From an uncultured Candidatus Saccharibacteria bacterium (GTDB lineage Bacteria; Patescibacteriota; Saccharimonadia; Saccharimonadales; CAYOYH01), in assembly GCA_964579475.1 (NCBI GenBank), contig CAZOFP010000004.1:904-64903 (forward strand): DNA of 64,000 nucleotides, read 5' to 3'. This document shows, one piece after another, positions 1 through 64,000 of the stretch. Position 1 is the stretch's first letter; the number at the start of each line of letters is the position of its first letter. The translations under genes were made by a program, and so were the position numbers. The notes below the pieces were generated by a model. That model searched no databases and was not told the DNA's origin. It saw nothing but the letters and a program-made list of their open reading frames with translations.

Positions 1-4
1 TATT

Positions 5-598
5 TTGACGTCTCCTAGGACTTTTAGTAATCGAAGCTACGTCTGGACTAACCCCAGAAGTGATGAAACTGCTAATATGACTAATCTTGTAAACCGTGAG
101 CTTTCGGAATATTCAGCGGAGTATCTAGCTAAAATTGGTCTGAACCAGGTAATACTGGTCGACGATATAAGAAATCGAGCTGGTCAACCTGTGTTGGGGT
201 TTTCTGACCCGCTGGCTGGTGAGATATATCTAAACACTGTAGCGCTTGAGGGCGAATACTCCCGAGCGACGGTTGCCGAACAGACTATTCACCACGAAGT
301 AGCTCATTTCTTGGCGTATACGGTCTATGGCTACTGGTTTGATCGCGACAGCGGTTGGAAAGACCTAGACAGTAATTATTCATATGGAGAAGATGTAGCA
401 GTAAGCAAAGAGTACTTCCCACGCGACGGTTTCGTCAGTCGCTACAGTATGAGCTCACCCGGCGAGGATTTTGCCGAAACTTATAGTCTGCTGTACACAG
501 AGTATTTCAATGATGCCCTGGCAGACGAAGCCAGCAGCAGTGAGCTACTCAGCAAAAAGCTGGAATTCGTTTACCAGACTATTTCTCAGGTGGAGTAG
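5..598 (+). CDS. Putative small zincin-type metallopeptidase; frame is open to the window edge, so possibly 5'-partial
   Basis: ORF track. HHEVAH (HExxH) motif followed by SPGEDFAETYS, an acidic EDFAE-type motif seen in small zinc-binding metallopeptidases. Its 3' end overlaps the convergent gene by 20 nt. Confidence 0.5.
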   Translation: MTSPRTFSNRSYVWTNPRSDETANMTNLVNRELSEYSAEYLAKIGLNQVILVDDIRNRAGQPVLGFSDPLAGEIYLNTVALEGEYSRATVAEQTIHHEVAHFLAYTVYGYWFDRDSGWKDLDSNYSYGEDVAVSKEYFPRDGFVSRYSMSSPGEDFAETYSLLYTEYFNDALADEASSSELLSKKLEFVYQTISQVE

Positions 599-2027
599 GC
601 TTGGTGTCGGGCGAGTTTCCAGATCGTCGGGATAACATGCGGCTGACCGTTTGAGACAGGGTTTCGTTTTCTTCCTTTTGGTCGCGGATATAGTAGGCGA
701 GCGCTGCAACTAGACTGATTAGTGTAGCGACGATGATGACTAGTAGCCAAGGAATGGTACGAAAATCTTTGGTGACCGAAACAGAGAAATAATAAACGTC
801 CTCGCAGCCTTGGGCGTCGGTGATTGCTAGGCTGCCGTTGTACTGACCGATGTCTTTGTACACGTGGTGATAGGAAGTGTTGTTGTCGCGGTAAAGGGTA
901 ATGTTCTCGATGGTGGCGTCGCCCCAATCTAGAAGTATTTGATACTCGGGGTTGCCAGATTTCAAAATCATTTCCAGGTTGACACCATCGTTACGCCTCA
1001 GCCCCCAGAAACGAACGTTCTCCAGCTCCAGCAGTGGTCGACAGGTCGTGATATCGCCACTGAAGAAGACGAGCACCGGTTCGGAAAACTCTGTACAGGT
1101 GCCGTCGACACAGGCACGAGCGGTTAAGGAATTCTGCGTGTTGGTCATGTTGAAAATAAAGTTCCAGTCGCCTAGCGGGTTAGAGAACGCCGAGCCAACA
1201 AGCTTGCCGTCGGCGAAGAGTTCTATTTGAGTATTCGCCGGCCCGATACCACTAACGGTGACTTCTTTGGAGCTGGTTAGACTGCGGTTTTTGGGACTGG
1301 TGATTTGAGGTGTGGTCAGCTCGCTAGGATAGAGATTGCCTTGGTCGCCGGGGAAGCGCCGGGCAGTCCTAAAAATATAGTCGTCGGATTCTTTGCTGAG
1401 TTGCCCGTTTACCTCCGAGACTACAGAGTAGGTATGAGTACCTAATGCATACAGCGAGGTGTCGGCAATCACCCACCAGTTACCCAGTTCGTTAGCTTTG
1501 GACACTAGGGTGAAATTGTTGTTGATGTTCAGATTAACATTGGCGTTGGGGCAGGTGAAGCCACGGAACGTCAGGTAGTCGCCGATGATGACCGGGTCTT
1601 TGTCGTGGTAAACGGTTGGTGGCAGAAATACATCGAGTGCGTTGTCTTCATGGGCGTTTAGCGAGGTGCTAAACTCGGCAGTTGAGGAGATATTTTGGAA
1701 TCTGTCTTCCTGAAAGATCTGAAGTTTTTGCAGGCCGTAGCTCTGCGAGCCAATAAATTTCGAGAAGTAGCCAAAATTGTTGGCTACTACCGTCCCGATA
1801 GGGGTGTTGTTTTCAAAAATGGTTACAAAAGCACTAGGTGAGGCGCAGCCGCTTACCGTCAGGGTACCTTCAGGAACAGAAAGTTGTACTGGTTCACCTG
1901 GGGCTTCTGTTGGCACACCACTAGGAACGGTGGTGGTGTCGCCGGTTGCAAATACTAAGCTACTGAATACACTCAGTGACATAAGTACACCGACGATTAG
2001 AGTTAGCCTAATAAACAGATTTTTCAA
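579..2027 (-). CDS. Exported surface protein: signal peptide, three Ig-like (Big-type) repeats, PKD-like domain, C-terminal TM anchor
   Basis: N-terminal hydrophobic signal (LIVGVLMSLSVFSSLVFA). Repeated pattern vTVSG...G.W. PKD-like segment LLDWGDAT...YHHVYKDIGQYNGSLAITDAQGC. C-terminal TM IPWLLVIIVATLISLVAALAYY. TTG start with GGTGG upstream. Confidence 0.6.
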   Translation of the reverse strand: MKNLFIRLTLIVGVLMSLSVFSSLVFATGDTTTVPSGVPTEAPGEPVQLSVPEGTLTVSGCASPSAFVTIFENNTPIGTVVANNFGYFSKFIGSQSYGLQKLQIFQEDRFQNISSTAEFSTSLNAHEDNALDVFLPPTVYHDKDPVIIGDYLTFRGFTCPNANVNLNINNNFTLVSKANELGNWWVIADTSLYALGTHTYSVVSEVNGQLSKESDDYIFRTARRFPGDQGNLYPSELTTPQITSPKNRSLTSSKEVTVSGIGPANTQIELFADGKLVGSAFSNPLGDWNFIFNMTNTQNSLTARACVDGTCTEFSEPVLVFFSGDITTCRPLLELENVRFWGLRRNDGVNLEMILKSGNPEYQILLDWGDATIENITLYRDNNTSYHHVYKDIGQYNGSLAITDAQGCEDVYYFSVSVTKDFRTIPWLLVIIVATLISLVAALAYYIRDQKEENETLSQTVSRMLSRRSGNSPDTKPTPPEK

Positions 2028-2074
2028 GTTACCACCACTACTTATTTTTGTTTACGTATCCGCGTCAGTATGGG

Positions 2075-3004
2075 CTATTTGCCAGAAAGGGCTTTACCAG
2101 CTTTAGACAAACGTCCTCGGTATCTAACAGCACCGTACGCTAGCAGTATTACACCCAAAGTCACTGGAATAATCACCTTATAAGGGAAAACCGTAAACGA
2201 AGTGCTGTCGGTCAGGATTGTGCCATCTGCACCGTAGACAAGTGTTAGGTCGGCGGTGTATTTGCCGACAGTGAAGCCACTAGGTGCCCAGTCGTTGACT
2301 AGTTTTCTGGTTGAGGTTGGTAGGACATTCTTTTCTTCTAGGTCGATAGTGGCGACAACGTTACCGAAGAAGTTTTTGATTTCAATAGTGCCGCTTGGTT
2401 TGAAGTGAACGTTACCAGTGTTCGTGACTCGTGTTTCAAACGTCACAGGACCCTTCTCCCAGAACGAATCGGTGGTGAAGCTAGCGATTTCGGCACCTTC
2501 TACTAGGTCGCCAGATACGCTGGTTAGAATCAATGGTCCAATTTCTTGGCTGACTGCTGCGCCAGATCCGTCGATGTCTATCGGATCAGTCTGGACGATG
2601 ATTGAGCCAAGGTGGCTGCCTGGTTCTGCACCAGCTGGGAGGTTTATTGAGAACTCGAAAACTTGTGAACCACGGGCTGGAACTGTGACCTTCGTTGGGC
2701 TGACAGTAATCCAACTAGCCAGCGAGAACGATGTGCTGTCTTCGGTTAAGTTTACGCCACCGTCTTCACCCGCTGGTGTAAAGTTCTTTGGTGTGGCGTT
2801 AAGAGTTAGGTCGATATCTGTGCCGTTAACTATCTTGAAACTCTCTGTGACGATGTCTCCTGGATCGGCGCTAATCTCAAAGACCTGTGGACTCACACTT
2901 AGAGCCACTGTACTTGTATCTTGCTGTGCCAGTGCTAGACCTGCAAAAATCGCCATAGTTGAGACTAGGGCGCCCACCGCCAAAAGATGTAACTTGTATT
3001 TCAT
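2075..3004 (-). CDS. Membrane-tethered protein with two beta-sandwich-like domains (CscA / DUF916-DUF3324-like architecture), copy 1
   Basis: Signal peptide (AIFAGLALAQQ), then two segments with the pattern PG...f.v.N.g, then a C-terminal TM (IIPVTLGVILLAYGAV) and basic tail. SD GGAGGAG precedes the ATG. Paralogous in layout to 5653..6765. Confidence 0.55.
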   Translation of the reverse strand: MKYKLHLLAVGALVSTMAIFAGLALAQQDTSTVALSVSPQVFEISADPGDIVTESFKIVNGTDIDLTLNATPKNFTPAGEDGGVNLTEDSTSFSLASWITVSPTKVTVPARGSQVFEFSINLPAGAEPGSHLGSIIVQTDPIDIDGSGAAVSQEIGPLILTSVSGDLVEGAEIASFTTDSFWEKGPVTFETRVTNTGNVHFKPSGTIEIKNFFGNVVATIDLEEKNVLPTSTRKLVNDWAPSGFTVGKYTADLTLVYGADGTILTDSTSFTVFPYKVIIPVTLGVILLAYGAVRYRGRLSKAGKALSGK

Positions 3005-3087
3005 CTACTCCTCCAAAATTGATGTTGTAATAAAGTTTAATCCTTTGACCTCTAGTTCTCAAGTCTTTTAGCTGTGGTTTTTGGGAA

Positions 3088-3122
3088 AACAAAAACCCGG
3101 CTCGACCAAGAACCGGGTTTTG
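3088..3122 (-). terminator. Rho-independent terminator after the 351-aa paralog 1 (hairpin usable on both strands)
   Basis: AACCCGG (12-nt loop) CCGGGTT stem flanked by A-run and T-run. It sits 18 nt downstream of the stop at 3140. Confidence 0.6.
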
Positions 3123-3139
3123 AACAAAGAGCTAACTGT

Positions 3140-4195
3140 TTAGTAGGTTGCTACTATGGTGTAGATCATCGTTGTGCTGTATGTACCAGCAGGGGTATCA
3201 CTCTGGATACCAACTTGTTGACCGACACGTACTGTTTCAGAACCAGCGGTAGCTGCGGCGTTAGTCATCACTAGGTCATTTGAAGTAGTGAAACCAGCCC
3301 AGGTGTTAGCTGTGAACTGAGTAAGATCAGCATCTTCCGTGGTGTAGCCCCAAGCTTCGGTGCCAGCTGCTGGGAAGGAAGTCGGTGCAGCGTTGGTACC
3401 AGTGTGGTTGGCGATTACATCACTAGATTCATTAGTTAACTGACCAGTGTGTCTAAGGTAGACGTTGTAGCCGCCTGAAGCATTGGTTGTTACTGCTAAG
3501 TCATGAGCTGCAATTCCGTTGGCAGAAGTCGTAACTGCCGTGCCGAAATCGATGCCAGTTGCAGTTGAGAGGATAGAAGTAGTAGCGCTGTTTACGAGTT
3601 GACCAGAAGCTACTGCGTTAACTACGAAAAGAAGGGTTGGCTCAAGAGTCAAAGAAACAAGCGTTCCATCTTTGTAGGCGAAAGCGATGGTCGTAGTATC
3701 GACTTCGTTACCGCCAGTACAACCAGCGTCAGTGTATGTGTTGATTAACGCATAGTAAGTTTGATCGGTATCGCCGTTGGTTACAGCTCCCCAAATTACA
3801 TTACCGTTGGCTGCAGGTGTTTCACCGGTTACATTAGTAATTCTGAGCGTGCCGTTGGAAGAGTTGTCTACACTCCAGCTACCAGCCGTTATAAGAGTAG
3901 ACGAAACGAGCGTCGAGCTTGTTGTAGTGATGGCATTTGGTATTGCTCCTGCGCCATCTGCTTGATCGTTTAGGGCAACTTCAATACAACCTATCGTAGT
4001 ACCGGTAGTAAAGCTAGAAGCTCCAACCGTGTATGTTGACGTTGTGGAGGTTCGTGAATCTCCGAGTTCGAGTGATGCTGAGGTTAAGCTAGCTGCTGAA
4101 ACTGATGCTAGATTACCCAGTACCATCATTAATGTGGCAGCTGCGACTACTACTTGCAGCACGCGCTTACCAAGGAACGTGGTGGACCTAATCAT
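3140..4195 (-). CDS. Secreted 351-aa surface/fibre subunit candidate, paralog 1 (variable N-terminal half plus shared C-terminal module ending TIVATY)
   Basis: Signal peptide ending SVSA. T/S/A/G/N-rich beta-type composition with only two Cys. AAGGAG SD. Has its own promoter-like site and terminator. The C-terminal 166 aa are homologous to the C-terminus of the 2102-aa protein. Confidence 0.6.
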   Translation of the reverse strand: MIRSTTFLGKRVLQVVVAAATLMMVLGNLASVSAASLTSASLELGDSRTSTTSTYTVGASSFTTGTTIGCIEVALNDQADGAGAIPNAITTTSSTLVSSTLITAGSWSVDNSSNGTLRITNVTGETPAANGNVIWGAVTNGDTDQTYYALINTYTDAGCTGGNEVDTTTIAFAYKDGTLVSLTLEPTLLFVVNAVASGQLVNSATTSILSTATGIDFGTAVTTSANGIAAHDLAVTTNASGGYNVYLRHTGQLTNESSDVIANHTGTNAAPTSFPAAGTEAWGYTTEDADLTQFTANTWAGFTTSNDLVMTNAAATAGSETVRVGQQVGIQSDTPAGTYSTTMIYTIVATY

Positions 4196-4267
4196 AGGTG
4201 TTCTCCTTAATTGTTTTGTTGTTATTTATTTTGCTGTCTGCTGTTTGCAGACTTAAAGCGTAACTAC

Positions 4268-4296
4268 TTTATATCACGGTTATTTGCACCGCTCAA
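4268..4296 (-). promoter_or_regulatory. Promoter-like site TTGAGC-17 nt-TATAAA for paralog 1
   Basis: Reverse complement of 4291-4296 is TTGAGC and of 4268-4273 is TATAAA, with a 17-nt spacer. The identical hexamers and spacing recur upstream of paralog 2. Confidence 0.5.
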
Positions 4297-4380
4297 CACC
4301 CCTGTGGCTAGTTTGTGGACAATTAACACTACGAGATAATAATTATTAAAATCTGTAGAACTCAATAAATATTGCTAAAT

Positions 4381-4412
4381 AAACCAAAACCCCGGCTCAA
4401 TTGAGCCGGGGT
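4381..4412 (-). terminator. Rho-independent terminator after paralog 2
   Basis: Perfect palindrome CCCCGGCTCAA|TTGAGCCGGGG followed on the minus strand by TTTTGGTTT. Confidence 0.7.
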
Positions 4413-4447
4413 CTGCATTTTAGATTCTAACTTCTAGTATCTATCGT

Positions 4448-5503
4448 CTAATAGGTAGCTACCAGAGTGTAAATCATCGTGGTGCTGTACGTACCAGCAG
4501 GGGTGTCAGTAGCGATACCGACTTGTTGTCCGACACGTACGGTATCGGTGCCAGCTGTGGCTGCTGCGTTGGTCATCACTAGGTCATTTGAAGTAGTGAA
4601 ACCAGCCCAGGTGTTAGCTGTGAACTGAGTAAGATCAGCATCTTCCGTGGTGTAGCCCCAAGCTTCGGTGCCAGCTGCTGGGAAGGAAGTCGGTGCAGCG
4701 TTGGTACCAGTGTGGTTGGCGATTACATCACTAGATTCATTAGTTAACTGACCAGTGTGTCTAAGGTAGACGTTGTAGCCGCCTGAAGCATTGGTTGTTA
4801 CTGCTAAGTCATGAGCTGCAATTCCGTTGGCAGAAGTCGTAACTGCCGTGCCGAAATCGATGCCAGTTGCAGTTGAGAGGATAGAAGTAGTAGCGCTGTT
4901 TACGAGTTGACCAGAAGCTACTGCGTTAACTACGAAAGTTAGAGTAGGTTCGATTGTCAGAGAGACGAGGGTTCCGTCCTTGTAGGCAAAAGCCATAGTT
5001 ACGGTGTCGACTTCATTGCCGCCAGTACAAGATGCATCTGTGTAGGTAGTGAGTAGGGCGTAATATGTTTGGTCGGTGTTGCCGTTGGTTACTGCTCCCC
5101 AAACTACATTGCCGTTTGCTGCCGGTGTTTCACCGGTTGCGTTGGTAATACTAAGGGTTCCGTTCGTGCCGTTGGCTACAGTCCAGCTGCCGGTGGTGAT
5201 AAGCGTTGATGAATCTAGCGTTGAGCTAGTAGTAGTGATACCAGCTGGAATAGCTCCTGCGCCATCTGCTTGATCGTTAAGGGCGACTTCAATACAGCCT
5301 ATTGAAGTTCCGGTGGTGAAGCCGGAAGCTGTAGTCGTATAAGTTGATGTTGTGGAAGTACGTGAATCGCCAAGCTCTACAGATGCTGAGGTAAGTGTTG
5401 CTGCCGAAACAGATGCCACATTACCAAAAATCATCATTGCCGTAGCCACTAAAGCTACTGCTTGAATTACGCGTTTTCTTACCAACGCTAAAGACCTATT
5501 CAT
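4448..5503 (-). CDS. Secreted 351-aa surface/fibre subunit candidate, paralog 2
   Basis: Same length and layout as 3140..4195. Signal peptide ends SVSA. A central 122 aa are identical to paralog 1. C-terminus is TLVATY. AAGGAG SD. Confidence 0.6.
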   Translation of the reverse strand: MNRSLALVRKRVIQAVALVATAMMIFGNVASVSAATLTSASVELGDSRTSTTSTYTTTASGFTTGTSIGCIEVALNDQADGAGAIPAGITTTSSTLDSSTLITTGSWTVANGTNGTLSITNATGETPAANGNVVWGAVTNGNTDQTYYALLTTYTDASCTGGNEVDTVTMAFAYKDGTLVSLTIEPTLTFVVNAVASGQLVNSATTSILSTATGIDFGTAVTTSANGIAAHDLAVTTNASGGYNVYLRHTGQLTNESSDVIANHTGTNAAPTSFPAAGTEAWGYTTEDADLTQFTANTWAGFTTSNDLVMTNAAATAGTDTVRVGQQVGIATDTPAGTYSTTMIYTLVATY

Positions 5504-5587
5504 AGGCGTTCTCCTTTTTGTTTTTGTTTTGTTGTTTTTATTTTGCGGTGCCCACTGCTAGTCGAGAGAGGGCTAAAGCATAAGTAA

Positions 5588-5616
5588 TTTATACCATGTC
5601 GCAACTAACTGCTCAA
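5588..5616 (-). promoter_or_regulatory. Promoter-like site TTGAGC-17 nt-TATAAA for paralog 2
   Basis: Reverse complement of 5611-5616 is TTGAGC and of 5588-5593 is TATAAA, with a 17-nt spacer. Same geometry as 4268-4296. Confidence 0.5.
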
Positions 5617-5652
5617 TACCTCTGTGAGTTAGCTGTGGATAACTGGCTTGGT

Positions 5653-6765
5653 TTATCTTATGATAATTTTCCTTTTTCTTTGTCTTTGGGCGTGGTGTGG
5701 ACTTGGCGCGTGGTCAGGCTTTCTACTAGATGTGCCGCTAAGCAAATCGTCGATTTTACTTGAGTCCATGGAAAGTCGAGCCATGTCTTGAGGTCTGTTC
5801 TCGGATTCGTTGTGCTTTCTTTTGAGGATACGAGGGCCGATACGAATACCCTTGAAGCGCCAAAGTAAACGTCTGATGGGTTTTTTGAGTATGAAGGCGG
5901 CAACAAGCACCGATACAGCCATTAGACTTAGGAAAAATATCAGACTTACGAAGTTTGGTAAAAACACAATCGTTCCAGTGTCTAGAGAAGCGAACTGGGT
6001 TGGCGAACCATAGGACAGGTCAATCTCGACTCGATGTAGGCCAACTCGGCCACCAGTTGACCATCTGACATCGTAGCTTTTTGTAGTGTTTGGCAATATA
6101 AGTTGTGGTGGCACAGAAATACTGTCAACTAATCGATCGCTTCGGTCGTAAAGCTTGACTGTTGCAGTCGGCAGAATATGAGTGTTCCCGGTGTTGGCGA
6201 TATTAAAAGATAAGGTTTGATCTTCGCCAAAGACAAAGAAAGGAGTGTCTAGCTGCTCGATAGTAGCTTCCTCTTGAGCATCGCCAGCGACGTTAATAAA
6301 TGCTAGCGAAGTAAGTGTCGGTGTGACTATTGAACCAGAAGCTGACTGTTGTTGAGTTGAAGTAGTTGTGAAGGTGACCATAGCATAGTGTCCGCCAGGC
6401 CCAGCATTTTCCGGTACTAGAAACTGAACGTCAACTGACCGTTGCTCCCCAACGTCTAGCAAGAATTTTCTACCTTTGTCTATGAGCCAGGTTGATGCAT
6501 CAATGTCTTTACGCTTTTGTTGGTTAATGTCGGGGTCGTTTGGTATCAGAGACTGTGCACCGACTTCCACGCCGACGGGGGTTCCAGAGATGTTTTGAAT
6601 AAATATTGTCGCTGAGACTGTCGTGCCGGGTTCTGTGGCGAGCTCAACAATTGCTGGTCTAAGGGCGAGGCCGATTTCTTGTTCGGCTTCAGCCGCAAAA
6701 ACGAGCCGAGGGACACCAATGAATGTCAGTATTGCTAGTCCCACCAGTAAAGTTATTTTACGCAT
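5653..6765 (-). CDS. Membrane-tethered protein with two beta-sandwich-like domains (CscA / DUF916-like architecture), copy 2, with long basic cytoplasmic tail
   Basis: Signal peptide (LVFAAEA). Two PG...v.N.sG-type segments. TM FVSLIFFLSLMAVSVLVAAFIL. K/R-rich tail. The ATG at 6765-6763 overlaps the TGA of the upstream giant gene (TGATG), implying translational coupling. Confidence 0.55.
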   Translation of the reverse strand: MRKITLLVGLAILTFIGVPRLVFAAEAEQEIGLALRPAIVELATEPGTTVSATIFIQNISGTPVGVEVGAQSLIPNDPDINQQKRKDIDASTWLIDKGRKFLLDVGEQRSVDVQFLVPENAGPGGHYAMVTFTTTSTQQQSASGSIVTPTLTSLAFINVAGDAQEEATIEQLDTPFFVFGEDQTLSFNIANTGNTHILPTATVKLYDRSDRLVDSISVPPQLILPNTTKSYDVRWSTGGRVGLHRVEIDLSYGSPTQFASLDTGTIVFLPNFVSLIFFLSLMAVSVLVAAFILKKPIRRLLWRFKGIRIGPRILKRKHNESENRPQDMARLSMDSSKIDDLLSGTSSRKPDHAPSPHHAQRQRKRKIIIR

Positions 6766-9700
6766 CAATAGGTAGCCGTTATGGTGAAGATTATTATAGT
6801 TTGGTAATCGCCAGCTTCTTGGCTTGAGCTGGTCGTAACTCTATGGGTAATGATGAAGTTTTCGTTGGCAACAGAAGTTCCAGAAATAGTTGCGGTGTGG
6901 TCGGCCACGATATCACCAGGTGCAACTAGAGAGAACGGAGCGTAGCAGGGAGGGTTGCCACCGCCAGCACAAGGAGCGCTGTTAAATAGATTTGAGCCTT
7001 GAATGCTGCTGTCATTTGAAGTGTAGCCATACCCTGTGTCACCACCTTGCCAGGTGTCTGGCGAGACGTAGGTTCCACCGTTAAACATCTGTATAGTGTC
7101 CAATCCACCACTCGTCAAAAGTCCGGAAGCATAGGCTCGGACGGTGTAACCGTTGTAAGCATTTGTACTTGTCGTAAGGGTGGTTGATTTGGTTGAAGTA
7201 AAACTATTGGTACTGTTTAGATTGTCGAACTGGACGGTCATTGGTGAGCTAATGAAACTAAGAGTTGGCGCGATCAGCTGGCCGTCTGAACTCTGGACGC
7301 TTTGGTTGCCGGCACTGTCGGTGGCACGGACATTGAAATAATATGGCTGTGAAGTATTTAGAGTTAGCAAGCTATCGGTAATACTGGTAGCCAACACCAC
7401 GTCCGTCCAAGTCTTGATGTTAGTGGTGCTCGGGATGGTACCGATTGAGTATTCATACTTGCTGACTCCCGATCCTGCGTCTGTTATATTCCAGTTTGCG
7501 GACAGCGTATTTAGAGAACCATCGTTGTAGTCGACATCGACGCCCGTGGTAGTGCCGTCATAGACAGTTCCAGCTGGTGACGTAGTATCAACACCAAAGT
7601 CCCTACTGGTCTCGGCGTTACCACCAAAACTAATCCAGGCTGAATAAGCACCTAGGGCGTCCTTGACCCTGACTTGCCAGTGGTAATCTTGCCCAGTGGT
7701 TAAACCAGAAATTGTTACGTCGGCTGGTACGGCAGTGCCGGAATAATTAACGTTGGAACCACATGAAGTTTCGGTATTGGTAAACGCTGTACCGAGTTGC
7801 TGGACTTCGACGCAGAGACTAAGCACGTCACTAGAGTTTCCGTCGCTAACACTAGCAGTGAATTTGACGGAAGTTTCGTTGGTGAAAGCGTTAACAGCAA
7901 TACTGGTATCGTCTGTCTTCTTTTGGTCTAGTGAAGTAGGGCTATTTGGGTTTTGCGGCGCTTCAGTAGAGATGGTTGTAACTTTTGGATAACGGGTGTA
8001 CTGGATTACGCTGCCGCTTGTGCTAACGGCGCGGAAACAATAAGTTGTTACGGCGGGTGCGCCGTTGTTCTCAACAACCCAGTCCCACTCAGCTCGTTGA
8101 TTCTTAGGGATTACGTTTGGGTTGGTAGCTGAATTGTTTGATTCTTCGTAGGTCATGAGAACATTAACTCCGCCATCGAGCAGTGAGCTGGGTAGAGTCG
8201 AGCCATCAGTGGTTGGTCCACCTTGGTTATTACCACGCCAAATTATGCCACTGCCGATGCCGCCAACGTCAGTCCACGTACCAGCAGCTGCGCAGTCAGA
8301 TGCGGCAGAATACTGTAATTTTAGGTCGAAATTGCCTACAGGTTGGTCATAGACTGTGTTTTGAGCAGCCATCCTCAGGCGTATGACATCATTTGTCGCG
8401 ACATTCAGTATGTCTTCATTTTCGTTTCCAAGCGGCGTTGTTGGAGTGACGCTATTTTGTCCGGCATACCAGCGGAAACCGTCTTGGTCGAGCACTAGGG
8501 CATTTTCTAGAGGGCCAGATTCAATGGCTAGCCAAGCATTGGTGTCTGCAGCATGAGTGTCACAGGTGTCTGTGGTATCAATTTCGCAGAAATGAACCTT
8601 AGCGCCTGTAAGTGTTACATCTTTAGCTTCGTCAATTTCAACATCTTGGCCACCGTTGTCGGTTTGTGATGCCGAAATTAAGATTGGGATAGCCGAGAAA
8701 GGCTGGGCAAAGGTGACAGAGGCCCAAGAATCAGAATCGGTATCAATAGACCAGCTACCATTGTCGAACTCACCCAAGAAAGGTTCGTTGCCAGGCTCGA
8801 CGGCTACCCAGCCGACTGTTTCGTTGCCATGAGCACTGTCGCAAGCATCGTTATTGCCTAGCAGCTGGTCGCAGATTCCAGCATTGAAATTGGTGGTAGT
8901 GGTACTGTTGATGACGACTTCTATTGGGAACTCTGTGCTATTGACCGTGTTGACATTAGAGAAAACTAGAGGCGTTGTACCGTATGTACCAGCGTAGTTG
9001 ATTGTGTAATTGGAGCTGTCATCTGCGCCACTGGCCGTGAAGGTACCAGCCTCGATACCGGTCGTTGTCGCGGCAACTGCTGCGTCAATAACCATGTAAC
9101 CGACGGTTTCCGAGATGTGAGTATCGCAGCCGTTGGCCGTTGAACCCTGTGAATCGCAGACACGCATCTGGGCGCTGGTAGTGGTAACGTTTCTAGACTC
9201 AAACACCAATGCCGGCGTGCCAGCACGAGTGTTGGTCGTACCAACAACGACGGGTGTTGTATAGGTGCTAGCAAAAGTGATTGTTGTCCAACCGCCATCG
9301 ACAGCCGAAGCAAAAGAACCTGTTTCACCGAGCGTAGAGAAGACAACTTTGGTGGTCGAAACGCTAAGCTCAGGAAGAACCTGGTAGCCGTCGAGTGCAG
9401 CGGCAGCGGTTGTGTCATAGAGTCTGAAACAATAAGTTTCACCGCCGATGGAATCTTCGGTCATTTCAATGGCATATTCAAGCTCGGTGTAGTAGCTAAC
9501 AGGCAAAGGACCGATAGAGCCAGTAGTGTCAGCGCTTTTGCGACCTTCACCGCTCAGGAAGCTGTAGCTTTCGGTGTTTGCCAGTAGGCCACCAGTCGTT
9601 AGTGTGCCGTCCGGGTTGATATTAGAGCTGTTATACATGGCGACAGCGTCGGTTGCGCTGCTGCCGACACCAGTCCAAGTAGTGACGCTGCTACAACTAG

Positions 9701-12700
9701 CAAAACCTGATTTACTGGCAAATTGAAGCTGGTAGGTGCGTGCAGCATCTTCGGCACCATCACCTTGATTGGCCACAGAAATACGCAGTCTAGTTGGTGT
9801 TAGCTTGTTGACGCTTGTCGGGTCGGTATCTTCCGTCGCCAGCCACCCGCCAGTGGTATTCAGTGCAGTGGTGTCGTCACGCCAGCGGTAGTGGAGCTGT
9901 TGCGAATCAGGAAAACCAATACTGAAGCCACTAAAATCGACAACTTGTAGCCAGGCAGTAACGGGCTGGCCAGAATAAGCTCGCCACCAGAGAAGATTAG
10001 TCGACGAAGTCAACCTTGCCCCCCAGGCTCCAGTACGGGAATAGGCTTGTCCAGTTCCACCGGATGTAGTTGAAATTATAGGTAGGCGGTCACCTTGTGT
10101 GAAGCGTACTGATGTTGAAATATTATCGTATATCTCAGCGCCACCAGCACTCGTTACAGTTTCATTGAGTTCTTGGTAACCACTTGCAGCGCCAGTATCG
10201 CCTCTAACATGGAAGTAGTATCCGGCAGAAAGCGTCGGATTTTCGATTGCGTAGATTTCAAAATCACGTCCAGGTGTTATTAGTGCACCTTCGCCACCGA
10301 CAGCCACACTGGTTTCGCTCGCGTTTTGTGTGACGCCATCTCCAAGCGTAAAAACTTGACCGAGCGCTCCATCACCGAGCCCGTCATCTCTGGTAAATCC
10401 TGAGCCCCAAACAAATGTATCTGCCCGCACTACACTGGTAATTATAGCGCTGTCATAATGGCTGACGTTATTTATTCCCGAACCACTGCTCGTGCCAGTT
10501 ACGTTGGCTGATTGAACGGTCCAAGTACTTCCCCAATCAATGACGTAAGTCGTTAGCGTAGCTGCACCAGGTACACGGGTTTCCGATCCATAGCGATCGT
10601 ATCGTATTTGATTAGTGCCTGATTTGCTGATTTTGACACCAGCCGTTACGGAGTATTCGTTCGAACCACTACTCGTGCTGGAAATACCACCACCATTACG
10701 GCCGCCAAAAGGTACGGTGTTTGCGGTGTGGTTTGCCGCCAGCGTGGCGTAGGTTGTTTGCTGGGTATTAGCCGTACCAGCCGCCATGGTGTGTTCGACA
10801 ACTTCTGAGAGTGTAAAGCCGTCGGTGGTGCAATTAGCGGTACACTCGACTATTGATACAGAACCAACCCAATCATTTGTGGTAGCGCCACGCGAAAGCT
10901 GGATTTGATTTGCGGCAGTGACAGTAGTGAAATTGCTGTGTGGATCACCCGTAATTCGTGCCTGATCTTGGTCGACGCCACGGCTAGCAGTTGCCGAAGA
11001 AGGACCTGCAATAACTGTGTAATAATCGCTGGCTAAATCGTTATTTAAGGTTAGAGTATAGGTCGCTGCGGTGAAAGTTGCGGCTTCGATTTCATAAGTC
11101 GTAACTCTGATAATATCGAGCGCGTCACCGGCTATTTGCCAACTCCTTGTCTCCTGCCAAACGACATCGTTACCGTCGTTCATTTTGAGTGGGCCTAGTA
11201 AGTAAAATTCTGGCGAAATATCTGGCGCATCGAAACGATAGCCAAGAGTTATTTTCTGACCTGCTTTCAAACTGACATCCCAAGTAAGCGTTCTGACGCC
11301 ACCCGCAACGGCGACTCGGCTGTAAACTCGACCGAACTCGGCGGCGGAGATTTTGAAGCTAGCAGGAACTTCTTCGATGATAGTTCCACTGAAATCTTGG
11401 GAGGCGACAACGTCTAGTGTTATTGGGTAGTCAACCACGGGGTAAATACGGGTTGGGCCACTTCTGGTGACGTCGAAAAGAGGTGTGCTCTCCACGAAAA
11501 CCTTGTCAATGATTTGGTACTGGCCATTTGAGGTGGTGGCCGTAAGATCAAGCGTGTATTCACCGGGTCCGGCGAATTGGTAGCTTGCTTCAAAGTCAGG
11601 TGTAATTTGGGTACCGTATTGTTCACAGCTGTCATTTCGAGTTATCGAAGAACTGTCTGTCGAAAGGGTTGATGTCCCACTGGGTCCACTTATCGTCAGC
11701 ACCAGACCTGCCTTACAAACTGTGGCACCCAGCTCATTTAGGACAGTCATCATAATCCGGCCTGTTTCACCAGGCGAGTAGATTGTTTTGTCGGTGTTTA
11801 GCGCAAGTACACCCCACAAGAAATCTTGGCTGATTCGCTGCTGGGCTCCGTCTTCGGTGGTGACTTCCATTTTTAGTGTGTAAATGCCAGGGTTGGCGCT
11901 GCGGGGCATCTTTATTGGCACGTCCCACTTGTCGGTGTTAGAAATGTCGACATCTTTCCACTCAGCTTCAACGTCATCGCTAGTAACGACTACACCATCG
12001 CTGTCGATTATCACCGATTTTGCGTTAGCGCCCGGTGCACTTTGGTTACTCCTGACGGCAGACGTAACACTACTGACAATACCCTGTACGACGCCGTCGT
12101 TAGGATCCTTAGCACTGATTTCGAAGACAATTTCTTCGTCGGCCGCTAGCAGTGGAATTTTATCTTCAATAATTTCGCCGGTACCGTCGAGGGCTTTGAC
12201 CGCAATTTCTTTGTCCAGACCGATTTCGTAAACAATTGCCATGCTATCTACGAGAGCGGTATAGTTTTCTGCGCCGTCGACGAGTTCGAGTCTGAAGGCA
12301 AACTGGCTTAAACTTTCAGCAACACCATCTGGGATTAGGATTGATATGTGCGGCGATGAAGTTGAAAGCTCTTGCTGGGTGATTAGGTGCAGTGTAGACC
12401 AGGTATCGCCTTGGTCGCCTGATATCTCGACCTTAAATACTGGATTATCGACCTGGGTTTCTTCGCTACCAAAGACGTTCGGCAAAGTTGAGTCGACGCG
12501 CCCATCGACTTTCAGGGGTTCAAACGAAGTTTCACTGAAAACGACTTCAGGTGCAGACACGGTCTCTTCGACCACTGGCTCCTCGGAAGCGGGTACAGCG
12601 TCTTGATCAGTTTGGGGTTCGGTTGGCACATTTGGTTCTTCTGCGGTTTCAGCGACCTCTGCTACTGACAGGGAAATATTTAATGCAGTTGCTGTCCTGA

Positions 12701-13073
12701 CGTCGTTTGTATCTTTGTAGCCAATACAGGTTAGTACGCCGTCGGCGTCTACTAGCTTTGCGGCATTTTTTTCGGTTATTTGATCTCGTGAGCCGTCGAA
12801 GGCGACGTCAGGTTGCGATTGGGCGAGCTCTGGGTTTTGCCAGCCGGAATTTGCCGAACACTGAGTTGCGGGGAAGCTCATAGTTGAGCCAACATCGCTA
12901 ATGTTTGCCCTAACGATTACTGTAGTGACCGTTATTAAAATAAACAGCAGACCACCACCATAAATGAGTTTTTCACGGCCAGAAAGAGGATCAAGAATTG
13001 TTGCAATCCCACCTCTTCTTTTTCCTAGCGCCCTCGGGTTATACCCATAGGAGCGTCGAAATATATTCCTCAC
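6765..13073 (-). CDS. Giant (2102 aa) N-terminally TM-anchored multidomain surface protein; its C-terminal 168 aa are homologous to the C-terminal module of the 351-aa paralogs
   Basis: Uninterrupted 6.3-kb ORF with a GTG start and GAGG upstream. N-terminal basic segment plus TM (LIYGGGLLFILITVTTVIV). Acidic P/E/T linker. Beta-rich domains include three tandem ~95-aa Cys-pair repeats and FN3/Ig-like segments. Ends AGDYQTIIIFTITATY. Confidence 0.7.
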   Translation of the reverse strand: MRNIFRRSYGYNPRALGKRRGGIATILDPLSGREKLIYGGGLLFILITVTTVIVRANISDVGSTMSFPATQCSANSGWQNPELAQSQPDVAFDGSRDQITEKNAAKLVDADGVLTCIGYKDTNDVRTATALNISLSVAEVAETAEEPNVPTEPQTDQDAVPASEEPVVEETVSAPEVVFSETSFEPLKVDGRVDSTLPNVFGSEETQVDNPVFKVEISGDQGDTWSTLHLITQQELSTSSPHISILIPDGVAESLSQFAFRLELVDGAENYTALVDSMAIVYEIGLDKEIAVKALDGTGEIIEDKIPLLAADEEIVFEISAKDPNDGVVQGIVSSVTSAVRSNQSAPGANAKSVIIDSDGVVVTSDDVEAEWKDVDISNTDKWDVPIKMPRSANPGIYTLKMEVTTEDGAQQRISQDFLWGVLALNTDKTIYSPGETGRIMMTVLNELGATVCKAGLVLTISGPSGTSTLSTDSSSITRNDSCEQYGTQITPDFEASYQFAGPGEYTLDLTATTSNGQYQIIDKVFVESTPLFDVTRSGPTRIYPVVDYPITLDVVASQDFSGTIIEEVPASFKISAAEFGRVYSRVAVAGGVRTLTWDVSLKAGQKITLGYRFDAPDISPEFYLLGPLKMNDGNDVVWQETRSWQIAGDALDIIRVTTYEIEAATFTAATYTLTLNNDLASDYYTVIAGPSSATASRGVDQDQARITGDPHSNFTTVTAANQIQLSRGATTNDWVGSVSIVECTANCTTDGFTLSEVVEHTMAAGTANTQQTTYATLAANHTANTVPFGGRNGGGISSTSSGSNEYSVTAGVKISKSGTNQIRYDRYGSETRVPGAATLTTYVIDWGSTWTVQSANVTGTSSGSGINNVSHYDSAIITSVVRADTFVWGSGFTRDDGLGDGALGQVFTLGDGVTQNASETSVAVGGEGALITPGRDFEIYAIENPTLSAGYYFHVRGDTGAASGYQELNETVTSAGGAEIYDNISTSVRFTQGDRLPIISTTSGGTGQAYSRTGAWGARLTSSTNLLWWRAYSGQPVTAWLQVVDFSGFSIGFPDSQQLHYRWRDDTTALNTTGGWLATEDTDPTSVNKLTPTRLRISVANQGDGAEDAARTYQLQFASKSGFASCSSVTTWTGVGSSATDAVAMYNSSNINPDGTLTTGGLLANTESYSFLSGEGRKSADTTGSIGPLPVSYYTELEYAIEMTEDSIGGETYCFRLYDTTAAAALDGYQVLPELSVSTTKVVFSTLGETGSFASAVDGGWTTITFASTYTTPVVVGTTNTRAGTPALVFESRNVTTTSAQMRVCDSQGSTANGCDTHISETVGYMVIDAAVAATTTGIEAGTFTASGADDSSNYTINYAGTYGTTPLVFSNVNTVNSTEFPIEVVINSTTTTNFNAGICDQLLGNNDACDSAHGNETVGWVAVEPGNEPFLGEFDNGSWSIDTDSDSWASVTFAQPFSAIPILISASQTDNGGQDVEIDEAKDVTLTGAKVHFCEIDTTDTCDTHAADTNAWLAIESGPLENALVLDQDGFRWYAGQNSVTPTTPLGNENEDILNVATNDVIRLRMAAQNTVYDQPVGNFDLKLQYSAASDCAAAGTWTDVGGIGSGIIWRGNNQGGPTTDGSTLPSSLLDGGVNVLMTYEESNNSATNPNVIPKNQRAEWDWVVENNGAPAVTTYCFRAVSTSGSVIQYTRYPKVTTISTEAPQNPNSPTSLDQKKTDDTSIAVNAFTNETSVKFTASVSDGNSSDVLSLCVEVQQLGTAFTNTETSCGSNVNYSGTAVPADVTISGLTTGQDYHWQVRVKDALGAYSAWISFGGNAETSRDFGVDTTSPAGTVYDGTTTGVDVDYNDGSLNTLSANWNITDAGSGVSKYEYSIGTIPSTTNIKTWTDVVLATSITDSLLTLNTSQPYYFNVRATDSAGNQSVQSSDGQLIAPTLSFISSPMTVQFDNLNSTNSFTSTKSTTLTTSTNAYNGYTVRAYASGLLTSGGLDTIQMFNGGTYVSPDTWQGGDTGYGYTSNDSSIQGSNLFNSAPCAGGGNPPCYAPFSLVAPGDIVADHTATISGTSVANENFIITHRVTTSSSQEAGDYQTIIIFTITATY

Positions 13074-13134
13074 TAAACCTCGTTCACGAATTATCTTTGA
13101 TTGGGAGTTTTTAGAGGTTTTTGTTTTAAAGCTA

Positions 13135-13162
13135 ATGCTATTTTAGCGCCCAAGCGACTCAA
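13135..13162 (-). promoter_or_regulatory. Possible promoter TTGAGT-16 nt-TAGCAT for the giant gene
   Basis: Reverse complement of 13157-13162 is TTGAGT and of 13135-13140 is TAGCAT. An AT-rich near-palindrome lies just upstream (13176-13201). Confidence 0.3.
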
Positions 13163-13198
13163 AGACAACGGATTCTTATATATAAATATTTATAAATA

Positions 13199-13236
13199 AG
13201 TAAAAACCGCCAAGTCCGGGAAGGCCAGGCGGTTTG
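13199..13236 (-). terminator. Rho-independent terminator after the 36-aa ORF
   Basis: AAACCGCC (16-nt loop) GGCGGTTT stem. On the minus strand it is followed by a T-run. Confidence 0.6.
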
Positions 13237-13246
13237 TTACTAGTGA

Positions 13247-13357
13247 TTATACTATAGTTGAGACGTTTGCGACGATAATTGCGACGCTAAGTACGGCTAT
13301 AGCAACGGTTCTCAGTTCGATACCTTTTTCACGTTGGTAGGCGATTGGCTTATGCAT
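13247..13357 (-). CDS. Unannotated 36-aa hydrophobic peptide MHKPIAYQREKGIELRTVAIAVLSVAIIVANVSTIV (below the ORF-track size cutoff)
   Basis: Hand translation. AAGGA-type SD in an A/C-rich leader resembling those of the 351-aa genes. TTGACA-17 nt-TAGTCT upstream. Terminator immediately downstream. Confidence 0.35.
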   Translation of the reverse strand: MHKPIAYQREKGIELRTVAIAVLSVAIIVANVSTIV

Positions 13358-13512
13358 TGGAGTCCTTTTTTTGTTTTTGATATTTTTGTTTTGATTTTCG
13401 CGCTTTCATTTTTAGTTCAGCGGTTAATCGTACACATAGACTAACACGCTTATGATAGTTTGTCAAGAAGATTGTAGAAAATAGGTTTAGCGTAAGAAGT
13501 TTCAGGAAAAAC

Positions 13513-14832
13513 CTATTTACGCTCAATGAGGTCTATAACCAAAGCCGCTGTCCAAGAGAAGTTCTTGCCACCAGTGCCAGAACCACCTATTGGCGAGAAA
13601 TACTCGAAAAAACCATGTTCCGTAACTAGCTCTAAGCTTTTTTCACGGATATGCCCGGCTTCTTTTTCGTAGCCGTACTGTTTTAGCCCGTCGATTATTA
13701 ACCAGTTAGTGTTTATCCAGGTCGGACCTTGCCAGTAACGGTGGTGGTTAAAATAGCTAGAATCCAGTGGCACGCTAGGGACAGGAAATTTCGGCCAGTA
13801 TTTGAGCTCGTTTTTCATTATTCCAACCAATTTCTTAGCTCTTTTTTTGGAAATTACACCAGAATATAGCGGCATCAGCGAACCGATATATTCTTCATGA
13901 ATCCATTCTCTGGTGACGAAGTTCCGAGCGAAATAAGTTTGTTTTTCTTCGCACCACAGTTGTTCTAGGGCGCTATCGGCCTTCTCGAACGATTCACGGA
14001 GGTCTTTTGGTATGGTTTCGCCAATTTCTGCGGCAATCTCTTCCAGGATGTGGTTGTTGCGAATCAGTATTGAGTTGAAAAAGACATCGTCGATGGCAAA
14101 GTGCGCCCGTCTGATTATTTCATTAGAATCGTATTCCTTCCTACGAAGGCGCCTCTGAGCGTTAAACAGCAGTAGTGAAGTTTTAGTCGATATCCTCTCG
14201 GCTGCTGGTACAAGCTTAATGTCTTGGCGAAACAGATTAAAAACCTTGTCCAAATTAAGCCAGTCGACAATCTTAATCCAAACAGGCGTGGCGTTATGGT
14301 GCATTTCACTCATCCACGGTGGTGTGTTGTCTAGACCTGTCTCCCAGGGGTGGACAAGCACTACCAGGCCTTCGCCGCGTGGGTCACGTTCGCGGTAGAG
14401 CCAGCCGTGGTAGCGTAGCAGTGCTGCGTAGACTTCCTCATAGAAACGCTCGCGCTCATCGGCTTTCATTTTCTCGCCAATCCTTAGTACGGCTTCGGCA
14501 ATAACTGGCGGTTGGGTAATGCCAGAAGTTTGAATGCCTGGCGGGGCTACCGGCGATACGTGGGATTGCCAGATGTTAGCTCCAGTTAGTGGACTGGATT
14601 GTTCGTCAAATATCATGTGCGGAATCATGCCGTTTGACCATTGTCCGCGGATGAGCGAAATTATCTCTCTTTTGGCTCTTTTGGTGTCGTAGTGGGAGAT
14701 GCCGATAGCTGAAAAACAGCTGTCCCATAGCCATTGGTGTGGGTACAGACCTTCAGCAGGCCGCGTCCAATTACCGAGGTCGTTGTCCTTTAGTACTGTT
14801 TTTGCCTTCTCAAGCAAAAGCGTTTTGCGCAT
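13513..14832 (-). CDS. (alpha/alpha)6-barrel glycoside hydrolase, GH63-like (glucosylglycerate/mannosylglycerate hydrolase or trehalase-like)
   Basis: Motifs LYPHQWLWDSCFSAIG, GITQPPV, HPWETGLDNTP and YWQGPTWINTNW are typical of the GH63/MGH-type family. I prefer the ATG at 14832 (MRKTLLLEK) over the track start at 14871. Confidence 0.6.
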   Translation of the reverse strand: MRKTLLLEKAKTVLKDNDLGNWTRPAEGLYPHQWLWDSCFSAIGISHYDTKRAKREIISLIRGQWSNGMIPHMIFDEQSSPLTGANIWQSHVSPVAPPGIQTSGITQPPVIAEAVLRIGEKMKADERERFYEEVYAALLRYHGWLYRERDPRGEGLVVLVHPWETGLDNTPPWMSEMHHNATPVWIKIVDWLNLDKVFNLFRQDIKLVPAAERISTKTSLLLFNAQRRLRRKEYDSNEIIRRAHFAIDDVFFNSILIRNNHILEEIAAEIGETIPKDLRESFEKADSALEQLWCEEKQTYFARNFVTREWIHEEYIGSLMPLYSGVISKKRAKKLVGIMKNELKYWPKFPVPSVPLDSSYFNHHRYWQGPTWINTNWLIIDGLKQYGYEKEAGHIREKSLELVTEHGFFEYFSPIGGSGTGGKNFSWTAALVIDLIERK

Positions 14833-14872
14833 AGAAAGATAATACAACAGATGAACGCGGGAGGCTAACACC

Positions 14873-14901
14873 TTGACGAATGAGTGCTAAGCATGTATAA
14901 T
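14873..14901 (+). promoter_or_regulatory. Consensus sigma70-type promoter TTGACG-17 nt-TATAAT
   Basis: TTGACG at 14873-14878 and TATAAT at 14896-14901, with exact 17-nt spacing. It faces an ORF-poor, GC-richer 640-nt unit. Confidence 0.7.
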
Positions 14902-14953
14902 ATGCGGTAGTTGGGAATAATTCCAGCGTAGTCGCGAAGAAGGAGAAGTACGG

Positions 14954-15253
14954 ATGCGTCGCTTGTTTTCGAGAGGCACCCACTACGTCGATTGCTCAAA
15001 GCATTTGAAGTGGCAGGGACTCATAGCGAATATCAAGCGGGTAGGTAGGTGCATGCACAGTTCATGCATTAAGGAAGGCATCTTTAGGTCAGGATACTAT
15101 TCTGACCAATGTTTCTATGGCTGTTTCTGTCGGGAACGACGGCAACGCGCCAGGAAGCTGCGACGGAAACAAAGGTTGAATGAACGGTTTGGGATACCGT
15201 TCGAGCAATCAGATTTCCAGATGAGCGAAGGAGAGGGAACCGATGACGTGTAG
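14954..15253 (+). CDS. Hypothetical 99-aa basic, Cys-rich small protein (status uncertain: the region may instead be a structured RNA)
   Basis: AAGGAG SD 8 nt upstream of the ATG. Arg/Lys-rich stretch RERRQRARKLRRKQR. At least six Cys. No recognisable family. Confidence 0.35.
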   Translation: MRRLFSRGTHYVDCSKHLKWQGLIANIKRVGRCMHSSCIKEGIFRSGYYSDQCFYGCFCRERRQRARKLRRKQRLNERFGIPFEQSDFQMSEGEGTDDV

Positions 15254-15428
15254 TCGTGATCAGGACGAAAAGTTCGTGCGTGCATGCAAGTACGTAGCAG
15301 AACACCCGTTCGAAATCACACCCAAGTTCATCGAGGACAACTTCCCTGAGGAAGAATCGTTCATCGTAGACGAGATACCCTGGGTGTGGTGGGTTTGGTT
15401 CTTCAGAACCGCCACCATCCCCGAGTAG
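15243..15428 (+). CDS. Hypothetical 61-aa acidic protein with Trp-rich hydrophobic C-terminus (IPWVWWVWFF); overlaps the preceding ORF by 11 nt
   Basis: AAGGAG SD 9 nt upstream of the ATG. SD context GCGAAGGAGAGG resembles that of the upstream ORF (GCGAAGAAGGAGAAG). No recognisable family. Confidence 0.3.
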   Translation: MTCSRDQDEKFVRACKYVAEHPFEITPKFIEDNFPEEESFIVDEIPWVWWVWFFRTATIPE

Positions 15429-15497
15429 ATCGTCGACCGGGAGGGGTGTCCAAGAGTATGGCTGTGAAAGCACCAAACCCTTGCGACACCCTTTCCG

Positions 15498-15546
15498 AAA
15501 AAACCTTAGTCAAGTAAACAAAAGTTTGTTGCCTGAGGTTTTTTTT
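15498..15546. terminator. Bidirectional rho-independent terminator shared by the orphan plus-strand unit and yajQ
   Basis: AAAAAACCT...CAA..AAAC aaaa GTTT.TTG...AGGTTTTTTTT: an interrupted hairpin flanked by an A-run and a T-run. It overlaps the yajQ stop codon. Confidence 0.7.
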
Positions 15547-16045
15547 ATTTAAAATTTGTAAACTCAACAGGGAAGTCGAACTTGGCTTCTTTGATAGCGG
15601 TCATGGCGTCTTGTAATTGATCTTTTTTAGGGCTGGAAACTCGGATTTCCTCACCCTGAATTTGGGTTTTCACTTTTGGTAGTTTGTCACGAAGTAGTTT
15701 GGTAATTTTCTTGGCTCGTTCTTTGTCTAGGCCTTTTTTGAATGTAACTATCCAGGTCATCTTTAGATTGGAGGTTTCTGGTTCGGCCGAGGTGTCGAAA
15801 ACCTTCTGGCTGACGCTGCGTTGGGCGGCCTTTTTACGGAGCATGTCCATAATTGCGTCTAAGTGGTACTGAGTGTCGCCGGTTATCTTCAAAGAGTCCT
15901 TTTCACCAGAGGCGAAATCTACTCCAGCGCTCGTGCCTTTAAAATCATAACGAGTGAGTATTTCGCGGCGTGCTTGATCGACGACGTTGTTCATCTCAGC
16001 TACGTCGTAGTCGCTGACTGCGTCAAATGAATAACTCTTTGCCAT
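15545..16045 (-). CDS. yajQ: YajQ-family nucleotide-binding protein (UPF0234)
   Basis: 166 aa. N-terminus SFDAVSDYDVAEMNNVVDQARREILTRYDFKG and overall layout are typical of YajQ. TGgTAAAAT extended -10 lies 6 nt upstream of the ATG. Confidence 0.85.
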   Translation of the reverse strand: MAKSYSFDAVSDYDVAEMNNVVDQARREILTRYDFKGTSAGVDFASGEKDSLKITGDTQYHLDAIMDMLRKKAAQRSVSQKVFDTSAEPETSNLKMTWIVTFKKGLDKERAKKITKLLRDKLPKVKTQIQGEEIRVSSPKKDQLQDAMTAIKEAKFDFPVEFTNFK

Positions 16046-16146
16046 TTAGGTATTTTACCAGAAATTTGGTGGTGGCGCTGTTTTGCCAGCGCACCGCATC
16101 GTTCTTTTTGGCAGCAAAAAGAACATAAAGACTGCCTCCACGGACG

Positions 16147-16263
16147 AAAACACTATGAACCCAGTCCTCTCATTGAACGGAGCCTGCGACAGCTCGTCGT
16201 TAATCACTCCTCAGACACTCCTCGGCTCTGGCCGTTCACTTCTCGATGGTCTTCATCGGTTTT
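16147..16263. ncRNA. Candidate structured RNA region (strand unresolved, family unknown)
   Basis: Three nested helices: AAAAC/GTTTT plus ATGAA/TTCAT (16147-16159 with 16252-16263), GAACGG-AGCC with GGCT-(CTGG)-CCGTTC (16175-16184 with 16224-16237), and CGAC agctc GTCG (16187-16199). Also a direct repeat CACTCCTC x2. No convincing ORF. Confidence 0.2.
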
Positions 16264-16334
16264 CTTTAGTGTCGGAAATAACTCCAGGAAAAAACAGATA
16301 GAATTATCAAGTTATTCGATCAAGATACAGAGCA

Positions 16335-16366
16335 GTATAGTTATATAATTAATTATATAACTATAC
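16335..16366. repeat. Perfect 32-bp AT-rich palindrome GTATAGTTATATAATT|AATTATATAACTATAC (copy 1 of core TTATATAATTAATTATATAA)
   Basis: Read directly. Core at 16341-16360. Contains TATAAT on both strands. Confidence 0.9.
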
Positions 16367-16409
16367 GGTGTGACCACTGTTACGTGGATAGATGTATTAG
16401 GTAGTAAGG

Positions 16410-16429
16410 TTATATAATTAATCATATAA
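16410..16429. repeat. Copy 2 of the palindromic core, with one mismatch (TTATATAATTAATCATATAA)
   Basis: Read directly. Its centre lies exactly 69 bp from the centre of copy 1. Confidence 0.85.
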
Positions 16430-16514
16430 CTAAGAACAAAGATGCATTTATGCATAGCTGACTGCGGACGGTTTGTAGCTGAGAGAGGGCGCTTGAGGTA
16501 TAATTTCGTCAAGT

Positions 16515-17531
16515 ATGAGTAAAGACAGCAACGATATTGATATTGTCCGCAAGGAACTGACTAAAAGAGTAAAAGAGACCGACGAGCCTCGGTCGGTTCT
16601 GCGTGCGCCTGAGCTCCGAGATCTTTTCAAGAAGCTTGCTAGCCTACCGACTAGCGACCGCGCGAAATTTGGTCAGGAAATTAATTCACTAAAGAACGAG
16701 CTTTTAGCGCTGGTGCAGAGCAAAGAAGACGAAGCGCACAGCCAAGACGTTTCACCGATAGATTTGACTGCTCCTTTTGATGTCAACGTACCAGACGATA
16801 TGAAGCCCAGACTGTTGCCAACAGAGCTTGGCTCACAGCACCCAGTAGTTACAGAACTTGGGATAATCAAAGACATATTCCTGAGAATGGGCTTTAACGT
16901 CGAAGAAAGCCGCCAAATAGACGACGATTATCATATGTTTACCTCGCTGAATTTTCCCAAAGACCACCCCGCGAGGGACGATTACGACACATTCATGACC
17001 GAAGAGGGGCTGATACTGCCAGCCCACACCTCAACCATGCAAAACAGGGTGCTAAAACAATACGATGTACCAGTACGAGTAGTCATACCGGGCAGGGTTT
17101 TTCGTAACGAAGACCTCGATGCCACACATGAGCATACCTTCCACCAAGTCGAGGGAGTTTACGTCGATGAAGGCATAACCTTGGGCGATATGATTGGTAC
17201 AATTGTGGCGTTTTTTGAGGAGTATTTTGGACAAAGTGTAGAGTACAAAACACAACCATTCTTCTTCCCGTTTGTCGAACCTGGGTTGGAATTTCTAATC
17301 AAAAAGCCCGAAGCGCTAAAAAAACCAGGCGAGGGTGAAAGCTGGATGGAAATAATGGGCTGCGGCATGATTCACCCCAACGTTCTTAAAGAGGCTGGCG
17401 TCGATGCGCAGAAATACTCTGGATTTGCCTTTGGCATGGGCGTCGAGCGCATGGTGATGCTCAAATACGGTATTGAAGATATTCGGCATTTCATGAGTGG
17501 TAACTTAGAGTTTTTGAGGCAGTTTAAATGA
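16515..17531 (+). CDS. pheS: Phenylalanine--tRNA ligase alpha subunit
   Basis: 338 aa. Class II aaRS motifs (HPARDDYDTF, FRNEDLDATHEHTFHQVEG, GFAFGMGVERM). ATGA overlap with pheT. Confidence 0.95.
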   Translation: MSKDSNDIDIVRKELTKRVKETDEPRSVLRAPELRDLFKKLASLPTSDRAKFGQEINSLKNELLALVQSKEDEAHSQDVSPIDLTAPFDVNVPDDMKPRLLPTELGSQHPVVTELGIIKDIFLRMGFNVEESRQIDDDYHMFTSLNFPKDHPARDDYDTFMTEEGLILPAHTSTMQNRVLKQYDVPVRVVIPGRVFRNEDLDATHEHTFHQVEGVYVDEGITLGDMIGTIVAFFEEYFGQSVEYKTQPFFFPFVEPGLEFLIKKPEALKKPGEGESWMEIMGCGMIHPNVLKEAGVDAQKYSGFAFGMGVERMVMLKYGIEDIRHFMSGNLEFLRQFK

Positions 17532-19957
17532 AAGTAAGTCTAAACCTCATCAAACAGCTGACTAGAGTTAAACTTGGTAACGAAGAGATAGAGAGCCGCA
17601 TTCATTCCAGACTGGCCGAAGTCGAAGGCGTAGAGAAGCTGGCCGACAAATACCAAGGAATTTTGGTAGCCGAGATAAAAGAAGCTAAAGCTCATCCAGA
17701 TGCTGACAAATTGGGTGTTTACCAGATATTTAATGGCAAGGAAACAATTCAAGTAGTTGCCGGCGATAAAACTTTAAAAAAGGGCAACAAAGTAGCACAT
17801 ATTGCCCCTGGCTTAACCGTGCCAGCAACATTTTATGATGACGAGCCGTTTGTACTGAAAAAAGTAAAACTGCGCGGTGAGGACAGCAACGGCATGCTCG
17901 GCTCAGCCAAGGAGCTCGATTTTGGCGACGACCAGGCTGGAGTCTTGAAGCTGGATACTGACAAACCAGCCGGGACAACACTGGTGGAAGCCTATGATTT
18001 GGATGATTTAATCATTGATATCGACAATAAAACCCTAACGCACAGGCCCGATTGTTTTGGCTTGATTGGTTTTGCCAGAGAAGTCGCCGGAATTCAGGAC
18101 TTGAAGTTTAAATCACCCGCCTGGCTGACGAGTACTGTTCAAACACCAAAGAGTAATGATTCGCTAAAACTGAGCGTTAGCAACGAGGTCAAAAAAGACT
18201 GCCCAGCGTATTTGGCCGTTGCCCTGAGCGGGATAAAGATTCAGCAGTCGCCAGTCCAGCTGATGACCTATCTTAGTCGTGTTGGTGTGCGGCCGATAAA
18301 TAATATCGTTGATATGACGAACTACTACATGGTGATGACTGGCCAGCCACTGCATGCCTTTGACTACGACAAAGTTGCTGGTGGAAAGATTACCGTTCGT
18401 TATCCAAAAAAAGGCGAGAGGCTTACGCTGCTCGATGGCAAAGAAATCGAAATTTACAAAAAAGCGGTGACCGTTTGTGATGAAAACGGCCCGATAGCGC
18501 TTGGTGGTGTCATGGGCGGTGCCAACAGCGAGATAAGCGAAACCACGAAAAACATTGTCATAGAGTGTGCGAATTTTGATATGTATTCCATACGGGCAAC
18601 CAGCATGAAACACGGCATCTTCTCTGATGCAGCAACGCGGTTTATGCGCGGGCAGAGTCTGGCGCTGTGCCAGAGAGTACTTGGCGAGGTGCTAAACCAT
18701 CCCGAAGATCTTGGCGAGGGCAAAGTCGCTACGGCAATAGTTGGCGACAGCGTGGAAGCCCAAGAAACAGAGATTATGGTGAATTTTGATGATGTAAACA
18801 AACTGCTAGGCACTGAAATGGCTACAGATGAGCAAACAAGGCGTTTAAAGAACGTGGAAATTAAGGTAAATGGTGGCAAGGTGCGAGCACCATTTTGGCG
18901 TCGGGATTTGAACATTTGGCAGGATATAGCCGAAGAAGTGGGTAGGCTTAGTGGCTTCGACTCGATAACCACAACGCTGCCGAAACGTGATATTAGAGCT
19001 GTTGATTATAGCGATATGGAAAAGCTGAAGTCGAGGTTGCGCAGTGCATTAGTAGCAGCTGGTGGTAGCGAAGTGCTGACGTATAGCGGCGTCTCTGCGC
19101 AGTTGATGGAAAAAGTAAATTTGACCGTAAAGCCACTCTATAAACTACGAAATTCTGTATCACCAGAGCTGGAATACATGAGAGCGTCGCTGCTGCCGAG
19201 TCTCCTTAGTAAGGTTCATTTGAACCATCGGAGGGGCTATGGGAATTTGGCTCTCTTTGAGATAGGTAAAGGCCATAGCAAGACAGACATAGACAAAGAC
19301 AAATTGCCGGTTGAATATGAAAGACTTGGTCTGGTGTTCTCTGCCGACAAGAAAACCGCCGAAGAAAACTATGCCGGCGCACCATATTTCCAGGCCAAAG
19401 TGTATCTGGAGTACCTTATGGGCAAAATTGGTGCGGGAGACTGTAGCTACGAGGAGGAAAAAGGAAAATCTGCTCCGAATATTGATGGTTTGCTTGCGCA
19501 GAAGCGCAGAGCAAAAATCATAGTTGATGGAAGAGTGATTGGAGTTATCGGGGAGTTTACACATAGAGCACGCAAAGGACTAAAAGTGCCCGATTATTCG
19601 GCTGGGTTTGAGCTAGATTTAAACCCCGTGCTTTTGGTGCAAAGTAAAGAAAAGAATTATCGGCAACTGCCAAAATTTCCAGGTACCGAGCACGATGTGA
19701 CTTTCGAAACACCAATAGAAGTTACGTTCGAGCAGATAATAGCTGAGTTCGAGAAAAACATTTCAGCCAAGAACCTGCGAGTGTCCATAAGACCAACTGA
19801 TGCCTACCAAAAATATGCTTATTCTAAAACCAGAAACCTGACGTTTCATCTGGAGCTTGTGAATATCGAGAAAACCATGTCTGCGGATGAGATAAGCCAA
19901 ATTGTCGACAGCGCCGTAAAAAAGACCGAGAAAAGGCTAAAGTTAAAACGAATCTAA
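17528..19957 (+). CDS. pheT: Phenylalanine--tRNA ligase beta subunit
   Basis: 809 aa. N-terminal tRNA-binding domain, B3/4 and B5 regions (GVMGG, RFMRGQ). Immediately follows pheS. Confidence 0.95.
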   Translation: MKVSLNLIKQLTRVKLGNEEIESRIHSRLAEVEGVEKLADKYQGILVAEIKEAKAHPDADKLGVYQIFNGKETIQVVAGDKTLKKGNKVAHIAPGLTVPATFYDDEPFVLKKVKLRGEDSNGMLGSAKELDFGDDQAGVLKLDTDKPAGTTLVEAYDLDDLIIDIDNKTLTHRPDCFGLIGFAREVAGIQDLKFKSPAWLTSTVQTPKSNDSLKLSVSNEVKKDCPAYLAVALSGIKIQQSPVQLMTYLSRVGVRPINNIVDMTNYYMVMTGQPLHAFDYDKVAGGKITVRYPKKGERLTLLDGKEIEIYKKAVTVCDENGPIALGGVMGGANSEISETTKNIVIECANFDMYSIRATSMKHGIFSDAATRFMRGQSLALCQRVLGEVLNHPEDLGEGKVATAIVGDSVEAQETEIMVNFDDVNKLLGTEMATDEQTRRLKNVEIKVNGGKVRAPFWRRDLNIWQDIAEEVGRLSGFDSITTTLPKRDIRAVDYSDMEKLKSRLRSALVAAGGSEVLTYSGVSAQLMEKVNLTVKPLYKLRNSVSPELEYMRASLLPSLLSKVHLNHRRGYGNLALFEIGKGHSKTDIDKDKLPVEYERLGLVFSADKKTAEENYAGAPYFQAKVYLEYLMGKIGAGDCSYEEEKGKSAPNIDGLLAQKRRAKIIVDGRVIGVIGEFTHRARKGLKVPDYSAGFELDLNPVLLVQSKEKNYRQLPKFPGTEHDVTFETPIEVTFEQIIAEFEKNISAKNLRVSIRPTDAYQKYAYSKTRNLTFHLELVNIEKTMSADEISQIVDSAVKKTEKRLKLKRI

Positions 19958-20220
19958 TTTGTAGAATAAGCAAGAAAATTGTATTGTACTAGAGTACGAT
20001 GAGTGAAATTGCGCTACGGCGCACGAACATTGAGGTGAAGGGATATGAGGTTGCACAAGCTGCCGATGCCATTCAGGCAACTACTTGTAGTTCTACGGCT
20101 GTATGGCGTGAGCGTACGCACTTACCTGCGACGAGATACGTCTCAGGAAGAGCCGATGATGACCTCGGCCGAGGAAGCGAAAAGGCGTAACAAAGCGCCC
20201 AGGTGGCATAGGGAAAGGAA

Positions 20221-20379
20221 ATGAACTGGCGCAGAGCAATGTTGATTACTATCACGGTAGCTGTTGTGGCAACAATCCTGCTCCAGCGGGAAAAGAAACG
20301 TCGAGCTAAGGCGCAGGCCGACAGGCTTGAGACATCAGAGTTCGACCGATTCGAGCACAGTACGCATGACACGGGGTAG
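20221..20379 (+). CDS. Possible 52-aa single-TM peptide MNWRRAMLITITVAVVATILLQREKKRRAKAQADRLETSEFDRFEHSTHDTG (below the track cutoff)
   Basis: Hand translation. AGGGAAAGGAA precedes the ATG. The stop codon is embedded in an 11-bp-stem hairpin (20373-20404). Confidence 0.25.
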   Translation: MNWRRAMLITITVAVVATILLQREKKRRAKAQADRLETSEFDRFEHSTHDTG

Positions 20380-20518
20380 GGAGGCCTACGAATCTCTCTA
20401 CCCCAAAGAGCACCCCAACCATCCAATCGCTCATCACCCAAAACTCATCGTACATTTTCTATTCGAAATATAGTTGTTCATCTGTTATAATTTCCAGCTG
20501 AAAAGAAAAGAGGAAGAG

Positions 20519-21199
20519 ATGAAGGAACTAAAGCTTACAGCAACAACTAGAGGTACGGGCAAAAAAGGTCTGGCCGAGCTTGGTGATACTTCTGTTCCTG
20601 GCGTTGTTTATGGCCGGGAGTTTAAATCTACACCTGTAGCTACAGACAGGGTAAAACTTACGAAATTATTCAATGAAGCGGGCAGCAACCGAATAGTACA
20701 GCTAGATATTGACGGAAAATCCCAGGATATTCTTTTCAAGGAAGTGCAGTTTGACCCGGTAACTTCAGACATACGACATTTCGATTTGTATGCAATCGTC
20801 AAAGGCGAAAAGATTAAAGCAGAAGTTCCAGTTAAGGCCATTGGTGATTCACCTGCTGTCGTTAAGGGAGCTCAGTTGTCTGCAAACGTAGAAATGGTGG
20901 AAGTTGAGTGTATCCCAGCGAAGTTGCCAGATCACTTTGAGCTAGATATTTCAGCTATCGAGGAAATAGGTGATACGCTGCATATTTACGACATCATTGT
21001 CGACGACGACGTGACAATCCTTGATGACCCAGAAACCACAGTCTTTAAGGCTGAGGAAATTCGCGAGATGGTTGTTGAAGACGACACACCTGAAGAAGTT
21101 GAGGGTGAAGAAGGCGAAGAGGGCGAAGAAGGCGAAGAGGGTGAAGAAAGTTCTGAAGGCGACGGAGAAGGAAACGAAGAAACCGAAGCTAAAGAGTAG
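20519..21199 (+). CDS. rplY: 50S ribosomal protein L25 / Ctc family with acidic C-terminal tail
   Basis: MKELKLTATTRGTGKKG...VPGVVYG is a typical L25/Ctc N-terminus. GAGGAAGAG SD. I prefer the ATG at 20519 over the track start at 20474. The tail is EEGEEGEEGEEGEE. Confidence 0.85.
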   Translation: MKELKLTATTRGTGKKGLAELGDTSVPGVVYGREFKSTPVATDRVKLTKLFNEAGSNRIVQLDIDGKSQDILFKEVQFDPVTSDIRHFDLYAIVKGEKIKAEVPVKAIGDSPAVVKGAQLSANVEMVEVECIPAKLPDHFELDISAIEEIGDTLHIYDIIVDDDVTILDDPETTVFKAEEIREMVVEDDTPEEVEGEEGEEGEEGEEGEESSEGDGEGNEETEAKE

Positions 21200-21206
21200 G
21201 CAACCC

Positions 21207-22997
21207 GTGAGAAGAATAATAACTGTCGCAACCATGAGTGCGGCAGTTTTTAGTTTTACAGTAGTTTTTCTTGGCTATTTTCCTGGCGTTCAGGCAGCGG
21301 CAGACTGGTCTATCCAATCGTTTAGCTCGGATTACTATCTGGATGCGTCGGCTGATGGTTCTATGACGGTTAACGAATCGATAGACGTTAATTTCACGGT
21401 TCTTAAACATGGGATTTATAGAGACATTCCCACCTTCTACGACCGAGGAGCGCTACAACCAAGTGTCGATTTGAAGGTGCAGGTTCTGTCTGTTACAAAT
21501 GCTCTAAATGGAGTTACGCATACATACGAAGAGAGTAAAATTAACGATAATTTACGTCTAAAGATTGGTGATGCCGACAGGTTTGTATCAGGTAAGGTGA
21601 ACTATTCTATAGATTATTCTGTGCAAAATGCTATTCGGTTTTTCGATAACTATGATGAATTGTACTGGGATGTAAATGGCACCAATTGGCCAGCTGCAAC
21701 AGATGCAGTAGCGGCTGTAGTCCATGTGCCGGAATCGATGAGAGACAGTGTTAAAGGGGTGAAATGTTTTACTGGCGGGCAAGGTTCTAGCGCTAGTGAT
21801 TGTGAAATAACTTACGATCAGTCGACAGGATTAGTCGAGGTTGCATCAAACAGGCCGTTTGTAAACTACGAAAATCTGACCCTGGTGGTCGCTTTTGAAA
21901 AAGGTATTTTTACCCCGCCTACTTTTCTGGAAAATTGGAGTCGTGTGATTTTTCGTAATATCGGAATACTACTTCCTCTTGTGGCGCTACTCGTAAGCTA
22001 TAAGTATTGGAAGAAGTATGGCAAGGATCCCAAAAACAGAGGAGTGGTTGTTCCGCAGTATACCCCGCCAGACGGCTTAACACCGGCAGAACTAGGAACG
22101 ATAGCCGATTATACCGCAGATAATCGCGATATTTCAGCGATAATAATTGATTTGGCAATAAGGGGTTATATTAAGATAGAGGACACAACCAAGCGGGAGA
22201 AAACAAAGAACCGCAAATACATATTCCACCTGCTTCGTACCGACACGAAAGACCTTAAAGAATATGAAAAGCTGTTCCTCGAAGGGATGTTTAGCGATTT
22301 CAAAAAAGGCACATCGGTCAAGATGGATAGTCTGAAGAATAAGTTCTACAAAATCTCGGAACAGGTGAAGTCAGATTTGTACTCCTCGCTGGTAGACAGT
22401 GGTTATTTCGCTTCCCATCCTAAGAAAAAGATGAATGTAATGTTGGGACTGGGTTTTGGTATAGCGCTTGTCGGCTTCTTTAGTCTAGGGCCTACCGAAG
22501 CGAGTTATCTTGGTTGGTCACTGGGTTTAGTTTTGAGCGGGTCAGTGGTGGCGATTACCGCCTGGTTTATGCCAAAGAGGACTATTAAAGGGGCTGAGAC
22601 TCAGATATGGGCCGAAGGCATGAAAATGTATATGGAACTCGCCGAGAAAGATAGACTGGAGGTAATGCAAGGTGCCGACAGTCGATACATCGGGGATACA
22701 ACTAGCCCTACGTTTAACGTTGAACTATTCGAGAGGTTACTACCGTATGCAATCGTTATGAGGGTTGAGAAATCTTGGGCTTCAAAATTCAAGGATATCT
22801 ACAGCGAACCACCCGATTGGTACACGGGTAACTGGAAAACGTTCAATACCGCCCAACTGGTAAGCGTCATGAGTAACGGTGTGAATTCTATGAATACAAC
22901 CTTATCTTCGAAGCCTTCCAGTTCGTCTGGTAGTGGTTTCTCTGGCGGGGGGTCTTCCGGTGGAGGTTTCGGCGGCGGCGGTGGTGGTAGTTGGTAA
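21207..22997 (+). CDS. DUF2207-type membrane protein
   Basis: Signal/TM, then DELYWDVNGTNWPAATD. Central and C-terminal TM segments. Gly/Ser-rich end GGGSSGGGFGGGGGGSW, typical of DUF2207. Start is GTG 21207 or ATG 21234; the track N-terminus overlaps rplY and is unlikely. Confidence 0.7.
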   Translation: MRRIITVATMSAAVFSFTVVFLGYFPGVQAAADWSIQSFSSDYYLDASADGSMTVNESIDVNFTVLKHGIYRDIPTFYDRGALQPSVDLKVQVLSVTNALNGVTHTYEESKINDNLRLKIGDADRFVSGKVNYSIDYSVQNAIRFFDNYDELYWDVNGTNWPAATDAVAAVVHVPESMRDSVKGVKCFTGGQGSSASDCEITYDQSTGLVEVASNRPFVNYENLTLVVAFEKGIFTPPTFLENWSRVIFRNIGILLPLVALLVSYKYWKKYGKDPKNRGVVVPQYTPPDGLTPAELGTIADYTADNRDISAIIIDLAIRGYIKIEDTTKREKTKNRKYIFHLLRTDTKDLKEYEKLFLEGMFSDFKKGTSVKMDSLKNKFYKISEQVKSDLYSSLVDSGYFASHPKKKMNVMLGLGFGIALVGFFSLGPTEASYLGWSLGLVLSGSVVAITAWFMPKRTIKGAETQIWAEGMKMYMELAEKDRLEVMQGADSRYIGDTTSPTFNVELFERLLPYAIVMRVEKSWASKFKDIYSEPPDWYTGNWKTFNTAQLVSVMSNGVNSMNTTLSSKPSSSSGSGFSGGGSSGGGFGGGGGGSW

Positions 22998-23052
22998 TAC
23001 TGCGGTAGCGCCTATGCTTGCGTCAAAATGACTATTCAATCATTATGAAATA

Positions 23053-23703
23053 ATGAGTGAGATTCAACAACACAAGCTACTTCTGGATACAGATTTCGAC
23101 GGCACAGCGGTAGAAAAGTACGGAATGAAACATTGGCGAAATTGGACCAAATGGCCTCTTTCAATGAGAGAAGGTTATGATGAATTTCTGGCTGGCTTCG
23201 AAGATGGTGGAGGCCGAATTGGAAAAATTCTGACAATACGAAAAGGCGCCTGGTATATAACAAGAAAGACTGCAACGCGAAGTACGATTAAAAGGCAACC
23301 TGGGCTGAAGAGGCACTTTACAAACGATTCAGTGGTTTTTGCAGGTAATGAAGAGAATAAGGCGCAGTCACTTATCGAACGCGCCGAAAGTGTTGTAGGG
23401 GGTTATGCATTTATTGACGATAAACCACACAAAATTGGAGTTGAAATCCTAAAACAGTTCTCATCACGAGCAGAAAGGTTCGCTGGAAGGATTGTTCTTG
23501 GGGCAGTTCAAACTAGCAGTAGACCAGCTCATCTGGATAAACTGACCAGAGCTGCACTTGAAATAGATAGCGTAGGGTTGATTGACTACGAAGATGGCAA
23601 TACAGGCTACAAACTAGGCGAAGCTGAATTGGTTGTCGTAGCGTTAGGAAAATACACAAGACAATCTGGAAAAGATTTTGCAGAGCTAGTGGAAGATTAT
23701 TAG
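23053..23703 (+). CDS. Hypothetical protein, HAD-superfamily-like
   Basis: N-terminal LLLDTDFDGT (DxDxT motif I) and late FIDDKPHK (motif IV-like). Otherwise unrecognised. Confidence 0.45.
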   Translation: MSEIQQHKLLLDTDFDGTAVEKYGMKHWRNWTKWPLSMREGYDEFLAGFEDGGGRIGKILTIRKGAWYITRKTATRSTIKRQPGLKRHFTNDSVVFAGNEENKAQSLIERAESVVGGYAFIDDKPHKIGVEILKQFSSRAERFAGRIVLGAVQTSSRPAHLDKLTRAALEIDSVGLIDYEDGNTGYKLGEAELVVVALGKYTRQSGKDFAELVEDY

Positions 23704-23785
23704 CAAGCTACTTAGTTTTCCACAGTTTGTTGTAAAATTGTATTGCGTATTTGCAATGAATATGAGCGTAGCGTATAAATGTAGT

Positions 23786-23854
23786 CAGGAAGTGTGAGGT
23801 GAGAACATCGTACTTCTTAGAAACCAGGTCTTCGTGACCTGGTTTCGCTTTTTA
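23786..23854 (+). ncRNA. Candidate ~70-nt sRNA (own promoter and terminator, no ORF)
   Basis: TTGCAA (23751-56)-17 nt-TATAAA (23774-79). Terminator GAAACCAGGTC ttcgt GACCTGGTTTC plus GCTTTTT at 23820-23854. The body is purine-rich (AGGAAGTGTGAGGTGAG). Confidence 0.3.
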
Positions 23855-24024
23855 TGAGAAAAGGCAATTTGGGGTAACTTTTTGTTAGTCGATTGGCTAG
23901 AGAAGTAAAGAATAAAAGTTTAAGTGTTAGCTTAATCAGCCCCAGGAAAAGGCTTGCCATAAGCATGTTCATGGTGGTAATATTGGTCTGAGGAAAGAGT
24001 GAGGTGGTAACACTGCTTTCCAAA

Positions 24025-24053
24025 GAGCGGGCATATGTTGTCCGTTCTTTTTT
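24025..24053 (+). terminator. Rho-independent terminator/attenuator 34 nt upstream of the ABC exporter start
   Basis: GAGCGGGCA tatgt TGTCCGTTC (9 bp including two G-U pairs) followed by TTTTTT. Confidence 0.55.
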
Positions 24054-24086
24054 GTTATTAATTTACTATCAGATAGACTATAGCTA

Positions 24087-25874
24087 GTGAAACAAATTTG
24101 GAAGATTATTGCCTATAGCCGGGAGCTGTGGCCGTATTATGCGGCGATTGGTTTTTTTACGGTGGTTTTGGCTCTTTTGAACCAGGTTCAGCCAATATTT
24201 ATAAAACAAATCGTTGATGCGGTTGTTGGCAGTATCGAAGGTGTAGACGTAGATGTTCGTTCAGTAGCGATTTTTGTCTTTTTGATATTTGCCGCAGACG
24301 TTGGCGTAACGCTTCTGTCAAATGTGTCAGGTTATCTGGGTGATGTGATGGCCGCAAAACTGAAGCGGTTTTTGAGCTTTAAATACTACGAGCATTTGCT
24401 TGAGTTGCCGCAGTCGTACTTCGACCAAGAGAAAACAGGCAAGATTATCAACCGTCTGAATCGAACCATAACCGAGCTGACCCGTTTCCTAAATCTGCTG
24501 GCTAACAACCTTTTACAATTTGTAGTTACTACAGTGTTCACTCTCGTAATTGTCGCCTATTTCTCTTGGCCGGTGGCTCTGCTGTTGGGTTCGCTATATC
24601 CGATATTCATATATATGACAGCTCGCACTTCTATGGCTTGGCAACGGCACCAAGAAGCAATTAACGACAACGCCGACAGTGCAACGGGTCGTTTCGCAGA
24701 GAGCATTTCGCAGGTCAAAGCGGTAAAAGCCTATTCCAATGAAGGTTACGAGCTAAAGAATTTTGATCGCCGTTTTAGCAAAATAATCGAAATAACTAAA
24801 AAACAATCACTGGGCTGGCACCAAAGAGACATCGGCAGGCGTCTGGTGTTAAACGTCATCTTCCTGTTTATCTATGGGTTTATTTTTATGCAAGGTGTCA
24901 ACGAGACGCTCAGCGTCGGCGAAATGATTTTGTTGATACAGTATGCAGCTCTGATAAGGCTGCCGTTGTTTTCAATGAGCTTCTTGGTGGATAGCACCCA
25001 AAGAGCTGTTGCTGGAAGCAAGGACTTTTTCGAAGCGATGGCGATTGAGCCAGAGATAAAAGATATCAACAATGCCAATAATCTAGACATTAGGTCACCA
25101 AAAGTTGAGTTTCGAGACGTTAACTTTTCGTACGACAAGGGCAAGGATGTGCTTAGGGGTATTTCATTTACTATTGAGCCAGACACCAAACTTGCTCTGG
25201 TCGGGGAGAGCGGCGAAGGAAAGACAACCATCTCGAATTTGCTGCTTAGACTGTATGACCCCACAAGTGGCGCAATACTGATTGATGGACAGGATATTGC
25301 CAAAGTCAAACAAAAATCGCTTCGTTCAAACATTGGAATAGTTTTTCAGGAACCAGCACTGTTTTCCGGTACGATTCGGGAAAACATTATGTATGGTAAG
25401 TTTAGTGCTAGCGAGAAGCAGATGATTAAAGCCGCCAAGGCCGCCAACGCTCATGGATTTATTAAGGAGTTTAAGGATGGTTATAACACCGAGATTGGCG
25501 AACACGGCTTGAAACTCTCGGGTGGTCAGAAACAAAGAGTAGCCATTGCCCGCGCCATCTTAAAAGACCCGCCAGTTCTAATCTTGGACGAGGCAACCAG
25601 TTCGCTAGACTCGAAAGCCGAGGCTCAGGTTCAAGAGGCATTGACTCGGTTAATGAAAGGCAGGACGACAATGATTATCGCTCATAGACTGTCAACTATC
25701 GCGCATGTCGAGACTATCGTCACACTGAAAAAAGGCAAGGTTGACGAAATCGGTTCGCCCACAGAACTGGCAAAAACTAATGGTATTTATGCCAAGTTGT
25801 TAAAACTTCAAAACACACCGCCAGAAGAACTGAAGCAGGCTTTGAGCCAATACGATTTAGTTCGTGAGAGGTAG
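24087..25874 (+). CDS. ABC exporter, fused permease/ATPase (MsbA/type I exporter-like)
   Basis: 595 aa. Six N-terminal TM helices, Walker A GESGEGKTT, signature LSGGQKQR, Walker B ILILDEATS. GTG start. Confidence 0.85.
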   Translation: MKQIWKIIAYSRELWPYYAAIGFFTVVLALLNQVQPIFIKQIVDAVVGSIEGVDVDVRSVAIFVFLIFAADVGVTLLSNVSGYLGDVMAAKLKRFLSFKYYEHLLELPQSYFDQEKTGKIINRLNRTITELTRFLNLLANNLLQFVVTTVFTLVIVAYFSWPVALLLGSLYPIFIYMTARTSMAWQRHQEAINDNADSATGRFAESISQVKAVKAYSNEGYELKNFDRRFSKIIEITKKQSLGWHQRDIGRRLVLNVIFLFIYGFIFMQGVNETLSVGEMILLIQYAALIRLPLFSMSFLVDSTQRAVAGSKDFFEAMAIEPEIKDINNANNLDIRSPKVEFRDVNFSYDKGKDVLRGISFTIEPDTKLALVGESGEGKTTISNLLLRLYDPTSGAILIDGQDIAKVKQKSLRSNIGIVFQEPALFSGTIRENIMYGKFSASEKQMIKAAKAANAHGFIKEFKDGYNTEIGEHGLKLSGGQKQRVAIARAILKDPPVLILDEATSSLDSKAEAQVQEALTRLMKGRTTMIIAHRLSTIAHVETIVTLKKGKVDEIGSPTELAKTNGIYAKLLKLQNTPPEELKQALSQYDLVRER

Positions 25875-25917
25875 TGCTGTAGAATAAATTGAAAACGTTC
25901 GGAGGGAAGATACCAAG

Positions 25918-28653
25918 ATGTCAAAAAACAGTGACAATATAGACAATTCCAGGATTCGTAATTTGCTAGCGTCCATTAGTTTATTTTTCTTTAGGCACAA
26001 GTTTTTGTCTACGATTCTGCTGTTGACCATACTCATTTTTGGGGGGCTAAGTTACACGACCCTTCTAAAACGGGAAGGTTTTCCGACTATTGATGTTCCG
26101 ATAACTCTAGTCAAAGGTGTCTACTTAGTAAACGACGCGAAGGTTGTAGACACCCAGGCAGCTATACCTGTAGCCAAGACACTGGGTGAGCTTGAAGGTG
26201 TTGAGTCTGTGGTTACTAGTGCGCAGAGCAACTTCTTCACGGCGATCGTCTTTACCGATGATTCCATGACCGCCGACGAAGCAATCGAGAGAATTTCTAT
26301 AGCTGTAAGTCAAGAGGCCGGACTGCCACCGCAGGTGCAGATTGATGTCGAGCCGATAAACCCGTCGAAATATTATAATAAATATGACGCGTTGGTTGCG
26401 ATATATAGCCCAGATGAATCAAAGAATCTAGCTGAACTAACAGAGGCAGCAAAATATGTAGCTGAGAAGTTGCCACACACTAACAACATCAGTGAAGCAG
26501 TAGCAATCGAGCAGGTCTCTAAAGGAAGAAACCCTAGTACAGGACAACCAGTTGTTCAGCAGACTTCATACGGGAGAATTGGAGAATTTAACGCAAACGG
26601 TGAATTTATTCTATACGAAGCAGTGAACATCGGAGTGTTAGCCAACGAAGATGTGGGGACTTTGGAGCTTGCCGATGCCATGGGCGTGGCGCTTAGTGAA
26701 ATCAACCAAGCTCCCGAACTCGAGGGGGCGGTGGCTGTCGTCTCGGCAGACGAATCGCGAGTTATTGAAAGCCAGATTAGTTCGCTTCAGAGCAACATGC
26801 TAACGGCACTTTTGGCAGTGGCTTTCATAACGTTCTTGTTTATTTCTTGGCGGGCTTCGCTGACGACTGCAGTGTTCATGGTGGCGGTGATGAGCGCCAC
26901 GCTAGCAATTTTACTGATTATTGGCTATACACTGAACACAATTGTACTGTTTGGACTGGTTCTAGCTCTGGGACTCTTTGTAGATGACGCCACGATTATT
27001 ACCGAAGCGATAGATGCAGACAAAGAAGAGAAGAGTCCTGAGAGAACTATCAAAAATTCTATATTCAAAGTCGCCATGGCCAGCTTTGCAGGCACATTCA
27101 CTACGGTTTTAGTATTTATGCCACTTCTGTTTTTGTCAGGAATTTTGGGTGAGTTCATTCGCCTACTTCCGATAACTGTGATTATCGCCTTGGTAGTTTC
27201 GTTGACGCTTTCGCTGACGCTAATTCCGTTTCTCTCGCGCTATACGTTGCTGTCGAAATCGAGCATTAAACGTATTGGTAAGTACAGTTTTGTCAACAAA
27301 GGTGAGCTTGCGTTAGCCAGGTTCTTCTCGGGCATACCAATGCTACTTAAAAAACGCCGAAGGCTGGGTCTTGCGGTGGCTACGGTGATGGTGGGTATAA
27401 GTATTCTGTCGGTGGTTGGTGCAGTAAAACTAGCTAAGGGGCTTGATTTCAACATTTTCCCCCAGGCAGACGACAGTGATGATATCGCATTGAGTATTTC
27501 GTACTTGCCGAACACTCCACTGAGCCAGGCTCAGGTAATTGCCGATGAGCTGAGTGCCCAGGTATCAGAGCTGATTGGCGATGATATCTTAGTGGGAATG
27601 ACGTATGGTATGAAAGTTCAACCGAGCAACAGGTTGACAGAAGTAATTTTTGAACTGACACCATTCAGAGAACGTTCAATCACCAGTCAGCAACTACTGA
27701 GCAAAATCGACGCCAACCTGGATGGCTACAGCCAGGCAAGCGTCAGAACCTACCAGATTGGAGCCGGACCTCCGTCTGAGGAAACACCTTTTAAGATGCA
27801 GATTTTCGGTGAAGATACTGTCCGGGCAGCGGTTCTTGGCAATGATATTGTTAAATTTCTAGACGGGGCGCAGGTAACCATGGCCAACGGTAAGACAGCG
27901 AATATTACTAAAGTATCCCTGGCTAACGCTGAGCTATACGAGAGAGTCAACGGTAAGAGATACGTTGAGGTGCGCGCTGGATATGATGAAAATAACGTTT
28001 CGGCATTGGTCGAAGCGACGCAAAAAATGGTCGAAGAGGAATTTGGTGAGTCAGAGTTAAATAATTATGGGTTTAGTTACGAGGACGAAAGCGTGACCTT
28101 TGACTTTGGCCAGGAGTCGGACAATGCTGAATCGTTTAGTTCGGTGCTGTTGATTATACCTATAGCACTAGGGTTGATGTTCGTTCTGCTGGCTCTGCAG
28201 TTTCGCTCGATAATCAAACCATTGATAATATTTATCGCCATACCATTTAGTCTCTTTGGGGTGTTCTTTGGTCTAACTGTGACGGGCAACCCGATGAGCT
28301 TCTTCGTAGTGATTGGTTTGATTGGTCTGATTGGTATTGTAGTGAACAACGCCATTTTAATGGTCGACTACGCCAACCAAGAGCGTGAACAAGGCAAAGA
28401 CGCCGTCGAAGCGGTGTCGATTGCGCTCAAGGAGCGCTTCCGACCACTAATCACCACGACGACGATAACCGTTGTAGCTTTGCTACCTTTGGCTGTGTAT
28501 GATCCGTTTTGGGAGCCACTGGCAGTGACGATTATGTTTGGATTAATCAGCGCGACACTGTTAGTAATAGTCGCCTTCCCGTATTATTACGTCATGGCTG
28601 ACAACACTGGTTCCTGGATAAACCGACAAACTAAACGCATTTTTAGGCGTTAG
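25918..28653 (+). CDS. RND-superfamily transporter permease (AcrB/HAE-like)
   Basis: 911 aa. Two-fold TM1-large loop-TM2-6 layout. N-terminus LKREGFPTIDVP and motifs LVLALGLFVDDATIITE and GLIGIVVNNAILMVDY are typical of RND pumps. Confidence 0.75.
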   Translation: MSKNSDNIDNSRIRNLLASISLFFFRHKFLSTILLLTILIFGGLSYTTLLKREGFPTIDVPITLVKGVYLVNDAKVVDTQAAIPVAKTLGELEGVESVVTSAQSNFFTAIVFTDDSMTADEAIERISIAVSQEAGLPPQVQIDVEPINPSKYYNKYDALVAIYSPDESKNLAELTEAAKYVAEKLPHTNNISEAVAIEQVSKGRNPSTGQPVVQQTSYGRIGEFNANGEFILYEAVNIGVLANEDVGTLELADAMGVALSEINQAPELEGAVAVVSADESRVIESQISSLQSNMLTALLAVAFITFLFISWRASLTTAVFMVAVMSATLAILLIIGYTLNTIVLFGLVLALGLFVDDATIITEAIDADKEEKSPERTIKNSIFKVAMASFAGTFTTVLVFMPLLFLSGILGEFIRLLPITVIIALVVSLTLSLTLIPFLSRYTLLSKSSIKRIGKYSFVNKGELALARFFSGIPMLLKKRRRLGLAVATVMVGISILSVVGAVKLAKGLDFNIFPQADDSDDIALSISYLPNTPLSQAQVIADELSAQVSELIGDDILVGMTYGMKVQPSNRLTEVIFELTPFRERSITSQQLLSKIDANLDGYSQASVRTYQIGAGPPSEETPFKMQIFGEDTVRAAVLGNDIVKFLDGAQVTMANGKTANITKVSLANAELYERVNGKRYVEVRAGYDENNVSALVEATQKMVEEEFGESELNNYGFSYEDESVTFDFGQESDNAESFSSVLLIIPIALGLMFVLLALQFRSIIKPLIIFIAIPFSLFGVFFGLTVTGNPMSFFVVIGLIGLIGIVVNNAILMVDYANQEREQGKDAVEAVSIALKERFRPLITTTTITVVALLPLAVYDPFWEPLAVTIMFGLISATLLVIVAFPYYYVMADNTGSWINRQTKRIFRR

Positions 28654-28654
28654 C

Positions 28655-29110
28655 ATGAGGCGCGTCGCCCGAGCTATCATTATCAGAGGCGACCAACTTC
28701 TAGTGATGAAGCGCGACAAGTACGGTGAGAAGTTCTTTACTTTGCCCGGTGGCGGTATTGACCCAGGTGAGACTGCTCAGCAAGCCGCAGAGCGAGAAGT
28801 CAGAGAGGAGGCTTCTGTTGATTGCAAGGCAACGCGCGAGGTCTATCATGAGCGAACCGAAGAATTCGGCGAGACCTACTACTTTCTTTGCGACTATCTC
28901 TCTGGCGAACCAGCGCTTGATCCAAAATCCGAAGAAGCCATCGAAAGCGCGAAAGGCGAAAACGTTTTCCAGCCTATGTGGTTGGAAATACGATCCTTGG
29001 AGGATTCGGTCTTCTATCCACGCAACGTGGCGCATAAGCTTGAAAAGGATTTAGAAGAAGGCTTCAGTGAGCAAGTGATTAAATTAACAGGTACAAAAAA
29101 GAGTCTGTGA
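28655..29110 (+). CDS. NUDIX hydrolase
   Basis: Nudix box GGGIDPGETAQQAAEREVREEASV. Confidence 0.85.
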   Translation: MRRVARAIIIRGDQLLVMKRDKYGEKFFTLPGGGIDPGETAQQAAEREVREEASVDCKATREVYHERTEEFGETYYFLCDYLSGEPALDPKSEEAIESAKGENVFQPMWLEIRSLEDSVFYPRNVAHKLEKDLEEGFSEQVIKLTGTKKSL

Positions 29111-29406
29111 TGTCTGGTATGAATTCGAAGCAAATAGTCTTAACAATTGGCGTGTTGTTTGTATTTATCGGTCTGGCTGGTTTGCTAGGCGCAGGTGACA
29201 ACGCGGTTATTCCGACTAGTGGCAACAATCGTGGAAACACCTCTACGCTTGAGGTCAGAAAAGGCAACAATCTACCGGCTTCAACCATCAACTTGATTCA
29301 GGGCTCGAGCAGTTTGCAGAGTCAGGGTTCTCAACCACAGAGTGGCAACGCTGGTAGCCAGCTACAGCCAAACGCAGGCGCAGATAGTCTACCAAAGAAT
29401 TATTGA
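29110..29406 (+). CDS. Small membrane-anchored Q/S/G/N-rich protein
   Basis: TGATG overlap with the NUDIX stop. One N-terminal TM (IVLTIGVLFVFIGLAGLLGA). Low-complexity tail. Confidence 0.4.
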   Translation: MSGMNSKQIVLTIGVLFVFIGLAGLLGAGDNAVIPTSGNNRGNTSTLEVRKGNNLPASTINLIQGSSSLQSQGSQPQSGNAGSQLQPNAGADSLPKNY

Positions 29407-29477
29407 TAAAGTTGTTTGCTAGCTCGCCGTAGCGCGATATAATACTTGGAGTTTTCAAGTAAGTGAGGGAAATAGAA

Positions 29478-29987
29478 ATGACGAAACAGCAGTTTTTTAT
29501 TTATTTTTTAGTGGGCTTAATGGTGTTTAGTGCGATTGGTACTGGAATTTTATTGTTAAGCCAAGGAAGCGGCACATCGATTGGTTCACAGGCTACAGAT
29601 ATTAGTAACCAAGCAGCAAAACAGGAGGATAATGTGGACAGATATCTACCAAAAGGCTCAGTAACAACTCTAACTACCGAGGATTTAGTGGTTGGAACAG
29701 GCAAGGCGGTAGAGGTTACCGATATTGTGACAGTTCACTATACAGGTTGGCTAGCATCAGACGGTACGGTCTTTGATAGCTCAGTTGAAAGAGGTGAACC
29801 AGCAACCTTTCCACTCAATCAAGTTATTCAAGGCTGGCAAGAAGGTATTCCCGGTATGAAAGTTGGCGGCAAAAGACGCCTCGTGATTCCGTCAGATTTG
29901 GCATATGGCCCTGGCGGTACCCCAGATGGTTCAATACCGCCAAATTCAGCACTAGTATTTGAAGTAGAGCTGCTAGATATTCAATAA
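29478..29987 (+). CDS. FKBP-type peptidyl-prolyl cis-trans isomerase with N-terminal membrane anchor
   Basis: [19 protein letters not shown]...[36 protein letters not shown] before the ATG at 29478. Confidence 0.85.
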
Positions 29988-30063
29988 TCACTGTATATAG
30001 CGTTCGGACTTGACTAACCTACACTAGCGATATAAAATATAAAGTAACGAAAAAGGAACAAAA

Positions 30064-30312
30064 ATGTCCAAAAAAATCACTATCTACACGACTAACACCT
30101 GTGCTTACTGCGTCATGGTAAAGAAGTTTTTGAAGATAAAAGGCCATGAATTTAATGAAGTTAATTTGGATGAACACCCAGAACGACGACAAGAAGCTGT
30201 CGATCTTAGCGGCGTTATGACTGTGCCAGTGACAGTCATTGAAAACGGAGACGGAATTAAGGACGTAACCGTTGGTTATAATCCATCTCAGCTTTCCTCC
30301 GCCTTAGCCTAG
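30064..30312 (+). CDS. Glutaredoxin-like / NrdH-like small redoxin
   Basis: 82 aa. CAYC active site near the N-terminus and TVP cis-Pro motif. Confidence 0.75.
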   Translation: MSKKITIYTTNTCAYCVMVKKFLKIKGHEFNEVNLDEHPERRQEAVDLSGVMTVPVTVIENGDGIKDVTVGYNPSQLSSALA

Positions 30313-30383
30313 AGTTAAGTATTTACTTAAACACGATATTTGATACAATACCTCAGATTTAATAGTAAAAAGGAAAATGTCTA

Positions 30384-31316
30384 ATGTCCGAAAACGCAAA
30401 AGAACATGATGTAGTAATGGTAGGCGCTGGGCCGTCGGCTTTGGCGGCGGCGGTGTATACAACCAGAGAGAAGATTGATACGGTTTTGCTTGAAAAAGGC
30501 GTTATCGGTGGGTTGGCAGCTATAACCGATATGGTGGATAATTATCCAGGGTTTGAAAAAGGTATCGAAGGTTTGAAGCTGGCCGGGAAGTTACAGGCGC
30601 AAGCTGAACGTTTTGGCGCTAAGATTGAACTAGGCGAGGTGAAGAGCCTTGAAAAAGACGGCGACCGTATTCGGGTAGAGACCTACGATGGCGACTATCT
30701 GGCCAAGGCTGTGCTCATAGCTACTGGAAGCGACTACCACAAATTAGGCATACCTGGCGAGAAGGAATATTACGGGCGAGGCGTGCATTACTGTGCGACC
30801 TGCGACGGAGCTTTCTATAAAGACAAGAAATTAGTTGTTGTCGGCGGCGGCAACTCAGCGGTTCAAGAAGCGTTATTTTTGACCCGTTTTGCTAGCAAGA
30901 TAGATATGCTAGTGCGTTCCGAACTGAGAGCTTCAGAAGTACTCATAGATAAACTTAAAGAAGAAGATAAGATTACCGTTCATCTCGGAACAACTACCGA
31001 TGAGATTGTTGCTGGCGAGGACGGCATGGTGCAAAAGGTTATCGGAACCGAAAAAGAATCGGGTGAAAAACGAGAGTTCTTAACAGACGGCGTGTTCATC
31101 TTTGTCGGTCTTGACCCAAACACCAAGTTTTTGAAAGGCAGCAACATCGAACTCGATGAAGTCGGCTTTATTAAGACCGATGCAAATCTGATGACGAATA
31201 TGAAAGGTGTCTTTGCCTCGGGCGACGTCCGAAGCGGCGCTACCATGCAAATAGCCTCGGCTGTTGGTGAAGGCGCCACAGCTGCGCTGAAAATCCGTGA
31301 ATATATAGAAGACTAA
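30384..31316 (+). CDS. trxB: Thioredoxin-disulfide reductase
   Basis: GAGPSALAAAVY FAD motif, CATCDG redox centre and GGGNSAVQEA NADPH motif. Confidence 0.9.
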   Translation: MSENAKEHDVVMVGAGPSALAAAVYTTREKIDTVLLEKGVIGGLAAITDMVDNYPGFEKGIEGLKLAGKLQAQAERFGAKIELGEVKSLEKDGDRIRVETYDGDYLAKAVLIATGSDYHKLGIPGEKEYYGRGVHYCATCDGAFYKDKKLVVVGGGNSAVQEALFLTRFASKIDMLVRSELRASEVLIDKLKEEDKITVHLGTTTDEIVAGEDGMVQKVIGTEKESGEKREFLTDGVFIFVGLDPNTKFLKGSNIELDEVGFIKTDANLMTNMKGVFASGDVRSGATMQIASAVGEGATAALKIREYIED

Positions 31317-31514
31317 ACTATGTAATCTCGAACCAGTGGAAGCTTTTATATCTATACTTATGATTGCAGATTTGATAATACAGCTTCAGAATTAATTCTG
31401 AAGGTAGAAGTAAAAAAGAGAAGTTTGAGACGTGATTAGTGATGCGCTAGGTCATGCTTATGCTTGTATTTTGGCCAAAATATTGACATGATGTGAAAAT
31501 TATGAAGTTATTTG

Positions 31515-32438
31515 ATGCGTAGAAATGATGGTCTACCAGATGAGCTGGTAACCCAAATAATTTTCAATTCTGTTGAGGTTGATGGCAACCACCAACCTTA
31601 TTTAAGCAGTATTCAACTAGATCCTGAAACCTACAGTTTCATTGGTGACGCAAAACTGAGCGAAGCAACGTTAGCACACGATGTGATACAGCATATAACT
31701 AAGGAGTACTTTGAGAACGAGAAGTCAGTTAGTAAAATGCCCCTGGTTGTTTACCAATTATGGAATGCACTAGATTGGCGCAAACCACATGATGAGCCCG
31801 AATCAGCACAACGTTTTGTATTTAAGCTTCAGGAAGAGTTGTTTGAATGTCTGGAGGCTTTTGAGGAAATGCAAGCTAATCTAGGTTCGAAGGAGCACAC
31901 TGACGAATTTGTAAGTGAACTAGGTGATGTCCTTTTTTGCGCTACGGCTTGCGCGACCATTGCTAGAGCTGACATAGAAAAGGGCACTTCTCATCAAATG
32001 TTGGAGATTTATGGGCAAGCGGTTCGCTATCCTTCACTTAGCCACATCGACGAAGAGGTGAAGAAAGGCATAGAAAGGCGTGATGAGCTATTTCCTAGAG
32101 GTCAGTTTCCTTATATAGTCGAGAGCTTAGTAAATCACGAAGACGATATTGATTTGGAATTGATGCCAAACCAAACATTGCCACATATCTGTATCATGTT
32201 ATCAAACGCCATTAGTCCTGTAGCAGAAGCGGACAGATTGGCAGGACACGGTATAGGAAATTACAAAGTAGTCGAGGAGTTGTGCGGTAAATTGAATTTG
32301 TTCGTTTCCCTTTATGCCCAGTATTACGCTGAATCTAGTCTTGAAGAAGTGGTGACGAAGAATATCTCAAAAATTTCAGGGAGAGTAGTGCAGGGGTCTC
32401 TTGAAGATCGAAGCCTGCGAAGCGAAGATACTCTATAG
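31515..32438 (+). CDS. Hypothetical protein with MazG-like all-alpha NTP-pyrophosphohydrolase signature
   Basis: LQEELFECLEAFEE ... SELGDVLF (ExxE...ExxD pattern). The rest is unrecognised. Confidence 0.45.
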   Translation: MRRNDGLPDELVTQIIFNSVEVDGNHQPYLSSIQLDPETYSFIGDAKLSEATLAHDVIQHITKEYFENEKSVSKMPLVVYQLWNALDWRKPHDEPESAQRFVFKLQEELFECLEAFEEMQANLGSKEHTDEFVSELGDVLFCATACATIARADIEKGTSHQMLEIYGQAVRYPSLSHIDEEVKKGIERRDELFPRGQFPYIVESLVNHEDDIDLELMPNQTLPHICIMLSNAISPVAEADRLAGHGIGNYKVVEELCGKLNLFVSLYAQYYAESSLEEVVTKNISKISGRVVQGSLEDRSLRSEDTL

Positions 32439-32508
32439 TGTGCCGCGTGACATGACCAACTATAGACCTTAGGTGTAAAATGTAAGTGTTAAGTGGGGGA
32501 GCTTGGCA

Positions 32509-33075
32509 ATGAGTAGGATTGATGAAGCATTTCGATCAGTAAACAGGAAAAACTTTCTACCAGAGGCAGTGGCTGAAAGGTGGCAAGAAGACACGGCACT
32601 ACCCATAGGCTATGGACAAACTAATTCTCAACCATACACTGTCCATACGATGCTGGAGTGGCTGGACGCTAAGAGAGGTGACAAAGTCCTAGACGTAGGT
32701 TCGGGTTCTGGGTGGACGTCGGCTCTTTTGGCACATATAGTCGGCAAAACAGGAAAAATCTATGCGGTTGAGCGAATTCCAGAGCTAGTGGAGTTTGGTC
32801 GAGAGAACTGTGAACGAGCAGGCGTGAAGAACGTTTATTCTTTTCAGGCAGGCAAGATTTTTGGTCTGCCCGAGAAAGCTCCGTATGACCGAATACTTGT
32901 TAGTGCTACCAGTGAAGAGTTGCCAGAAGAACTGCTCAGTCAACTTAAGATTGGTGGCAAATTAGTAATTCCCGTGCTCGATGATATACAGGTGATTACC
33001 CGAATAGACGAAACTGAATACGAAAGGTTAACTCACCCTGGGTTTATCTTTGTGCCACTAATTCGTGAGTATTGA
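32509..33075 (+). CDS. pcm: Protein-L-isoaspartate O-methyltransferase
   Basis: FLPE..., GYGQTNSQPYTV and SAM motif VLDVGSGSGWTSALLA. GGGGGAG SD before the ATG at 32509. Confidence 0.8.
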   Translation: MSRIDEAFRSVNRKNFLPEAVAERWQEDTALPIGYGQTNSQPYTVHTMLEWLDAKRGDKVLDVGSGSGWTSALLAHIVGKTGKIYAVERIPELVEFGRENCERAGVKNVYSFQAGKIFGLPEKAPYDRILVSATSEELPEELLSQLKIGGKLVIPVLDDIQVITRIDETEYERLTHPGFIFVPLIREY

Positions 33076-33180
33076 ACAGTTGTCCAAGTAGCCTGTTCGT
33101 GGTGTTTCCCGTAATCTAGCTTCTAGAAAGAAGCGAGCCGATAATTTGAATCGACTACTACCTCTGTTATAGTTGATTGG

Positions 33181-33777
33181 ATGATAAAATATACACAGAG
33201 ATTAGATAGGGCAATAAAAACAGCAGCTTGGGCGCACGAGCAAGTGGGGCAACACAGAAAGGGTGGCAAAGATATTCCTTATGTCATTCACCCTTTTGGA
33301 GTGATGGTGGTTGCATCAAACGTAACGGATGATGAAGATGTATTAATCGCTTGCTTGTTTCACGACATCTTGGAAGATGTCACTACAAAAAACCCAGAAA
33401 TCTACAACGAAGATAAAATGCGTGCCGAATTTGGCGAGCATGTTTTAGGCATAGTTAAAGATGTGACCAAAGATGAGTCGAAGGCTGATTGGAAAGAGCG
33501 TTCGGAGGCTTATTTGCATCGTCTGCGACACAGTGCGAGTGACGAAGCGGTCATTGTTAGCGGTGCGGATAAGATTCACAATCTAATGTCTATCGTTGAC
33601 GACTACGAAAATGTAGGCGACGAGCTTTGGGACATATTCACGACCAAGAGCAAGCAAGACCAAATATGGTGGTATGAATCGATAAATGAAGTTTTACGAG
33701 GAAGACAAGCACCCGAGGAGTTAGTGTCTCGATTAGATATATTGATTGAACAAATAAAGAAGCCTGTAACGAAGTAA
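33181..33777 (+). CDS. HD-domain phosphohydrolase, SpoT/RelA-hydrolase-like (small alarmone hydrolase-like)
   Basis: AAWAHEQVGQHRKGGKDIPYVIHPFGV and LFHDILEDV. TTGAAT-16 nt-TATAGT lies 7 nt upstream of the ATG. Confidence 0.7.
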   Translation: MIKYTQRLDRAIKTAAWAHEQVGQHRKGGKDIPYVIHPFGVMVVASNVTDDEDVLIACLFHDILEDVTTKNPEIYNEDKMRAEFGEHVLGIVKDVTKDESKADWKERSEAYLHRLRHSASDEAVIVSGADKIHNLMSIVDDYENVGDELWDIFTTKSKQDQIWWYESINEVLRGRQAPEELVSRLDILIEQIKKPVTK

Positions 33778-33787
33778 GCTATGGAGC

Positions 33788-34585
33788 TTAGACAGTACTG
33801 CGGTATTTTTGAATGGCGACCGGGACAGCTACGGCAAGGATTACTATCGTCCAAACAAGTGTTTTCCAAACTGAATCTAGTGCACCGCCCTGGGTTAGAG
33901 CCCGCACGGCATCGGCCGCATGACTGACAGGCTGATTAGTGGCGAAACCCTGGAGCCAGCTAGGCATGGTTTCCGGTGGCACGAATATACTGCTGGCAAA
34001 GGTCAGCGGAAAGACAATCATAAAGCCGAGGACTTGAGCTGTTTCGCTGTCCTTGGTAAACAAGCCAAATAACGATGCTACCCATGAGAATGCAAAACTG
34101 AACACTAGAACTAGAGGAATTGTCCAAATAGCGACGAACCAGTCGTTGTGTATCCTGAAACCTATTAACAAACCTACCAAAATCATCAGTAGCACCACTA
34201 AGATGTTACGCATGGTGTCAGCGAAGACACGGCCAGCGATGTGCGCCACTCGGCTCATCGGTAGACTACGGAAGCGATCAACGACACCTTTTTGTAAATC
34301 TTCTGCCAAGCCAACTCCAGTTTGGATTGAGCCAAAGAGGGTGGTTTGCACCAAGATGCCTGGTAGCAAGAAATTAATGTACGCCGAACCATTACCTTGG
34401 CTTACGGCGCCGCCAAAGACGTAATTGAAGAGCAAAAGGAAGATTATCGGCTGGATGGTTGAGAAGAAAATCAACTGAGGTAGACGATAATTTCTGAGAA
34501 TATTACGCTTGGTCATAGTCACCGTGTCTTTGAAGGCGAAAACTAGCTGCTTACTGATTGAAAGGTGATAATTCTTTGCAGTCAT
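33788..34585 (-). CDS. ABC-2 type exporter permease (DrrB-like)
   Basis: 265 aa, six TM segments. ATGA overlap with the upstream ATPase gene. Confidence 0.75.
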   Translation of the reverse strand: MTAKNYHLSISKQLVFAFKDTVTMTKRNILRNYRLPQLIFFSTIQPIIFLLLFNYVFGGAVSQGNGSAYINFLLPGILVQTTLFGSIQTGVGLAEDLQKGVVDRFRSLPMSRVAHIAGRVFADTMRNILVVLLMILVGLLIGFRIHNDWFVAIWTIPLVLVFSFAFSWVASLFGLFTKDSETAQVLGFMIVFPLTFASSIFVPPETMPSWLQGFATNQPVSHAADAVRALTQGGALDSVWKTLVWTIVILAVAVPVAIQKYRSTV

Positions 34586-35568
34586 CGCTTTTTCCTAGAG
34601 CCAGATTTTTTAGGAACCACAACCTTGGACTGCGACTTTTTGCCGGTTAGACTTAGGAAGACTTCATCAAGAGATGGACGGTGTAAAGAGAGTTGAGTTG
34701 GTTGAATTTCAGCTTGGTCTAAGGCTTTGACGATTTTGAACAAGTCTTCTGCGCCACTACTTACTGGGACGTAAACCGTATTCGTATCTTCTTTGTAGGT
34801 GGGTTTTTTGGATGTGAGCGGAGTAACCACCTTTAATGCGGTTTCTCGATTCCCAGGATTAGACAGTGTGAATTCAACAATATCGTCGCCCATTTTAGTC
34901 TTAAGCTGGTCGGCAGTTCCCTCGGCAATCATTTTACCGTTGTCTATAACGCCGATGTTGCCAGCTAATTCATCTGCTTCCTCGAGGTACTGAGTAGTTA
35001 ACATAATGGTTGTACCCTGCTTTGCGAGCTCACGGATGGCATCCCAAAGCCCTAGTCGAGTACGCGGGTCTAGCCCGGTCGTCGGCTCATCCAAGAAAAG
35101 AATTTGCGGTCTCCCAACTAAACTGCCTCCGAGGTCTAGTCGGCGTCGCATACCACCGGAGTAGGTTTTGATAGTACGATTGGCGGCATCGGTCAAACCC
35201 ATTTGCTCGAGAATCTCGTCAGTTCTAGTGCGGACGGTCGCCATAGGTAAGTGGTATAAACGACCAATCATATGGAGCGTTTCGCGACCAGTCAGAAAAT
35301 CGTCAACGGCAGTACTTTGGCCGGATAGTCCAATGATTGGCCGAATGCCGTCGGGATATTTCAAAGCATCAATTCCACCGATAGCTACTTGACCTTTTTC
35401 TGGGTGAAGCAGGGTGGTCATGACGCGAATCAATGTAGTTTTACCAGCGCCATTTGGCCCGAGTAAACCATAAATCTGACCAGCTTCAACCTTCAAGCTA
35501 ACACCAACAAGCGCCTGTAGCTTGCCAAAACTTTTATGGATGTTACTGACTTCAATACTATATTTCAT
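34582..35568 (-). CDS. ABC transporter ATP-binding protein (DrrA-like)
   Basis: Walker A GPNGAGKTT, signature YSGGMRRRL, Walker B ILFLDEPTTGLD. Confidence 0.9.
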   Translation of the reverse strand: MKYSIEVSNIHKSFGKLQALVGVSLKVEAGQIYGLLGPNGAGKTTLIRVMTTLLHPEKGQVAIGGIDALKYPDGIRPIIGLSGQSTAVDDFLTGRETLHMIGRLYHLPMATVRTRTDEILEQMGLTDAANRTIKTYSGGMRRRLDLGGSLVGRPQILFLDEPTTGLDPRTRLGLWDAIRELAKQGTTIMLTTQYLEEADELAGNIGVIDNGKMIAEGTADQLKTKMGDDIVEFTLSNPGNRETALKVVTPLTSKKPTYKEDTNTVYVPVSSGAEDLFKIVKALDQAEIQPTQLSLHRPSLDEVFLSLTGKKSQSKVVVPKKSGSRKKR

Positions 35569-35588
35569 ACGCTAATCTGTCTTGTCAT

Positions 35589-35993
35589 TTACAACTCGAT
35601 ACTACCTACGAAAAAGGGGCCAAGCTGGGAATATGCGTCTGAGCTGTGCGGCGTTCCAGAACCAATTTTTTCGCCGTTGTCAGTAGTTCTGGAGTTAAAC
35701 AGTGCAGTCCCGTCGGCTCCGCAAGCGCGTAAAATTTCATTGCCACCCGGATGGAATGGAATGTATGACGTAATGTCGTAAACAGAGCCGCCAATTATTG
35801 TCCAGCAATCTGTCTGAGTGTTATGAGTAGCAACCTCGGTGGTAGTGTAAGTAACGATTTCGGGTTCAGTGACTCCATCTTGTTCTTGCTGAGTCGTCGG
35901 TGCTTCCACTTCGTTGCCAAAGAACAAAATTCCACCCCCGACAAGTAGGATGCCAACTACCAAAATTATAATTGCTGTTACTTTTTTGTCCAT
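35589..35993 (-). CDS. Membrane-anchored cytochrome b5-like heme/steroid-binding domain protein
   Basis: TM IIILVVGILLVGGGILFF, then HNTQTDCWTIIGGSVYDITSYIPFHPGGNEIL (cyt-b5 HPGG motif). I prefer the ATG at 35993 (GAAAGG SD) over the track start at 36047. Confidence 0.65.
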   Translation of the reverse strand: MDKKVTAIIILVVGILLVGGGILFFGNEVEAPTTQQEQDGVTEPEIVTYTTTEVATHNTQTDCWTIIGGSVYDITSYIPFHPGGNEILRACGADGTALFNSRTTDNGEKIGSGTPHSSDAYSQLGPFFVGSIEL

Positions 35994-36071
35994 ATCTACC
36001 TTTCTAAAATTCGCCATATCATTGTAGCAGACGCCGGGCGCCTCCATGGATTACGTATCCACAGACAGACT

Positions 36072-36365
36072 CTATGTTTCATGCCTATCATTCATGCGTT
36101 TTTGGAACAGCGCAAGTTCTTTAGTTATGTCTATCTGGAAATGGTTAGCCAGTGTAGTTATAGAGATAATAAGATCGGCAATTTCTGATCCTAGGTCAAC
36201 ATCTTTTTTTGTGCGTGTTTTCATGCCCTTGTTTTTTCGAATAGCTTCAGCGACTTCGCCGAGTTCCTCTATGATGTAGAGCAATTGCAGTTCTATGGTT
36301 GGGGTGCTGGCTGAGTGTTGTTTCCAATCCTTAGCAACCCAATCTTGTAAATCTTTAATCTTCAT
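36072..36365 (-). CDS. MazG-like nucleotide pyrophosphohydrolase (small)
   Basis: 97 aa. IIEELGEVAEAIRK ... EIADLIISITTLANHF. Confidence 0.7.
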   Translation of the reverse strand: MKIKDLQDWVAKDWKQHSASTPTIELQLLYIIEELGEVAEAIRKNKGMKTRTKKDVDLGSEIADLIISITTLANHFQIDITKELALFQKRMNDRHET

Positions 36366-36400
36366 ACAGATTTTCTCTGGTTATACATTATCCACGTAGC

Positions 36401-37045
36401 CTAGGTCGGCGGCTTGTTTGAAGCAACAATTTTATTGGGGCAGTCGGTAATGATGCCACTCATTCCCATTCGCTGCATCATGCCAGCTAGAATCGGCGAA
36501 TTTACGGTGTAGGCTAGGTATTTGACGTCTAATTCCTGTCGGGCTTGTTTGAGATTGAAATAGTTTGGTATGACGCGCTTCCAGTTCATGGCAAGGTAAT
36601 CAACGTCGAGTTCCTGAGCAAGGTCGATGAAGTGGTCGTCTATGCCGCGGTAGTTGAGCCCCAGTCTAGCGGCAGCAGATTTGTTTTTGATAAGCCTAAG
36701 CGCCTCTAACTCAAACGAGGCAAAGACCACGCTGTCATAGTGTGCTATGTACTCATCTTTTATTAACTCGTGTACTTTTAGTGCTGCTTCGGAGTGTTTG
36801 ATATCTAAATAAATTTCCATTTTACCGTCGATGAGTTTCAGGGCGTCACTGAGCAAGGGTCGCCCATGGTTTAGCGGCTGGTCGTGGGAGAGCACTAAAA
36901 CGTTGTCGTTAAGCCGTACATCTAATTCGATTTTTTTGTACTTACTGTGCAAGGCGTTTTTTATTGCCTCGATTGAATTCTCATCGAATTTTTTGCCTCC
37001 ACCACCACGGTGTGCCCAGATTTCTAAGTCGTTTGTTTTTGCCAT
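36401..37045 (-). CDS. Glycerophosphodiester phosphodiesterase family protein
   Basis: WAHRGGGG...ENSIEAIKNAL...IELDVRLNDNVLVLSHD. Confidence 0.75.
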   Translation of the reverse strand: MAKTNDLEIWAHRGGGGKKFDENSIEAIKNALHSKYKKIELDVRLNDNVLVLSHDQPLNHGRPLLSDALKLIDGKMEIYLDIKHSEAALKVHELIKDEYIAHYDSVVFASFELEALRLIKNKSAAARLGLNYRGIDDHFIDLAQELDVDYLAMNWKRVIPNYFNLKQARQELDVKYLAYTVNSPILAGMMQRMGMSGIITDCPNKIVASNKPPT

Positions 37046-37152
37046 GTAGGCATGATAGCAGAAAAATGCGCCTAAAATCCTGTAGTCAGCGCCACCTCAT
37101 GTGTTAAAATATTTTAGATTTACAAAACTTCATAAACAAGAAGGGGAGAAGC

Positions 37153-39177
37153 ATGAATAATTATTTACTATTCGCTTTTAGTGCGGCGATTGTAGCACTG
37201 ATTTACGGGGTCTACTTAGCTAAGTGGATAATGGAACAAAAAGACGGTAGCGAAAAAATGCGCGAAATTGCAGCCGCTATTCAGGAAGGTGCCAAGGCTT
37301 ATCTGAATCGCCAGTACCGAACAGTGGCTATGGTGGCGGTGGTGGTGACGGCAATTCTGTACTTTGCACTTGGCGGTGCGACGGCGGCTGGGTTTGTAGT
37401 TGGTGCTGTAGCCAGCGCCATTGCTGGTTATGTTGGTATGAACATCTCTGTGCGCGCGAATGTACGAACGACTGAAGCGGCTAAAACTTCAATGGACAAG
37501 GCGCTGAAAGTCGCTGTACGTGGTGGAAGCGTGACGGGACTATTGGTGGTTGGGCTGGCTCTGCTGGTGACCACAGGGTTTTGGTTCATCACTGAAGACC
37601 CTCAGGCAATGGTAGGGTTAGCATTTGGTGGAAGTTTAATTTCTATTTTTGCGCGACTAGGTGGTGGAATATTTACCAAAGGTGCGGATGTTGGTGCTGA
37701 CCTTGTGGGCAAGGTTGAAGCAGGTATTCCCGAAGACGACCCCCGCAACCCTGCAGTTATCGCAGATAACGTTGGCGATAACGTTGGCGACTGCGCTGGT
37801 ATGGCAGCTGACCTTTTCGAAACGTATGTGGTCACGGCGGTGGCGGCAATACTCCTGGGCACGCTAGTGTTCGATAACTTTGAAAATGCAATCTATTACC
37901 CATTAGTTCTTGGCGGTGTGGCAGCTATCGGCTCAGTCGTCGGAACTTTCTTTTTCAAGCTTGGCAAGAGCAAGAACATTATGGGTGCACTTTACAAGGG
38001 TCTAGCTGTTTCCGCAGCCTTCTCTGCAGTGGCGTTTTACTTTGTAACTGAGAACATGATGGAAGGTAATGGCCTGTACGACACGCTAGATATCTTCTGG
38101 GCAGCACTGATTGGGCTTGGCGTGACGGCTGGTATGGTTCTTATAACCGAATATTTTACCGCTACCGAATACAAGCCAGTCCAGAGTATTGCTGAAGCTT
38201 CAGAATCTGGCCACGGTACTAATGTTATCGCTGGGCTCGCAGTAAGCATGAAGTCTACCGCTATACCAGCGATTATCATCAGTGTTGGCATAATCGGCTC
38301 TTATTTAGTGGCTGATATTTACGGTATTGCTATCGCTGCTATGAGCATGCTCTCAATGGCGGGAATAATCGTTGCCATTGACGCTTACGGTCCGATTACA
38401 GACAACGCTGGTGGAATTGCCGAAATGGCAGGACTTCCGAGCAAAGTGCGAAAAACTACTGACAAACTAGACGCCGTTGGCAACACGACCAAGGCCGTAA
38501 CTAAGGGTTATGCAATCGCCAGCGCAGGATTAGCTGCTGTTGTGCTGTTTGCCGCCTTTACTGAAGAACTAACCATCGCCAACAACGGCGTGGCGATTGA
38601 TTTCTCACTAGAGAATCCATACGTCTTAGTCGGATTGTTTATGGGCGGGATGGTAACTTACCTGTTCGCTGCTTTCTCTATGCAAGCTGTCGGTAAAGCT
38701 GCTATGTCAGTAGTAGCTGAGGTGCGGAGCCAGTTTAAGAACGATAAAGGAATAATGGCTGGCACCTCAAAGCCTGATTACGGCAAGACAGTTGATATTG
38801 TGACCAAATCGGCAATTCGCCAGATGATTGTGCCCGCACTCTTACCAGTTCTAATGCCGGTAGTGCTGGTGGTAGTAGGTCTAGGTTTAGCTTCAGATGA
38901 GGCTGGAGCCCAGATGGTTGGTGGACTTTTGGTTGGCTCAATCGTAACTGGTCTGTTCATGGCGATTGCTATGACTAGCGGTGGCGGTGCTTGGGACAAC
39001 GCCAAGAAATACATTGAAGATGGGCACCATGGTGGTAAAGGTTCATTTGCCCATCAGGCGGCAGTCACCGGTGACACCGTCGGCGACCCGTATAAGGACA
39101 CCGCCGGCCCAGCTATCAACCCAATGATCAAGATTCTCAACATCGTGGCGCTTTTGCTGGTCACGCTAATGGTTTAG
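37153..39177 (+). CDS. hppA: Membrane-bound H+/Na+-translocating pyrophosphatase
   Basis: 674 aa, polytopic. [30 protein letters not shown] and [17 protein letters not shown]. Confidence 0.95.
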
Positions 39178-39219
39178 AGGTACAATCTTAAAACATAGGT
39201 GCGCCATACTTTTAGTCAC

Positions 39220-39248
39220 TTGCACAGACAAGCGAGGGCGCATACAAT
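39220..39248 (+). promoter_or_regulatory. Promoter-like site TTGCAC-17 nt-TACAAT upstream of gap
   Basis: Hexamers at 39220-25 and 39243-48, read directly. Confidence 0.5.
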
Positions 39249-39286
39249 GTTTAAGTAAACAATTAAACTTCTGAGAGGGTGGACGC

Positions 39287-40315
39287 ATGAAGACGAGAGT
39301 AGCTATCAATGGATTTGGAAGAATTGGCCGAAATGTATTTAAGGTGCTCTATGAGCGAAAAGATATAGAAATAGTTGCGCTTAACGATCTGACTGATAAC
39401 GAGACGTTAGCACACCTACTAAGGTATGACAGCGTTTACGGCATGTATGGCCACAAAGTTGAGTTTGACGACGAAGGTATAACCGTCGATGAAACCAAAA
39501 TCAAAATACTCAGCGAAAAAGAGCCCGCCAAACTGCCCTGGAAAGAACTTGAAGTCGACGTAGTAATTGAAAGTACTGGATTTTTCGTTAAACCTGAACT
39601 GGCTAAAGCTCACGTTGAAGCGGGAGCCAAGAAAGTTATCATTTCTGCTCCAGCCAAGGGCGACCAAGCAGACGACGCTCACACCGTGGTGATTGGCGCC
39701 AATGAAGACAGCCTAGAAGGTAATACTAGTGATGTGCTCTCGAACGCCAGTTGTACCACTAACTGCGTTAGTCCAGTAGTAAACATCTTGCAATCACAAT
39801 TTGGCATAGAAAAGGCAATGCTAACTACGATTCACGGCTACACTGCCGACCAAAACTTACAAGATGGCCCTCACCGCGATCCACGCCGCGCCAGGGCTGC
39901 AGCACTGAACATCATTCCAACTACCACTGGAGCAACCATCGCTACCGGCAAGGTAATCCCTGAGCTTCAAGGCATATTTGACGGCATGGCCATACGAGTA
40001 CCAGTACCGGTGGGTAGTCTTATCGACGTTGTGGCAATTCTGAAAAAGGATGTCACCGAGCAGGAAGTAAACGACGTTTTCGTTAACGCCGCCCAGCAAC
40101 CTTACTACCAGGGCGTGTTAGAAGTTACCAAAGACCCAATCGTTTCCAGCGACATTGTTGGCAACAGCCACTCGGCAATTGTCGATTTGAGCTTCACCAA
40201 AGTAACTGGTGGCAACATGGTCAAAATAGTAGCTTGGTACGACAATGAGTGGGGTTATAGCAACCGCCTAGCGGAATTAGTCGCTGACACAGGTAAATTA
40301 CTCCAGAGGGAGTAA
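39287..40315 (+). CDS. gap: Type I glyceraldehyde-3-phosphate dehydrogenase
   Basis: VAINGFGRIGRNVF, SNASCTTNC and WYDNEWGYSNR. Confidence 0.95.
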   Translation: MKTRVAINGFGRIGRNVFKVLYERKDIEIVALNDLTDNETLAHLLRYDSVYGMYGHKVEFDDEGITVDETKIKILSEKEPAKLPWKELEVDVVIESTGFFVKPELAKAHVEAGAKKVIISAPAKGDQADDAHTVVIGANEDSLEGNTSDVLSNASCTTNCVSPVVNILQSQFGIEKAMLTTIHGYTADQNLQDGPHRDPRRARAAALNIIPTTTGATIATGKVIPELQGIFDGMAIRVPVPVGSLIDVVAILKKDVTEQEVNDVFVNAAQQPYYQGVLEVTKDPIVSSDIVGNSHSAIVDLSFTKVTGGNMVKIVAWYDNEWGYSNRLAELVADTGKLLQRE

Positions 40316-40317
40316 TT

Positions 40318-40352
40318 TAGACGACAGACGACAGAAGCTAGATGGTAGAATA
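40318..40352 (+). repeat. Five tandem heptads YAGANNN (TAGACGA CAGACGA CAGAAGC TAGATGG TAGAATA), starting 3 nt after the gap stop codon
   Basis: Read directly. A near-identical tract is at 51905-51939. Confidence 0.8.
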
Positions 40353-40427
40353 ATAACGAAAGAATTACATGAAAAAGCAGACTCCAAACTCCCAACTCCC
40401 AACTTCTAATCTTCGAGAAGCTGGTTC

Positions 40428-40889
40428 GTGAAGATTTATATCGGCTCAGATCATCGAGGCTTTGAACTAAAAACTAAGTTGTTTGCGTACCTTAGCAAAC
40501 ACGATTACGACGTCGAGGATGTCGGCGACAAACAACTTAACCCGGATGATGACTACCCTCAATTCGCCCAAGAAGCAGCCATAAAGGTGCTCGGTTCCGA
40601 GGACGGCGACACTAGAGCAATTCTTATTTGCGGTGGAGGGCAGGGGATGGCCATTGCCGCCAATCGGTTTAAAGGCATACGAGCTGCAGTAGTTTCCGAT
40701 GCGCATGATGCAAAGATGAGCCGTATCGATAACGATTCTAATGTTCTTAGCCTCTCGGCAGATGAGCTTGAAGAGAATGAAGAAGCAGTCTATGGCATAG
40801 TTGAGACTTGGCTTACAACAGAATTTTCCGGCTCGCCTAGACACGTCCGCCGACTGAAAGAAATTGACGAATTTTATCCAAATATGTAG
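40428..40889 (+). CDS. rpiB: Ribose-5-phosphate isomerase B
   Basis: KIYIGSDHRGFELK and ILICGGGQGMAIAANR. GTG start. Confidence 0.9.
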   Translation: MKIYIGSDHRGFELKTKLFAYLSKHDYDVEDVGDKQLNPDDDYPQFAQEAAIKVLGSEDGDTRAILICGGGQGMAIAANRFKGIRAAVVSDAHDAKMSRIDNDSNVLSLSADELEENEEAVYGIVETWLTTEFSGSPRHVRRLKEIDEFYPNM

Positions 40890-40970
40890 GCACCAGCGGT
40901 GCAGTAGTAAGTAGCTAGTAGAAAGCATCAAGTATGAGAAGGAACAAGCGAACAATACCGGAAAGGAATA

Positions 40971-40994
40971 AGTTATATAATTAATTATATAACT
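40971..40994. repeat. Copy 3 of the AT palindrome: perfect 24-bp AGTTATATAATT|AATTATATAACT
   Basis: Read directly. Core at 40973-40992. Confidence 0.9.
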
Positions 40995-41041
40995 AAGTTT
41001 GGTAGCATGCTTAAACAAATAACAGAGGGAAGAATCATCAA

Positions 41042-41061
41042 TTATATAATTAATTATATAA
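41042..41061. repeat. Copy 4 of the AT palindrome core, TTATATAATTAATTATATAA (perfect)
   Basis: Read directly. Its centre lies exactly 69 bp from the centre of copy 3. Confidence 0.9.
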
Positions 41062-41101
41062 CTATGTTACCTCGTACTTACTACTGCTCGCGAGGTATCT
41101 C

Positions 41102-41734
41102 GTGAGTGTGATTTGTCCAACGATACTGGCAGATAATGCGCATACATATCGTACACAGCTCGAACGTATCGAAGAATTTGCCAAGAGAATTCAAATTGAT
41201 CTTACTGATGGTGAATTTGCCCCAACTAATACCATAAATCCCGTACAAGCCTACTGGCCTGCTGGTATGGATGTGGATATCCACCTGATGTATAAAACCC
41301 CGTCCCAGCAACTGGAGCAGTTGATTCATATGGGACCAAACATGATAATTCTGCATGCTGAAGCGGAAGGTGAGCTACTGGAGATGTTTAACGATATTGG
41401 TGCAGCCGGTATTGAGACTGGCGTGGCTCTGCTCAAAGAGACACGGGTTGAAGATGCCAAACAGCTTATCGAAGCAGTTGATCATGTGCTTATTTTCAGC
41501 GGGGATTTGGGCAAGTTTGGCGGCAAAGTCGATGAATCTTTGTTTACCAAGATTAGAGATGTAAAAGAAATTAACCCTAGCGTTGAGATTGGCTGGGATG
41601 GCGGAGTGAATGCCGACAATGCCGAAATGTTAATGCGAGCTGGCGTGGATGTGCTTAACGTCGGTGGCTTTATCCAAAAGTCAGACAATCCACAAGCTGC
41701 TTATGCTATACTGGAGCGTAAGATACATCAGTAA
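41102..41734 (+). CDS. rpe: Ribulose-phosphate 3-epimerase family protein
   Basis: ICPTILA...IQIDLTDGEFAP...DIHLM...GWDGGVN: a TIM-barrel Rpe-like pattern. GTG start. Confidence 0.7.
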   Translation: MSVICPTILADNAHTYRTQLERIEEFAKRIQIDLTDGEFAPTNTINPVQAYWPAGMDVDIHLMYKTPSQQLEQLIHMGPNMIILHAEAEGELLEMFNDIGAAGIETGVALLKETRVEDAKQLIEAVDHVLIFSGDLGKFGGKVDESLFTKIRDVKEINPSVEIGWDGGVNADNAEMLMRAGVDVLNVGGFIQKSDNPQAAYAILERKIHQ

Positions 41735-41759
41735 AACTCATGGTGGGGCTGCTAAAATA

Positions 41760-42620
41760 ATGCCAAAGAAAAAAATGACAATAATTCAGCTTGAAGCGAT
41801 GGCCAACACGCTTCGAAAAGATATCATCAAAATGCTGGAAGCAGCCGGCAGTGGTCATTCGGCCGGTCCGCTGGATTTGGCGGATATATTTTCGGCACTT
41901 TATTTCGACATACTCAACATTGATCCAAAAAAACCTGATTGGGACAAACGAGATGTGCTTGTTTTGTCGGCCGGACACTTGTGCCCCGTAATGTACGCCG
42001 CCATGGCCGAGAGAGGATTTTTCCCGAAGAAGGAGCTAATGACTCTACGCAAACTCGGCAGTAGACTGCAGGGTCACCCAGAAAGAACGCTGCTACCAGG
42101 GGTTGAGACTACATCCGGCCCACTAGGCAATGGTCTTGGGCAGGCAGCAGGTATGGCTTATTCGATGCAGATGGACGGCGACCACACAAGATGGGTTTAT
42201 TGCATCATGGGCGACGGTGAGCTTGACGAAGGTGTCGTTTGGGAAGCGGCTATGTTTGCTGGCAAAAATAAACTGCACAACCTGATAACGATTGTAGATA
42301 GAAATAATATTCAGATTGATGGTCTAACTGAACACGTAATGCCACTTGAGGACTTAAAAGCCAAATGGGAAGCCTTCGGTTGGCATGTGCTGGAGATTGA
42401 TGGACACAATATCGAAGCCGTCATCGATGCCTGTTCTATGGGACGAGCCATCGTTGAAAAACCAACAGTCATCATCGCCCATACTATTCCTGGTAAGGGA
42501 GTTGATTTTATGGAGTACGATTTCCAGTGGCATGGCAAACCGCCAAATTCAAAGGAAGCCAAGGAAGCGCTGCATAAACTGCGAACGTTAGACGGCAAGA
42601 TTCGAGGTGAACATGAGTAG
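41760..42620 (+). CDS. Transketolase, N-terminal (TPP-binding) subunit
   Basis: AGSGHSAGPLDLADI, SAGH, GPLGNGLGQAAG and GDGELDEG. I prefer the ATG at 41760 over the track start at 41649, which overlaps rpe. Confidence 0.9.
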   Translation: MPKKKMTIIQLEAMANTLRKDIIKMLEAAGSGHSAGPLDLADIFSALYFDILNIDPKKPDWDKRDVLVLSAGHLCPVMYAAMAERGFFPKKELMTLRKLGSRLQGHPERTLLPGVETTSGPLGNGLGQAAGMAYSMQMDGDHTRWVYCIMGDGELDEGVVWEAAMFAGKNKLHNLITIVDRNNIQIDGLTEHVMPLEDLKAKWEAFGWHVLEIDGHNIEAVIDACSMGRAIVEKPTVIIAHTIPGKGVDFMEYDFQWHGKPPNSKEAKEALHKLRTLDGKIRGEHE

Positions 42621-43602
42621 CGGTATGTATCTGGTAAAAGATATCGATAACAAGGATATTGTCCAGGAGCCGATTCGTTCTGGTTTTGGGCGGGGATTGG
42701 TTGAGGCTGGTAGACAAAATGAAGCCGTAGTTGCGCTTTGTGCTGACCTGACAGGTTCAACGAAGATGGACGGATTTGCTGAGGCGTTTCCTGAGAGATT
42801 CATCCAGGCAGGGATTGCCGAGCAGAACTTGACGTTGCTTAGCGCCGGTATGGCAGCCATGGGGAAAATACCGTTCTCTTCCAGTTATGCAGCTTTTCAC
42901 CCAGGCAGAAGTTTTGACCAAATACGAACCATGGTCTGCATGAACAATCACCCGGTTAAAATCATCGGGTCACACGCTGGAGTTTCTGTTGGGCCAGATG
43001 GCGGCACTCACCAAATGCTTGAAGATATCGCCATGATGCGCGTGCTACCGAATATGGTGGTTGTGGCTCCAGGCGATGCCCTGGAAGCTCAGAAGGCCAC
43101 ACTGGCCATAGCCGAAGACCCGCGGCCGACCTATATGCGCCTGGCGCGTGAGGCGACGCCTGTTTTTACTAGTGCTAGGACGCCTTTTAGTCTGAATCGA
43201 GCGTATGTGCTCAGTACCGGCAAAGACGTTTCGATAATCTCGACTGGTACCATGACTTTCCAAGCCCTACTGGCTGCGGAACAGCTTTACAACGAAGGCG
43301 TTGATGCTGAGGTTGTGCATGTGCCAGTTATCAAACCGCTTGACGTGACGACTATTCTAAATTCAATCAAAAGAACCGGTGCCGTATTGACAGCCGAGGA
43401 AGCTCAAATAAACGGCGGGCTGGGTGGTGCAATTGCCGAATTTGCCGCCGAACACCATCCCGTACCTATGAAGCGGATTGGTGTCCAGAATAGATTTGGT
43501 GAATCGGGCAAACCAGACGAGCTACTTAAGAAATTTGGACTAACAGCCAAACACATAGCAGCTAAAGTTCACGAACTAATGATAGAAATGGGGAGGCAGT
43601 AA
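42613..43602 (+). CDS. Transketolase, C-terminal (pyrimidine-binding) subunit
   Basis: FPERFIQAGIAEQN and GPDGGTHQMLEDIAMMR. GAGGTGA SD. Short overlap with the N-terminal subunit gene. Confidence 0.9.
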   Translation: MSSGMYLVKDIDNKDIVQEPIRSGFGRGLVEAGRQNEAVVALCADLTGSTKMDGFAEAFPERFIQAGIAEQNLTLLSAGMAAMGKIPFSSSYAAFHPGRSFDQIRTMVCMNNHPVKIIGSHAGVSVGPDGGTHQMLEDIAMMRVLPNMVVVAPGDALEAQKATLAIAEDPRPTYMRLAREATPVFTSARTPFSLNRAYVLSTGKDVSIISTGTMTFQALLAAEQLYNEGVDAEVVHVPVIKPLDVTTILNSIKRTGAVLTAEEAQINGGLGGAIAEFAAEHHPVPMKRIGVQNRFGESGKPDELLKKFGLTAKHIAAKVHELMIEMGRQ

Positions 43603-43604
43603 AG

Positions 43605-44516
43605 ATGAGCTTGAGTATCCGAGAGATTAGAGATAATTGCATAAGAGCTAGGCATTTGATGCAACGGGCGAAGCAACAGAATTTTGCCGTCGGCGCGTTC
43701 AATGTAGATAACCAAGATACGCTGGTGGCGATTTGTCGGGCAGCGCAAGATAAAGAGTCACCTGTTTTAGTAGAGGTTAGTCACAGCGAGGTTAAAGCGA
43801 TGGGACTAGAGAACATTCGTGATATGGTGGACAACTATAAAAAAGAATATGGTATAGAGATTTACATTAATCTTGATCACTCTCCAACAGTCGAGGATGC
43901 TAAAAGAGGTGTTGATGAAGGCTTTGAGTTCATTCACATCGATATATCTCAGGCTGACCACGATGCTAGTGAGGAAGAAATTACAGCAAGAACGCTAGAG
44001 GTTGTTAAATATGCTAAGTGGACAGGAGCGTTGGTAGAGAGCGAACTACATTATTTTGCGGGTAGTTCGAATCTTCATAAAGAAGATATTGATTTTGAAG
44101 AGATAAAGAAAACCTTTTCAACGCCAGAAGGCGCCAAGGTGTTTTGTGAAGCTACGGGAATTGATACGTTTGCGGCAGCGATTGGTAATCTGCATGGTAA
44201 GTATCCAGTGCCCAAAGAACTAGAACTAGAGCTTTTACAGAGAGTTCGCGATGCGGTTGAGTGCAACATCAGCCTGCACGGCGGCTCTGGAACCCCAGGG
44301 CATTATTTTGAAGAGGCTGCCAAAATCGGTGTTTCAAAAATAAATATTAATTCTGATATGCGTATCGCGTATAGATTATCTCTCGAAGAACAGCTTAAAG
44401 AAAATCCAGATCAATTTGCCGTGATAAAACTAATGGCCGAGGTAACAAATGCTGTCCAAAAAGTAGTCGAGGAGAAGATTGATATGTTTGGCTCCGCCGG
44501 GAAAGCAGTAGCTTGA
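43605..44516 (+). CDS. fba: Class II fructose/ketose-bisphosphate aldolase
   Basis: GAFNVDN, LDHS and LHGGSGTP motifs. Confidence 0.9.
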   Translation: MSLSIREIRDNCIRARHLMQRAKQQNFAVGAFNVDNQDTLVAICRAAQDKESPVLVEVSHSEVKAMGLENIRDMVDNYKKEYGIEIYINLDHSPTVEDAKRGVDEGFEFIHIDISQADHDASEEEITARTLEVVKYAKWTGALVESELHYFAGSSNLHKEDIDFEEIKKTFSTPEGAKVFCEATGIDTFAAAIGNLHGKYPVPKELELELLQRVRDAVECNISLHGGSGTPGHYFEEAAKIGVSKININSDMRIAYRLSLEEQLKENPDQFAVIKLMAEVTNAVQKVVEEKIDMFGSAGKAVA

Positions 44517-44525
44517 GAGGTATAA

Positions 44526-45491
44526 ATGGAAAAAGATAAATTACGTATAATTGCCGTCGGTGCTGCAGTGCGTGACGTGTTCTTGAGTGGCACGATATTC
44601 ACGCCTCATTATGAGGACGGCAACTGGCAGGAAGAGTTTAAAGTAGGCGAAAAGTACGAATTAGATAAAGTAGATTTCAGTACTGGCGGGGGAGCCACGA
44701 ATGCGGCTGTGACGTTTGCGCGTCAAGGTTTGCATGCGATGTATATGGGCAAGATTGGCGATGATCCTTCGGGTAGAGCAATGATGGATGAACTACATTT
44801 AGAAGATATAGATACGTCTTTGGTGAAAAGTACAGATGACCATACCGGTTATTCAGTGATACTGCTCTCGCCAGATGGAGGTAGGACGGTGTTAACTTAT
44901 CGTGGAGCGTCTAATGTGTTTCGTATAGATGATTTTGACCTAGTGAATATGGATAGCGAATGGATATATATCAGTTCGTTGTCTGGAAACATGGAAGCAC
45001 TAGAAGCAATAATCAATGCTGCCGTAGAAAAGAAAATTAAGATTGCTATCAACCCGGGCAAAGGGGAACTTGTCGAAGCAGAGTGGCTGAAGTCGCTTCT
45101 GCACAAGGTAGATATTTTGAGCGTCAATAAAGAGGAGCTCCAAAAACTTGTGCAGGGTGAGACAGATGATGATTTGGTTAGGCATGCATCTGATATGTCC
45201 CCGATTACCATCATGACCGATGGACCAAACGGCGTTGTAGCAACTGACAGAAAGCAGATTATAAAAGCAGGTATGTACGAAGATGTTCCAGTCATAGACA
45301 GAACGGGCGCCGGTGACGCATTTGGCTCGGGTTTTACCGCAGCTATAGCAAGAGGTGACGATTTAGCCTCGGCAATTAAACTAGCAAGCGCCAACTCGAC
45401 ATCTGTAGTTAACAAAATTGGTGCCAAGACCGGAATATTGCACATCCACGAACAGCTGCACGACATGCCGATGGAAATTAAGGAATTCTAG
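44526..45491 (+). CDS. PfkB-family carbohydrate kinase
   Basis: GGGATNAAV, and DRTGAGDAFGSGF near the C-terminus. Confidence 0.8.
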   Translation: MEKDKLRIIAVGAAVRDVFLSGTIFTPHYEDGNWQEEFKVGEKYELDKVDFSTGGGATNAAVTFARQGLHAMYMGKIGDDPSGRAMMDELHLEDIDTSLVKSTDDHTGYSVILLSPDGGRTVLTYRGASNVFRIDDFDLVNMDSEWIYISSLSGNMEALEAIINAAVEKKIKIAINPGKGELVEAEWLKSLLHKVDILSVNKEELQKLVQGETDDDLVRHASDMSPITIMTDGPNGVVATDRKQIIKAGMYEDVPVIDRTGAGDAFGSGFTAAIARGDDLASAIKLASANSTSVVNKIGAKTGILHIHEQLHDMPMEIKEF

Positions 45492-46721
45492 ATGAAACTG
45501 ATTTCAGAACTACTGAACGCCAAAGAACCGCTTTTTGGGCTTAGCCTGAGGCAGCTCGAGAAAGCTAGCGGCAACAAAGGTATGGATATCAAACTGGGTA
45601 CAGAAATACTCGATAAAGCTCATAAAACTATGATGAATCTAGGTCTAGATCCCAAAGACACAACCGGCAAGGAACTTTACAAAGCTCTTGTTGTCAAAAT
45701 CAAAGAGCACGACGAGCACTTGGCAAAACAAATGGGCGGCAGTGCTGACGAGAATCCAACAACTCTCATTCCTAAAATCAAGGCAACGGTTGACGAAATA
45801 GACGTGCCTAAACAATGCTGGGTGCTTAGAAAGCCTGTAGCCAAAGAGTTCCTGCGCAAAACCCCACCCAAAAATATTATGAAGAAATTAGGCTACCGTT
45901 CAGTCGACAGTATGCTGAAAAAAGAAAACCTGTTCGAGATTTACGGAGCGCTTCGGTTTGCAGAAGATAGCGAATGGCTAAACAAATTTAATGAAAATTA
46001 CGAGTCGCTAACACCCTCTGATTTCGAAACCCGTGATATAGAGATTGTTATGATGCCCCATGAGCGTTGGGCAGATATTTCGGAGTCATTTATCCAGAAA
46101 AAGAAGCACAACATCACTCACCTAAAAGAACTTGGTGTGATTTTGATGCTGCCGGTGAAGACTGACCATCTCCCGGGTATGTCGATTTGGGTGGGGTCAC
46201 TGCTTTTTCACTATATCAACGAGATTAGACTCTACAGCGCATTCTTCAAGCTAAAGCAAGTACAACCAGATTTTGGAAAAGTATTCGTCAACACACTTCT
46301 GGCTGACCCTGACATGGGACCGATAATGTCTGGGCAGAATATCCATTGGCGAGTTATTCAACGCTATTTTGGGAAGCTTGAAAAAGAGTATCACCCAGAG
46401 GTTTTCGAACCGCATGTGCAACCAGAGGATTTGCACTGGCGCCGGGCGGAAGAATCACTACGTCTTATCGATCCTGAACTTGAGTTCTGGAAAGATCTTG
46501 ACTACGTTGGATTGATGTTTGACGACCGGCCAGTGACGTTCAACATGATGGATGTGGCCGCGAGCTACACTAACGAAACACCGTATGAAAAACGGGAAAT
46601 ATATCATTTTCGTGAAGCTCTATGGAACGAAGTGTTTGTAAGGTATATGGGCGAAGGTGTGCTGGAGCAACAAGTCTTAAACCAACTGGACAATGACATG
46701 ATAAAACCGGAGAATCTATAA
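45492..46721 (+). CDS. Hypothetical 409-aa soluble protein, no family recognised, last gene of the sugar-phosphate operon
   Basis: The ATG abuts the pfkB-family stop (TAG|ATG). Balanced, non-repetitive composition. Confidence 0.6.
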   Translation: MKLISELLNAKEPLFGLSLRQLEKASGNKGMDIKLGTEILDKAHKTMMNLGLDPKDTTGKELYKALVVKIKEHDEHLAKQMGGSADENPTTLIPKIKATVDEIDVPKQCWVLRKPVAKEFLRKTPPKNIMKKLGYRSVDSMLKKENLFEIYGALRFAEDSEWLNKFNENYESLTPSDFETRDIEIVMMPHERWADISESFIQKKKHNITHLKELGVILMLPVKTDHLPGMSIWVGSLLFHYINEIRLYSAFFKLKQVQPDFGKVFVNTLLADPDMGPIMSGQNIHWRVIQRYFGKLEKEYHPEVFEPHVQPEDLHWRRAEESLRLIDPELEFWKDLDYVGLMFDDRPVTFNMMDVAASYTNETPYEKREIYHFREALWNEVFVRYMGEGVLEQQVLNQLDNDMIKPENL

Positions 46722-46726
46722 GTATG

Positions 46727-46888
46727 TTAGAACTTTCTCGCCATTTTGCACCCCGGTACCTTGTTGTAGCGGTCGCAGGAGTATTTTCCTCGTTCATCGT
46801 ATCCTATCGATACGCTTCTTTCGGAGAAATCCTCGTGCACCTCACTAAAACCAAACTCCTGAAATACGAAATCGTGAGAAAGTTCTAA
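46727..46888 (+). repeat. 162-nt intergenic element closed by a perfect 13-bp inverted repeat TTAGAACTTTCTC ... GAGAAAGTTCTAA
   Basis: Read directly. The right arm ends on the A of the ATG at 46888. Confidence 0.7.
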
Positions 46889-47484
46889 TGTATCAAATAT
46901 GTGTATCTGGCGCCGCCAAAGGCAAGAGCGTCGAACAAGGCAAAGAATTAGCGCATTTAGCTGGCAAAGCCATTGCCAAAAGTGGCCATGTGCTTATGAC
47001 TGGCGCAACCTCAGGGCTGCCCGACCATGCGGCGCATGGTGCTAAAAAAGCCGGTGGTAAATCTGTAGGACTTTCACCAGCCGCCAGTAAGATTGAGCAT
47101 GTAAAGAAGTACAGACTGCCTACGGGTTGTTACGACACGATACTCTACACCGGTCTTCACTACATTGGGCGCGACAGTCTGCTCATCGCCTCTAGTGATG
47201 CAGTTGTTTCTATTGGTGGAAGAATAGGTACACTTCACGAGTTCACCATCGCCATGGAAATGAAGAAGCCAATTGGCTTTTTACAGGGTGCAGGCGGAGT
47301 TAGTACAGAAATTCGTGATATTTTGAAGGCTTCTGGTAAAGAAGACGACGAAAACGTGGTGTTTGACGACGATGCCGCAAGCCTAGTGAAAAAACTGACG
47401 GATATTCTAGATAGCAAGAATGGCGACGACAAGAGCCTGTATGACGAGGCGGAAGTTTGTGGATTCTGCGATAAGCTAAAGTAA
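46888..47484 (+). CDS. TIGR00725 / LOG-SLOG-like Rossmann-fold protein
   Basis: ICVSGAAKG..., VLMTGATSGLP and VVSIGGRIGTLHEF. Confidence 0.65.
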   Translation: MYQICVSGAAKGKSVEQGKELAHLAGKAIAKSGHVLMTGATSGLPDHAAHGAKKAGGKSVGLSPAASKIEHVKKYRLPTGCYDTILYTGLHYIGRDSLLIASSDAVVSIGGRIGTLHEFTIAMEMKKPIGFLQGAGGVSTEIRDILKASGKEDDENVVFDDDAASLVKKLTDILDSKNGDDKSLYDEAEVCGFCDKLK

Positions 47485-47541
47485 CAGCTTCCAAAACTGT
47501 AGCTGACATGATTTTTGATTTTGATCTACAATAGATAGATT

Positions 47542-49506
47542 ATGGCAAATTTTGAACTTCGCAGTGATTTTAAACCGACTGGCGACCAGCCGAAAGCTAT
47601 CGAGTCGCTTCTCGATGGCCTAGATGCAGGCGAGAGAGAACAAACTCTACTCGGTGTCACTGGCTCGGGTAAAACTTTCACTATGGCAAATATCATTGCC
47701 AAGAAGAAAAAGCCAACGCTCATCCTTAGCCATAACAAAACCCTAGCGGCTCAGCTTTACGGCGAATTCAAACAGTTCTTTCCGAATAATGCGGTGCACT
47801 ATTTCGTCAGCTATTTTGACTACTACCAGCCAGAAGCCTATATGGCCAGAAGCGACACTTACATCGAGAAAGATTCGAAGATTAACGAAGAGATCGACAG
47901 ATTGCGACACGCAGCCACGAGCTCGCTTCTGTCGCGGGAGGATGTAATCATCGTTGCCAGTGTCAGCTGTATCTATGGTATTGGCTCGGTCTCGAGCTAC
48001 GGGGATATGGCGATTGCGCTAACGAAAGGTGAGCGGCGCAAGCAAGACAAATTCATTCGACATCTTACAGACTTACAGTACACACGCAACGACATCGACT
48101 TTCACCGTGGAACCTTCAGAGTTCGTGGCGATGTGGTTGACGTATTTCCAGTCGGCGAAGAAATAGCCTATAGATTCGAGTTCTTCGGAGATACTCTGGA
48201 GAAGATCATCAAACTCGACCCACTCACAGGGGAGATTTTAGCCACACCAGAGATGTTGACGGTTTATCCTGGTTCTCACTACGTGACTCCTAAACAAAAA
48301 CTCGACAAGGCCATCGATAAAATTCGTACCGAACTAGAAGCTAGAGCTAAATACTTTAAGGTGAATGATAAGCTACTGGAACTGCAACGGATAGAGCAGA
48401 GAACCAACTTTGATTTAGAGATGTTAGAGGAAACAGGCTTTGTAAAAGGTATCGAAAACTATTCTCGTTATCTGACTGACCGTGAAGAAGGTGAACAGCC
48501 AGCAACTCTACTCGATTACTTCCCAGATGATTTCCTGATGTTTATCGACGAAAGCCATATGACAATTCCGCAGCTAAGGGGGATGTATAACGGAGACAGA
48601 GCCAGAAAAGAAGTGCTAGTAGAGCATGGTTTTAGGCTGCCGAGTGCACTCGACAACCGACCGCTAAACTTCACAGAGTTTGAAAAGCACATAAACAAAG
48701 TTATCTATGTTTCAGCTACGCCTGCCGAGTACGAACTCAGCCGTAGTCCTGAGCCAGTTCAGCAGGTAATACGCCCAACGGGACTTTTGGATCCGCCGAT
48801 TGAAGTTCGATCAACGAAAAATCAGGTTGATGATTTGATTGCCGAGATTAAAGACACCGTCGATAAACGTCAACGGGTGCTAGTGACTACACTAACCAAA
48901 CGAATGTCCGAGGATTTGACGGATTACCTCAAGGATTTAGGCGTCAAGGTGCAGTATTTACACTCCGATGTCGACACTTTGGAGCGAAGCGATATCCTAC
49001 GAGACCTGCGCATGGGGGTTTATGATGTTTTGGTTGGGATTAATCTTCTGCGCGAGGGATTGGACTTGCCAGAGGTAAGCTTGGTAGCAATACTTGACGC
49101 TGACAAGGAAGGCTTCCTTCGAAGTGAGCAAGCGTTGACTCAGACGGTTGGGCGTGCTGCTCGGCATGAATCAGGACACGTCATCATGTACGCCGACACG
49201 ATTACTGGTTCCATGCAACGAACTATTGATGAAACTAATCGGCGTCGTGATATTCAGCAGGCGCATAACAAAAAGCACAAAATCACCCCTCGTGGTATCG
49301 ACAAGGCTGTCGGCGACCGGATGCGTAAGGGCGACCCAGAAGCCGAAAAGAAGCGCCTCAACATCAACGCCATTCCAAAAGACGAATACAAACGACTTAT
49401 CGAAGACCTCAGTGCTCAGATGGATTTAGCCGCCAGGAACTTGCAGTTTGAGGAGGCGGCGGAGCTGCGTGATACAATTGCCGAAATTGAAGCCAAGCTC
49501 TCCTGA
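47542..49506 (+). CDS. uvrB: Excinuclease ABC subunit B
   Basis: [27 protein letters not shown], and a C-terminal UVR domain (FEEAAELRD). Confidence 0.97.
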
Positions 49507-49661
49507 GCTTTTTTCAGGGCGAATCGTCAGGACTCTGTCAAGTAGCAAAGCTACTTGCTCCAGCCCTTCTTCGTCAGGTTTTCAGTTGCTCGCTTCATGT
49601 ACTCCTACACTTTGCTGCGCTACTCAATCCTTCCTCGCGCTTCATTTCTGAAAAAAAGCTC
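49505..49661 (+). repeat. 157-nt intergenic element closed by the inverted repeat GAGC-T6-CAG ... CTG-A7-GCTC
   Basis: Read directly. The left arm overlaps the uvrB stop codon. Internal 8-bp hairpin CAAGTAGC aaa GCTACTTG. Confidence 0.65.
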
Positions 49662-49724
49662 AGACTGGAGGTTAAGCTAAAGGTACTATTGTTAGTGTCG
49701 ACAGGCTCTTCTATAATTAAGCGG

Positions 49725-50015
49725 ATGAAAAAAGTAACCCTTGACGAGATTAAGAAGCTCGCTAGCCTCTCACGTATCAAACTAGATGAAACGGAGGCAG
49801 AGAGTTTGCGCGCCGAACTTGAGAAAATTCTCGGCTATGTTGACCAGCTTTCAGATGTCGATACCGAGGGAATCGAGCCGACTAGTCAGGTTACAGGGTT
49901 GGTGAATCAAATGCGACCAGACGAGGAAGAGGACTATGGTACATCGCGTGAGGATTTACTAAAAAATACGCCCGACCAACAAGATGGCTACATTAAAGTT
50001 AGGAAAGTTTTGTGA
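49725..50015 (+). CDS. gatC: Asp/Glu-tRNA amidotransferase subunit C
   Basis: MKKVTLDEIKKLASLSRIKLDETEAE...GIEPT. I prefer the internal ATG at 49725. Confidence 0.9.
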   Translation: MKKVTLDEIKKLASLSRIKLDETEAESLRAELEKILGYVDQLSDVDTEGIEPTSQVTGLVNQMRPDEEEDYGTSREDLLKNTPDQQDGYIKVRKVL

Positions 50016-50079
50016 TGAAAAACTTTCAATTAACATTTTCCATTTTTCATTTGGCATTGCGGGATGGGAGAGCTACGCA

Positions 50080-51510
50080 GTGAAGAACGACTGGAGACCT
50101 ATTAGCGAACTGGCTGAAGAAGTGAACTCTGGGGAAGTTACCGCCACTGAACTTGTGAAAAAGAGCCTGGAGGCGATTGAGGAGTCGGAAGAATACGGTG
50201 CCTTGCTACTTGTAGCTAAAGAACAAGCGCAGAAGAGAGCTGAAGATATCGATGAGCGGGTAAAAAAAGGCGAGAAGATTGGTCGTTTGGCGGGTGTGCC
50301 GTTTATTGCCAAAGATAATTATCTAACCAAGGGAGTTGAGACCACCGCAGCCAGCAACATACTGAAAGATTTTATTCCACCGTATCAATCGACTGCTGTG
50401 TCTAAACTTGAAGCCGAGGGTGCGATAATGGTCGCCAAGGCTAATCTAGATTCGTTCGCCCACGGCTCGAGTACTGAAAACAGTGATTTTGGAGCAACGA
50501 AGAACCCCCACGACAAAACTCGAGTGCCTGGCGGTTCGTCTGGTGGTTCGGCTGCTGCAGTCGCCCTAGGCTTGGTACCGTTTGCGCTGGGCACAGACAC
50601 CGGTGGCTCAGTGCGCTTGCCTGCCAGCTACACAGGAACTGTCGGTGTTAAACCAACATATGGGTTAATATCACGTTTTGGAGTCATAGCCATGGCCAGC
50701 TCAACAGATGTAATCGGGCCGATAACTAATACCGTGGCTGACAGTGCGCTAGTGATTGACGTTATGGCCGGTCGTGACTCTCGCGATAGTACAACGATTG
50801 AACGCAGTGAAGATGATTACTCTAAGCTTGGCGTGGAACTCAAAGGACTGAAGATTGGCGTAGTTAAAGAACACTTCGGTGAAGGCGTGGAAAAAGGCGT
50901 CAAATCATCTGTAAACGAAGCTATAGCAAAGCTTGAAAAAGCTGGTGCCGAGATTAAGGAAGTTAGTATTCCGTCGCTCGATTTGGCGCTGGCTTGCTAC
51001 TACATCGTCATGCCGGCAGAAGTTAGTTCAAACCTTAGTCGCTATGACGGTGTTCGCTTTGGCTATAGTCACCCAGACGCCAAAGACGTAGGTGAAGTTT
51101 ATGACCTCACGCGTTCAAAGGGCTTTAACTCTGAGAACAAGCGCCGAATTATGATTGGAACTTACGTCCTGTCTAGCGGCTACTACGATGCTTACTACAA
51201 AAAGGCGCAGACGGTCAGGACACTACTGATACAGGAATTCGAAAAAGCCTTCAAAGATGTGGATGTCATGGTTGGGCCAACTGCACCTAGCGTGGCTTTC
51301 AAACTTGGCGAGAACACCGAGGATCCTTTGCAGATGTATCTGAGCGACGTTATGACAGTCGGCATGAACTTAGTCGGCAACACTGCAGTTAGCGTACCGG
51401 TAGCTTCGTCCGAAGGCTTGCCTGTTGGTTTGCAGGTAATAGCGCCACAAAAGGCTGACAAACTGGCTCTTTCGGTGGCTCAGGAAATTGAGGAGGCACA
51501 AAATGCTTGA
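50080..51510 (+). CDS. gatA: Asp/Glu-tRNA amidotransferase subunit A
   Basis: Amidase signature GGSSGGSAAAV, and GTDTGGSVRLPAS. I prefer the in-frame GTG at 50080 (GGGAG SD); the track alternative is ATG 49984, which overlaps gatC. Confidence 0.9.
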   Translation: MKNDWRPISELAEEVNSGEVTATELVKKSLEAIEESEEYGALLLVAKEQAQKRAEDIDERVKKGEKIGRLAGVPFIAKDNYLTKGVETTAASNILKDFIPPYQSTAVSKLEAEGAIMVAKANLDSFAHGSSTENSDFGATKNPHDKTRVPGGSSGGSAAAVALGLVPFALGTDTGGSVRLPASYTGTVGVKPTYGLISRFGVIAMASSTDVIGPITNTVADSALVIDVMAGRDSRDSTTIERSEDDYSKLGVELKGLKIGVVKEHFGEGVEKGVKSSVNEAIAKLEKAGAEIKEVSIPSLDLALACYYIVMPAEVSSNLSRYDGVRFGYSHPDAKDVGEVYDLTRSKGFNSENKRRIMIGTYVLSSGYYDAYYKKAQTVRTLLIQEFEKAFKDVDVMVGPTAPSVAFKLGENTEDPLQMYLSDVMTVGMNLVGNTAVSVPVASSEGLPVGLQVIAPQKADKLALSVAQEIEEAQNA

Positions 51511-51901
51511 GATATTTGCAGTACTGGCAGGGTTGATTTTACTCGTTTTGCTGATGAGATTTGTTTCCAAGCAGTCGCATGGCTTAGATAGAAAATATTA
51601 TTCGAGTCATTGGAACAAGATTGAAGAAACTTTCGGCCATGGTGATAGCGGTATGCGTATCGCAGTTATTGACGCCGATAAGCTTGTCGATCACGCCTTG
51701 AAACAAACCAACGTTCCTGGCGACACCATGGGCGAGCGGATGAAAAGCGCCAACTATCTAACGAACATAAACAACTTGTGGACGGCACACAAACTTCGAA
51801 ATAAATTAGTTCATGAAGCCGATATGAAGCCGAAGAAATCGGACATGAAATTCGCGATTATTACTTATAGAAAAGTGCTTAAAGAAATGGGCGCGCTATG
51901 A
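51503..51901 (+). CDS. Small N-terminally TM-anchored protein with HEPN/DUF4145-like Rx4H motif, inserted between gatA and gatB
   Basis: GAGGAGG SD. TM FAVLAGLILLVLLM. Motif AHKLRNKLVHE (R-x4-H) in an alpha-helical context. Confidence 0.45.
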   Translation: MLEIFAVLAGLILLVLLMRFVSKQSHGLDRKYYSSHWNKIEETFGHGDSGMRIAVIDADKLVDHALKQTNVPGDTMGERMKSANYLTNINNLWTAHKLRNKLVHEADMKPKKSDMKFAIITYRKVLKEMGAL

Positions 51902-51904
51902 GTT

Positions 51905-51939
51905 TAGACTACAGACGACAGACGATAGATACTAGAATT
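51905..51939 (+). repeat. Second copy of the five-heptad YAGANNN tract (TAGACTA CAGACGA CAGACGA TAGATAC TAGAATT)
   Basis: Read directly. It starts 4 nt after the upstream stop and ends 11 nt before the gatB ATG. Confidence 0.8.
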
Positions 51940-51950
51940 TGGGAGCACTC

Positions 51951-53429
51951 ATGTTAAAAAAAGACGTGATAGACCAGTATCAGCCGACGATTGGTATTGA
52001 ATGTCATGTTCAGCTTAAAACCAAGACGAAGCTTTTTAGTGCTGTCGATAATGACGCAATTGGCAAGGAGCCCAACACCGTAGTTTCGCCAATCTGTTTT
52101 GGTTTACCAGGGGTGTTGCCGGTACTGAATGAAGCAGTAGTTGAGCTGGCGATAAAAGCTGGGCATGCTTTGAACGCTAAAGTAGCGAACTTCTCAAAAT
52201 TTGACCGCAAGCATTATTTCTATCCCGACTTACCGAAGGGTTACCAGATAACCCAGTTTGACCAGCCGATAGTCGGCAAAGGTGAAGTTGAGGTTCCGCT
52301 CGACGGTGAAATTATAAAAGTCGGTATTACCAGGGCGCACCTGGAAGAGGACGCTGGAAAGTCTACTCACCCAGCCGGTGCTGATTATTCTTTGGTAGAT
52401 TTAAACCGTGCCGGAACACCGCTTCTGGAAATCGTTTCTGAGCCAGATATTCACTCTGCCAAGGCTGCTCGAGCCTACGCCCAGGAACTTTATTATCTGA
52501 TGAAATACGCCGATGTTAGCTATGTGAATCTTTTCCATGGAAACATGCGTTTTGACGTAAACGTTTCGGTGGCGAAGAAAGGTTCCAAAGAGCTGGGCAA
52601 CAGGGCCGAGGTCAAGAATATAAACTCTTTCAAGGCAGTCGAAAAAGCGGCAGAATACGAGATAAAACGACAGATTGAACTTCTGGAGAAAGGTGAGGAG
52701 ATTGTTCAAGAAACTCGCGGCTGGGACGATTCCAAGCAAAAAACTCTTTCCCAGCGCGGCAAAGAGGATGCGCACGATTATCGCTACTTCCCAGAGCCAG
52801 ATTTACCGCCGATAGTTATAACAGACGACGAAATAGAAAAAGTTCGCAGCAATATGCCGTTAATGCCTAATGAGTGGCGTAAGGAGTTAACTGCTGTTGG
52901 ATTAGATAAGCCTGTAATCGAAGAGGTGCTTGCGTTTGACGCCGAAGATGAGCGAGTTTCGTACCTGGGAGTGTTCGAGATATTGAGAGATGATAAAGAA
53001 TTGGCTAAAAAATATGCTAATTGGGTGGTGAATATTTTCGGACCATTGCAAAGAGAGAAAGGCATGATAATTACTGACAATGCACGAATACTACACACTG
53101 TTAAGTCAGTCTATGATCTCGTAATGGCTGACAAATTGAACTCAACCAATGCAAAGCAGCTACTACGAGAACTTGTTATGCTGAAACATTCACCAAGCGA
53201 CGTTGAAGGTTATGCAAGTCAGAAAGGCTTAATACAAGTGTCTGATGCTGGAGAAATTGAAAAGATTGTCGCTCAGGTGCTCAAAGAAAATGAAAAAGCC
53301 GCCAACGATGTAAAAAATGGCGAAATGAAAGCCATTGGGTTTTTGGTTGGGCAAGTGATGAAGAATTCAAAGGGCAAGGCTAATCCACAAATGGCACAAG
53401 AACTGATTAAAAAACAATTAGGAGTATAG
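51951..53429 (+). CDS. gatB: Asp/Glu-tRNA amidotransferase subunit B
   Basis: PTIGIECHVQL, NRAGTPLLEIVSEPD and a C-terminal YqeY-like region. Confidence 0.95.
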   Translation: MLKKDVIDQYQPTIGIECHVQLKTKTKLFSAVDNDAIGKEPNTVVSPICFGLPGVLPVLNEAVVELAIKAGHALNAKVANFSKFDRKHYFYPDLPKGYQITQFDQPIVGKGEVEVPLDGEIIKVGITRAHLEEDAGKSTHPAGADYSLVDLNRAGTPLLEIVSEPDIHSAKAARAYAQELYYLMKYADVSYVNLFHGNMRFDVNVSVAKKGSKELGNRAEVKNINSFKAVEKAAEYEIKRQIELLEKGEEIVQETRGWDDSKQKTLSQRGKEDAHDYRYFPEPDLPPIVITDDEIEKVRSNMPLMPNEWRKELTAVGLDKPVIEEVLAFDAEDERVSYLGVFEILRDDKELAKKYANWVVNIFGPLQREKGMIITDNARILHTVKSVYDLVMADKLNSTNAKQLLRELVMLKHSPSDVEGYASQKGLIQVSDAGEIEKIVAQVLKENEKAANDVKNGEMKAIGFLVGQVMKNSKGKANPQMAQELIKKQLGV

Positions 53430-54332
53430 ATGGCTAAAAAGGTTACCAAAGCAGTTATAGCAGCAGCCGGTATGGGCACACGGTTCCTGCCGCAAACGAA
53501 GGCTATGCCCAAAGAAATGCTACCAATAATTGACAAGCCGATTATTCAAAAAATTGTCGAGGACGCTGTTTCGGCAGGCGTGAAAGATGTAATCATCGTC
53601 ACTAGCTCAAAAAAACGGGCTATCGAAGATCATTTCGATAGAGATCCAGGGCTAGTCGAAAAGTTAAAAGCTAGCGGGAAAGATGAAGCAGCCGCAAAAG
53701 TCAGCAAAATCGCCCACATGGCAAACTTTGTATACATTCGGCAGAAGGGCGAACACATTGGGAATGCCGTACCCCTAGTGAACGCGGCACATCTTTTAAA
53801 TGACGAACCATTCTTTTACTTTTATGCGGATGATTATTTCGAAGGTAAAGAGACAGCAGCCAAGCAAATGCTGCGCGCTTATCAAAAAACCAACAAGACA
53901 GTGCTGCCTTTGATCGAAATCGACAAGCAGAAATCAGCCAGTTATGGGATTGTGGCAACCTCGAGTCCTGAAGGGGCGACAGTCCTGGACGTTGAGAGTA
54001 TTGTTGAAAAACCCCTACCAAAGGATGCACCATCAAACTTAGCTTCTGTGCACGGGTACTTGTTTGATCCTGAGGTCTTGCCGCTGCTGAGCAAGATTCC
54101 GCTCAGCGGTAGAGGCGAACTTGAGATACAATGGGCGATTGACGAGCTGGCAAAAGCCGGCAAAGTGTCTGGTGTGAAGATTGATGGTCACTGGCGAGAC
54201 GCCGGCAATAAGGAGGGCTATATTTACGCAATCATTGAGAGTGCACTAGCCGACCCAAACCTGAAAAAGCCAGTCCGAGAATATCTCGAGAAGAGAATTT
54301 GCAAACACAGTAAAAATACTGTACAAAAGTAA
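53430..54332 (+). CDS. galU: UTP--glucose-1-phosphate uridylyltransferase
   Basis: AAGMGTRFLPQTKAMPKEMLPIIDKP. Confidence 0.9.
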   Translation: MAKKVTKAVIAAAGMGTRFLPQTKAMPKEMLPIIDKPIIQKIVEDAVSAGVKDVIIVTSSKKRAIEDHFDRDPGLVEKLKASGKDEAAAKVSKIAHMANFVYIRQKGEHIGNAVPLVNAAHLLNDEPFFYFYADDYFEGKETAAKQMLRAYQKTNKTVLPLIEIDKQKSASYGIVATSSPEGATVLDVESIVEKPLPKDAPSNLASVHGYLFDPEVLPLLSKIPLSGRGELEIQWAIDELAKAGKVSGVKIDGHWRDAGNKEGYIYAIIESALADPNLKKPVREYLEKRICKHSKNTVQK

Positions 54333-54349
54333 ACTTTTATGGTAGAGTA

Positions 54350-54628
54350 GTGAACATGAATATAGATTCGTACGACATATTGGTAATAATCTTGAGCATA
54401 ACACTTGCCGTTTTCTTGGTACTGGCTATTATACTGACCACGTATCTCATAAAAGCCGCAAAAGATGTGCGTGATATCACAAAAAAGGCTGGCAGCGTAG
54501 TCAACAGTATTGAGTCCGTCAGCAAGGCCGCTACGAACAGTGGTCCGGGATCGTTCGTTGCGGGCATCATTACATCGGTTATCGAAAAATCAATGAAGGG
54601 TGGGGAGAAAGAGGAAGAAGATGAATAA
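54350..54628 (+). CDS. Small membrane protein (DUF948-like layout)
   Basis: One N-terminal TM, a helical body and an acidic tail. Confidence 0.45.
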   Translation: MNMNIDSYDILVIILSITLAVFLVLAIILTTYLIKAAKDVRDITKKAGSVVNSIESVSKAATNSGPGSFVAGIITSVIEKSMKGGEKEEEDE

Positions 54629-54860
54629 GGGTTCACTGAAATGGGGTCTAATTGGTCTTGGAATTGGCGTCGCATCTGGCATAGTTGCAGGAATGTTGCT
54701 TGCCCCCAAGAGTGGTAAAGAAACACGTGATGAAATGAAGAGCAAAGCCATGAGCGCTAAAGATAGTGCTGCTGCTAAATTGCGTAAGGACGGAAAAGAA
54801 GCTAAGAAAGTCGTAAAAAAGACTGTGAAGAAAGCTTCGAAGAGTTCTAAGAAGAAGTAA
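54621..54860 (+). CDS. YtxH-like small membrane protein
   Basis: GLIGLGIGVASGIVAGMLLAPKSGKETRDEM is a YtxH-type motif. K-rich tail. Confidence 0.6.
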   Translation: MNKGSLKWGLIGLGIGVASGIVAGMLLAPKSGKETRDEMKSKAMSAKDSAAAKLRKDGKEAKKVVKKTVKKASKSSKKK

Positions 54861-54882
54861 TCGTTAGAATTAGCCAGATTAC

Positions 54883-54908
54883 AGAGTCGCCTCTCGGGCG
54901 GCTCTTTT
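54883..54908 (+). terminator. Rho-independent terminator
   Basis: AGAGTCGCC tctcg GGCGGCTCT followed by TTTT. Confidence 0.7.
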
Positions 54909-54912
54909 CGTG

Positions 54913-54921
54913 TGCTATAAT
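54913..54921 (+). promoter_or_regulatory. Extended -10 element TGcTATAAT upstream of dnaE
   Basis: Read directly. Lies 24 nt upstream of the dnaE ATG, with GGTG SD between. Confidence 0.5.
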
Positions 54922-54944
54922 TACAGCAAATAAGAAGTGGTGAA

Positions 54945-57900
54945 ATGGCAAAGAAAACAGAGGTGGCAAAACAATCTGGTAGTTCTAAGACTGACTCAAA
55001 GTCTTTGAAGCCTTCGGATTATGTGCATCTGCATAACCACACGCACTACAGCTTGCTCGATGGCCTGACTAAAGTACCGAAGTTAGTAGCAAAAGTTAAG
55101 GATCTGGGTATGAAAGCGGTGGCGATTACCGACCACGGCACGCTTTCTGGTGCCATCGAATTTTATAAAGCCGCGAATGACGAAGGCATAAAGCCGATTA
55201 TTGGCATCGAGCAATACGTGGCGGCGCGCAGTCACACCGATAAAGATCCGCAAAAGGACAAAAATAACTTCCACCTGATTATTCTGGCCATGAACAACAA
55301 GGGCTACGAGAACTTGATGAAGCTTTCAAGTATCGCTAATCTGGATGGTTTTTATTACAAACCGAGGATAGATCATGAACTTTTAGAGAAATATAATGAA
55401 GGGCTGATTGTTCTCTCGGGCTGTATTGGCGGCGAGGTCGGTGATTCGCTTCGTCGAGAGCAATACGACGAAGCGCTGTCCACAGCAAAATGGTACAAGA
55501 AAGTATTTGGCGATAGGTATTATATCGAGATACAGGACAGTGAATGGTCGGAGCAGGTTAAGGTTAATAAACTACTGTTTAAACTAGCCAAAGAACTCAA
55601 GATAAAACCGGTAGTTACTAGTGATGCGCACTATCTAAACCATGAAGACCAGGAGGCACATGAGGTGCTGCTCTGCGTGCAAACAGGCGCGTTCATGGAG
55701 GACGAAAATCGCATGAGTCTTCTCGAACATGATTTGCACGTTTGCGACCCTAAGGATGTTATAAAGCGCTGGAAGAAACACCCAGAGGTGATTAGAAACA
55801 CAAAAGAGATTGCCGACAGGTGTGATATTGAAATTGAGCTTGGCAAGATACTGATTCCAAAATTCGACGTACCGAAGAAGGAGACTGAGCGGAGTTATCT
55901 TCATAGGCTTACTTATCAAGGCTTGGCTTGGCGCTATGGTGGAGTTAGCGAAGAAGAGTCAAAGAAGCTGAGCCAGGAAGAGGCTAAGAAGACCCTGTCA
56001 AAAGAAATGCTGGAGCGCTCGGAGTACGAGCTCGACACGATAGGCAAAATGGGCTTTGATGGTTACTTTCTGATTGTTTCAGACTTTATTAATTGGGGGA
56101 AAGACAGGGGAATTGTTTTTGGTCCAGGGCGAGGCTCTGCGGCTGGTTCGGTAGTGTCATATGCACTTAAGATTACCGAGCTCGATCCGATAAAGTACGA
56201 CTTAATGTTTGAGCGATTTTTGAATCCAGATCGAATAAGCATGCCTGATATCGACATCGACATCCAGGACACCCGTCGTGACGAGGTGATCCAGTACACT
56301 GTAGAAAAGTACGGACAAGACAAAGTCGCTAACATCGTTACCTTTGGCACGATGGCTGGAAGAGCGGCGATTCGTGACGTGGCTAGGGTTCTTGAGATGC
56401 CCTATGCGGACGCGGATAGATTGGCTAAGCTTGTGCCACCACCAATTCAAGGTAGACACGTGCCACTCGAAGTCTCGATTAAAAAAGATCCAGATTTCAA
56501 GGCCGAGTATGAATCTAGCGCCGAAGCTAAAAAAGTTGTTGATTTAGCAATAAAAGTTGAGGGAACGATTCGTTCTCACGGTGTTCACGCGGCTGGAGTG
56601 GTTATCGCTCCAGATGACATCGTGAAGTTTACACCGCTGGAAATGTCACAGAAGGGCTCGGTTACTACCCAATACTCCATGGGGCCAATTGAAGATCTAG
56701 GACTGCTAAAAATGGATTTCTTGGGACTAAGTAACCTGTCGATAATCAAAAACGCCCTTAGGATAATCCGGAAAGTTAAGGGTGAGGAAATAGAGCTCAC
56801 CGAAATTCCACTTAACGACCAGCCGACATTTGATTTGCTTGGCCGTGGTGATACGACAGGGGTTTTCCAGTTTGAATCGAGCGGCATGAAACGCTATTTG
56901 CGTGAGTTGAAGCCAGATTTTTTCGAGGACATCATCGCCATGGGTGCGCTTTATCGCCCAGGGCCACTTACAGCAGGACTGACCGATAAATATATTGCCA
57001 GGAAGAATGGTCTAGAAGCTGTCACCTACGAGCACGAGAGACTACGTGACGCACTGGAGTCAACGTACGGTGTGTTGGTTTACCAGGAACAGGTTATGCG
57101 TATTGCTCAAGACTTATGTGGTTTCACTGGCGGCCAAGCCGATACACTGCGTAAAGCCATCGGTAAAAAGAAGCGCGATGTCATGGCCAAGCTCAAAAAA
57201 GATTTCATTGAAGGGGCGATTAAGACGTCTAATGCCGACAAGCAATTCGTTGAGGATTTATGGAAACAACTCGAGGGTTTTGCTGACTATGCTTTCAACA
57301 AATCTCACTCGGCTTGTTATGGGATGATTTCGTACTGGACGGCTTATTTGAAGGCTCATCATCCAGAAGCATTTATGGCGGCTCTAATGACCAGCAATTA
57401 TGGCGACACCGACAAGCTGGCCATAGATATAGCAGAATGTCGCAAAATGGGTATCGACGTTCTAGCACCAGATGTTAATGAATCATTCCTGGAGTTTGCC
57501 GTGGTGCCAGGGACCAAACAAATTCGATTTGGTATGGCTGCTATAAAGAACGTCGGCAAAGGCGCAGTTGAGGAAATGATTCGGGCTCGCGAAGACGGCG
57601 ACAAATTCAGTTCTATCGAGGATTTTGCGACAAGGGTGAGTACACGGTCGGTCAACCGAAAAACCTGGGACAGTCTGGCTCGGGCAGGCGCTTTCGACAG
57701 TTTTCACCCGAGAGACCACATACTTCACAACATGGATAAGATACTGGCCTTTGGTTCAAAGATTCAAAAAGATGTTAACAGTGGCCAGGCAGACCTGTTC
57801 GGCGGGAGTTTGCAGGAAATGAGCCGGCTAGAGATGGAAAAGCCGCCATCATTAACGCCGGAGCGTGAACAATTGCTCTGGGAAAGAGAACTGCTTGGAC

Positions 57901-58577
57901 TTTACCTGTCGAATCATCCATTAGAGCCGTACAGGGTTTACCTCGACGAGAAAGTCGCACCGATTGCAAAACTTACAGTAGAAATGGATGGCGCTCAGGT
58001 GGAAGTTGGCGGCTTAGTAACCACTGTCCGCGAAATCGTTACTAAAAAAGGCCAGAAGATGGCATTTGTCGGCATCGAAGATTTTGCCGGCGAGCTAGAA
58101 CTAATTGTTTTCCCTGGAGTCTACGGCGAAAAAGCTGATTTATTCGTTCCAGACACGGTTATCAAAGTGTCTGGCAAGCTGAACTCTAAAGATAGAGAAG
58201 GCAAAGACACCGGTGAACTCAAGATGCTTCTGGACGACGCCTCGATACTTAGCGAGGAAGATGTGAAAGCTTTCACATCCACTGGCAAGTCGGTAAAGCT
58301 TCCCCGCAAGAAAACTAAACGCGTCCCACAAGGCTACTCGAGGCCACTTGGCAGTCGAGCAGAACGAGTGTTTATTCGCATAGAAGACTCGGAAGATACC
58401 CAGCAGCTGTTCAAGCTCAAGCAGACCTTAAATAAACATCCAGGAGACAGCGAGGCTATTCTTGTTCTCGGCGAGAATAAAAACGCTCTTAAACTACCCT
58501 TTAAAGTAGATATTTCAAATGGACTTGCGACTGAGCTTAGGGAGTTTCTTAGCGACGAAGCGGTAGTTATCAAGTAA
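54945..58577 (+). CDS. dnaE: DNA polymerase III alpha subunit
   Basis: 1210 aa. PHP domain HLHNHTHYSLLDG. Polymerase core (PDIDIDI, GLLKMDFLGL). OB fold near the C-terminus. Confidence 0.97.
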   Translation: MAKKTEVAKQSGSSKTDSKSLKPSDYVHLHNHTHYSLLDGLTKVPKLVAKVKDLGMKAVAITDHGTLSGAIEFYKAANDEGIKPIIGIEQYVAARSHTDKDPQKDKNNFHLIILAMNNKGYENLMKLSSIANLDGFYYKPRIDHELLEKYNEGLIVLSGCIGGEVGDSLRREQYDEALSTAKWYKKVFGDRYYIEIQDSEWSEQVKVNKLLFKLAKELKIKPVVTSDAHYLNHEDQEAHEVLLCVQTGAFMEDENRMSLLEHDLHVCDPKDVIKRWKKHPEVIRNTKEIADRCDIEIELGKILIPKFDVPKKETERSYLHRLTYQGLAWRYGGVSEEESKKLSQEEAKKTLSKEMLERSEYELDTIGKMGFDGYFLIVSDFINWGKDRGIVFGPGRGSAAGSVVSYALKITELDPIKYDLMFERFLNPDRISMPDIDIDIQDTRRDEVIQYTVEKYGQDKVANIVTFGTMAGRAAIRDVARVLEMPYADADRLAKLVPPPIQGRHVPLEVSIKKDPDFKAEYESSAEAKKVVDLAIKVEGTIRSHGVHAAGVVIAPDDIVKFTPLEMSQKGSVTTQYSMGPIEDLGLLKMDFLGLSNLSIIKNALRIIRKVKGEEIELTEIPLNDQPTFDLLGRGDTTGVFQFESSGMKRYLRELKPDFFEDIIAMGALYRPGPLTAGLTDKYIARKNGLEAVTYEHERLRDALESTYGVLVYQEQVMRIAQDLCGFTGGQADTLRKAIGKKKRDVMAKLKKDFIEGAIKTSNADKQFVEDLWKQLEGFADYAFNKSHSACYGMISYWTAYLKAHHPEAFMAALMTSNYGDTDKLAIDIAECRKMGIDVLAPDVNESFLEFAVVPGTKQIRFGMAAIKNVGKGAVEEMIRAREDGDKFSSIEDFATRVSTRSVNRKTWDSLARAGAFDSFHPRDHILHNMDKILAFGSKIQKDVNSGQADLFGGSLQEMSRLEMEKPPSLTPEREQLLWERELLGLYLSNHPLEPYRVYLDEKVAPIAKLTVEMDGAQVEVGGLVTTVREIVTKKGQKMAFVGIEDFAGELELIVFPGVYGEKADLFVPDTVIKVSGKLNSKDREGKDTGELKMLLDDASILSEEDVKAFTSTGKSVKLPRKKTKRVPQGYSRPLGSRAERVFIRIEDSEDTQQLFKLKQTLNKHPGDSEAILVLGENKNALKLPFKVDISNGLATELREFLSDEAVVIK

Positions 58578-58806
58578 GGTTTATCAGCACAAAATAGGCG
58601 ATTAGAGATACGAGGGTAAGTTCGACCAGTATCGATACGTGAAAGGTCTTCTTCGCGACGCTGTAGATGATGTTGGCGGCTAAATAGGTTGCAATAATTG
58701 CACCGATAACAACCGGGGAGTTTGCACTATCTGATTGAGCAACCAAATAGATGACTATCATAAGAGGGAGTATCGCGAGGATTGGCAGTAAATAACTTCT
58801 ACGCAT
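58570..58806 (-). CDS. Small two/three-TM membrane protein
   Basis: TGATG coupling to the upstream CAP-domain gene. Hydrophobic throughout. Confidence 0.45.
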   Translation of the reverse strand: MRRSYLLPILAILPLMIVIYLVAQSDSANSPVVIGAIIATYLAANIIYSVAKKTFHVSILVELTLVSLIAYFVLINLT

Positions 58807-59780
58807 CAGAGTATTGTCCCGTATGAGGCACTTAGTAACAGCCAGAGGGCGGCGAAGATTACGCTAGATTCTAGTAGCGGGTGGGCGACTATCAGGTGTT
58901 CACCCCGAGCAACTACGGCATTTATGAAAGCTATATGTCTGTACAGATAGGCAAAAGTCAGGAGTCCTAGAATCATAACCGTCGTGTACATAGCCCAGCT
59001 GGCGTCACCTCTTATCAGTGCATCGAAGTTGGTAACTTGTTTTTGGGTTTGAGGCAGGTATGTTAGTGGGTCTACAACGCCAGTATCTTCTTTTGCAGGA
59101 GTGGTTTCTGGAGCCGTTTCAACGACTAACTCTTTGGGTGCTGTGGCCTGTGCAACCTCAGTTGCTGGCGGCGGAGCTGTTTGTACAGGTGCTGCTATTG
59201 GATTAGTACTAACGACAGGGTCGCCGTACATTGCAACCACGACAGTGTTCTCGCCCCCCTGATAGTTAGCACCACTGGCTATCCCAAAGCCAACTTCTTC
59301 GTAAGCTGGCAGCAAAATATTGTCTCGGTGGCCTTGGCTAGCCATCCAACCATTTAAGACACCGGCACTAGTGTCAAAGCCGTAGGCTAAGTTTTCCCCA
59401 GCGACAAGGTAGGCATAGCCGGCTTGGTCGAAGAAGTACCAAGGTGTTGTACCGTCAGGCGCTATGTGAGCCCAGTAGTCATTTGCAATCATGTGATTGG
59501 CTTTGTTCTGCGCTGCAATCGTGAGTTTGGAGTTAGAAGTAAAAGCCGGCAGACCATTGGCTACTCGGTTATCGTTCGTCAAAGTAAATAAATCGGTCTG
59601 GTTGATGTTTGTGGCATAGCCCAGCACACCACCTTCGTTGCTAGCCCGCAGCTGCACGCCATAAATCAGCTGCACCGCAATGATGAGCATTAACGACAAA
59701 GCTAGACCGTGTCTTCTGATGATGTGAGGTCTGTATTTGTTTTGTTTGGTGGCAATCAGTAGATTTTTGACAAACTGCAT
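58806..59780 (-). CDS. CAP/SCP (PR-1, YkwD-like) domain protein with flanking TM segments
   Basis: NDYWAHIAPDGTTPW...GENLAYGF...GWMASQGHRDNIL. I prefer the ATG at 59780; the track start is GTG 59810. Confidence 0.7.
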   Translation of the reverse strand: MQFVKNLLIATKQNKYRPHIIRRHGLALSLMLIIAVQLIYGVQLRASNEGGVLGYATNINQTDLFTLTNDNRVANGLPAFTSNSKLTIAAQNKANHMIANDYWAHIAPDGTTPWYFFDQAGYAYLVAGENLAYGFDTSAGVLNGWMASQGHRDNILLPAYEEVGFGIASGANYQGGENTVVVAMYGDPVVSTNPIAAPVQTAPPPATEVAQATAPKELVVETAPETTPAKEDTGVVDPLTYLPQTQKQVTNFDALIRGDASWAMYTTVMILGLLTFAYLYRHIAFINAVVARGEHLIVAHPLLESSVIFAALWLLLSASYGTIL

Positions 59781-59871
59781 CCATATATAGTTTACCACTA
59801 GCGTTAACACATAAAAAGACCCTCGGTGCTTATGTCGAGGGTCTAGTGGGTTGAGTTTGTTTTAGTGTTTG

Positions 59872-60558
59872 TTATTTTTTGTTTTGATTGGGCATCAGGA
59901 TAATGGTCACTCCGACAATGGCAGCCAGGCCGATAATCCACCAATAGGCAGGGGTCGAAGAGGTTTCGGCAGGTTGGTCGGGCACGTCTTGGGTGACTGT
60001 TGGTGTGTAGGTGACATCTAGGTTTCCGTTGTTGGTCAGCGGAACGTTGGTAGGTGTTATGTCTGAAAGTTCAAATGTAGCGTTTTGGGCATATCCGTCC
60101 CACGCAGCCAAGGTAGCTTCGGACAGACCTGGAGCCTCGGCAACGTATTTTTCGATTAAGTCCTTGGTTACTTCGAAGTTTTCGTTGACGTCTAGTAGTC
60201 TCGGGCCCATTTCCTGAACAATATTAGTCTCAATGAAGATAACCTGTGCTTCGGTAAGTTCTATGGTGTCGTTGGCTTGGTCATAAAGTGTTATCGAGCG
60301 TCTGGCAAGTATTGACATGTTGTTACTGGGCTGGACGATGTACTGGTAGCTGTCGGGAACTACCGCCATTTCGGTATCTCCAGTAGTATCGATGATTATG
60401 GTCTCTTCTTCGCTGACCACAGCAGGGGTGGCATCCTCGCCTTCGTGTGCGTAGACATATGTCTGGTTAGCCACGAATAGGCCTGTCATTACGACAATCG
60501 AAATGATTAATGTTTTTATGAGTATCCAGCCTTGGGCTTGGATGTTCTGCTTTCGCAT
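59872..60558 (-). CDS. Hypothetical exported protein with N-terminal TM and C-terminal TM plus basic tail
   Basis: AAGGAGG SD. C-terminus PAYWWIIGLAAIVGVTIILMPNQNKK resembles a sorting-signal layout but has no LPXTG. Confidence 0.5.
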   Translation of the reverse strand: MRKQNIQAQGWILIKTLIISIVVMTGLFVANQTYVYAHEGEDATPAVVSEEETIIIDTTGDTEMAVVPDSYQYIVQPSNNMSILARRSITLYDQANDTIELTEAQVIFIETNIVQEMGPRLLDVNENFEVTKDLIEKYVAEAPGLSEATLAAWDGYAQNATFELSDITPTNVPLTNNGNLDVTYTPTVTQDVPDQPAETSSTPAYWWIIGLAAIVGVTIILMPNQNKK

Positions 60559-60630
60559 AACCCTCCTTAAATCTGCCCACCGTTACTGTTGAATGCCATC
60601 AGTATAACGACTAGGTTTTTCAGTGGCAAT

Positions 60631-61128
60631 CTAAAGTCGGTTTAGGGTTGTGTATAAAACGATTCCTGCACTGACGCTGACATTGAAAGATTCTTTTTTA
60701 CCTTTCATTGGTATCTCCACGATTTGCTCGCAGAGCCCTAAAACGCCCGGCTCAAGTCCATCCACTTCGTTACCAAACACTATTCCAACGTTACCGCTAG
60801 GTTCAAACTCGTCAAGGCCTATGCTTCCACTCGCCTGCTCAACAGCTACCAGAGAAAACCTTAGCGATCTAGCATGCTCTACCAATGTTTTAAACGTGTC
60901 AAAGTGGAGCACCTGAATATTTCGTTCGGCGCCAAGCGCTGTCTTGGTGATTTGTTTGGTGGCACGTCTAGAGATATGAGGTAGGCGTCGGTCGTTTTTC
61001 AAAGCTGGGTAAGGCGTGTAGCCACTGACCCAAAGCTCCTTTATTCCTAGACCATCACAGGTTCGTAGTACTGAACCAACGTTATGCAGTGAGCGGATAT
61101 TGTGTAGAATGGGAACAATCTTATTCAT
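60631..61128 (-). CDS. SpoU/TrmH-family RNA 2'-O-methyltransferase
   Basis: NVGSVLRTCDGLG, GNEVDGL and SFNVSVSAGIVLY. Confidence 0.85.
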   Translation of the reverse strand: MNKIVPILHNIRSLHNVGSVLRTCDGLGIKELWVSGYTPYPALKNDRRLPHISRRATKQITKTALGAERNIQVLHFDTFKTLVEHARSLRFSLVAVEQASGSIGLDEFEPSGNVGIVFGNEVDGLEPGVLGLCEQIVEIPMKGKKESFNVSVSAGIVLYTTLNRL

Positions 61129-61141
61129 ATCGAAGGTAATT

Positions 61142-62404
61142 ATGGCAGATGAGTTTAAAACATACGAGGCGGCAGTAGAGTGGCTTTACTACGAACTACC
61201 ACGAACTTCCAAGGAAATTTTCAAAGGTGAGGTGGGTCTGGAAAAGATGCGTCGTATCTTGGAGTTTTTCGGTAATCCTCAAGACGATTACCCTTCAGTT
61301 CATATAGCTGGGACTTCGGGCAAGGGGACTACTGCAAAATTGACCTCCGACATGCTGTTGCTGAGTGGTAAAAGTGTCGGAACGATTATGTCGCCACATG
61401 TTTACGACCTTAGAGAACGCTTTTTGGTTGATGGTGAGTTTGTCGAGAAAAGCGAGGTAAAAGAAGCCCTAGGGGAACTTCGAGCTGGATTTATTGGGCT
61501 GGCCAAGGACGAGGTTTATCCTACATATTTCGAAGCAACCCTACTTTTGGCGTACTTGGTGTTCAAAAATCACCAAATCGATTATTTGGTAGTCGAGACT
61601 GGACTTGGAGGGCTACTTGACGGGACAAACCTAATAAGTCGCAAAGATAAAGTAGCCGTGATTACTAAAATCGGTCTAGACCATACTGAAATTCTTGGTG
61701 ACACACTTGAAAAGATAGCCCAGCAAAAAGCTGGCATTATCACTGAGAGTATTGATGTCCTTGTCCTCAGCCAAGAAAGAGTAGTTAACGCTGTCTTCAA
61801 GCGTATAGCCCGACAAAAACAGGCCTCTTTAGAACTGGTGCAACCGAGGGCACTGTCGCTAGAAAACACTAGCCTTGTTGGGGAGCATCAGGCAGGTAAC
61901 ATTACTCTAGCCACAAAAACAGTCGAAAATTTGGCTGAACGCGATCATTGGGAGTTTAGTCAGCAAGCTCAGGTAAAAGCAATCGCTGGATTCTCACTAC
62001 CTGGGCGCTTTGAAACGAGAGAACACTTTGGAAAAACGATTATCCTGGATGGTGCTCATAATAGTCAAAAGCTAGAGGCTTTGGTGTCTACGATTAAACA
62101 ACAATATCCAGGGAAAGAGTTCTCGGTGATTTTCGGAAGTGCAAAGAATAGAGACTGGAGAGAATTGTTAGAAATACTGCACCCAATAGCGAGTGAATTT
62201 ATTTTCACAACCTATTCTGCACGAAAGAGCGATATGAAGCGAGCAGCTCAAGATTTCAGTGATATAGAGATTGAGAGTCTACCCACTACAGTCATTAACG
62301 ACTCAAAAGCTGTGTTTGACTACATCAACGATTCTGAATCTGAGTTTTGGCTGGTCACAGGTTCGTTCTATGTAGTCAGTGAAATTGGTCAACTCCTTTC
62401 ATAA
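61142..62404 (+). CDS. folC: FolC-like Mur-ligase family protein (folylpolyglutamate/dihydrofolate synthase-like)
   Basis: HIAGTSGKGTTAKL, SPHVYDLRERF and ETGLGGLLDGTN. I prefer the ATG at 61142. Confidence 0.75.
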   Translation: MADEFKTYEAAVEWLYYELPRTSKEIFKGEVGLEKMRRILEFFGNPQDDYPSVHIAGTSGKGTTAKLTSDMLLLSGKSVGTIMSPHVYDLRERFLVDGEFVEKSEVKEALGELRAGFIGLAKDEVYPTYFEATLLLAYLVFKNHQIDYLVVETGLGGLLDGTNLISRKDKVAVITKIGLDHTEILGDTLEKIAQQKAGIITESIDVLVLSQERVVNAVFKRIARQKQASLELVQPRALSLENTSLVGEHQAGNITLATKTVENLAERDHWEFSQQAQVKAIAGFSLPGRFETREHFGKTIILDGAHNSQKLEALVSTIKQQYPGKEFSVIFGSAKNRDWRELLEILHPIASEFIFTTYSARKSDMKRAAQDFSDIEIESLPTTVINDSKAVFDYINDSESEFWLVTGSFYVVSEIGQLLS

Positions 62405-62435
62405 TGCTCACGCTTTGTTTAGAATGATTAACTAG

Positions 62436-64000
62436 ATGAACCAAGATCAACAAGCGCGCCAAGACGAAGAGTTGTCAGCCCAGAACAGAGCTCGAATATT
62501 AGGGGCACGGTATCAAGATGCCCGCATGATTATCGATTTGCCACTAGTGAAAGATGTTTTGACCTTGCAGGAAATGTACAAGAGTAGTGTTGTGCCGATT
62601 CGGCAGACAAAAGGACATCTGGAATTTGCAATTACCATTGCCACGCCACAACAGGTTATAACCCAGCTCCGCGACAGATTCTCTGATTACAATGTGACTT
62701 TCATGCTCATTTCAAACACCGGGTTCAAGGATTTTATGCTTCGTTTTGACCCGCTACCAGAGGTGCATTATGATGATATCCAGATAAGTACCGAAGGTGC
62801 TAGCGATACCCTAGCTCAGGTATCAAAGACACTAGAAACGGTCAGTTCGGACGACATTTTAGATTATTTGATAACTCAGGCAGATGAGTTGAACGCATCG
62901 GATATTCATCTTGAAACCGAAGAAGATTATGTCAGAATGCGTTTTCGCGTAGACGGCGCCTTGCACAACATTGCCAAACTCTCGAAGGCCAAATACAAAC
63001 AACTCCAGTCTTCGATTGCGATAAAAGCTAACATCTCAACGACTGCACCAGATGCACAGACTGGACACATGGTTCACAAGTTGGTTGACGAGAATGGTAA
63101 GGCCACCAAAACAATCAACATGCGTATTGAGACCGCTCCAACTTTGCACGGCCAAGATGCAGTGATAAGGCTCTTTAATGTCGACCGAAACCTGATTAAT
63201 CTTGAAAGACTCGGTCTAAACGACAGACAACTCAAGAACATTAAAGACCTGATTGCACATCCGCACGGCATGGTGCTGGTAGTTGGTCCTACGGGTTCGG
63301 GAAAGACGACCACTATGTATTCGATTCTAGATGAGCTGAACGACACCACTAGGAAGATAATCACCTTGGAAGATCCGGTTGAGTATGGTTTTGAAGGCAT
63401 GAGTCAAATCCCAGTAGATACTCGGAAGGGCAAATCTTTCGACAAGGTCTTTCGAGCAGTGCTTCGCCAAGACCCAGATGTCCTTATGGTTGGCGAGATT
63501 CGTGATGTCGATACTGCTAAAACAGCACTCCAGGCTGCGCTAACAGGGCACTTAGTCCTTTCGACGTTTCATGCAGCCGATGCTGCATCGGCACTGAGCA
63601 GGATGCTCGACAGCATTGGTGATAACCCGCTATTTTCTTCGGCTATTAGGCTAGTTATCTCCCAGCGGTTAGTCCGAAGGCTAGATGACACACTGAAGCA
63701 AGAATATCAGCCAGACGAAGAAATGAAACAACAAATAGCGAAAGTTATTCAGTCGCTTCCAGACAGCGTGGAGCGGCCGAACTTAGAGAATCTGAAACTG
63801 TATCAGCCAGGCAAGTCCAATCAAAATCCTTTTGGCTATACAGGTCGGGTTATTTTGATGGAACAGCTAGAGGTTACCCCTGCTATACAGAGAATCCTAC
63901 GCCGCGGTTCGTCAGATTCTTCAACAGAAATTTTAGAAAAAGCCGCTGCAGATCAGGGCATGGTGAGTATGTTGCAGTCAGGGGTGCTGATGGCGCTTAG
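62436..64000 (+). CDS. pilB: Type IV pilus / type II secretion ATPase (PilB/GspE family), 3'-partial at the window edge; absent from the supplied ORF track
   Basis: Hand translation from ATG 62436, with no stop before 64000. ASDIHLE, Walker A GPTGSGKTTT, LEDPVEY, Walker B/Asp box DPDVLMVGEIRD, and TGHLVLSTFH. Confidence 0.9.
   Translation, partial: MNQDQQARQDEELSAQNRARILGARYQDARMIIDLPLVKDVLTLQEMYKSSVVPIRQTKGHLEFAITIATPQQVITQLRDRFSDYNVTFMLISNTGFKDFMLRFDPLPEVHYDDIQISTEGASDTLAQVSKTLETVSSDDILDYLITQADELNASDIHLETEEDYVRMRFRVDGALHNIAKLSKAKYKQLQSSIAIKANISTTAPDAQTGHMVHKLVDENGKATKTINMRIETAPTLHGQDAVIRLFNVDRNLINLERLGLNDRQLKNIKDLIAHPHGMVLVVGPTGSGKTTTMYSILDELNDTTRKIITLEDPVEYGFEGMSQIPVDTRKGKSFDKVFRAVLRQDPDVLMVGEIRDVDTAKTALQAALTGHLVLSTFHAADAASALSRMLDSIGDNPLFSSAIRLVISQRLVRRLDDTLKQEYQPDEEMKQQIAKVIQSLPDSVERPNLENLKLYQPGKSNQNPFGYTGRVILMEQLEVTPAIQRILRRGSSDSSTEILEKAAADQGMVSMLQSGVLMAL

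Follow-up and report, generated by a model that had tools for sequence, protein, structure and literature searches.

Small overlapping genes, structured transcripts and hairpin-bounded gene units are each familiar from described systems. Toxin-first type II toxin-antitoxin pairs (HigBA, MqsRA, HicAB) consist of small overlapping genes with their own promoter, which encode a basic and then an acidic product and have a patchy distribution. Among the arginine-rich-motif RNA binders (the N proteins of lambda and P22, HIV Rev and HIV Tat), a basic helix goes together with a hairpin-rich transcript, and in HIV Tat a Cys-rich segment precedes the basic region. The WhiB-like (Wbl) Fe-S proteins of Actinobacteria and actinophages are ~100 aa long, with a basic C-terminal segment behind a Cys cluster. 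On the RNA side, dual-function or otherwise structured coding RNAs (SgrS/SgrT, RNAIII/hld, SR1/SR1P, hok-type toxin mRNAs) hold a short coding sequence within a structure-selected RNA with terminal hairpins, and large structured RNAs (OLE, GOLLD, ROOL, HEARO) extend over several hundred nucleotides between a promoter and a terminator. Integron cassettes with attC sites are closed by an imperfect hairpin in which the base is conserved and the interior varies. The cassette described here has traits of each of these and, as judged by the searches reported below, matches no recognised toxin-antitoxin, defence, phage or RNA family. Taken as a whole, the reading that we favour and regard as fairly probable is that of an accessory cassette which expresses a small protein (ORF1), with putative metal-binding and nucleic acid-binding roles, from a structure-selected mRNA.

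The cassette (~640 bases) was examined as positions 14,873-15,546 of the window, i.e., the whole stretch of 64,000 nt that was analysed (forward strand positions 904-64,903 of contig CAZOFP010000004.1, assembly GCA_964579475.1, from an uncultured Candidatus Saccharibacteria bacterium). It was compared with relative loci (L004, L006, L007, L008, and L009) and with the ORF1 homologues P0002, P0004, and P0005. As a self-contained unit, it opens with a conserved promoter and a hairpin in the 5' leader, continues with a Shine-Dalgarno (SD) site, ORF1 and a series of hairpins on the 3' side, and closes with a bidirectional terminator. The locus comparison indicates that it is a lineage-specific accessory insertion, lying in opposite orientation between yajQ and a glycoside hydrolase (GH) gene in one narrow clade of Saccharibacteria. 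The pairing of yajQ and GH is widely conserved, the two genes being adjacent and co-directional with gaps of ~7-150 nt in most of 80 Saccharibacteria loci, and in the closest GTDB relative (L009) the cassette is absent and only ~220 nt separate them. The known distribution of the cassette is limited to a few closely related Saccharibacteria (TM7). Genes in the neighbourhood encode GH, YajQ, PheS/PheT, surface proteins, L25, and transporters.

No ORF1 paralogue, copy of the leader or second CCGGGAGG hairpin was found elsewhere in the window, and 80 other Saccharibacteria loci had none either. Likewise, no tRNA or tmRNA was identified by the tRNA/tmRNA search, a DNA similarity search of phage and plasmid collections gave no match, tblastn with ORF1 against phages and a scan of viral contigs returned nothing, and a literature search on small cysteine-rich proteins of Saccharibacteria found nothing relevant. 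The initial annotation, which was made from the letters of the stretch, had described the segment as visibly more G+C-rich than its neighbours and as compositionally odd. Its G+C content is 0.49 compared to a window mean of 0.463 (sd 0.027), i.e., the 83rd percentile only, and the neighbouring 5' portion of the GH gene has more (0.53-0.55); the first description thus holds weakly and the second is not supported.

ORF1 (14954..15253, + strand) has a predicted product of 99 aa with a pI of 9.8 and 6 Cys, in agreement with the strongly basic, Cys-rich protein initially annotated. Its SD sequence AAGGAG (14940-14945, + strand) lies 8 nt upstream of the ATG (14954) and is unpaired in the predicted fold, and purine-rich SD-like sequences occur at the equivalent positions in L004 and L006. 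The dN/dS ratio is 0.22 at a dS of 1.36, and pN/pS is 0.43 in the ORF1 frame vs. 0.87 and 0.90 in the other frames. Eight Cys/His positions (H10, C14, C33, H35, C38, C53, C57, and C59) are invariant in all four family members (alignment of ORF1 with P0002, P0004, and P0005), although the sequences have no more than 31-57% identity in common, and P0005 differs from the rest of the family by an in-frame deletion of 5 residues. The dN/dS ratio, the Cys/His pattern and the in-frame indel show that ORF1 is a genuine protein-coding gene under purifying selection with a predicted product of ~100 aa.

The predicted protein is laid out as a Cys/His-rich N-domain, an Arg/Lys-rich helix (~residues 60-79) and an acidic tail, and helix and tail are also kept in the three diverged relatives. 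Segment charges are +7, +9, and -6 for the window protein and +6, +14, and -8 for P0005. Outside the eight Cys/His positions, the basic helix and the acidic tail the protein evolves at roughly 10 times the rate of its neighbours: where the flanking proteins of two genomes share 86-96% identity, their ORF1 products share 24-58%. The family comprises 4 members among ~15 billion proteins, a search of 1.84 billion representative proteins gave only 3 hits, and the ORF1 alignment retrieved nothing from the genome collection and only the window's own sequence from the metagenome collection. The codon usage of ORF1 is atypical for the host genome. Neither ORF1 nor the second candidate frame (ORF2, see below) nor a 167 aa protein encoded in L004 had a match in Pfam, NCBIfam, PHROGs, PADLOC or the PDB sequences, which bears out the early statement that no open reading frame of the segment can be assigned to a family. 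AlphaFold models were too poor for a fold search (pLDDT of 53 for ORF1 with the four-sequence alignment and 57 for ORF2); in the ORF1 model the basic segment was the sole moderately confident helix.

The eight invariant positions of the ORF1 family make up a conserved Cys/His ligand set of the metal-binding type and, judging from composition, would bind metal in the form of two Zn sites or one Fe-S cluster, although ORF1 matched none of the described zinc-finger or Fe-S families and nothing in the PDB. Composition likewise suggests that the Arg-rich helix would contact nucleic acid, most plausibly RNA, and that the acidic tail, and possibly also the acidic ORF2 product, would moderate this binding. 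The ORF1 protein is similar to Wbl proteins in length and in the order of Cys cluster and basic segment, and the known hosts of cultivated Saccharibacteria are Actinobacteria. However, ORF1 had no match to PF02467 even at an E-value of 1, lacks a GVWGG-like turn, and has the spacing C-x18-C-x-H-x2-C-x14-C-x3-C-x-C compared to C-xn-C-x2-C-x5-C in Wbl proteins; membership in the Wbl family was rejected on the basis of the missing match and the different Cys spacing. The ~17-20-residue Arg/Lys helix (RERRQRARKLRRKQR) and the hairpin-rich transcript resemble the arginine-rich-motif systems, and the probably metal-binding Cys-rich segment in front of the basic region resembles HIV Tat. In contrast to those systems, in which homology to ORF1 is undetectable, RNA binding by ORF1 is putative and the cassette has no recurring hairpin of the boxB or TAR kind; a search for a shared hairpin-loop motif as candidate protein-binding site found none across the units compared.

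Expression signals frame the gene on both sides. A sigma-70-type promoter, TTGACG-17-TATAAT (14873..14901, + strand), agrees with the consensus at 11 of 12 positions and was the sole match in a promoter scan of 14000-16500. Sites with at least 11 of 12 positions number 3 in the window vs. 1.5 expected, and the match is thus not significant by itself; its position relative to ORF1 is nevertheless kept in L004 (TTGACA-17-TATAGT) and L006 (TTGACA-18-TATAAT). The transcript probably starts near 14908 and would open with a 5' leader hairpin, GUUGGGA-AUAA-UUCCAGC (14910..14927, + strand), which is part of the predicted fold, identical in L004 and represented at the same place in L006 by GUUGGUGGA-AAU-UCUACCGAU, where the 3' arm is altered and pairing is retained. 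This leader hairpin may stabilise the mRNA. At the other end lies an intrinsic terminator (15498..15546, hairpin at 15498-15544) with an interrupted stem of 20 bp, shared with the convergent yajQ gene and nearly identical in L006. It is a GC-containing hairpin with an A-run (A6) upstream and a U-run (U8) downstream between convergent genes, and because of these flanks and the abutting yajQ stop codon (15545-15547, minus strand) it is bidirectional by sequence. A simple terminator scan did not list the 15498-15544 hairpin, and a weak likeness to an Rfam terminator-type sRNA model at this place (E = 1.2, 23 bits vs. a threshold of 48 bits) is not meaningful. Promoter and bidirectional terminator are accordingly both present as first annotated, the promoter with the reservation just given.

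The transcript is predicted to fold densely. Folding of the whole + strand transcript gave z = -8.7 and an energy of -250 kcal/mol vs. -204 kcal/mol for the - strand, and the 3' UTR alone also reached about z = -8.7. For ORF1 the folding z-scores were -3.3, -6.4, and -4.6 in three lineages (controls -1.0 to +1.5), and with synonymous-codon shuffles they were -3.0, -6.65, and -4.2 (controls -1.15 to +1.25), i.e., the structure goes beyond the level imposed by the protein. Selection for dense folding thus seems to act on the mRNA in the UTRs and in the coding region alike. The consensus fold of the window and L004 sequences had z = -3.1, whereas the pairwise folds with L006, the most distant homologue, had z = -1.6 and -0.5, and the helices inside ORF1 are only partly in register with that homologue. 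All four hairpins listed in the initial annotation are present and all are part of the minimum-free-energy fold.

The hairpin inside ORF1 (GAACGGU-7 nt-ACCGUUC, 15182..15202, + strand) is in register in L004 and L006, with pairing in 87.5% of cells and both sides changed in 3 of 8 pairs, compared to 28-67% pairing and 0-1 such pairs in slid controls; with three independent DNA homologues only, covariation statistics are weak. A long hairpin domain with predicted pairing (15369..15434, + strand) is closed by GACGA/UCGUC, and in L006 the same closing stem surrounds a wholly different interior of 123 nt. The third, in the 3' UTR (15438..15497, + strand), has a base of CGGGAGG / CCUUUCCG and a variable interior; no U-tract follows it and it is therefore not considered a terminator. 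Four distinct copies were found (one in the window, one in L006 and two in L004), in which the base sequence is conserved and the next 4-5 pairs are fully compensatory (GGGUGUC/GACACCC in the window vs. GAAUAC/GUAUUC in L004 unit 2). Compensatory changes were hence seen in two hairpins, at 15182-15202 and in the CCGGGAGG hairpin. The latter motif is absent from ~0.94 Mb of other Saccharibacteria sequence. A third CCGGGAGG in L004, upstream of the promoter of unit 1, was considered as a boundary repeat and dismissed; L006 has GCGCGAGG at this place.

These structural features raise the possibility that the RNA is the main functional product, i.e., a dual-function or protein-binding RNA, for example the partner of its own encoded protein, with the translation of ORF1 as only a part of its role. 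The selection on synonymous sites in three lineages fits such an RNA, as do the variable interiors within conserved stem bases, the arginine-rich helix of the encoded protein and a folding density of ~ -0.39 kcal/nt that recurs in each of the four units, L004 unit 2 with its unrelated protein among them. Nevertheless, we consider it rather unlikely. Searches of Rfam 15 matched no family: nothing in the window passed the gathering score, the region yielded only the terminator-like match at E ≤ 10, and L004 and L006 at E ≤ 1 gave nothing, so that the Rfam check suggested in the initial annotation was negative. The missing common loop motif and the partial register with L006 also argue against it, and ordinary stabilisation of the mRNA or control of its translation could account for the structure. 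Compared to the known dual-function RNAs the cassette has a longer open reading frame that covers much of the RNA, a hydrophilic protein in place of a membrane toxin, and no known trans target or antisense partner. Under the favoured reading, the hairpin at the 5' terminus would, together with those stacked at the 3' end, shield the transcript from exonucleases and restrain translation.

A second explanation rests on ORF2, a candidate 61 aa acidic protein (15243..15428, + strand; predicted pI 4.5, 4 Trp) which overlaps ORF1 by 11 nt. As initially annotated, each of the two overlapping frames has an AAGGAG sequence; that of ORF2 (15228..15233, + strand) lies inside the ORF1 coding sequence 9 nt upstream of the ATG (15243) and is paired in the predicted fold. 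It is kept in L004 as AGAGGAG, and the same stretch codes for the conserved C-terminus of ORF1. According to the toxin-antitoxin explanation, ORF1 is a basic toxin (or DNA-binding component), ORF2 its acidic neutraliser, and the overlap couples their translation. Opposite charges, small overlapping frames, a promoter of their own and the patchy, accessory distribution are all as in type II systems. The overlapping arrangement recurs in L004 (63 aa) and beside P0002 (64 aa), ORF2 and the L004 copy have the N-terminal motif PFxITxxFIxxxF in common, and the codon usage of ORF2 is gene-like, with a score matched by only 4-7% of spurious ORFs. On the other hand, ORF2 is nearly neutral (pN/pS = 0.79), its C-terminal half is not conserved, and searches for its family retrieved only the window and L004 copies. 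Co-inheritance also fails, since L006, L007, and L008 carry the ORF1 homologue (P0005) and no ORF2 homologue; L006 has only an unrelated acidic ORF of 32 aa, and the C-terminal extension of P0005 has no detectable relation to ORF2.

Moreover, the toxin-antitoxin and defence models of Pfam, NCBIfam, and PADLOC gave no match at E ≤ 1 for ORF1, ORF2 or their homologues, no PDB sequence matched, and the Cys/His-rich first product with its arginine-rich helix is unlike the known toxins. A toxin-antitoxin pair is thus unlikely, and the resemblance noted in the initial annotation is not supported. The suggestion of a membrane-active peptide fares no better, as the Trp-rich tail IPWVWWVWFF is not kept in L004, has too few residues for a membrane span, and lies on the G/U-rich 5' arm of the 15369-15434 hairpin, which encodes WVWWVWFF. 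Of the acidic partner as annotated, the frame, its charge and its Trp residues stand, while near-neutrality, the unconserved tail and the absence from L006 count against it; we put the coding status of ORF2 at marginally better than even. If real, it would be translationally coupled to ORF1.

A bolder proposal, which we regard as quite improbable, unites these features in a self-contained RNA-protein module. The folded transcript would be a functional RNA with conserved bases (CCGGGAGG/CCUUUCCGG and GACGA/UCGUC) round hypervariable interiors, bound or regulated by the encoded Arg-rich, putative metal-binding protein. The hairpin-bounded units, of which two with unrelated Cys-rich proteins stand in tandem in L004, would then make up a class of accessory element, so far undescribed, that evolves fast in episymbiotic Saccharibacteria and may take part in conflict with phages or hosts.

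The tandem arrangement in L004 also raises the question of an integron-like mobile cassette bounded by hairpins, with the CCGGGAGG hairpin as recombination site and L004 as an array of two cassettes. Both L004 units end in the same hairpin base and have similar promoters, their interiors and genes differ (the 167 aa protein has no detectable relation to ORF1), the hairpin motif is confined to these cassettes, and some close relatives have the cassette whereas another one lacks it. However, a regular-expression search for the attC consensus sites R'' (RYYYAAC) and R' (GTTRRRY) found none on either strand of the window, L004, and L006 cassettes, and no integrase, recombinase or phage gene was identified within ~15 kb of the cassette or in L006. 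Each unit also brings its own promoter, and all occurrences lie in the one chromosomal slot known, with no sign of movement. Mobility of this kind is therefore very improbable.

Two further readings are hardly credible. A large structured RNA like OLE, GOLLD or ROOL that is purely non-coding and has ORFs by chance only would agree with the length of ~640 nt, the z-score, the favoured + strand and the many hairpins, yet covariance models gave no family match even at E = 10, and purifying selection on ORF1, which takes up almost half of the transcript, its invariant Cys/His residues and the in-frame indel effectively refute it; of the non-coding or dual-function RNA considered initially, the dual-function part thus retains some support from the excess structure and the compensatory changes, and the purely non-coding part does not. 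Spurious ORFs or a decaying remnant in a long intergenic spacer would account for the atypical codon usage, the orphan family and the quick divergence of ORF1, and are contradicted by its dN/dS ratio, its invariant Cys/His scaffold, and a promoter, SD, and terminator conserved at dS above 1.

For the favoured reading of an accessory cassette with ORF1 on a structure-selected mRNA, the fast evolution together with the presence/absence pattern suggests that it serves in genetic conflict or in interaction with a host and not in housekeeping. Saccharibacteria, which live on other bacteria, have tiny genomes, and hardly any of the small genes specific to one of their lineages have been characterised; such genes are often written off as annotation noise. 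One such orphan small gene, recently inserted into a conserved gene pair, is here shown to be real and under selection; its predicted protein combines an arginine-rich helix with a scaffold that probably binds metal. The locus also provides a clear natural example of overlapping constraints: the protein evolves fast, and in each of three diverged lineages tight folding of the mRNA is preserved through its synonymous sites. Should the conserved hairpin or the folded RNA do more than confer stability, the cassette would be a new RNA-protein element in bacteria of the Candidate Phyla Radiation (CPR); otherwise it is a well-documented orphan small-protein operon.

The cassette lies between the gene of an MGH1-like glycoside hydrolase (GH; 13513-14832, minus strand) and yajQ (15545-16045, minus strand), with pheS and pheT beyond yajQ on the plus strand. 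Its signals were largely as described in the initial annotation, namely a plus-strand promoter (TTGACG-17-TATAAT, 14873-14901, 11/12 consensus match), a 99-aa basic Cys-rich ORF (ORF1, 14954-15253, plus strand, pI 9.8, 6 Cys) with a Shine-Dalgarno (SD) site AAGGAG 8 nt 5' of the ATG at 14954, a 61-aa acidic ORF (ORF2, 15243-15428, plus strand, pI 4.5, 4 Trp) overlapping ORF1 by 11 nt and with its own AAGGAG 9 nt 5' of the ATG at 15243, and all four named hairpins. The hairpin at 15498-15544 sits between an A-run and a U-run and adjoins the stop codon of the convergent yajQ, and is therefore a bidirectional terminator. The promoter match alone was not beyond chance (three 11/12 matches in the window vs. 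1.5 expected), and the call is supported because its position is conserved in homologous loci, as are the leader and the SD site of ORF1. Together these elements show a self-contained, conserved transcription unit. The claim that the cassette is visibly more G+C-rich than its neighbors is weak, its GC content of 0.49 placing it no higher than the 83rd percentile for the window (mean 0.463, sd 0.027).

The cassette DNA was represented by three distinct lineages of related Saccharibacteria loci: the window (identical to L001, with L002 and L003 identical over the cassette), L004/L005, and L006/L007/L008. The order GH(-)/ORF1(+)/yajQ(-)/pheST(+) was common to all three. Among 80 Saccharibacteria loci yajQ and GH were mostly adjacent and co-directional with gaps of ~7-150 nt, and neither a relative of ORF1 nor any similar small Cys-rich ORF was encoded in them; L009, from the closest GTDB representative (YajQ 86%), was without the cassette and had a yajQ-GH gap of ~220 nt. 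This adjacency elsewhere and the cassette-free L009 indicate, by comparison of loci, that the cassette is a derived, antisense-orientation insertion into a conserved yajQ-GH pair. In a more distant Saccharibacteria genome (L052, 6488-7222) the same junction carries another insertion with a 244-aa ORF on the opposite strand, and extra genes occur there in several other loci too, so insertions may recur at this position. No recombinase, phage or plasmid genes were found within ~15 kb of the cassette.

Elsewhere in the window, positions 579-13073 of the minus strand hold a run of co-directional genes with absent or weak Pfam matches, including a 2102-aa ORF (6765-13073) with weak MG2, Ig-like and H-type lectin matches, ORFs of 351, 351, and 371 aa without a match, and a 482-aa ORF with a bacterial Ig domain; it is probably a surface-protein cluster. 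The low-GC yajQ-pheS spacer (470 nt) contains, upstream of pheS, two 30-nt AT-rich perfect palindromes AGTATAGTTATATAATTAATTATATAACTA (16334-16363 and 16403-16432, 90% identical, 69 nt apart), which look like operators; inverted-repeat matches link L004 and L006 at the equivalent place, and no T-box leader was detected with Rfam.

Among 5.8 billion protein clusters, a word-indexed search returned a single ORF1 relative (P0002). Among 1.84 billion representative proteins, a full HMMER profile search returned only P0002, P0004, and P0005, the last encoded in L006/L007/L008. The four family members are 31-57% identical, share the motifs GRCxHxxC and QCF[YH]GCxC, and all keep H10, C14, C33, H35, C38, C53, C57, and C59; the Cys/His part is followed by a strongly basic helix (net charge +9 to +14) and an acidic tail (-6 to -8). 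Comparison of synonymous and non-synonymous change across homologous loci identified ORF1 as coding, with a dN/dS of 0.22 at dS 1.36 (window vs. L004) and a pN/pS of 0.43 in its frame vs. 0.87 and 0.90 in the other two. The alignments thus show that the cassette encodes a conserved Cys/His-rich basic protein, and on this comparative evidence ORF1 is a genuine protein-coding gene, whose orphan family is tiny. Its divergence is rapid: cassette-bearing genomes share 86-96% identity in YajQ, PheS, and the GH protein, the identity of ORF1 is 58% for window vs. L004 and 24-30% in comparisons with L006, and its dN is about 10 times that of neighboring genes. The L004 and L006 cassettes could not be aligned by blastn, despite flanks of 79-84% identity. 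As the initial annotation had held, no ORF was family-assignable, ORF1 matching nothing in Pfam, NCBIfam, PHROGs, PADLOC models or PDB sequences. An AlphaFold prediction from the four-sequence alignment was uninformative (pLDDT 53), with only the basic helix 60-78 moderately confident. A 130-aa antisense ORF (15084-15476, minus strand) spans ORF1 and ORF2; it had no family match and a codon score of 0.08, which 24% of spurious ORFs equal or exceed, and is most likely a by-product of the opposite-strand coding sequence.

ORF2-like overlaps also occur in L004 (63 aa, 14 nt) and beside P0002 (64 aa, 14 nt). The first 34 residues of ORF2 have PFxITxxFIxxxF in common with L004 and differ by an in-frame one-codon indel; the codon-usage scores (0.18 in the window, 0.17 in L004) are inside the true-gene range and reached by only 4-7% of 68 spurious ORFs. 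These points favor coding. Against it, pN/pS was 0.79 (other frames: 0.94 and 1.11), and the C-terminal half with IPWVWWVWFF shows no conservation; the stretch encoding this motif forms the G/U-rich arm of the 15369-15434 hairpin. L006 is without ORF2, having only an unrelated 32-aa acidic ORF within a long hairpin, searches returned no further ORF2 relatives, and the AlphaFold pLDDT of ORF2 was 57. We put the translation of ORF2 into a functional protein at barely better than an even chance.

The predicted cassette transcript folds at -250.6 kcal/mol (z = -8.7; opposite strand -204.5 kcal/mol), and all four units reach ~-0.38 to -0.39 kcal/nt, 65-72% of their bases being paired. Against dinucleotide shuffles the window 3' UTR gave z = -8.7, the L006 region after ORF1 z = -8.0, and ORF1 itself z = -3.3 (window), -6.4 (L004), and -4.6 (L006), with six 300-nt control segments of YajQ, PheS, GH, and PheT at -1.0 to +1.5. 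When codons were swapped only among positions of the same amino acid, keeping protein and codon usage fixed, native ORF1 remained strongly negative in the three lineages (z = -3.0, -6.65, and -4.2; five control segments -1.15 to +1.25), so the peptide sequence does not account for the structure. Folded as a consensus, window and L004 beat column shuffles (z = -3.1, 0/200); pairs with L006 were not clearly beyond them (z = -1.6 and -0.5), and hence some helices fall out of register over the deepest split. Two hairpins are positionally conserved with compensatory change. At 15182-15202, 87.5% of cells pair and three of eight pairs changed on both sides (slid controls: 28-67% paired, 0-1 doubly changed pairs). 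At 15438-15497, the 3' hairpin occurs in four distinct copies with a conserved base (CGGGAGG/CCUUUCCG) and unrelated interiors, the pairs above the base switching wholly (GGGUGUC/GACACCC, GGGG/CCCC, GAAUAC/GUAUUC); beyond these copies, its motif is absent from the window and from ~0.94 Mb of further Saccharibacteria sequence. The leader 5'-end hairpin is also kept, with its 3' arm changed in L006. The cassette mRNA thus seems to be selected for dense folding, with conserved terminal hairpins; an Rfam scan matched no family in the window or its homologs.

Directly 3' of the ORF1/ORF2 unit, L004 carries a second unit (1061-1862) with a TTGACA-N17-TATAAT promoter, a spacer palindrome AGCAT...ATGCT that the first unit also has, a ~170-nt leader folding at -54 kcal/mol, and a CCGGGAGG-based 3' hairpin of the same kind. 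It encodes a 167-aa acidic orphan protein (9 Cys) with no family match and no detectable relation to ORF1. Further copies of this hairpin-base motif lie immediately 5' of the cassette promoter, where the divergent GH gene has its leader region (CCGGGAGG at L004 333-340, GCGGGAGG at window 14857-14864); considered as a boundary repeat, they are probably incidental, because L006 has GCGCGAGG there.

From three independent DNA homologs, the cassette is best described as an orphan, fast-evolving small Cys/His-rich protein gene on a structure-selected transcript. An RNA-centered or self-binding RNA-protein module is a rather unlikely alternative. Slightly less likely still is a type II toxin-antitoxin pair, the resemblance first suggested, since neither family membership nor a consistently co-inherited partner was found. 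A hairpin-bounded mobile cassette is improbable, as no attC consensus and no integrase were found. The non-coding or dual-function RNA envisaged earlier stands as regards selected RNA structure; compensatory pairs occur, but the reading frame is not broken, the five-residue deletion between C38 and C53 of P0005 being in-frame, and both a pure non-coding RNA and a decaying remnant are contradicted by ORF1 conservation and very improbable.

The cassette is not a member of any known toxin-antitoxin, defense, phage or RNA family, and in kind it is a small, putatively metal-/nucleic-acid-binding protein gene with structured UTRs. Going by its composition and by general knowledge, ORF1 would bind metal through its eight Cys/His residues, as two Zn sites or an Fe-S cluster. 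Its arginine-rich helix, by likeness to arginine-rich-motif proteins, may bind nucleic acid, plausibly RNA, which we treat as a lead, and the acidic tail or the ORF2 product could modulate this binding. The message would be stabilized, and its translation limited, by the hairpin at its 5' end and the stack of hairpins at its 3' end. In the predicted fold the ORF2 SD is base-paired, an arrangement that would agree with ORF2 being translationally coupled to ORF1. The fast divergence of the protein, its presence in some genomes and absence from others, and its very narrow distribution suggest that it acts in conflict or host interaction. What sets the cassette apart is a rapidly diverging coding sequence in which RNA folding is under strong selection.

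Follow-up and report, generated by a model that had tools for sequence, protein, structure and literature searches.

An undescribed intergenic repeat built on paired AT-only palindromes in one group of Saccharibacteria

Two palindrome pairs in one window

Why does the same AT-only palindrome occur as two pairs, with an identical distance between partners, in two intergenic regions of one genome? This question is raised by a 64,000-nucleotide stretch of DNA (the window; 46% G+C), whose source organism is placed in Saccharimonadales by PheS homologues. A sequence-only reading had noted the pairs upstream of pheST and of the rpe-tkt-fba-pfkB operon, and had attributed them to a dimeric protein occupying two operators rather than to a mobile element. 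To our knowledge, the cis-acting DNA signals of Saccharibacteria and other candidate-phyla bacteria have hardly been described. A literature search returned no description of the sequence, and searches for Saccharibacteria promoters or Patescibacteria LexA motifs returned nothing relevant.

The 20-mer TTATATAATTAATTATATAA is perfect at positions 16341-60, 40973-92 and 41042-61, and carries a single mismatch (T14C, TTATATAATTAATCATATAA) at 16410-29. No further matches were found in the rest of the 64 kb when up to three mismatches were allowed, and 100 dinucleotide shuffles of the window gave no match. The 20-mer is made of two palindromic octamers 12 bp apart and is therefore both a direct and an inverted repeat. 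Across the window, the octamer TTATATAA is confined to these four sites. In both pairs the start-to-start distance is 69 bp and the gap between the 20-mers is 49 bp, not the 42-46 bp given earlier. The core at 16341-16360 lies within a perfect 32-bp palindrome (16335-16366, 100% complementary), and CTA directly follows all four 20-mers. The perfect copies have TATAAT on both strands, as had been claimed for every core, but the site at 16410-29 has it on the plus strand only, the other half reading TATGAT. The same pairs are present in an NCBI contig (99.8% identity) and in a Logan contig (100%), and thus are not an assembly artefact.

At locus 1 the gene order is DUF520/yajQ (15545-16045, minus strand), a 469-bp spacer, pheS (16515-17531) and pheT. 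At locus 2 it is gap, rpiB, a 212-bp spacer, rpe (from 41102), a split tkt, fba and pfkB. The coordinates, the equal spacing, the 32-bp palindrome, the single mismatch, the common CTA flank and the placement upstream of the two operons were all confirmed. The features of the two loci are as follows.

16322..16434, minus strand: doublet element 1, whole unit (nhmmer with a 13-copy profile, E 2.9e-21; orientation from the heptamer and flanks)
16335..16366, no strand: near palindrome of element 1, a perfect 32-bp palindrome (single-stranded DNA hairpin −8.4 kcal/mol, z −5.4)
16374..16380, minus strand: heptamer ACAGTGG (plus strand CCACTGT), 13 nt from the near palindrome of element 1
16410..16429, no strand: far palindrome of element 1, with one mismatch (TTATATAATTAATCATATAA); the variant is seen again elsewhere as A7G
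16499..16504, plus strand: the −10 hexamer TATAAT belonging to pheS itself, 10 nt before the ATG and outside the element
40970..41077, plus strand: doublet element 2, whole unit (nhmmer with the 13-copy profile, E 1.7e-22)
40973..40992, no strand: far palindrome of element 2, a perfect 20-mer (24-bp palindrome 40971-40994)
41016..41028, plus strand: internal conserved motif (C)AAATAACAGAGG of element 2, from aligned copies
41042..41061, no strand: near palindrome of element 2, a perfect 20-mer 40 nt upstream of the rpe GTG at 41102
41062..41068, plus strand: right flank CTATGTT of element 2, conserved (family consensus CTATGTTG-N6-ATGTT after both palindromes)

The spacers of the two loci had been described as unrelated, but both carry ACAG(A/T)GG 13 nt from one palindrome. 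This heptamer reads ACAGAGG on the plus strand at 41022-28 and ACAGTGG on the minus strand at 16380-74, so the two elements are inverted relative to each other. Element 1 has its polarity toward yajQ/DUF520 and away from pheS; element 2 is directed toward rpe.

A dispersed family and its conserved parts

An exact scan for the 20-mer in one genome per GTDB species gave at least 106 loci. Among the matches listed, Saccharibacteria account for 22 loci from 8 MAGs, with several in each, and other Patescibacteria also recur. The palindrome is single in these Saccharibacteria MAGs. It often has genome-specific palindromic extensions, such as GAC...GTC or TTAA...TTAA. All 22 listed Saccharibacteria sites are intergenic and, by heuristic ORF calls, lie between tandem (13), convergent (4) or divergent (2) genes or are unclassified (3); the genes they face include nusA, rplJ, pyk, a Mur ligase and a DnaJ-domain protein. 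Matches in very AT-rich genomes are compatible with chance, and AT-only palindromes near contig ends in several Patescibacteria MAGs may reflect assembly breaks.

Two octamer pairs separated by 34-64 nt were also sought in metagenomes, which gave 57 loci. Seven contigs (41-45% G+C) have exactly two 20-mer copies spaced 68-69 bp. Most of the 57 loci are 12-bp tandem arrays, (TTATATAATTAA)n, or other TTATATAA-N4-TTATATAA arrays; these lie on AT-rich or otherwise unrelated contigs and were rejected as copies of the element. Additional doublets were gathered from contigs encoding relatives of PheS and Rpe. This census yielded 13 distinct doublets at 10 independent loci (the window, L115, L121/L168 with three copies, L126, L145, L146, L157, L158, L166 and L170). 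L121 and L168 are the same DNA and were entered once, and window locus 1 with L157 and L166, and window locus 2 with L170, form orthologous sets.

All 13 doublets, in contigs of Saccharimonadales, are spaced 68-69 bp and are intergenic. On the doublet-bearing contigs the 20-mer occurs in doublets only, save for one additional single copy in L170. The relatives L171 and L173 have single sites only, and the palindrome is missing from 33 kb of one relative (L167 plus L172) and from 21 kb of another (L169). The density of about two doublets per 64 kb looks like tens of copies per genome. Neither the doublet nor a 24-mer matched any of 2.9 million viral contigs, and a phage origin was rejected on this basis. 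The two window pairs are thus copies of an intergenic repeat of about 115 bp that occurs in one group of Saccharibacteria, a subclade of Saccharimonadales, and had not been described before.

It is extremely improbable that the pairs arose by chance or during assembly, or that they form a minimal CRISPR-like array with a period of 69 bp, made of a 25-bp repeat and a 44-bp spacer. A fixed repeat period with mostly different spacers does resemble such an array, but a CRISPR has at least three repeats, unrelated spacers and usually cas genes. Here the repeats number exactly two at every locus, a conserved oriented motif is found in the spacers, the element is conserved at orthologous positions and a scan of window ORFs gave no cas genes, so the mini-array was rejected. 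The empty shuffles and the agreement of two independent assemblies argue against the other two explanations.

When the copies are oriented by their flanks and aligned, the consensus order is (t)AG, PAL (the 20-mer), CTATGTTG-N6-ATGTTT, N3, GAAATAACAGAKG, N12-13, PAL, CTATGTTG-N6-ATGTT. The spacers share the oriented motif GAAATAACAGAKG, which is 12-13 nt away from one of the palindromes. Both palindromes are followed by CTATGTTG-N6-ATGTT, and the layout amounts to about 1.6 copies of a 69-bp unit. No conserved sequence was found beyond −3/+20 of the PALs among the aligned copies. The heptamer is inverted in one of the 13 copies, and the L158 element has both halves (ACAGATGtCATCTGT). Changes in spacing are limited to 1 bp and always fall inside the N12-13 segment. 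Spacer identity between copies (26-35 of 49 positions) is in slight excess over shuffled controls (23.4 ± 2.7). The PAL variant A7G is seen in four copies, always on the same side, and PAL variants are never compensated on the opposite arm. A possible micro-ORF after the far PAL (M-L-x-x-M-F-x-E-I-T-D) was rejected, since the difference between 68- and 69-bp spacing breaks the frame and the stops vary.

Parts of this layout extend to more distant genomes. A partial module, ATGTTG..GAAAATAACAGATG-N13-PAL, adjoins single PALs in distant Saccharibacteria MAGs (profile match). Among the matches listed, ACAGAK is found at a fixed offset from the PAL at 4 of 22 Saccharibacteria single sites versus 0 of 84 loci from other phyla (P = 7e-9). 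The 69-bp unit is built on an AT-only palindrome that occurs singly across Saccharibacteria.

Orthologous loci reveal which parts are conserved. The PALs are identical at 38-39 of 40 positions (95-97.5%), whereas the spacers are identical at 19-27 of 48-49 (39-56%). Four-fold degenerate sites of adjacent genes are 54-69% identical between the window and L170 and 39-46% identical between the window and L166. Because the spacers are close to this neutral level and the PALs are far above it (P = 1.6e-6 to 7e-13), the spacers appear to be about neutral and the PALs strongly constrained. Such conservation of sites above the neutral rate in orthologous intergenic regions is a property of operator pairs. 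When 274 kb of clade DNA was searched with the profile, only intact doublets or single PALs appeared, and no decayed copies. These sequence comparisons show that purifying selection acts on the PALs, on the heptamer and on the spacing of 68-69 bp while the remaining spacer drifts neutrally, and that copies are passed on vertically after insertion. Taken together, vertical inheritance and constraint on these three features point to recognition by a putative sequence-specific protein or complex.

One explanation for this pattern, possible though not probable, is that a dimeric protein binds both palindromes, at about −74.5 and −5.5 of an ACAGAK-17-TATAAT promoter, and represses or activates transcription, the doublets being host regulatory sites for a putative global regulator. 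Purifying selection on PALs and on a spacing that varies by 1 bp, with neutral spacers between, favors such a cassette, as do the fixed position of a third motif (ACAGAK) and the lack of decayed copies in the 274 kb. However, the conserved information is about 7 times what a binding site needs, and a scan of 39 window ORFs revealed no transcription-factor gene. At 69 bp, the partners would be separated by about 6.6 helical turns and hence be out of phase for simple looping. The operator claim of the sequence-only reading therefore holds in part: The paired geometry is conserved in all 13 doublets, and selection on the PALs in orthologous loci supports sequence-specific recognition, but looping by a tetramer is disfavored by the helical phase.

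Gene context, promoter-like content and folding

Doublets are found in every type of intergenic region. At three of the 10 independent loci the doublet fills the spacer between convergent 3′ ends: Obg/PheA (prephenate dehydratase; L145), PepN/YraN (L146) and a hydrolase/unknown pair (L158). In L145 and L158 the element occupies the entire convergent spacer of about 110-115 bp. Other doublets lie between tandem genes (rpiB/rpe, DUF192/unknown and an island in L168) or divergent genes (yajQ/pheS and MFS/Mur ligase). No common function was found among the genes flanking doublets, and element polarity is uncorrelated with gene direction, with roughly equal tallies pointing into 3′ ends and toward gene starts. 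The doublets thus have neither the consistent position and orientation nor the functionally related genes of a regulon. Three doublets occur within 5 kb of the accessory island in L168, and the element marks variable spots that hold non-homologous DNA and defence genes.

The two window loci were also compared with those of relatives. The yajQ-pheS doublet is present with the same polarity in L166 (PheS 89% identical) and in L157, apparently an 87% relative. It is absent from L167 (84%), L169 (82%) and L168/L121 (81%), where the spacer measures 59-139 bp; that is, it is missing in three of six related genomes. In every genome compared, rGGTATAAT is found 10-12 nt before the pheS ATG. Because pheS keeps this sequence with or without the element, the doublet is not its core promoter. 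By blastn or tblastx, no homology among the window, L166 and L157 was found in the 300-400 bp that separate yajQ from the doublet. A small ORF or a homologous RNA was considered for the 290 bp upstream of doublet 1 on the yajQ side and rejected, since a 72-aa ORF there has no Pfam match and the region is non-homologous.

The rpiB-rpe spacer retains the doublet in L170 (Rpe 93% identical). It holds one 3-octamer array 45 nt before the ATG in L171 (82%), a single PAL 45 nt before the ATG in L173 (71%) and no PAL in L172 (84%). A PAL-type site is therefore located upstream of rpe in four of five genomes (Rpe 71-100% identical). In the window, the near PAL contains the one −10-like hexamer seen in the 120 nt ahead of rpe and probably supplies the promoter of the rpe operon.

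These comparisons do not support the view that the doublets are a switch common to pheST and the sugar-phosphate operon, as the element adjoins unrelated genes in any orientation. A shared regulator of the two operons is not supported, given the pheS spacers that lack the doublet, and neither is functional coherence of the targets, given the copies located between convergent 3′ ends or beside unrelated genes. For the model of a dimeric regulator more generally, the distance to the facing gene start is encouraging, since it often falls between 40 and 52 nt (40 for window element 2, 50 for L115, 52 for L126, 47 for L168 and 45 for L171/L173), and the recurrence of PAL-type sites upstream of rpe is likewise in its favor. 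The same model is weakened by the three loci between convergent 3′ ends, which need no promoter, by polarity that is independent of gene direction, by functionally incoherent target genes and by the absence of the element from the same intergenic spacers of close relatives.

The element contains a promoter-like arrangement. ACAGAK is located exactly 17 nt upstream of TATAAT (PAL positions 4-9), which is the place of TTGACA in Christensenellaceae promoters that have the same 20-mer. At a conserved Christensenellaceae locus, the 20-mer overlaps the −10 of a canonical TTGACA-17-TATAAT promoter, an observation that also suits the dimeric-regulator model. In the window, the element 1 hexamer ACAGTG (minus strand, 16380) is 17 nt upstream of a minus-strand TATAAT, and ACAGAG of element 2 (41022-27) is 17 nt upstream of the TATAAT at 41045-50. 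The pattern ACAG-N2-16/18-TAnAAT is also found upstream of yajQ, rpiB and gatB, and occurs five times in intergenic DNA of the window versus twice in about 6 times more coding DNA. A standard sigma-70 scan gave no match at locus 1 and one weak minus-strand match at locus 2, with none on the relevant strand. Other promoters in the window, such as that of gap, have TTGnnn-type −35 boxes. In other Patescibacteria, 3-octamer arrays are found just after terminators and 4-20 nt before start codons.

It is unlikely that the element is a plain promoter cassette that operates without a dedicated regulator. Under such an arrangement, the PAL would be a bidirectional promoter, ACAGAK a lineage-specific −35-type element and the doublet two tandem strong promoters. 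The TATAAT on both strands of perfect copies, the geometry shared with Christensenellaceae, the intergenic enrichment of the pattern and the arrays before start codons in other Patescibacteria would all be accounted for. However, a −10 element needs 6 bp and not a perfect 20-34 bp palindrome conserved at 95-97.5%, and the second PAL at a fixed 69 bp and the conserved CTATGTTG-N6-ATGTT would be left unexplained. Several copies would also fire antisense into convergent genes, and the sigma-70 scan and the TTGnnn-type boxes of other window promoters are unfavorable.

Judged from its motifs, the element can be seen as a portable promoter-like cassette, in which each PAL would contribute consensus −10 hexamers. 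Because its orientation is unrelated to the genes, this promoter content would be a side effect and not the reason for its existence. The position suits a promoter at rpe, 40 nt ahead of the start, but neither at pheS nor at the convergent loci. A promoter role is plausible at rpe, where the element would probably provide the operon promoter; it is not the promoter of pheS, which keeps its own TATAAT.

In predicted single strands, the PALs pair with each other in preference to folding separately. The predicted PAL-PAL stem has 22-26 A-T/A-U base pairs, leaves the 49-nt spacer unpaired and, as RNA of either strand, has a free energy of −27 to −31 kcal/mol (z −4.7 to −7.1). No U-tract follows the palindromes, which were not called in a terminator scan, and canonical GC-rich terminators are found elsewhere in the genome. 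The window contains no tRNAs, and an Rfam search of the whole window gave nothing at gathering thresholds, with only noise (E > 1) at 15950-16560; a known RNA family was rejected as an explanation.

The predicted folding raises the prospect that the element functions as RNA, with a PAL-PAL duplex or two hairpins serving as an RNase III site, a 3′-end stabilizer or a bidirectional terminator. Roles of this kind are described for REP and Correia elements (PMC2649163), and the filled convergent spacers of L145 and L158 leave no room for another terminator. We consider this quite improbable as the main explanation. The missing U-tract and the use of GC-rich terminators elsewhere argue against termination, PAL variants are never compensated on the other arm, a hairpin would not require a conserved loop length or an oriented heptamer, and the element is also found in divergent spacers.

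Origin and comparison with known systems

The conserved information amounts to about 121 bits over the 10 independent copies, whereas about 16 bits suffice to specify two sites per 64 kb. This content, the rigid order of motifs and the unrelated loci exclude separate evolution at each site. On sequence grounds, the composite of about 115 bp at no fewer than 10 unrelated loci must have spread by copying. The sequence-only reading was correct in its observation and its geometry, both of which are now considerably strengthened, but its preference for operators "rather than a mobile element" conflicts with this result, and its dismissal of a repeat-element origin is unjustified.

The means of spread was sought in the window and in the clade loci. 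Neither target-site duplications nor a clean pair of filled and empty sites was seen at the doublets. Presence and absence are observed at yajQ-pheS and rpiB-rpe, with surrounding spacer DNA that is non-alignable and defines no exact boundary. With E. coli RayT and a Saccharibacteria Y1_Tnp protein as tblastn queries, the window and clade loci yielded no match, and no cognate single-copy RAYT (Y1/HUH transposase) gene flanked by the repeats was found there. The Y1_Tnp genes of two other PAL-bearing genomes (L045 and L072) adjoin different palindromes, and the RAYT link was rejected on this account. An HNH gene flanked by doublets in L168 was likewise rejected as the mobilizing enzyme: It is McrA-like, of the type IV restriction kind, and two homologous loci have no PAL. 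The terminal inverted repeats, target-site duplication and full-length similarity of a MITE are lacking in the doublets.

The explanation that we prefer, with moderate confidence, is that the doublets are a dispersed repeat of the REP, BIME or Correia kind whose palindromes are under selection and putatively recognized by a protein. The occurrence in all intergenic types, the gene-independent polarity and the patchy presence match the REP/REPIN, BIME and Correia class. The family would have spread by copy-and-paste, as such elements do, and would not have arisen by the in-place evolution of operators for particular genes. The element may be recognized by a putative sequence-specific protein, or by a complex in contact with both PALs and with the heptamer. 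A host protein with an architectural or regulatory role is one candidate, and the enzyme that formerly mobilized the family is another. In read-through RNA or single-stranded DNA, the paired PALs could act as a processing or stabilizing hairpin.

Several observations run against the repeat interpretation. No target-site duplication, clean empty site or mobilizing enzyme was found. The units are direct, with CTATGTT after both, unlike the inverted units of REPINs or MITEs; in a REPIN the inversion lets the entire element, spacer included, fold into one long hairpin. Copy number looks low, at about two per 64 kb. Strong vertical conservation without decayed copies would be just as consistent with a binding site that serves only the host. 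The 20-mer core persists unchanged across a whole phylum, whereas REP sequences usually differ between species.

A bolder and rather doubtful proposal is that the element is a vertically inherited "punctuation" module of Saccharibacteria and their candidate-phyla relatives, in which 34-bp AT palindromes, read by a putative conserved DNA-binding protein, would flank a non-canonical promoter (−35-like ACAGAK, 17 bp, TATAAT). If so, it would be a portable protein-gated promoter or insulator, and the first cis-regulatory code described for a largely uncultured phylum. If the element is simply REP-like, it extends the REP class to the streamlined epibiont genomes of about 1 Mb. A selected element of about 115 bp would offer an experimental handle for a DNA-binding protein or a mobilizing enzyme, and it could help to define promoters in cultivable TM7 strains. 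It is also relevant to annotation, given the palindromes at contig ends and the variable spots.

Among known systems, REPINs are doublets in extragenic DNA whose ends are better conserved than the spacer and whose units are 71 bp from start to start (PMC3116915). The present element likewise consists of extragenic doublets of a short conserved palindrome at a fixed distance (68-69 bp in all 13 doublets, versus 71 bp in GI REPINs), with ends that are far better conserved than the spacer and are predicted to pair in single-stranded DNA or RNA, random placement among intergenic regions and long vertical persistence. It differs in that its units are perfect AT-only self-palindromes, its extended units are direct and not inverted, and its spacer is unpaired and carries an oriented conserved motif. 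Its copy number looks like tens per genome rather than hundreds, no RAYT is linked to it in the window and clade loci searched, and its 20-mer core is phylum-wide and not species-specific.

Correia CREE/NEMIS elements of Neisseria (PMC2649163) are also intergenic, about 100-150 bp long and conserved at their ends and core; they can create promoters at the ends, have end pairing in RNA that yields an RNase III substrate, and affect the expression of neighboring genes. Correia ends are mutually inverted and associated with a TA target duplication; terminal inverted repeats and a target duplication are not seen in the present element. There is no sequence similarity between the two, and the host phylum differs.

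BIME-1/RIP elements of E. coli consist of two REPs flanking a conserved linker with an IHF site. The present element shares the two palindromic units at a fixed distance, a linker motif that could bind a second protein and occurrence in any extragenic region. By contrast, its linker GAAATAACAGAKG does not match the IHF consensus WATCAANNNNTTR when compared by eye, its units are not of the Y or Z REP types and its binding is only putative.

Known operator pairs, such as LacI O1/O3, GalR OE/OI and tandem NrdR boxes, have defined positions at one promoter and coherent regulons. Like the operator pairs of dimeric repressors, the present element pairs two identical palindromes at a constant distance, has a promoter-like module that lies between them or overlaps them, and is under selection in orthologous loci. 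It is set apart from them by its presence between convergent genes, its occurrence in either orientation, its unrelated neighbors and an amount of conserved sequence that is far greater than operators need.

The yajQ–pheS spacer and start-proximal promoter-like signals

The 290 bp between yajQ and doublet 1 (window 16046-16334) carry no annotation. A 72-aa ORF in this interval (16083-16301) has no match in Pfam, and two hairpins are found there:

16101-16124, 10-bp hairpin
16243-16268, forward strand, terminator-like hairpin with a T-run

This interval has no homology to the DNA at the same place in the related Saccharimonadales contigs L166 and L157, where different DNA of similar length is present. 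Between the doublet and the −10 element of pheS is the block GTTTGTAGC(C)TRAGAGAGG (window 16471-16489). The block is kept in all three genomes that have the pheS doublet (the window, L166, and L157), and it is absent from relatives without this doublet. The sequence GTTTGTAGCC is present beside the doublet of another related contig, L115, as well.

In all relatives, the TATAAT of pheS is located only 10-12 nt before the ATG (window 16499-16517 and the equivalent positions in L166-L169). Similar arrangements are seen for yajQ (TAAAAT, 6 nt) and gatB (TAGAAT, 12 nt). These short distances from −10 element to start codon suggest that the lineage of the window commonly makes leaderless mRNAs, or mRNAs with a very short leader. 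Two intergenic regions, one upstream of rpiB (40316-40351) and the other upstream of gatB (51903-51938), also share a cassette of ∼36 bp, TTTAGAC.ACAGACGACAGA.G.TAGAT..TAGAAT. With a −10-like TAGAAT at its end, this cassette resembles another shared motif of promoter type.

Inverted repeats of the rpiB–rpe spacer

Doublet 2 is flanked by a perfect 13-nt inverted repeat, GCAGTAGTAAGTA / TACTTACTACTGC, whose arms (window 40901-40913 and 41075-41087) are 161 nt apart. AGTA-rich repeats and TACT complements are found on both sides of the center of this spacer in the related contig L170, and likewise in L172, which has no copy of the AT-only 20-mer palindrome (PAL). The inverted repeats look like a conserved long hairpin of the rpiB–rpe spacer that is separate from the doublet. 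Both the Shine-Dalgarno sequence (GAGG) and the start codon (GTG) of rpe are sequestered in a further hairpin of 10 pairs, TGCTCGCGAGGTATCTCGTGAGTG (window 41085-41108). A 13-codon ORF begins directly after the near PAL of doublet 2 and ends in a GTGA that overlaps the rpe start.

Palindromes in other genomic settings

Three doublets are found within 5 kb in an accessory island of the related contig L168 (positions 1-6000), which is identical to L121 8900-13638 in reversed orientation. A McrA-like McrB_N-HNH gene in this island has one doublet on either side, and is followed by genes for a GIY-YIG protein and an RNase H-domain protein and by unknown genes. The island is not present at the equivalent position of the window.

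In the Saccharibacteria MAG CAZXYN01, the 20-mer occurs as GAC-PAL-GTC and is partnered with a different AT palindrome, TTTATATAAAcATTTATATAAA, 36-38 bp away. All three loci observed show this pairing, which is a different, genome-specific doublet architecture:

L034, 532/568, GAC-PAL-GTC and TTTATATAAAcATTTATATAAA
L055, 1847/1883, GAC-PAL-GTC and TTTATATAAAcATTTATATAAA
L070, 7802/7840, GAC-PAL-GTC and TTTATATAAAcATTTATATAAA

The identical 20-mer also occurs at a conserved locus in Christensenellaceae and related MAGs (L003, L022, L030, L051, L064, L074, and L085). This locus has a canonical TTGACA-17-TATAAT promoter whose −10 and downstream portions are supplied by the 20-mer. The 20-mer lies ∼20 nt ahead of an ORF whose translation starts with MRSN.VAVLDIRS, and in this unrelated phylum it may serve as a promoter-overlapping operator.

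Palindromes that contain GC adjoin transposase-type genes on two other contigs:

L072, 159-761, reverse strand, Y1_Tnp (IS200/RAYT-like) gene immediately adjoining the palindromes
L045, 1887-2642, reverse strand, Y1_Tnp (IS200/RAYT-like) gene immediately adjoining the palindrome region 2724-2790

The L072 palindromes (776-798 and 854-876) form a doublet of TGGCCTATAC...GTATAGGCCA with a spacing of 78 bp. Both cases are candidates for genuine REPIN–RAYT pairs in Patescibacteria-type genomes.

Octamer arrays and iteron-like clusters

Arrays of two to three TTATATAATTAA octamers lie within ∼30-160 bp of several contig ends (L010, L037, L044, L056, L075, L102, and others) in two MAGs of Patescibacteria, S139_126 and Falkowbacteria bin.303. 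AT-only palindromes may break assemblies. The TTATATAATTAA array of L105 ends 4 nt before an ATG and looks like a leaderless-type promoter.

Dense clusters with 11-25 copies of TTATATAAC within 2 kb, often in the form TTATATAAcatgTTATATAAc, are present in freshwater metagenome contigs with 43-55% G+C (L123, L130, L134, L136, L152, and L162). These clusters have no relation to the Saccharibacteria element, and resemble iteron arrays.

Follow-up and report, generated by a model that had tools for sequence, protein, structure and literature searches.

Several kinds of dispersed palindrome invite comparison with a pair of sequences lying between rpiB and rpe in a Saccharibacteria genome. The REP/BIME/REPIN elements of proteobacteria, with their RAYT Y1 transposases, are short extragenic palindromes found in spacers of all types, including those internal to operons and those between convergent genes. 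The sequence described here is of a like kind, and shares with them frequent doublets of fixed spacing in which the linker is less conserved than the palindrome, positions partly common to related species, and transcription together with neighboring genes. MITEs such as the Correia/NEMIS elements of Neisseria, and the PATEs derived from IS200/IS605, are likewise about 100 bp long, with palindromic or inverted terminal sequences and a conserved interior; they too insert into spacers and operons, carry -10-like boxes and may form long RNA duplexes, and PATEs share the arrangement of two like-oriented hairpins. Rickettsia palindromic elements (RPE) are palindromic repeats of a reduced genome inserted where a hairpin is tolerated, and a counterpart exists here at a helix tip in an L10 leader. 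Meanwhile, near-perfect palindromes, fixed-register tandem boxes and site pairs are shared with operators of the NrdR box, ARG box and MetJ metbox array types.

The genomes of Saccharibacteria and other CPR bacteria measure about 1 Mb; hardly any of their regulators have been characterized, and very few repeats have been described in them. Full-text searches of the literature yielded no description of the motif, or of REP-like elements, in Saccharibacteria/Patescibacteria. The reading that we favor, with about even confidence, is that the pair between rpiB and rpe constitutes one copy, ~103 bp long, of a dispersed and oriented extragenic repeat of REP/BIME- or MITE-like character belonging to a Saccharimonadales lineage. 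Other readings are weighed below as the evidence that bears on them is presented.

The window, by which we mean the whole 64,000-nucleotide stretch of DNA that was analyzed, is assigned to the Saccharimonadales by gene content and named homologs; no tRNA or tmRNA genes were found in it. Pfam bears out the genes named at this locus (locus 2) by the initial annotation: rpe is the first gene of rpe-tktN-tktC-fba-pfkB and is followed by a split transketolase, a class II FBP aldolase and a PfkB kinase. The palindrome pair occupies the sole sizeable spacer of the gap-rpiB-rpe-tkt-fba-pfkB cluster, and rpiB itself is preceded by a TAGAAT -10-like box in the spacer at 40316-40427. Positions of the features, together with the state of the corresponding spacers in relatives, are collected in Table 1.

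Table 1. Palindromes, repeat copies and neighboring features (window coordinates), and the two index spacers as found in relatives
Feature	Position	Strand	Protein identity	Description
rpiB	40428-40889	+		Pfam; upstream neighbor of the palindrome pair
rpe	41102-41734	+		Pfam; GTG start; GAGG Shine-Dalgarno at 41091-41094
Whole repeat element, locus 2	40969-41071	+		Family profile; ~103 bp
Left palindrome of doublet	40971-40994	.		AGTTATATAATTAATTATATAACT; 24 bp, perfect
Element spacer	40995-41041	+		47 bp; homologous to doublet spacers of relatives
Right palindrome	41042-41061	.		TTATATAATTAATTATATAA; perfect 20-bp core
Outer inverted repeat, left arm	40901-40913	.		GCAGTAGTAAGTA; 13 bp, perfect; AGTA-rich stretch
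Outer inverted repeat, right arm	41075-41087	.		TACTTACTACTGC
Companion element copy, locus 1	16331-16437	-		nhmmer 74 bits on - strand versus 38 bits on + strand
Possible degenerate family relative	31384-31403	.		CTTCAGAATTAATTCTGAAG; perfect 20-bp palindrome; spacer between trxB and MazG-like gene
rpiB/rpe spacer, L131			Rpe 93%	Same doublet; 69-bp spacing; 1 mismatch per copy; homologous spacer
rpiB/rpe spacer, L133			Rpe 84%	No palindrome; AGTA-rich outer inverted repeat kept
rpiB/rpe spacer, L108 and L132			Rpe 82%	Single 46-bp perfect palindrome; three boxes; starts 3 nt past rpiB stop
rpiB/rpe spacer, L134			Rpe 77%	One 24-bp palindrome
rpiB/rpe spacer, L135			Rpe 71%	Degenerate single palindrome
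rpiB/rpe junction, more distant relatives			Rpe 45-51%	rpiB and rpe abut without spacer in most; motif in none
YajQ/pheS spacer, L127			PheS 95%	One good palindrome and decayed partner at +69
YajQ/pheS spacer, L128			PheS 89%	Doublet; 68-bp spacing
YajQ/pheS spacer, L129 and L130			PheS 84%, 81%	Short spacers without motif

Two TTATATAA boxes in a 12-bp register, with AG/CT on the outside, make up the left palindrome. In the right one the next pair outward from the perfect core is A/C; with its flanks (41041-41063) it matches the 22-mer given below with one mismatch, and a CTATGTT tail typical of the family follows directly at 41062-41068. The two centers, at 40982.5 and 41051.5, are 69 bp apart, and the distal one lies 50.5 bp upstream of the rpe GTG. 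These values, arrived at concordantly by reading the sequence, by an independent palindrome scan and by a repeat search, agree with the earlier description of a perfect 24-bp and a perfect 20-bp palindrome, 69 bp center to center, some 50 bp before the GTG. Taken as direct repeats, the two copies extend over 32 nt at 91% identity with the same 69-bp spacing.

Chance or low complexity as a source of the palindromes is ruled out by shuffle tests. Matches to the 22-mer GTTATATAATTAATTATATAAC with up to three mismatches occur in the 64-kb window only at 16340, 16409, 40972 and 41041, falling into two pairs, against an expectation of 0.00 over 100 shuffles. All seven TTATATAA octamers in the window sit within these four palindrome sites, where 1.0 would be expected in the window overall. 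The locus-2 palindromes are real and far beyond chance. The sole weaker match in the window is a 3-mismatch AT-rich stretch near 13176; in the region 13176-13240 this near-match, TTATATATAAATATTTATAA, adjoins a GC-rich terminator-like hairpin, AAACCGCC...GGCGGTTT, and is placed in a 439-bp spacer upstream of a gene of 2102 aa.

The long antisense ORF 40467..41018 had been dismissed by the initial annotation as a mere translation of the repeats, and the peptide INYIT is indeed encoded once in it and twice in the ORF 16312..16512. Lying on the opposite strand to rpiB, which it traverses, the ORF 40467..41018 is no gene; more generally, a coding role for the repeats was rejected, the ORFs across them being antisense to rpiB or unconserved. 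A small ORF starting from the ATG of the CTATGTT tail was considered and likewise discarded, since neither frame nor start is conserved across copies. At locus 2, this tail ATG begins a 13-codon ORF (41065-41105, MLPRTYYCSRGIS) with a TGA stop that overlaps the rpe GTG (GTGA); the relative L131 has a longer ORF in that place, ending 2 nt before its ATG, and the other relatives have none. A hairpin predicted at 41086-41107 would cover both the GAGG Shine-Dalgarno and the rpe start codon.

The palindrome unit is built from the 8-bp palindrome TTATATAA in a 12-bp register, as TTATATAA-TTAA-TTATATAA, with a consensus of CATAG-TTATATAA-TTAA-TTATATAA-CTATG, and every copy in the window is followed by a CTATGTT-like tail. 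The element as a whole comprises two such palindromes of 24-30 bp, 68-69 bp apart in direct register, with a conserved spacer between them; its shared layout reads palindrome, CTATGTTGG..GCATGTT..AAATAACAGATG, palindrome, CTATGTT. Within the 47-bp spacer a conserved motif, AAATAACAGAKG, can be recognized, and the most conserved block, AAATAACAGAGG at 41017-41028, gives the element its orientation. On an nhmmer profile of the family, locus 2 scores 74 bits on the + strand versus 29 bits on the - strand; each copy scores about 45 bits better in one orientation, with locus 2 forward and locus 1 reversed.

The locus-2 pair had been introduced as a companion to the one at locus 1. The latter is the same element, in inverted orientation, between DUF520/YajQ and pheST; the first of its palindromes (16335-16366) is perfect over 32 bp, longer than had been stated, and the second (16409-16430) has one mismatch. 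Direct comparison of the two window spacers gives 19/47 identity in reverse-complement orientation, which is not significant (p ~0.18), and their homology becomes clear only once copies from relatives are added. A spacer-only profile made without the window copies finds 40993-41030 as its top match in the whole window (E 1e-3); with the ortholog from L131 also left out, the locus-2 spacer is still matched at E 0.016. Since the spacers are homologous once oriented, the 69-bp spacing common to the two window loci was inherited from a common repeat element, and a locus-specific functional constraint on that distance was rejected.

Around the doublet at locus 2 lies an outer inverted repeat of 13 bp, and related ones occur in L131 and L133. 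A further perfect palindrome, between trxB and a MazG-like gene, may be a degenerate member of the family; at the matching position, L131 (1190-1219) and L135 (2823-2852) have 30-bp TTATATAA palindromes with different but symmetric flanks.

Some observations concern the surroundings of locus 1. A TAAAAT box precedes the ATG of YajQ by 6 nt (window 16020-16045), so that this gene is probably leaderless; for pheS, a GGTATAAT box stands 17 nt ahead of the ATG and there is no Shine-Dalgarno (window 16490-16515), the pheS box being kept in L127, L129 and L130 and replaced by TATACT in L128. Between the YajQ start at 16045 and the doublet, some 230 nt (16075-16300) are homologous to L130:1-300, at a different locus, and in both places the segment precedes a palindrome doublet. 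RNAalifold folds it into a pair of 5' hairpins plus a long-range helix, CCTCCACGGACGAAAAC / GTTTTCTTTAGTGTCGG; in 9 of the 42 predicted pairs both partners have changed. Rfam has no match for the segment, which is a candidate unannotated structured RNA.

Close relatives were chosen by protein homology and sampled around the two index positions, which leaves the set free of exact-match search bias. For the initial annotation, absence of the motif from orthologous positions was part of what would speak against its reading; the palindrome is in fact present in the rpiB/rpe spacer of six of the seven relatives with an Rpe identity of at least 71%, so that this check did not refute it. In L133 that spacer (9427-9599) is devoid of TTATATAA boxes. 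In their place is a long, imperfect inverted repeat, rich in AGTA, whose arms span 21-30 nt at 87-90% complementarity; this repeat is related to the outer inverted repeat of the window. The motif was absent throughout 33 kb from the L133/L129 clade member, the rpiB/rpe spacer included. The palindrome-bearing spacer is a lineage-specific acquisition: the element entered an ancestrally spacer-less rpiB-rpe junction and then persisted through substantial divergence while being remodeled.

The window holds four sites at two loci, and the sample of relatives holds about 13 loci in 209 kb (five if the two index spacers are set aside), all of them intergenic. Doublets of 68-69-bp spacing were found three times in L130 and once each in L128 and L131, and once oriented, the spacers of all doublets align. 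Elsewhere among the relatives, unrelated spacers contain doublets, single palindromes or three-box palindromes. The repeat is thus multi-copy, with copies at non-orthologous positions in relatives, and it decays or collapses into single or three-box palindromes. Across the clade the core differs at 0-2 of 20 bases, whereas orthologous spacers are only about 45% identical, so something acts on the core sequence itself.

The three doublets of L130 are additional to the index positions and lie within 5 kb of accessory genes. They bracket, in alternating orientation, McrB/HNH, GIY-YIG-like and RNase H genes, and since the period and repeat length are also CRISPR-like, the pair could be imagined as a recombination or array site, either a mini-array with a repeat of ~30 bp and a period of 69 bp or a set of dif-like 11-6-11 tyrosine-recombinase sites. 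This idea is largely refuted, and we regard it as very improbable. The supposed CRISPR spacers share one sequence across loci, neither cas domains nor cas or recombinase genes were found in the window or flanks, core genes adjoin most of the sites, and a distance of 69 bp is too short for two sites to recombine. Judged by eye, Fur/PerR 7-1-7 boxes, NrdR boxes, dif/Xer sites, C-protein boxes, sigma-54 promoters and RTP Ter sites seem unlikely matches in spacing or copy pattern. The same accessory region of L130 contains identical copies (5324-5347 and 6232-6255) of another hairpin repeat, GCCACTTTCGCCATCAAAAGTGGC.

An exact search with the 20-mer, using one genome per species, found at least 106 loci, a figure that includes chance matches in very AT-rich genomes. 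Among the matches listed, at least seven Saccharibacteria MAGs with 45-51% GC have the core flanked by GAC/GTC; because these sites came from an exact-match search, the invariance of their core is partly ascertainment. They are mostly single and lie in tandem, divergent and convergent spacers beside genes of unrelated function that Pfam confirms to be real. Neighbors of sites include rplJ, nusA, prfA/B, MscS, glycosyltransferases, peptidase M1 and McrB/HNH; four sites are in convergent spacers, one upstream of nusA is common to two MAGs, and the motif is exclusively intergenic. A partial copy of the element, comprising spacer and right palindrome, was detected in another Saccharibacteria MAG (L036, E 6e-7). 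A phage or plasmid origin was rejected, since viral contigs did not contain the exact 22-mer and blastn gave no match in a phage collection.

In L039 (JAGQNT010000188, 7037-7176, - strand), the L10 leader of rplJ, recognized as RF00557 with 46.8 bits (cut-off 44), has the palindrome inserted as 21 nt where its first helix ends in the tip, 45 nt downstream of the leader's own TATAAT box. Here the palindrome is transcribed and tolerated, and is neither promoter nor terminator. Rfam at its gathering threshold found nothing else in the window and 33 loci beyond rRNA and tRNA.

Similar sequences were also seen in other settings. Christensenellaceae and related MAGs (L023, L065, L075, L086, L052, L031, L004) have the same 22-mer, ATTATATAATTAATTATATAAT, at one conserved position after a terminator, where it covers a TTGACT-17-TATAAT promoter from -10 to +10; the product of the next gene starts with MRSN.VAVLDIRS. 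The arrangement resembles a promoter overlapped by an operator, and common descent with the Saccharibacteria element is improbable. Three-box arrays (TTATATAAT, 12-bp period) occur in several contigs of the Patescibacteria MAG WFTD01 (L011, L045, L053, L057, L106) and in Falkowbacteria JABMQE01 (L038, L076, L103), so the box motif reaches beyond Saccharibacteria; these arrays often lie after a terminator-like hairpin, before an ATG, or at contig ends. The MAG CAZXYN01 has three copies of a repeat of at least 350 bp (L035 ~640-735, L056 ~1965-2065, L071 ~7640-7745, reverse strand). In it a hairpin-rich segment of ~100 nt with compensatory changes, for which Rfam has no match, lies ~60 nt from a pair of palindromes 36-38 bp apart, GACTTATATAATTAATTATATAAGTC and the variant TTTATATAAAyATTTATATAAA.

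The initial annotation proposed that the pair controls or insulates transcription into the pentose-phosphate/glycolysis operon, as a dimeric or tetrameric regulator bound to both palindromes might do. Much of what it pointed to holds: the pair is real, it is the same as at locus 1, and the site persists at the rpiB/rpe junction across relatives. An operator would also suit near-perfect palindromes whose core is conserved and whose flanks are symmetric in a lineage-specific way (G:C or C:G at ±11), and the 12-bp box register suggests cooperative binding. What finds no support is the notion of a device dedicated to this operon. The same element stands beside unrelated genes, in convergent spacers and in a leader RNA; its sites follow no coherent regulon or promoter-proximal rule, unlike known paired operators, and are carried on a homologous repeat unit; and their inherited spacing of 68-69 bp, at 10.5 bp per turn, amounts to 6.5-6.6 turns (~6.6 for 69 bp), which places them out of phase for simple looping. 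Moreover, one clade member, L133/L129, does without the motif, site strength in the window is all-or-none apart from the one weaker match, and no regulator is encoded nearby. We consider a dedicated operator pair quite improbable.

TATAAT boxes within the palindromes raise the alternative of a symmetric promoter, in which the right palindrome would be the -10 element of rpe-tkt-fba-pfkB, with facing boxes that are possibly bidirectional, a start at ~41057 and a 5' UTR of ~45 nt. Between 40890 and 41101, -10-like hexamers occur only in the palindromes, whereas other window genes have G-TAnAAT boxes; a similar situation is seen in several tandem and divergent contexts, including rpe and, in two MAGs, nusA, where no other such box lies between palindrome and start codon; lone boxes of this kind fit a promoter role. 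The nearest palindrome center lies 45-80 nt before the rpe start in five relatives, the Christensenellaceae 22-mer shows the same sequence serving in a canonical promoter, and other CPR MAGs have three-box arrays between a terminator and the next ATG. On the rpe side, however, no -35 was found at 16-18 bp for the + strand boxes, the conserved ATAACA block being 19-20 bp away, and the only promoter-like call at the locus (GTAACA-18-TATAAT, - strand) points away from rpe. At locus 1 both pheS and YajQ have boxes of their own (GGTATAAT, TAAAAT); sites between convergent genes and downstream of the L10 leader's own promoter are also hard to reconcile with this reading, which we judge unlikely.

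The copies may instead matter as RNA. Models of the 101-nt element RNA (-23.4 kcal/mol, z = -5.3) and of the 231-nt spacer RNA (-64.7 kcal/mol, z = -5.5) both pair the two copies with each other, suggesting a 22-bp copy-copy duplex in a larger hairpin with the 13-bp outer stem at its base. Such a structure could be an RNase III-type site or a barrier to 3'-exonucleases, by which the rpiB and rpe segments would become independent of each other in stability, as with REP/BIME elements in E. coli operons; the persistence of an outer inverted repeat in L131 and L133, and of a palindrome inside the transcribed leader of L039, would be in keeping with it. However, the singles and three-box forms of relatives cannot form the long duplex, and locus 1, whose 32-bp copy alone forms a hairpin of -14.6 kcal/mol, folds into local hairpins instead. 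Single hairpins at locus 2 are marginal (-7.2 kcal/mol, and -2.5 for the right copy), mismatches give G:U wobbles on either strand with no pattern, and an all-A/T core without compensatory drift argues for sequence recognition over stem stability. A function residing in this predicted RNA structure seems distinctly improbable to us. An intrinsic terminator was rejected, given the weak hairpins, the absence of G:C pairs in the core and the lack of a T-run after them; no canonical terminator was found between rpiB and rpe, though such terminators are present in related genomes, for example at L104:5848-5873.

For the dispersed repeat, the question becomes what recognizes its core. With hairpins that are weak and devoid of G:C pairs, hairpin stability is an unlikely target, and the element is unlikely to act by that means. 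Most likely, judging from the sequence comparisons, a symmetric protein recognizes the all-A/T core sequence-specifically, in the form of duplex or readily melting DNA. The flanks are less decisive: the pair at ±11 is G:C or C:G, differing mainly between clades, and covariation is significant overall and weak within clades, where one pair (columns 8/33, GAC-type clade) reaches p = 0.016 and the others are not significant. Structure-driven covariation was set aside, the signal being mainly a difference between clades; the symmetry fits either a dimeric protein or hairpin-templated correction, and its pattern is equally compatible with a hairpin constraint and with flanks that co-evolve with such a dimer.

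Candidate proteins were sought in several ways. No transcription factor or transposase was found among the ~50 window ORFs, and no tblastn match to RAYT or IS200 TnpA in 1.05 Mb, a weak test made with approximate query sequences. No parent IS sharing the ends of the element turned up in the window or in the loci examined, and neither a target-site duplication nor a clean empty site could be made out, a duplication being inseparable from the palindrome flanks. A small DNA-binding protein recurring beside the sites was considered and rejected, the small flanking ORFs being mutually unrelated and without Pfam DNA-binding domains.

A more ambitious proposal is that the invariant palindrome TTATATAA-N4-TTATATAA might be the site of a conserved putative Patescibacteria DNA-binding protein that marks transcription-unit boundaries genome-wide and, at rpiB/rpe, gates read-through into the pentose-phosphate/glycolysis operon. 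Such a protein could impose a barrier or insulation effective in both directions, or regulate globally, with the repeat element as the vehicle that spreads its sites. We hold this to be rather unlikely.

Under the dispersed-repeat reading, the recognizer of the core could be a host nucleoid or insulator-type factor, or a mobilizing enzyme of REP type. Because rpiB has its own TAGAAT box and no canonical terminator precedes rpe, the doublet is probably transcribed with rpe from the rpiB promoter. At this junction, the element would be at most punctuation between genes, as opposed to a dedicated operator pair. An effect on transcription from rpiB into rpe is plausible and could take several forms: a protein on the four boxes might impede read-through, the copies might pair as a 22-bp RNA duplex to make a processing or stability site, or the TATAAT boxes might add some initiation.

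How far should the likeness to described families be taken? Several points weigh against the repeat-element reading: no mobilizing enzyme was found in the weak test above, no target-site duplication or clean empty site was defined, copy density is low for a REP-like element (~5-13 loci in 209 kb), and the long-kept perfect core at rpiB/rpe, and upstream of nusA in two MAGs, looks more like selection for host function than like selfish DNA. Unlike REP, BIME or REPIN sequences, the element has an all-A/T core with a weak hairpin, boxes in a 12-bp register expandable to three, copies in direct register with an asymmetric tail, and a core common to several Saccharibacteria lineages; it lacks the GTAG foot motif of REP, having CATAG/CTATG or GAC/GTC flanks in its place, no RAYT was found, and its density is in the range of tens per Mb. 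From MITEs and PATEs it differs in having no definable target-site duplication, in that no parent IS or transposase was found, and in that each terminus is a complete palindrome that also exists alone; terminal inverted repeats of the MITE sort are present only trivially, the termini being identical palindromes. RPE, at 100-150 bp, often lie in frame within protein genes, whereas the present element is found only outside coding sequence. The resemblance is one of architecture and distribution; because neither a RAYT nor a parent IS was found, and because the foot motif of REP is missing, membership in either the REP or the MITE family is not claimed.

The element is nonetheless an extragenic palindromic repeat in a phylum where such elements have scarcely been described. 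Its presence accounts for long spurious antisense ORFs and cautions annotators against reading each copy as a dedicated operator. The 24-mer can be used as bait for the putative DNA-binding or mobilizing protein, and the palindromic repeat family offers a way into how the operons of Saccharibacteria and other CPR bacteria are punctuated.
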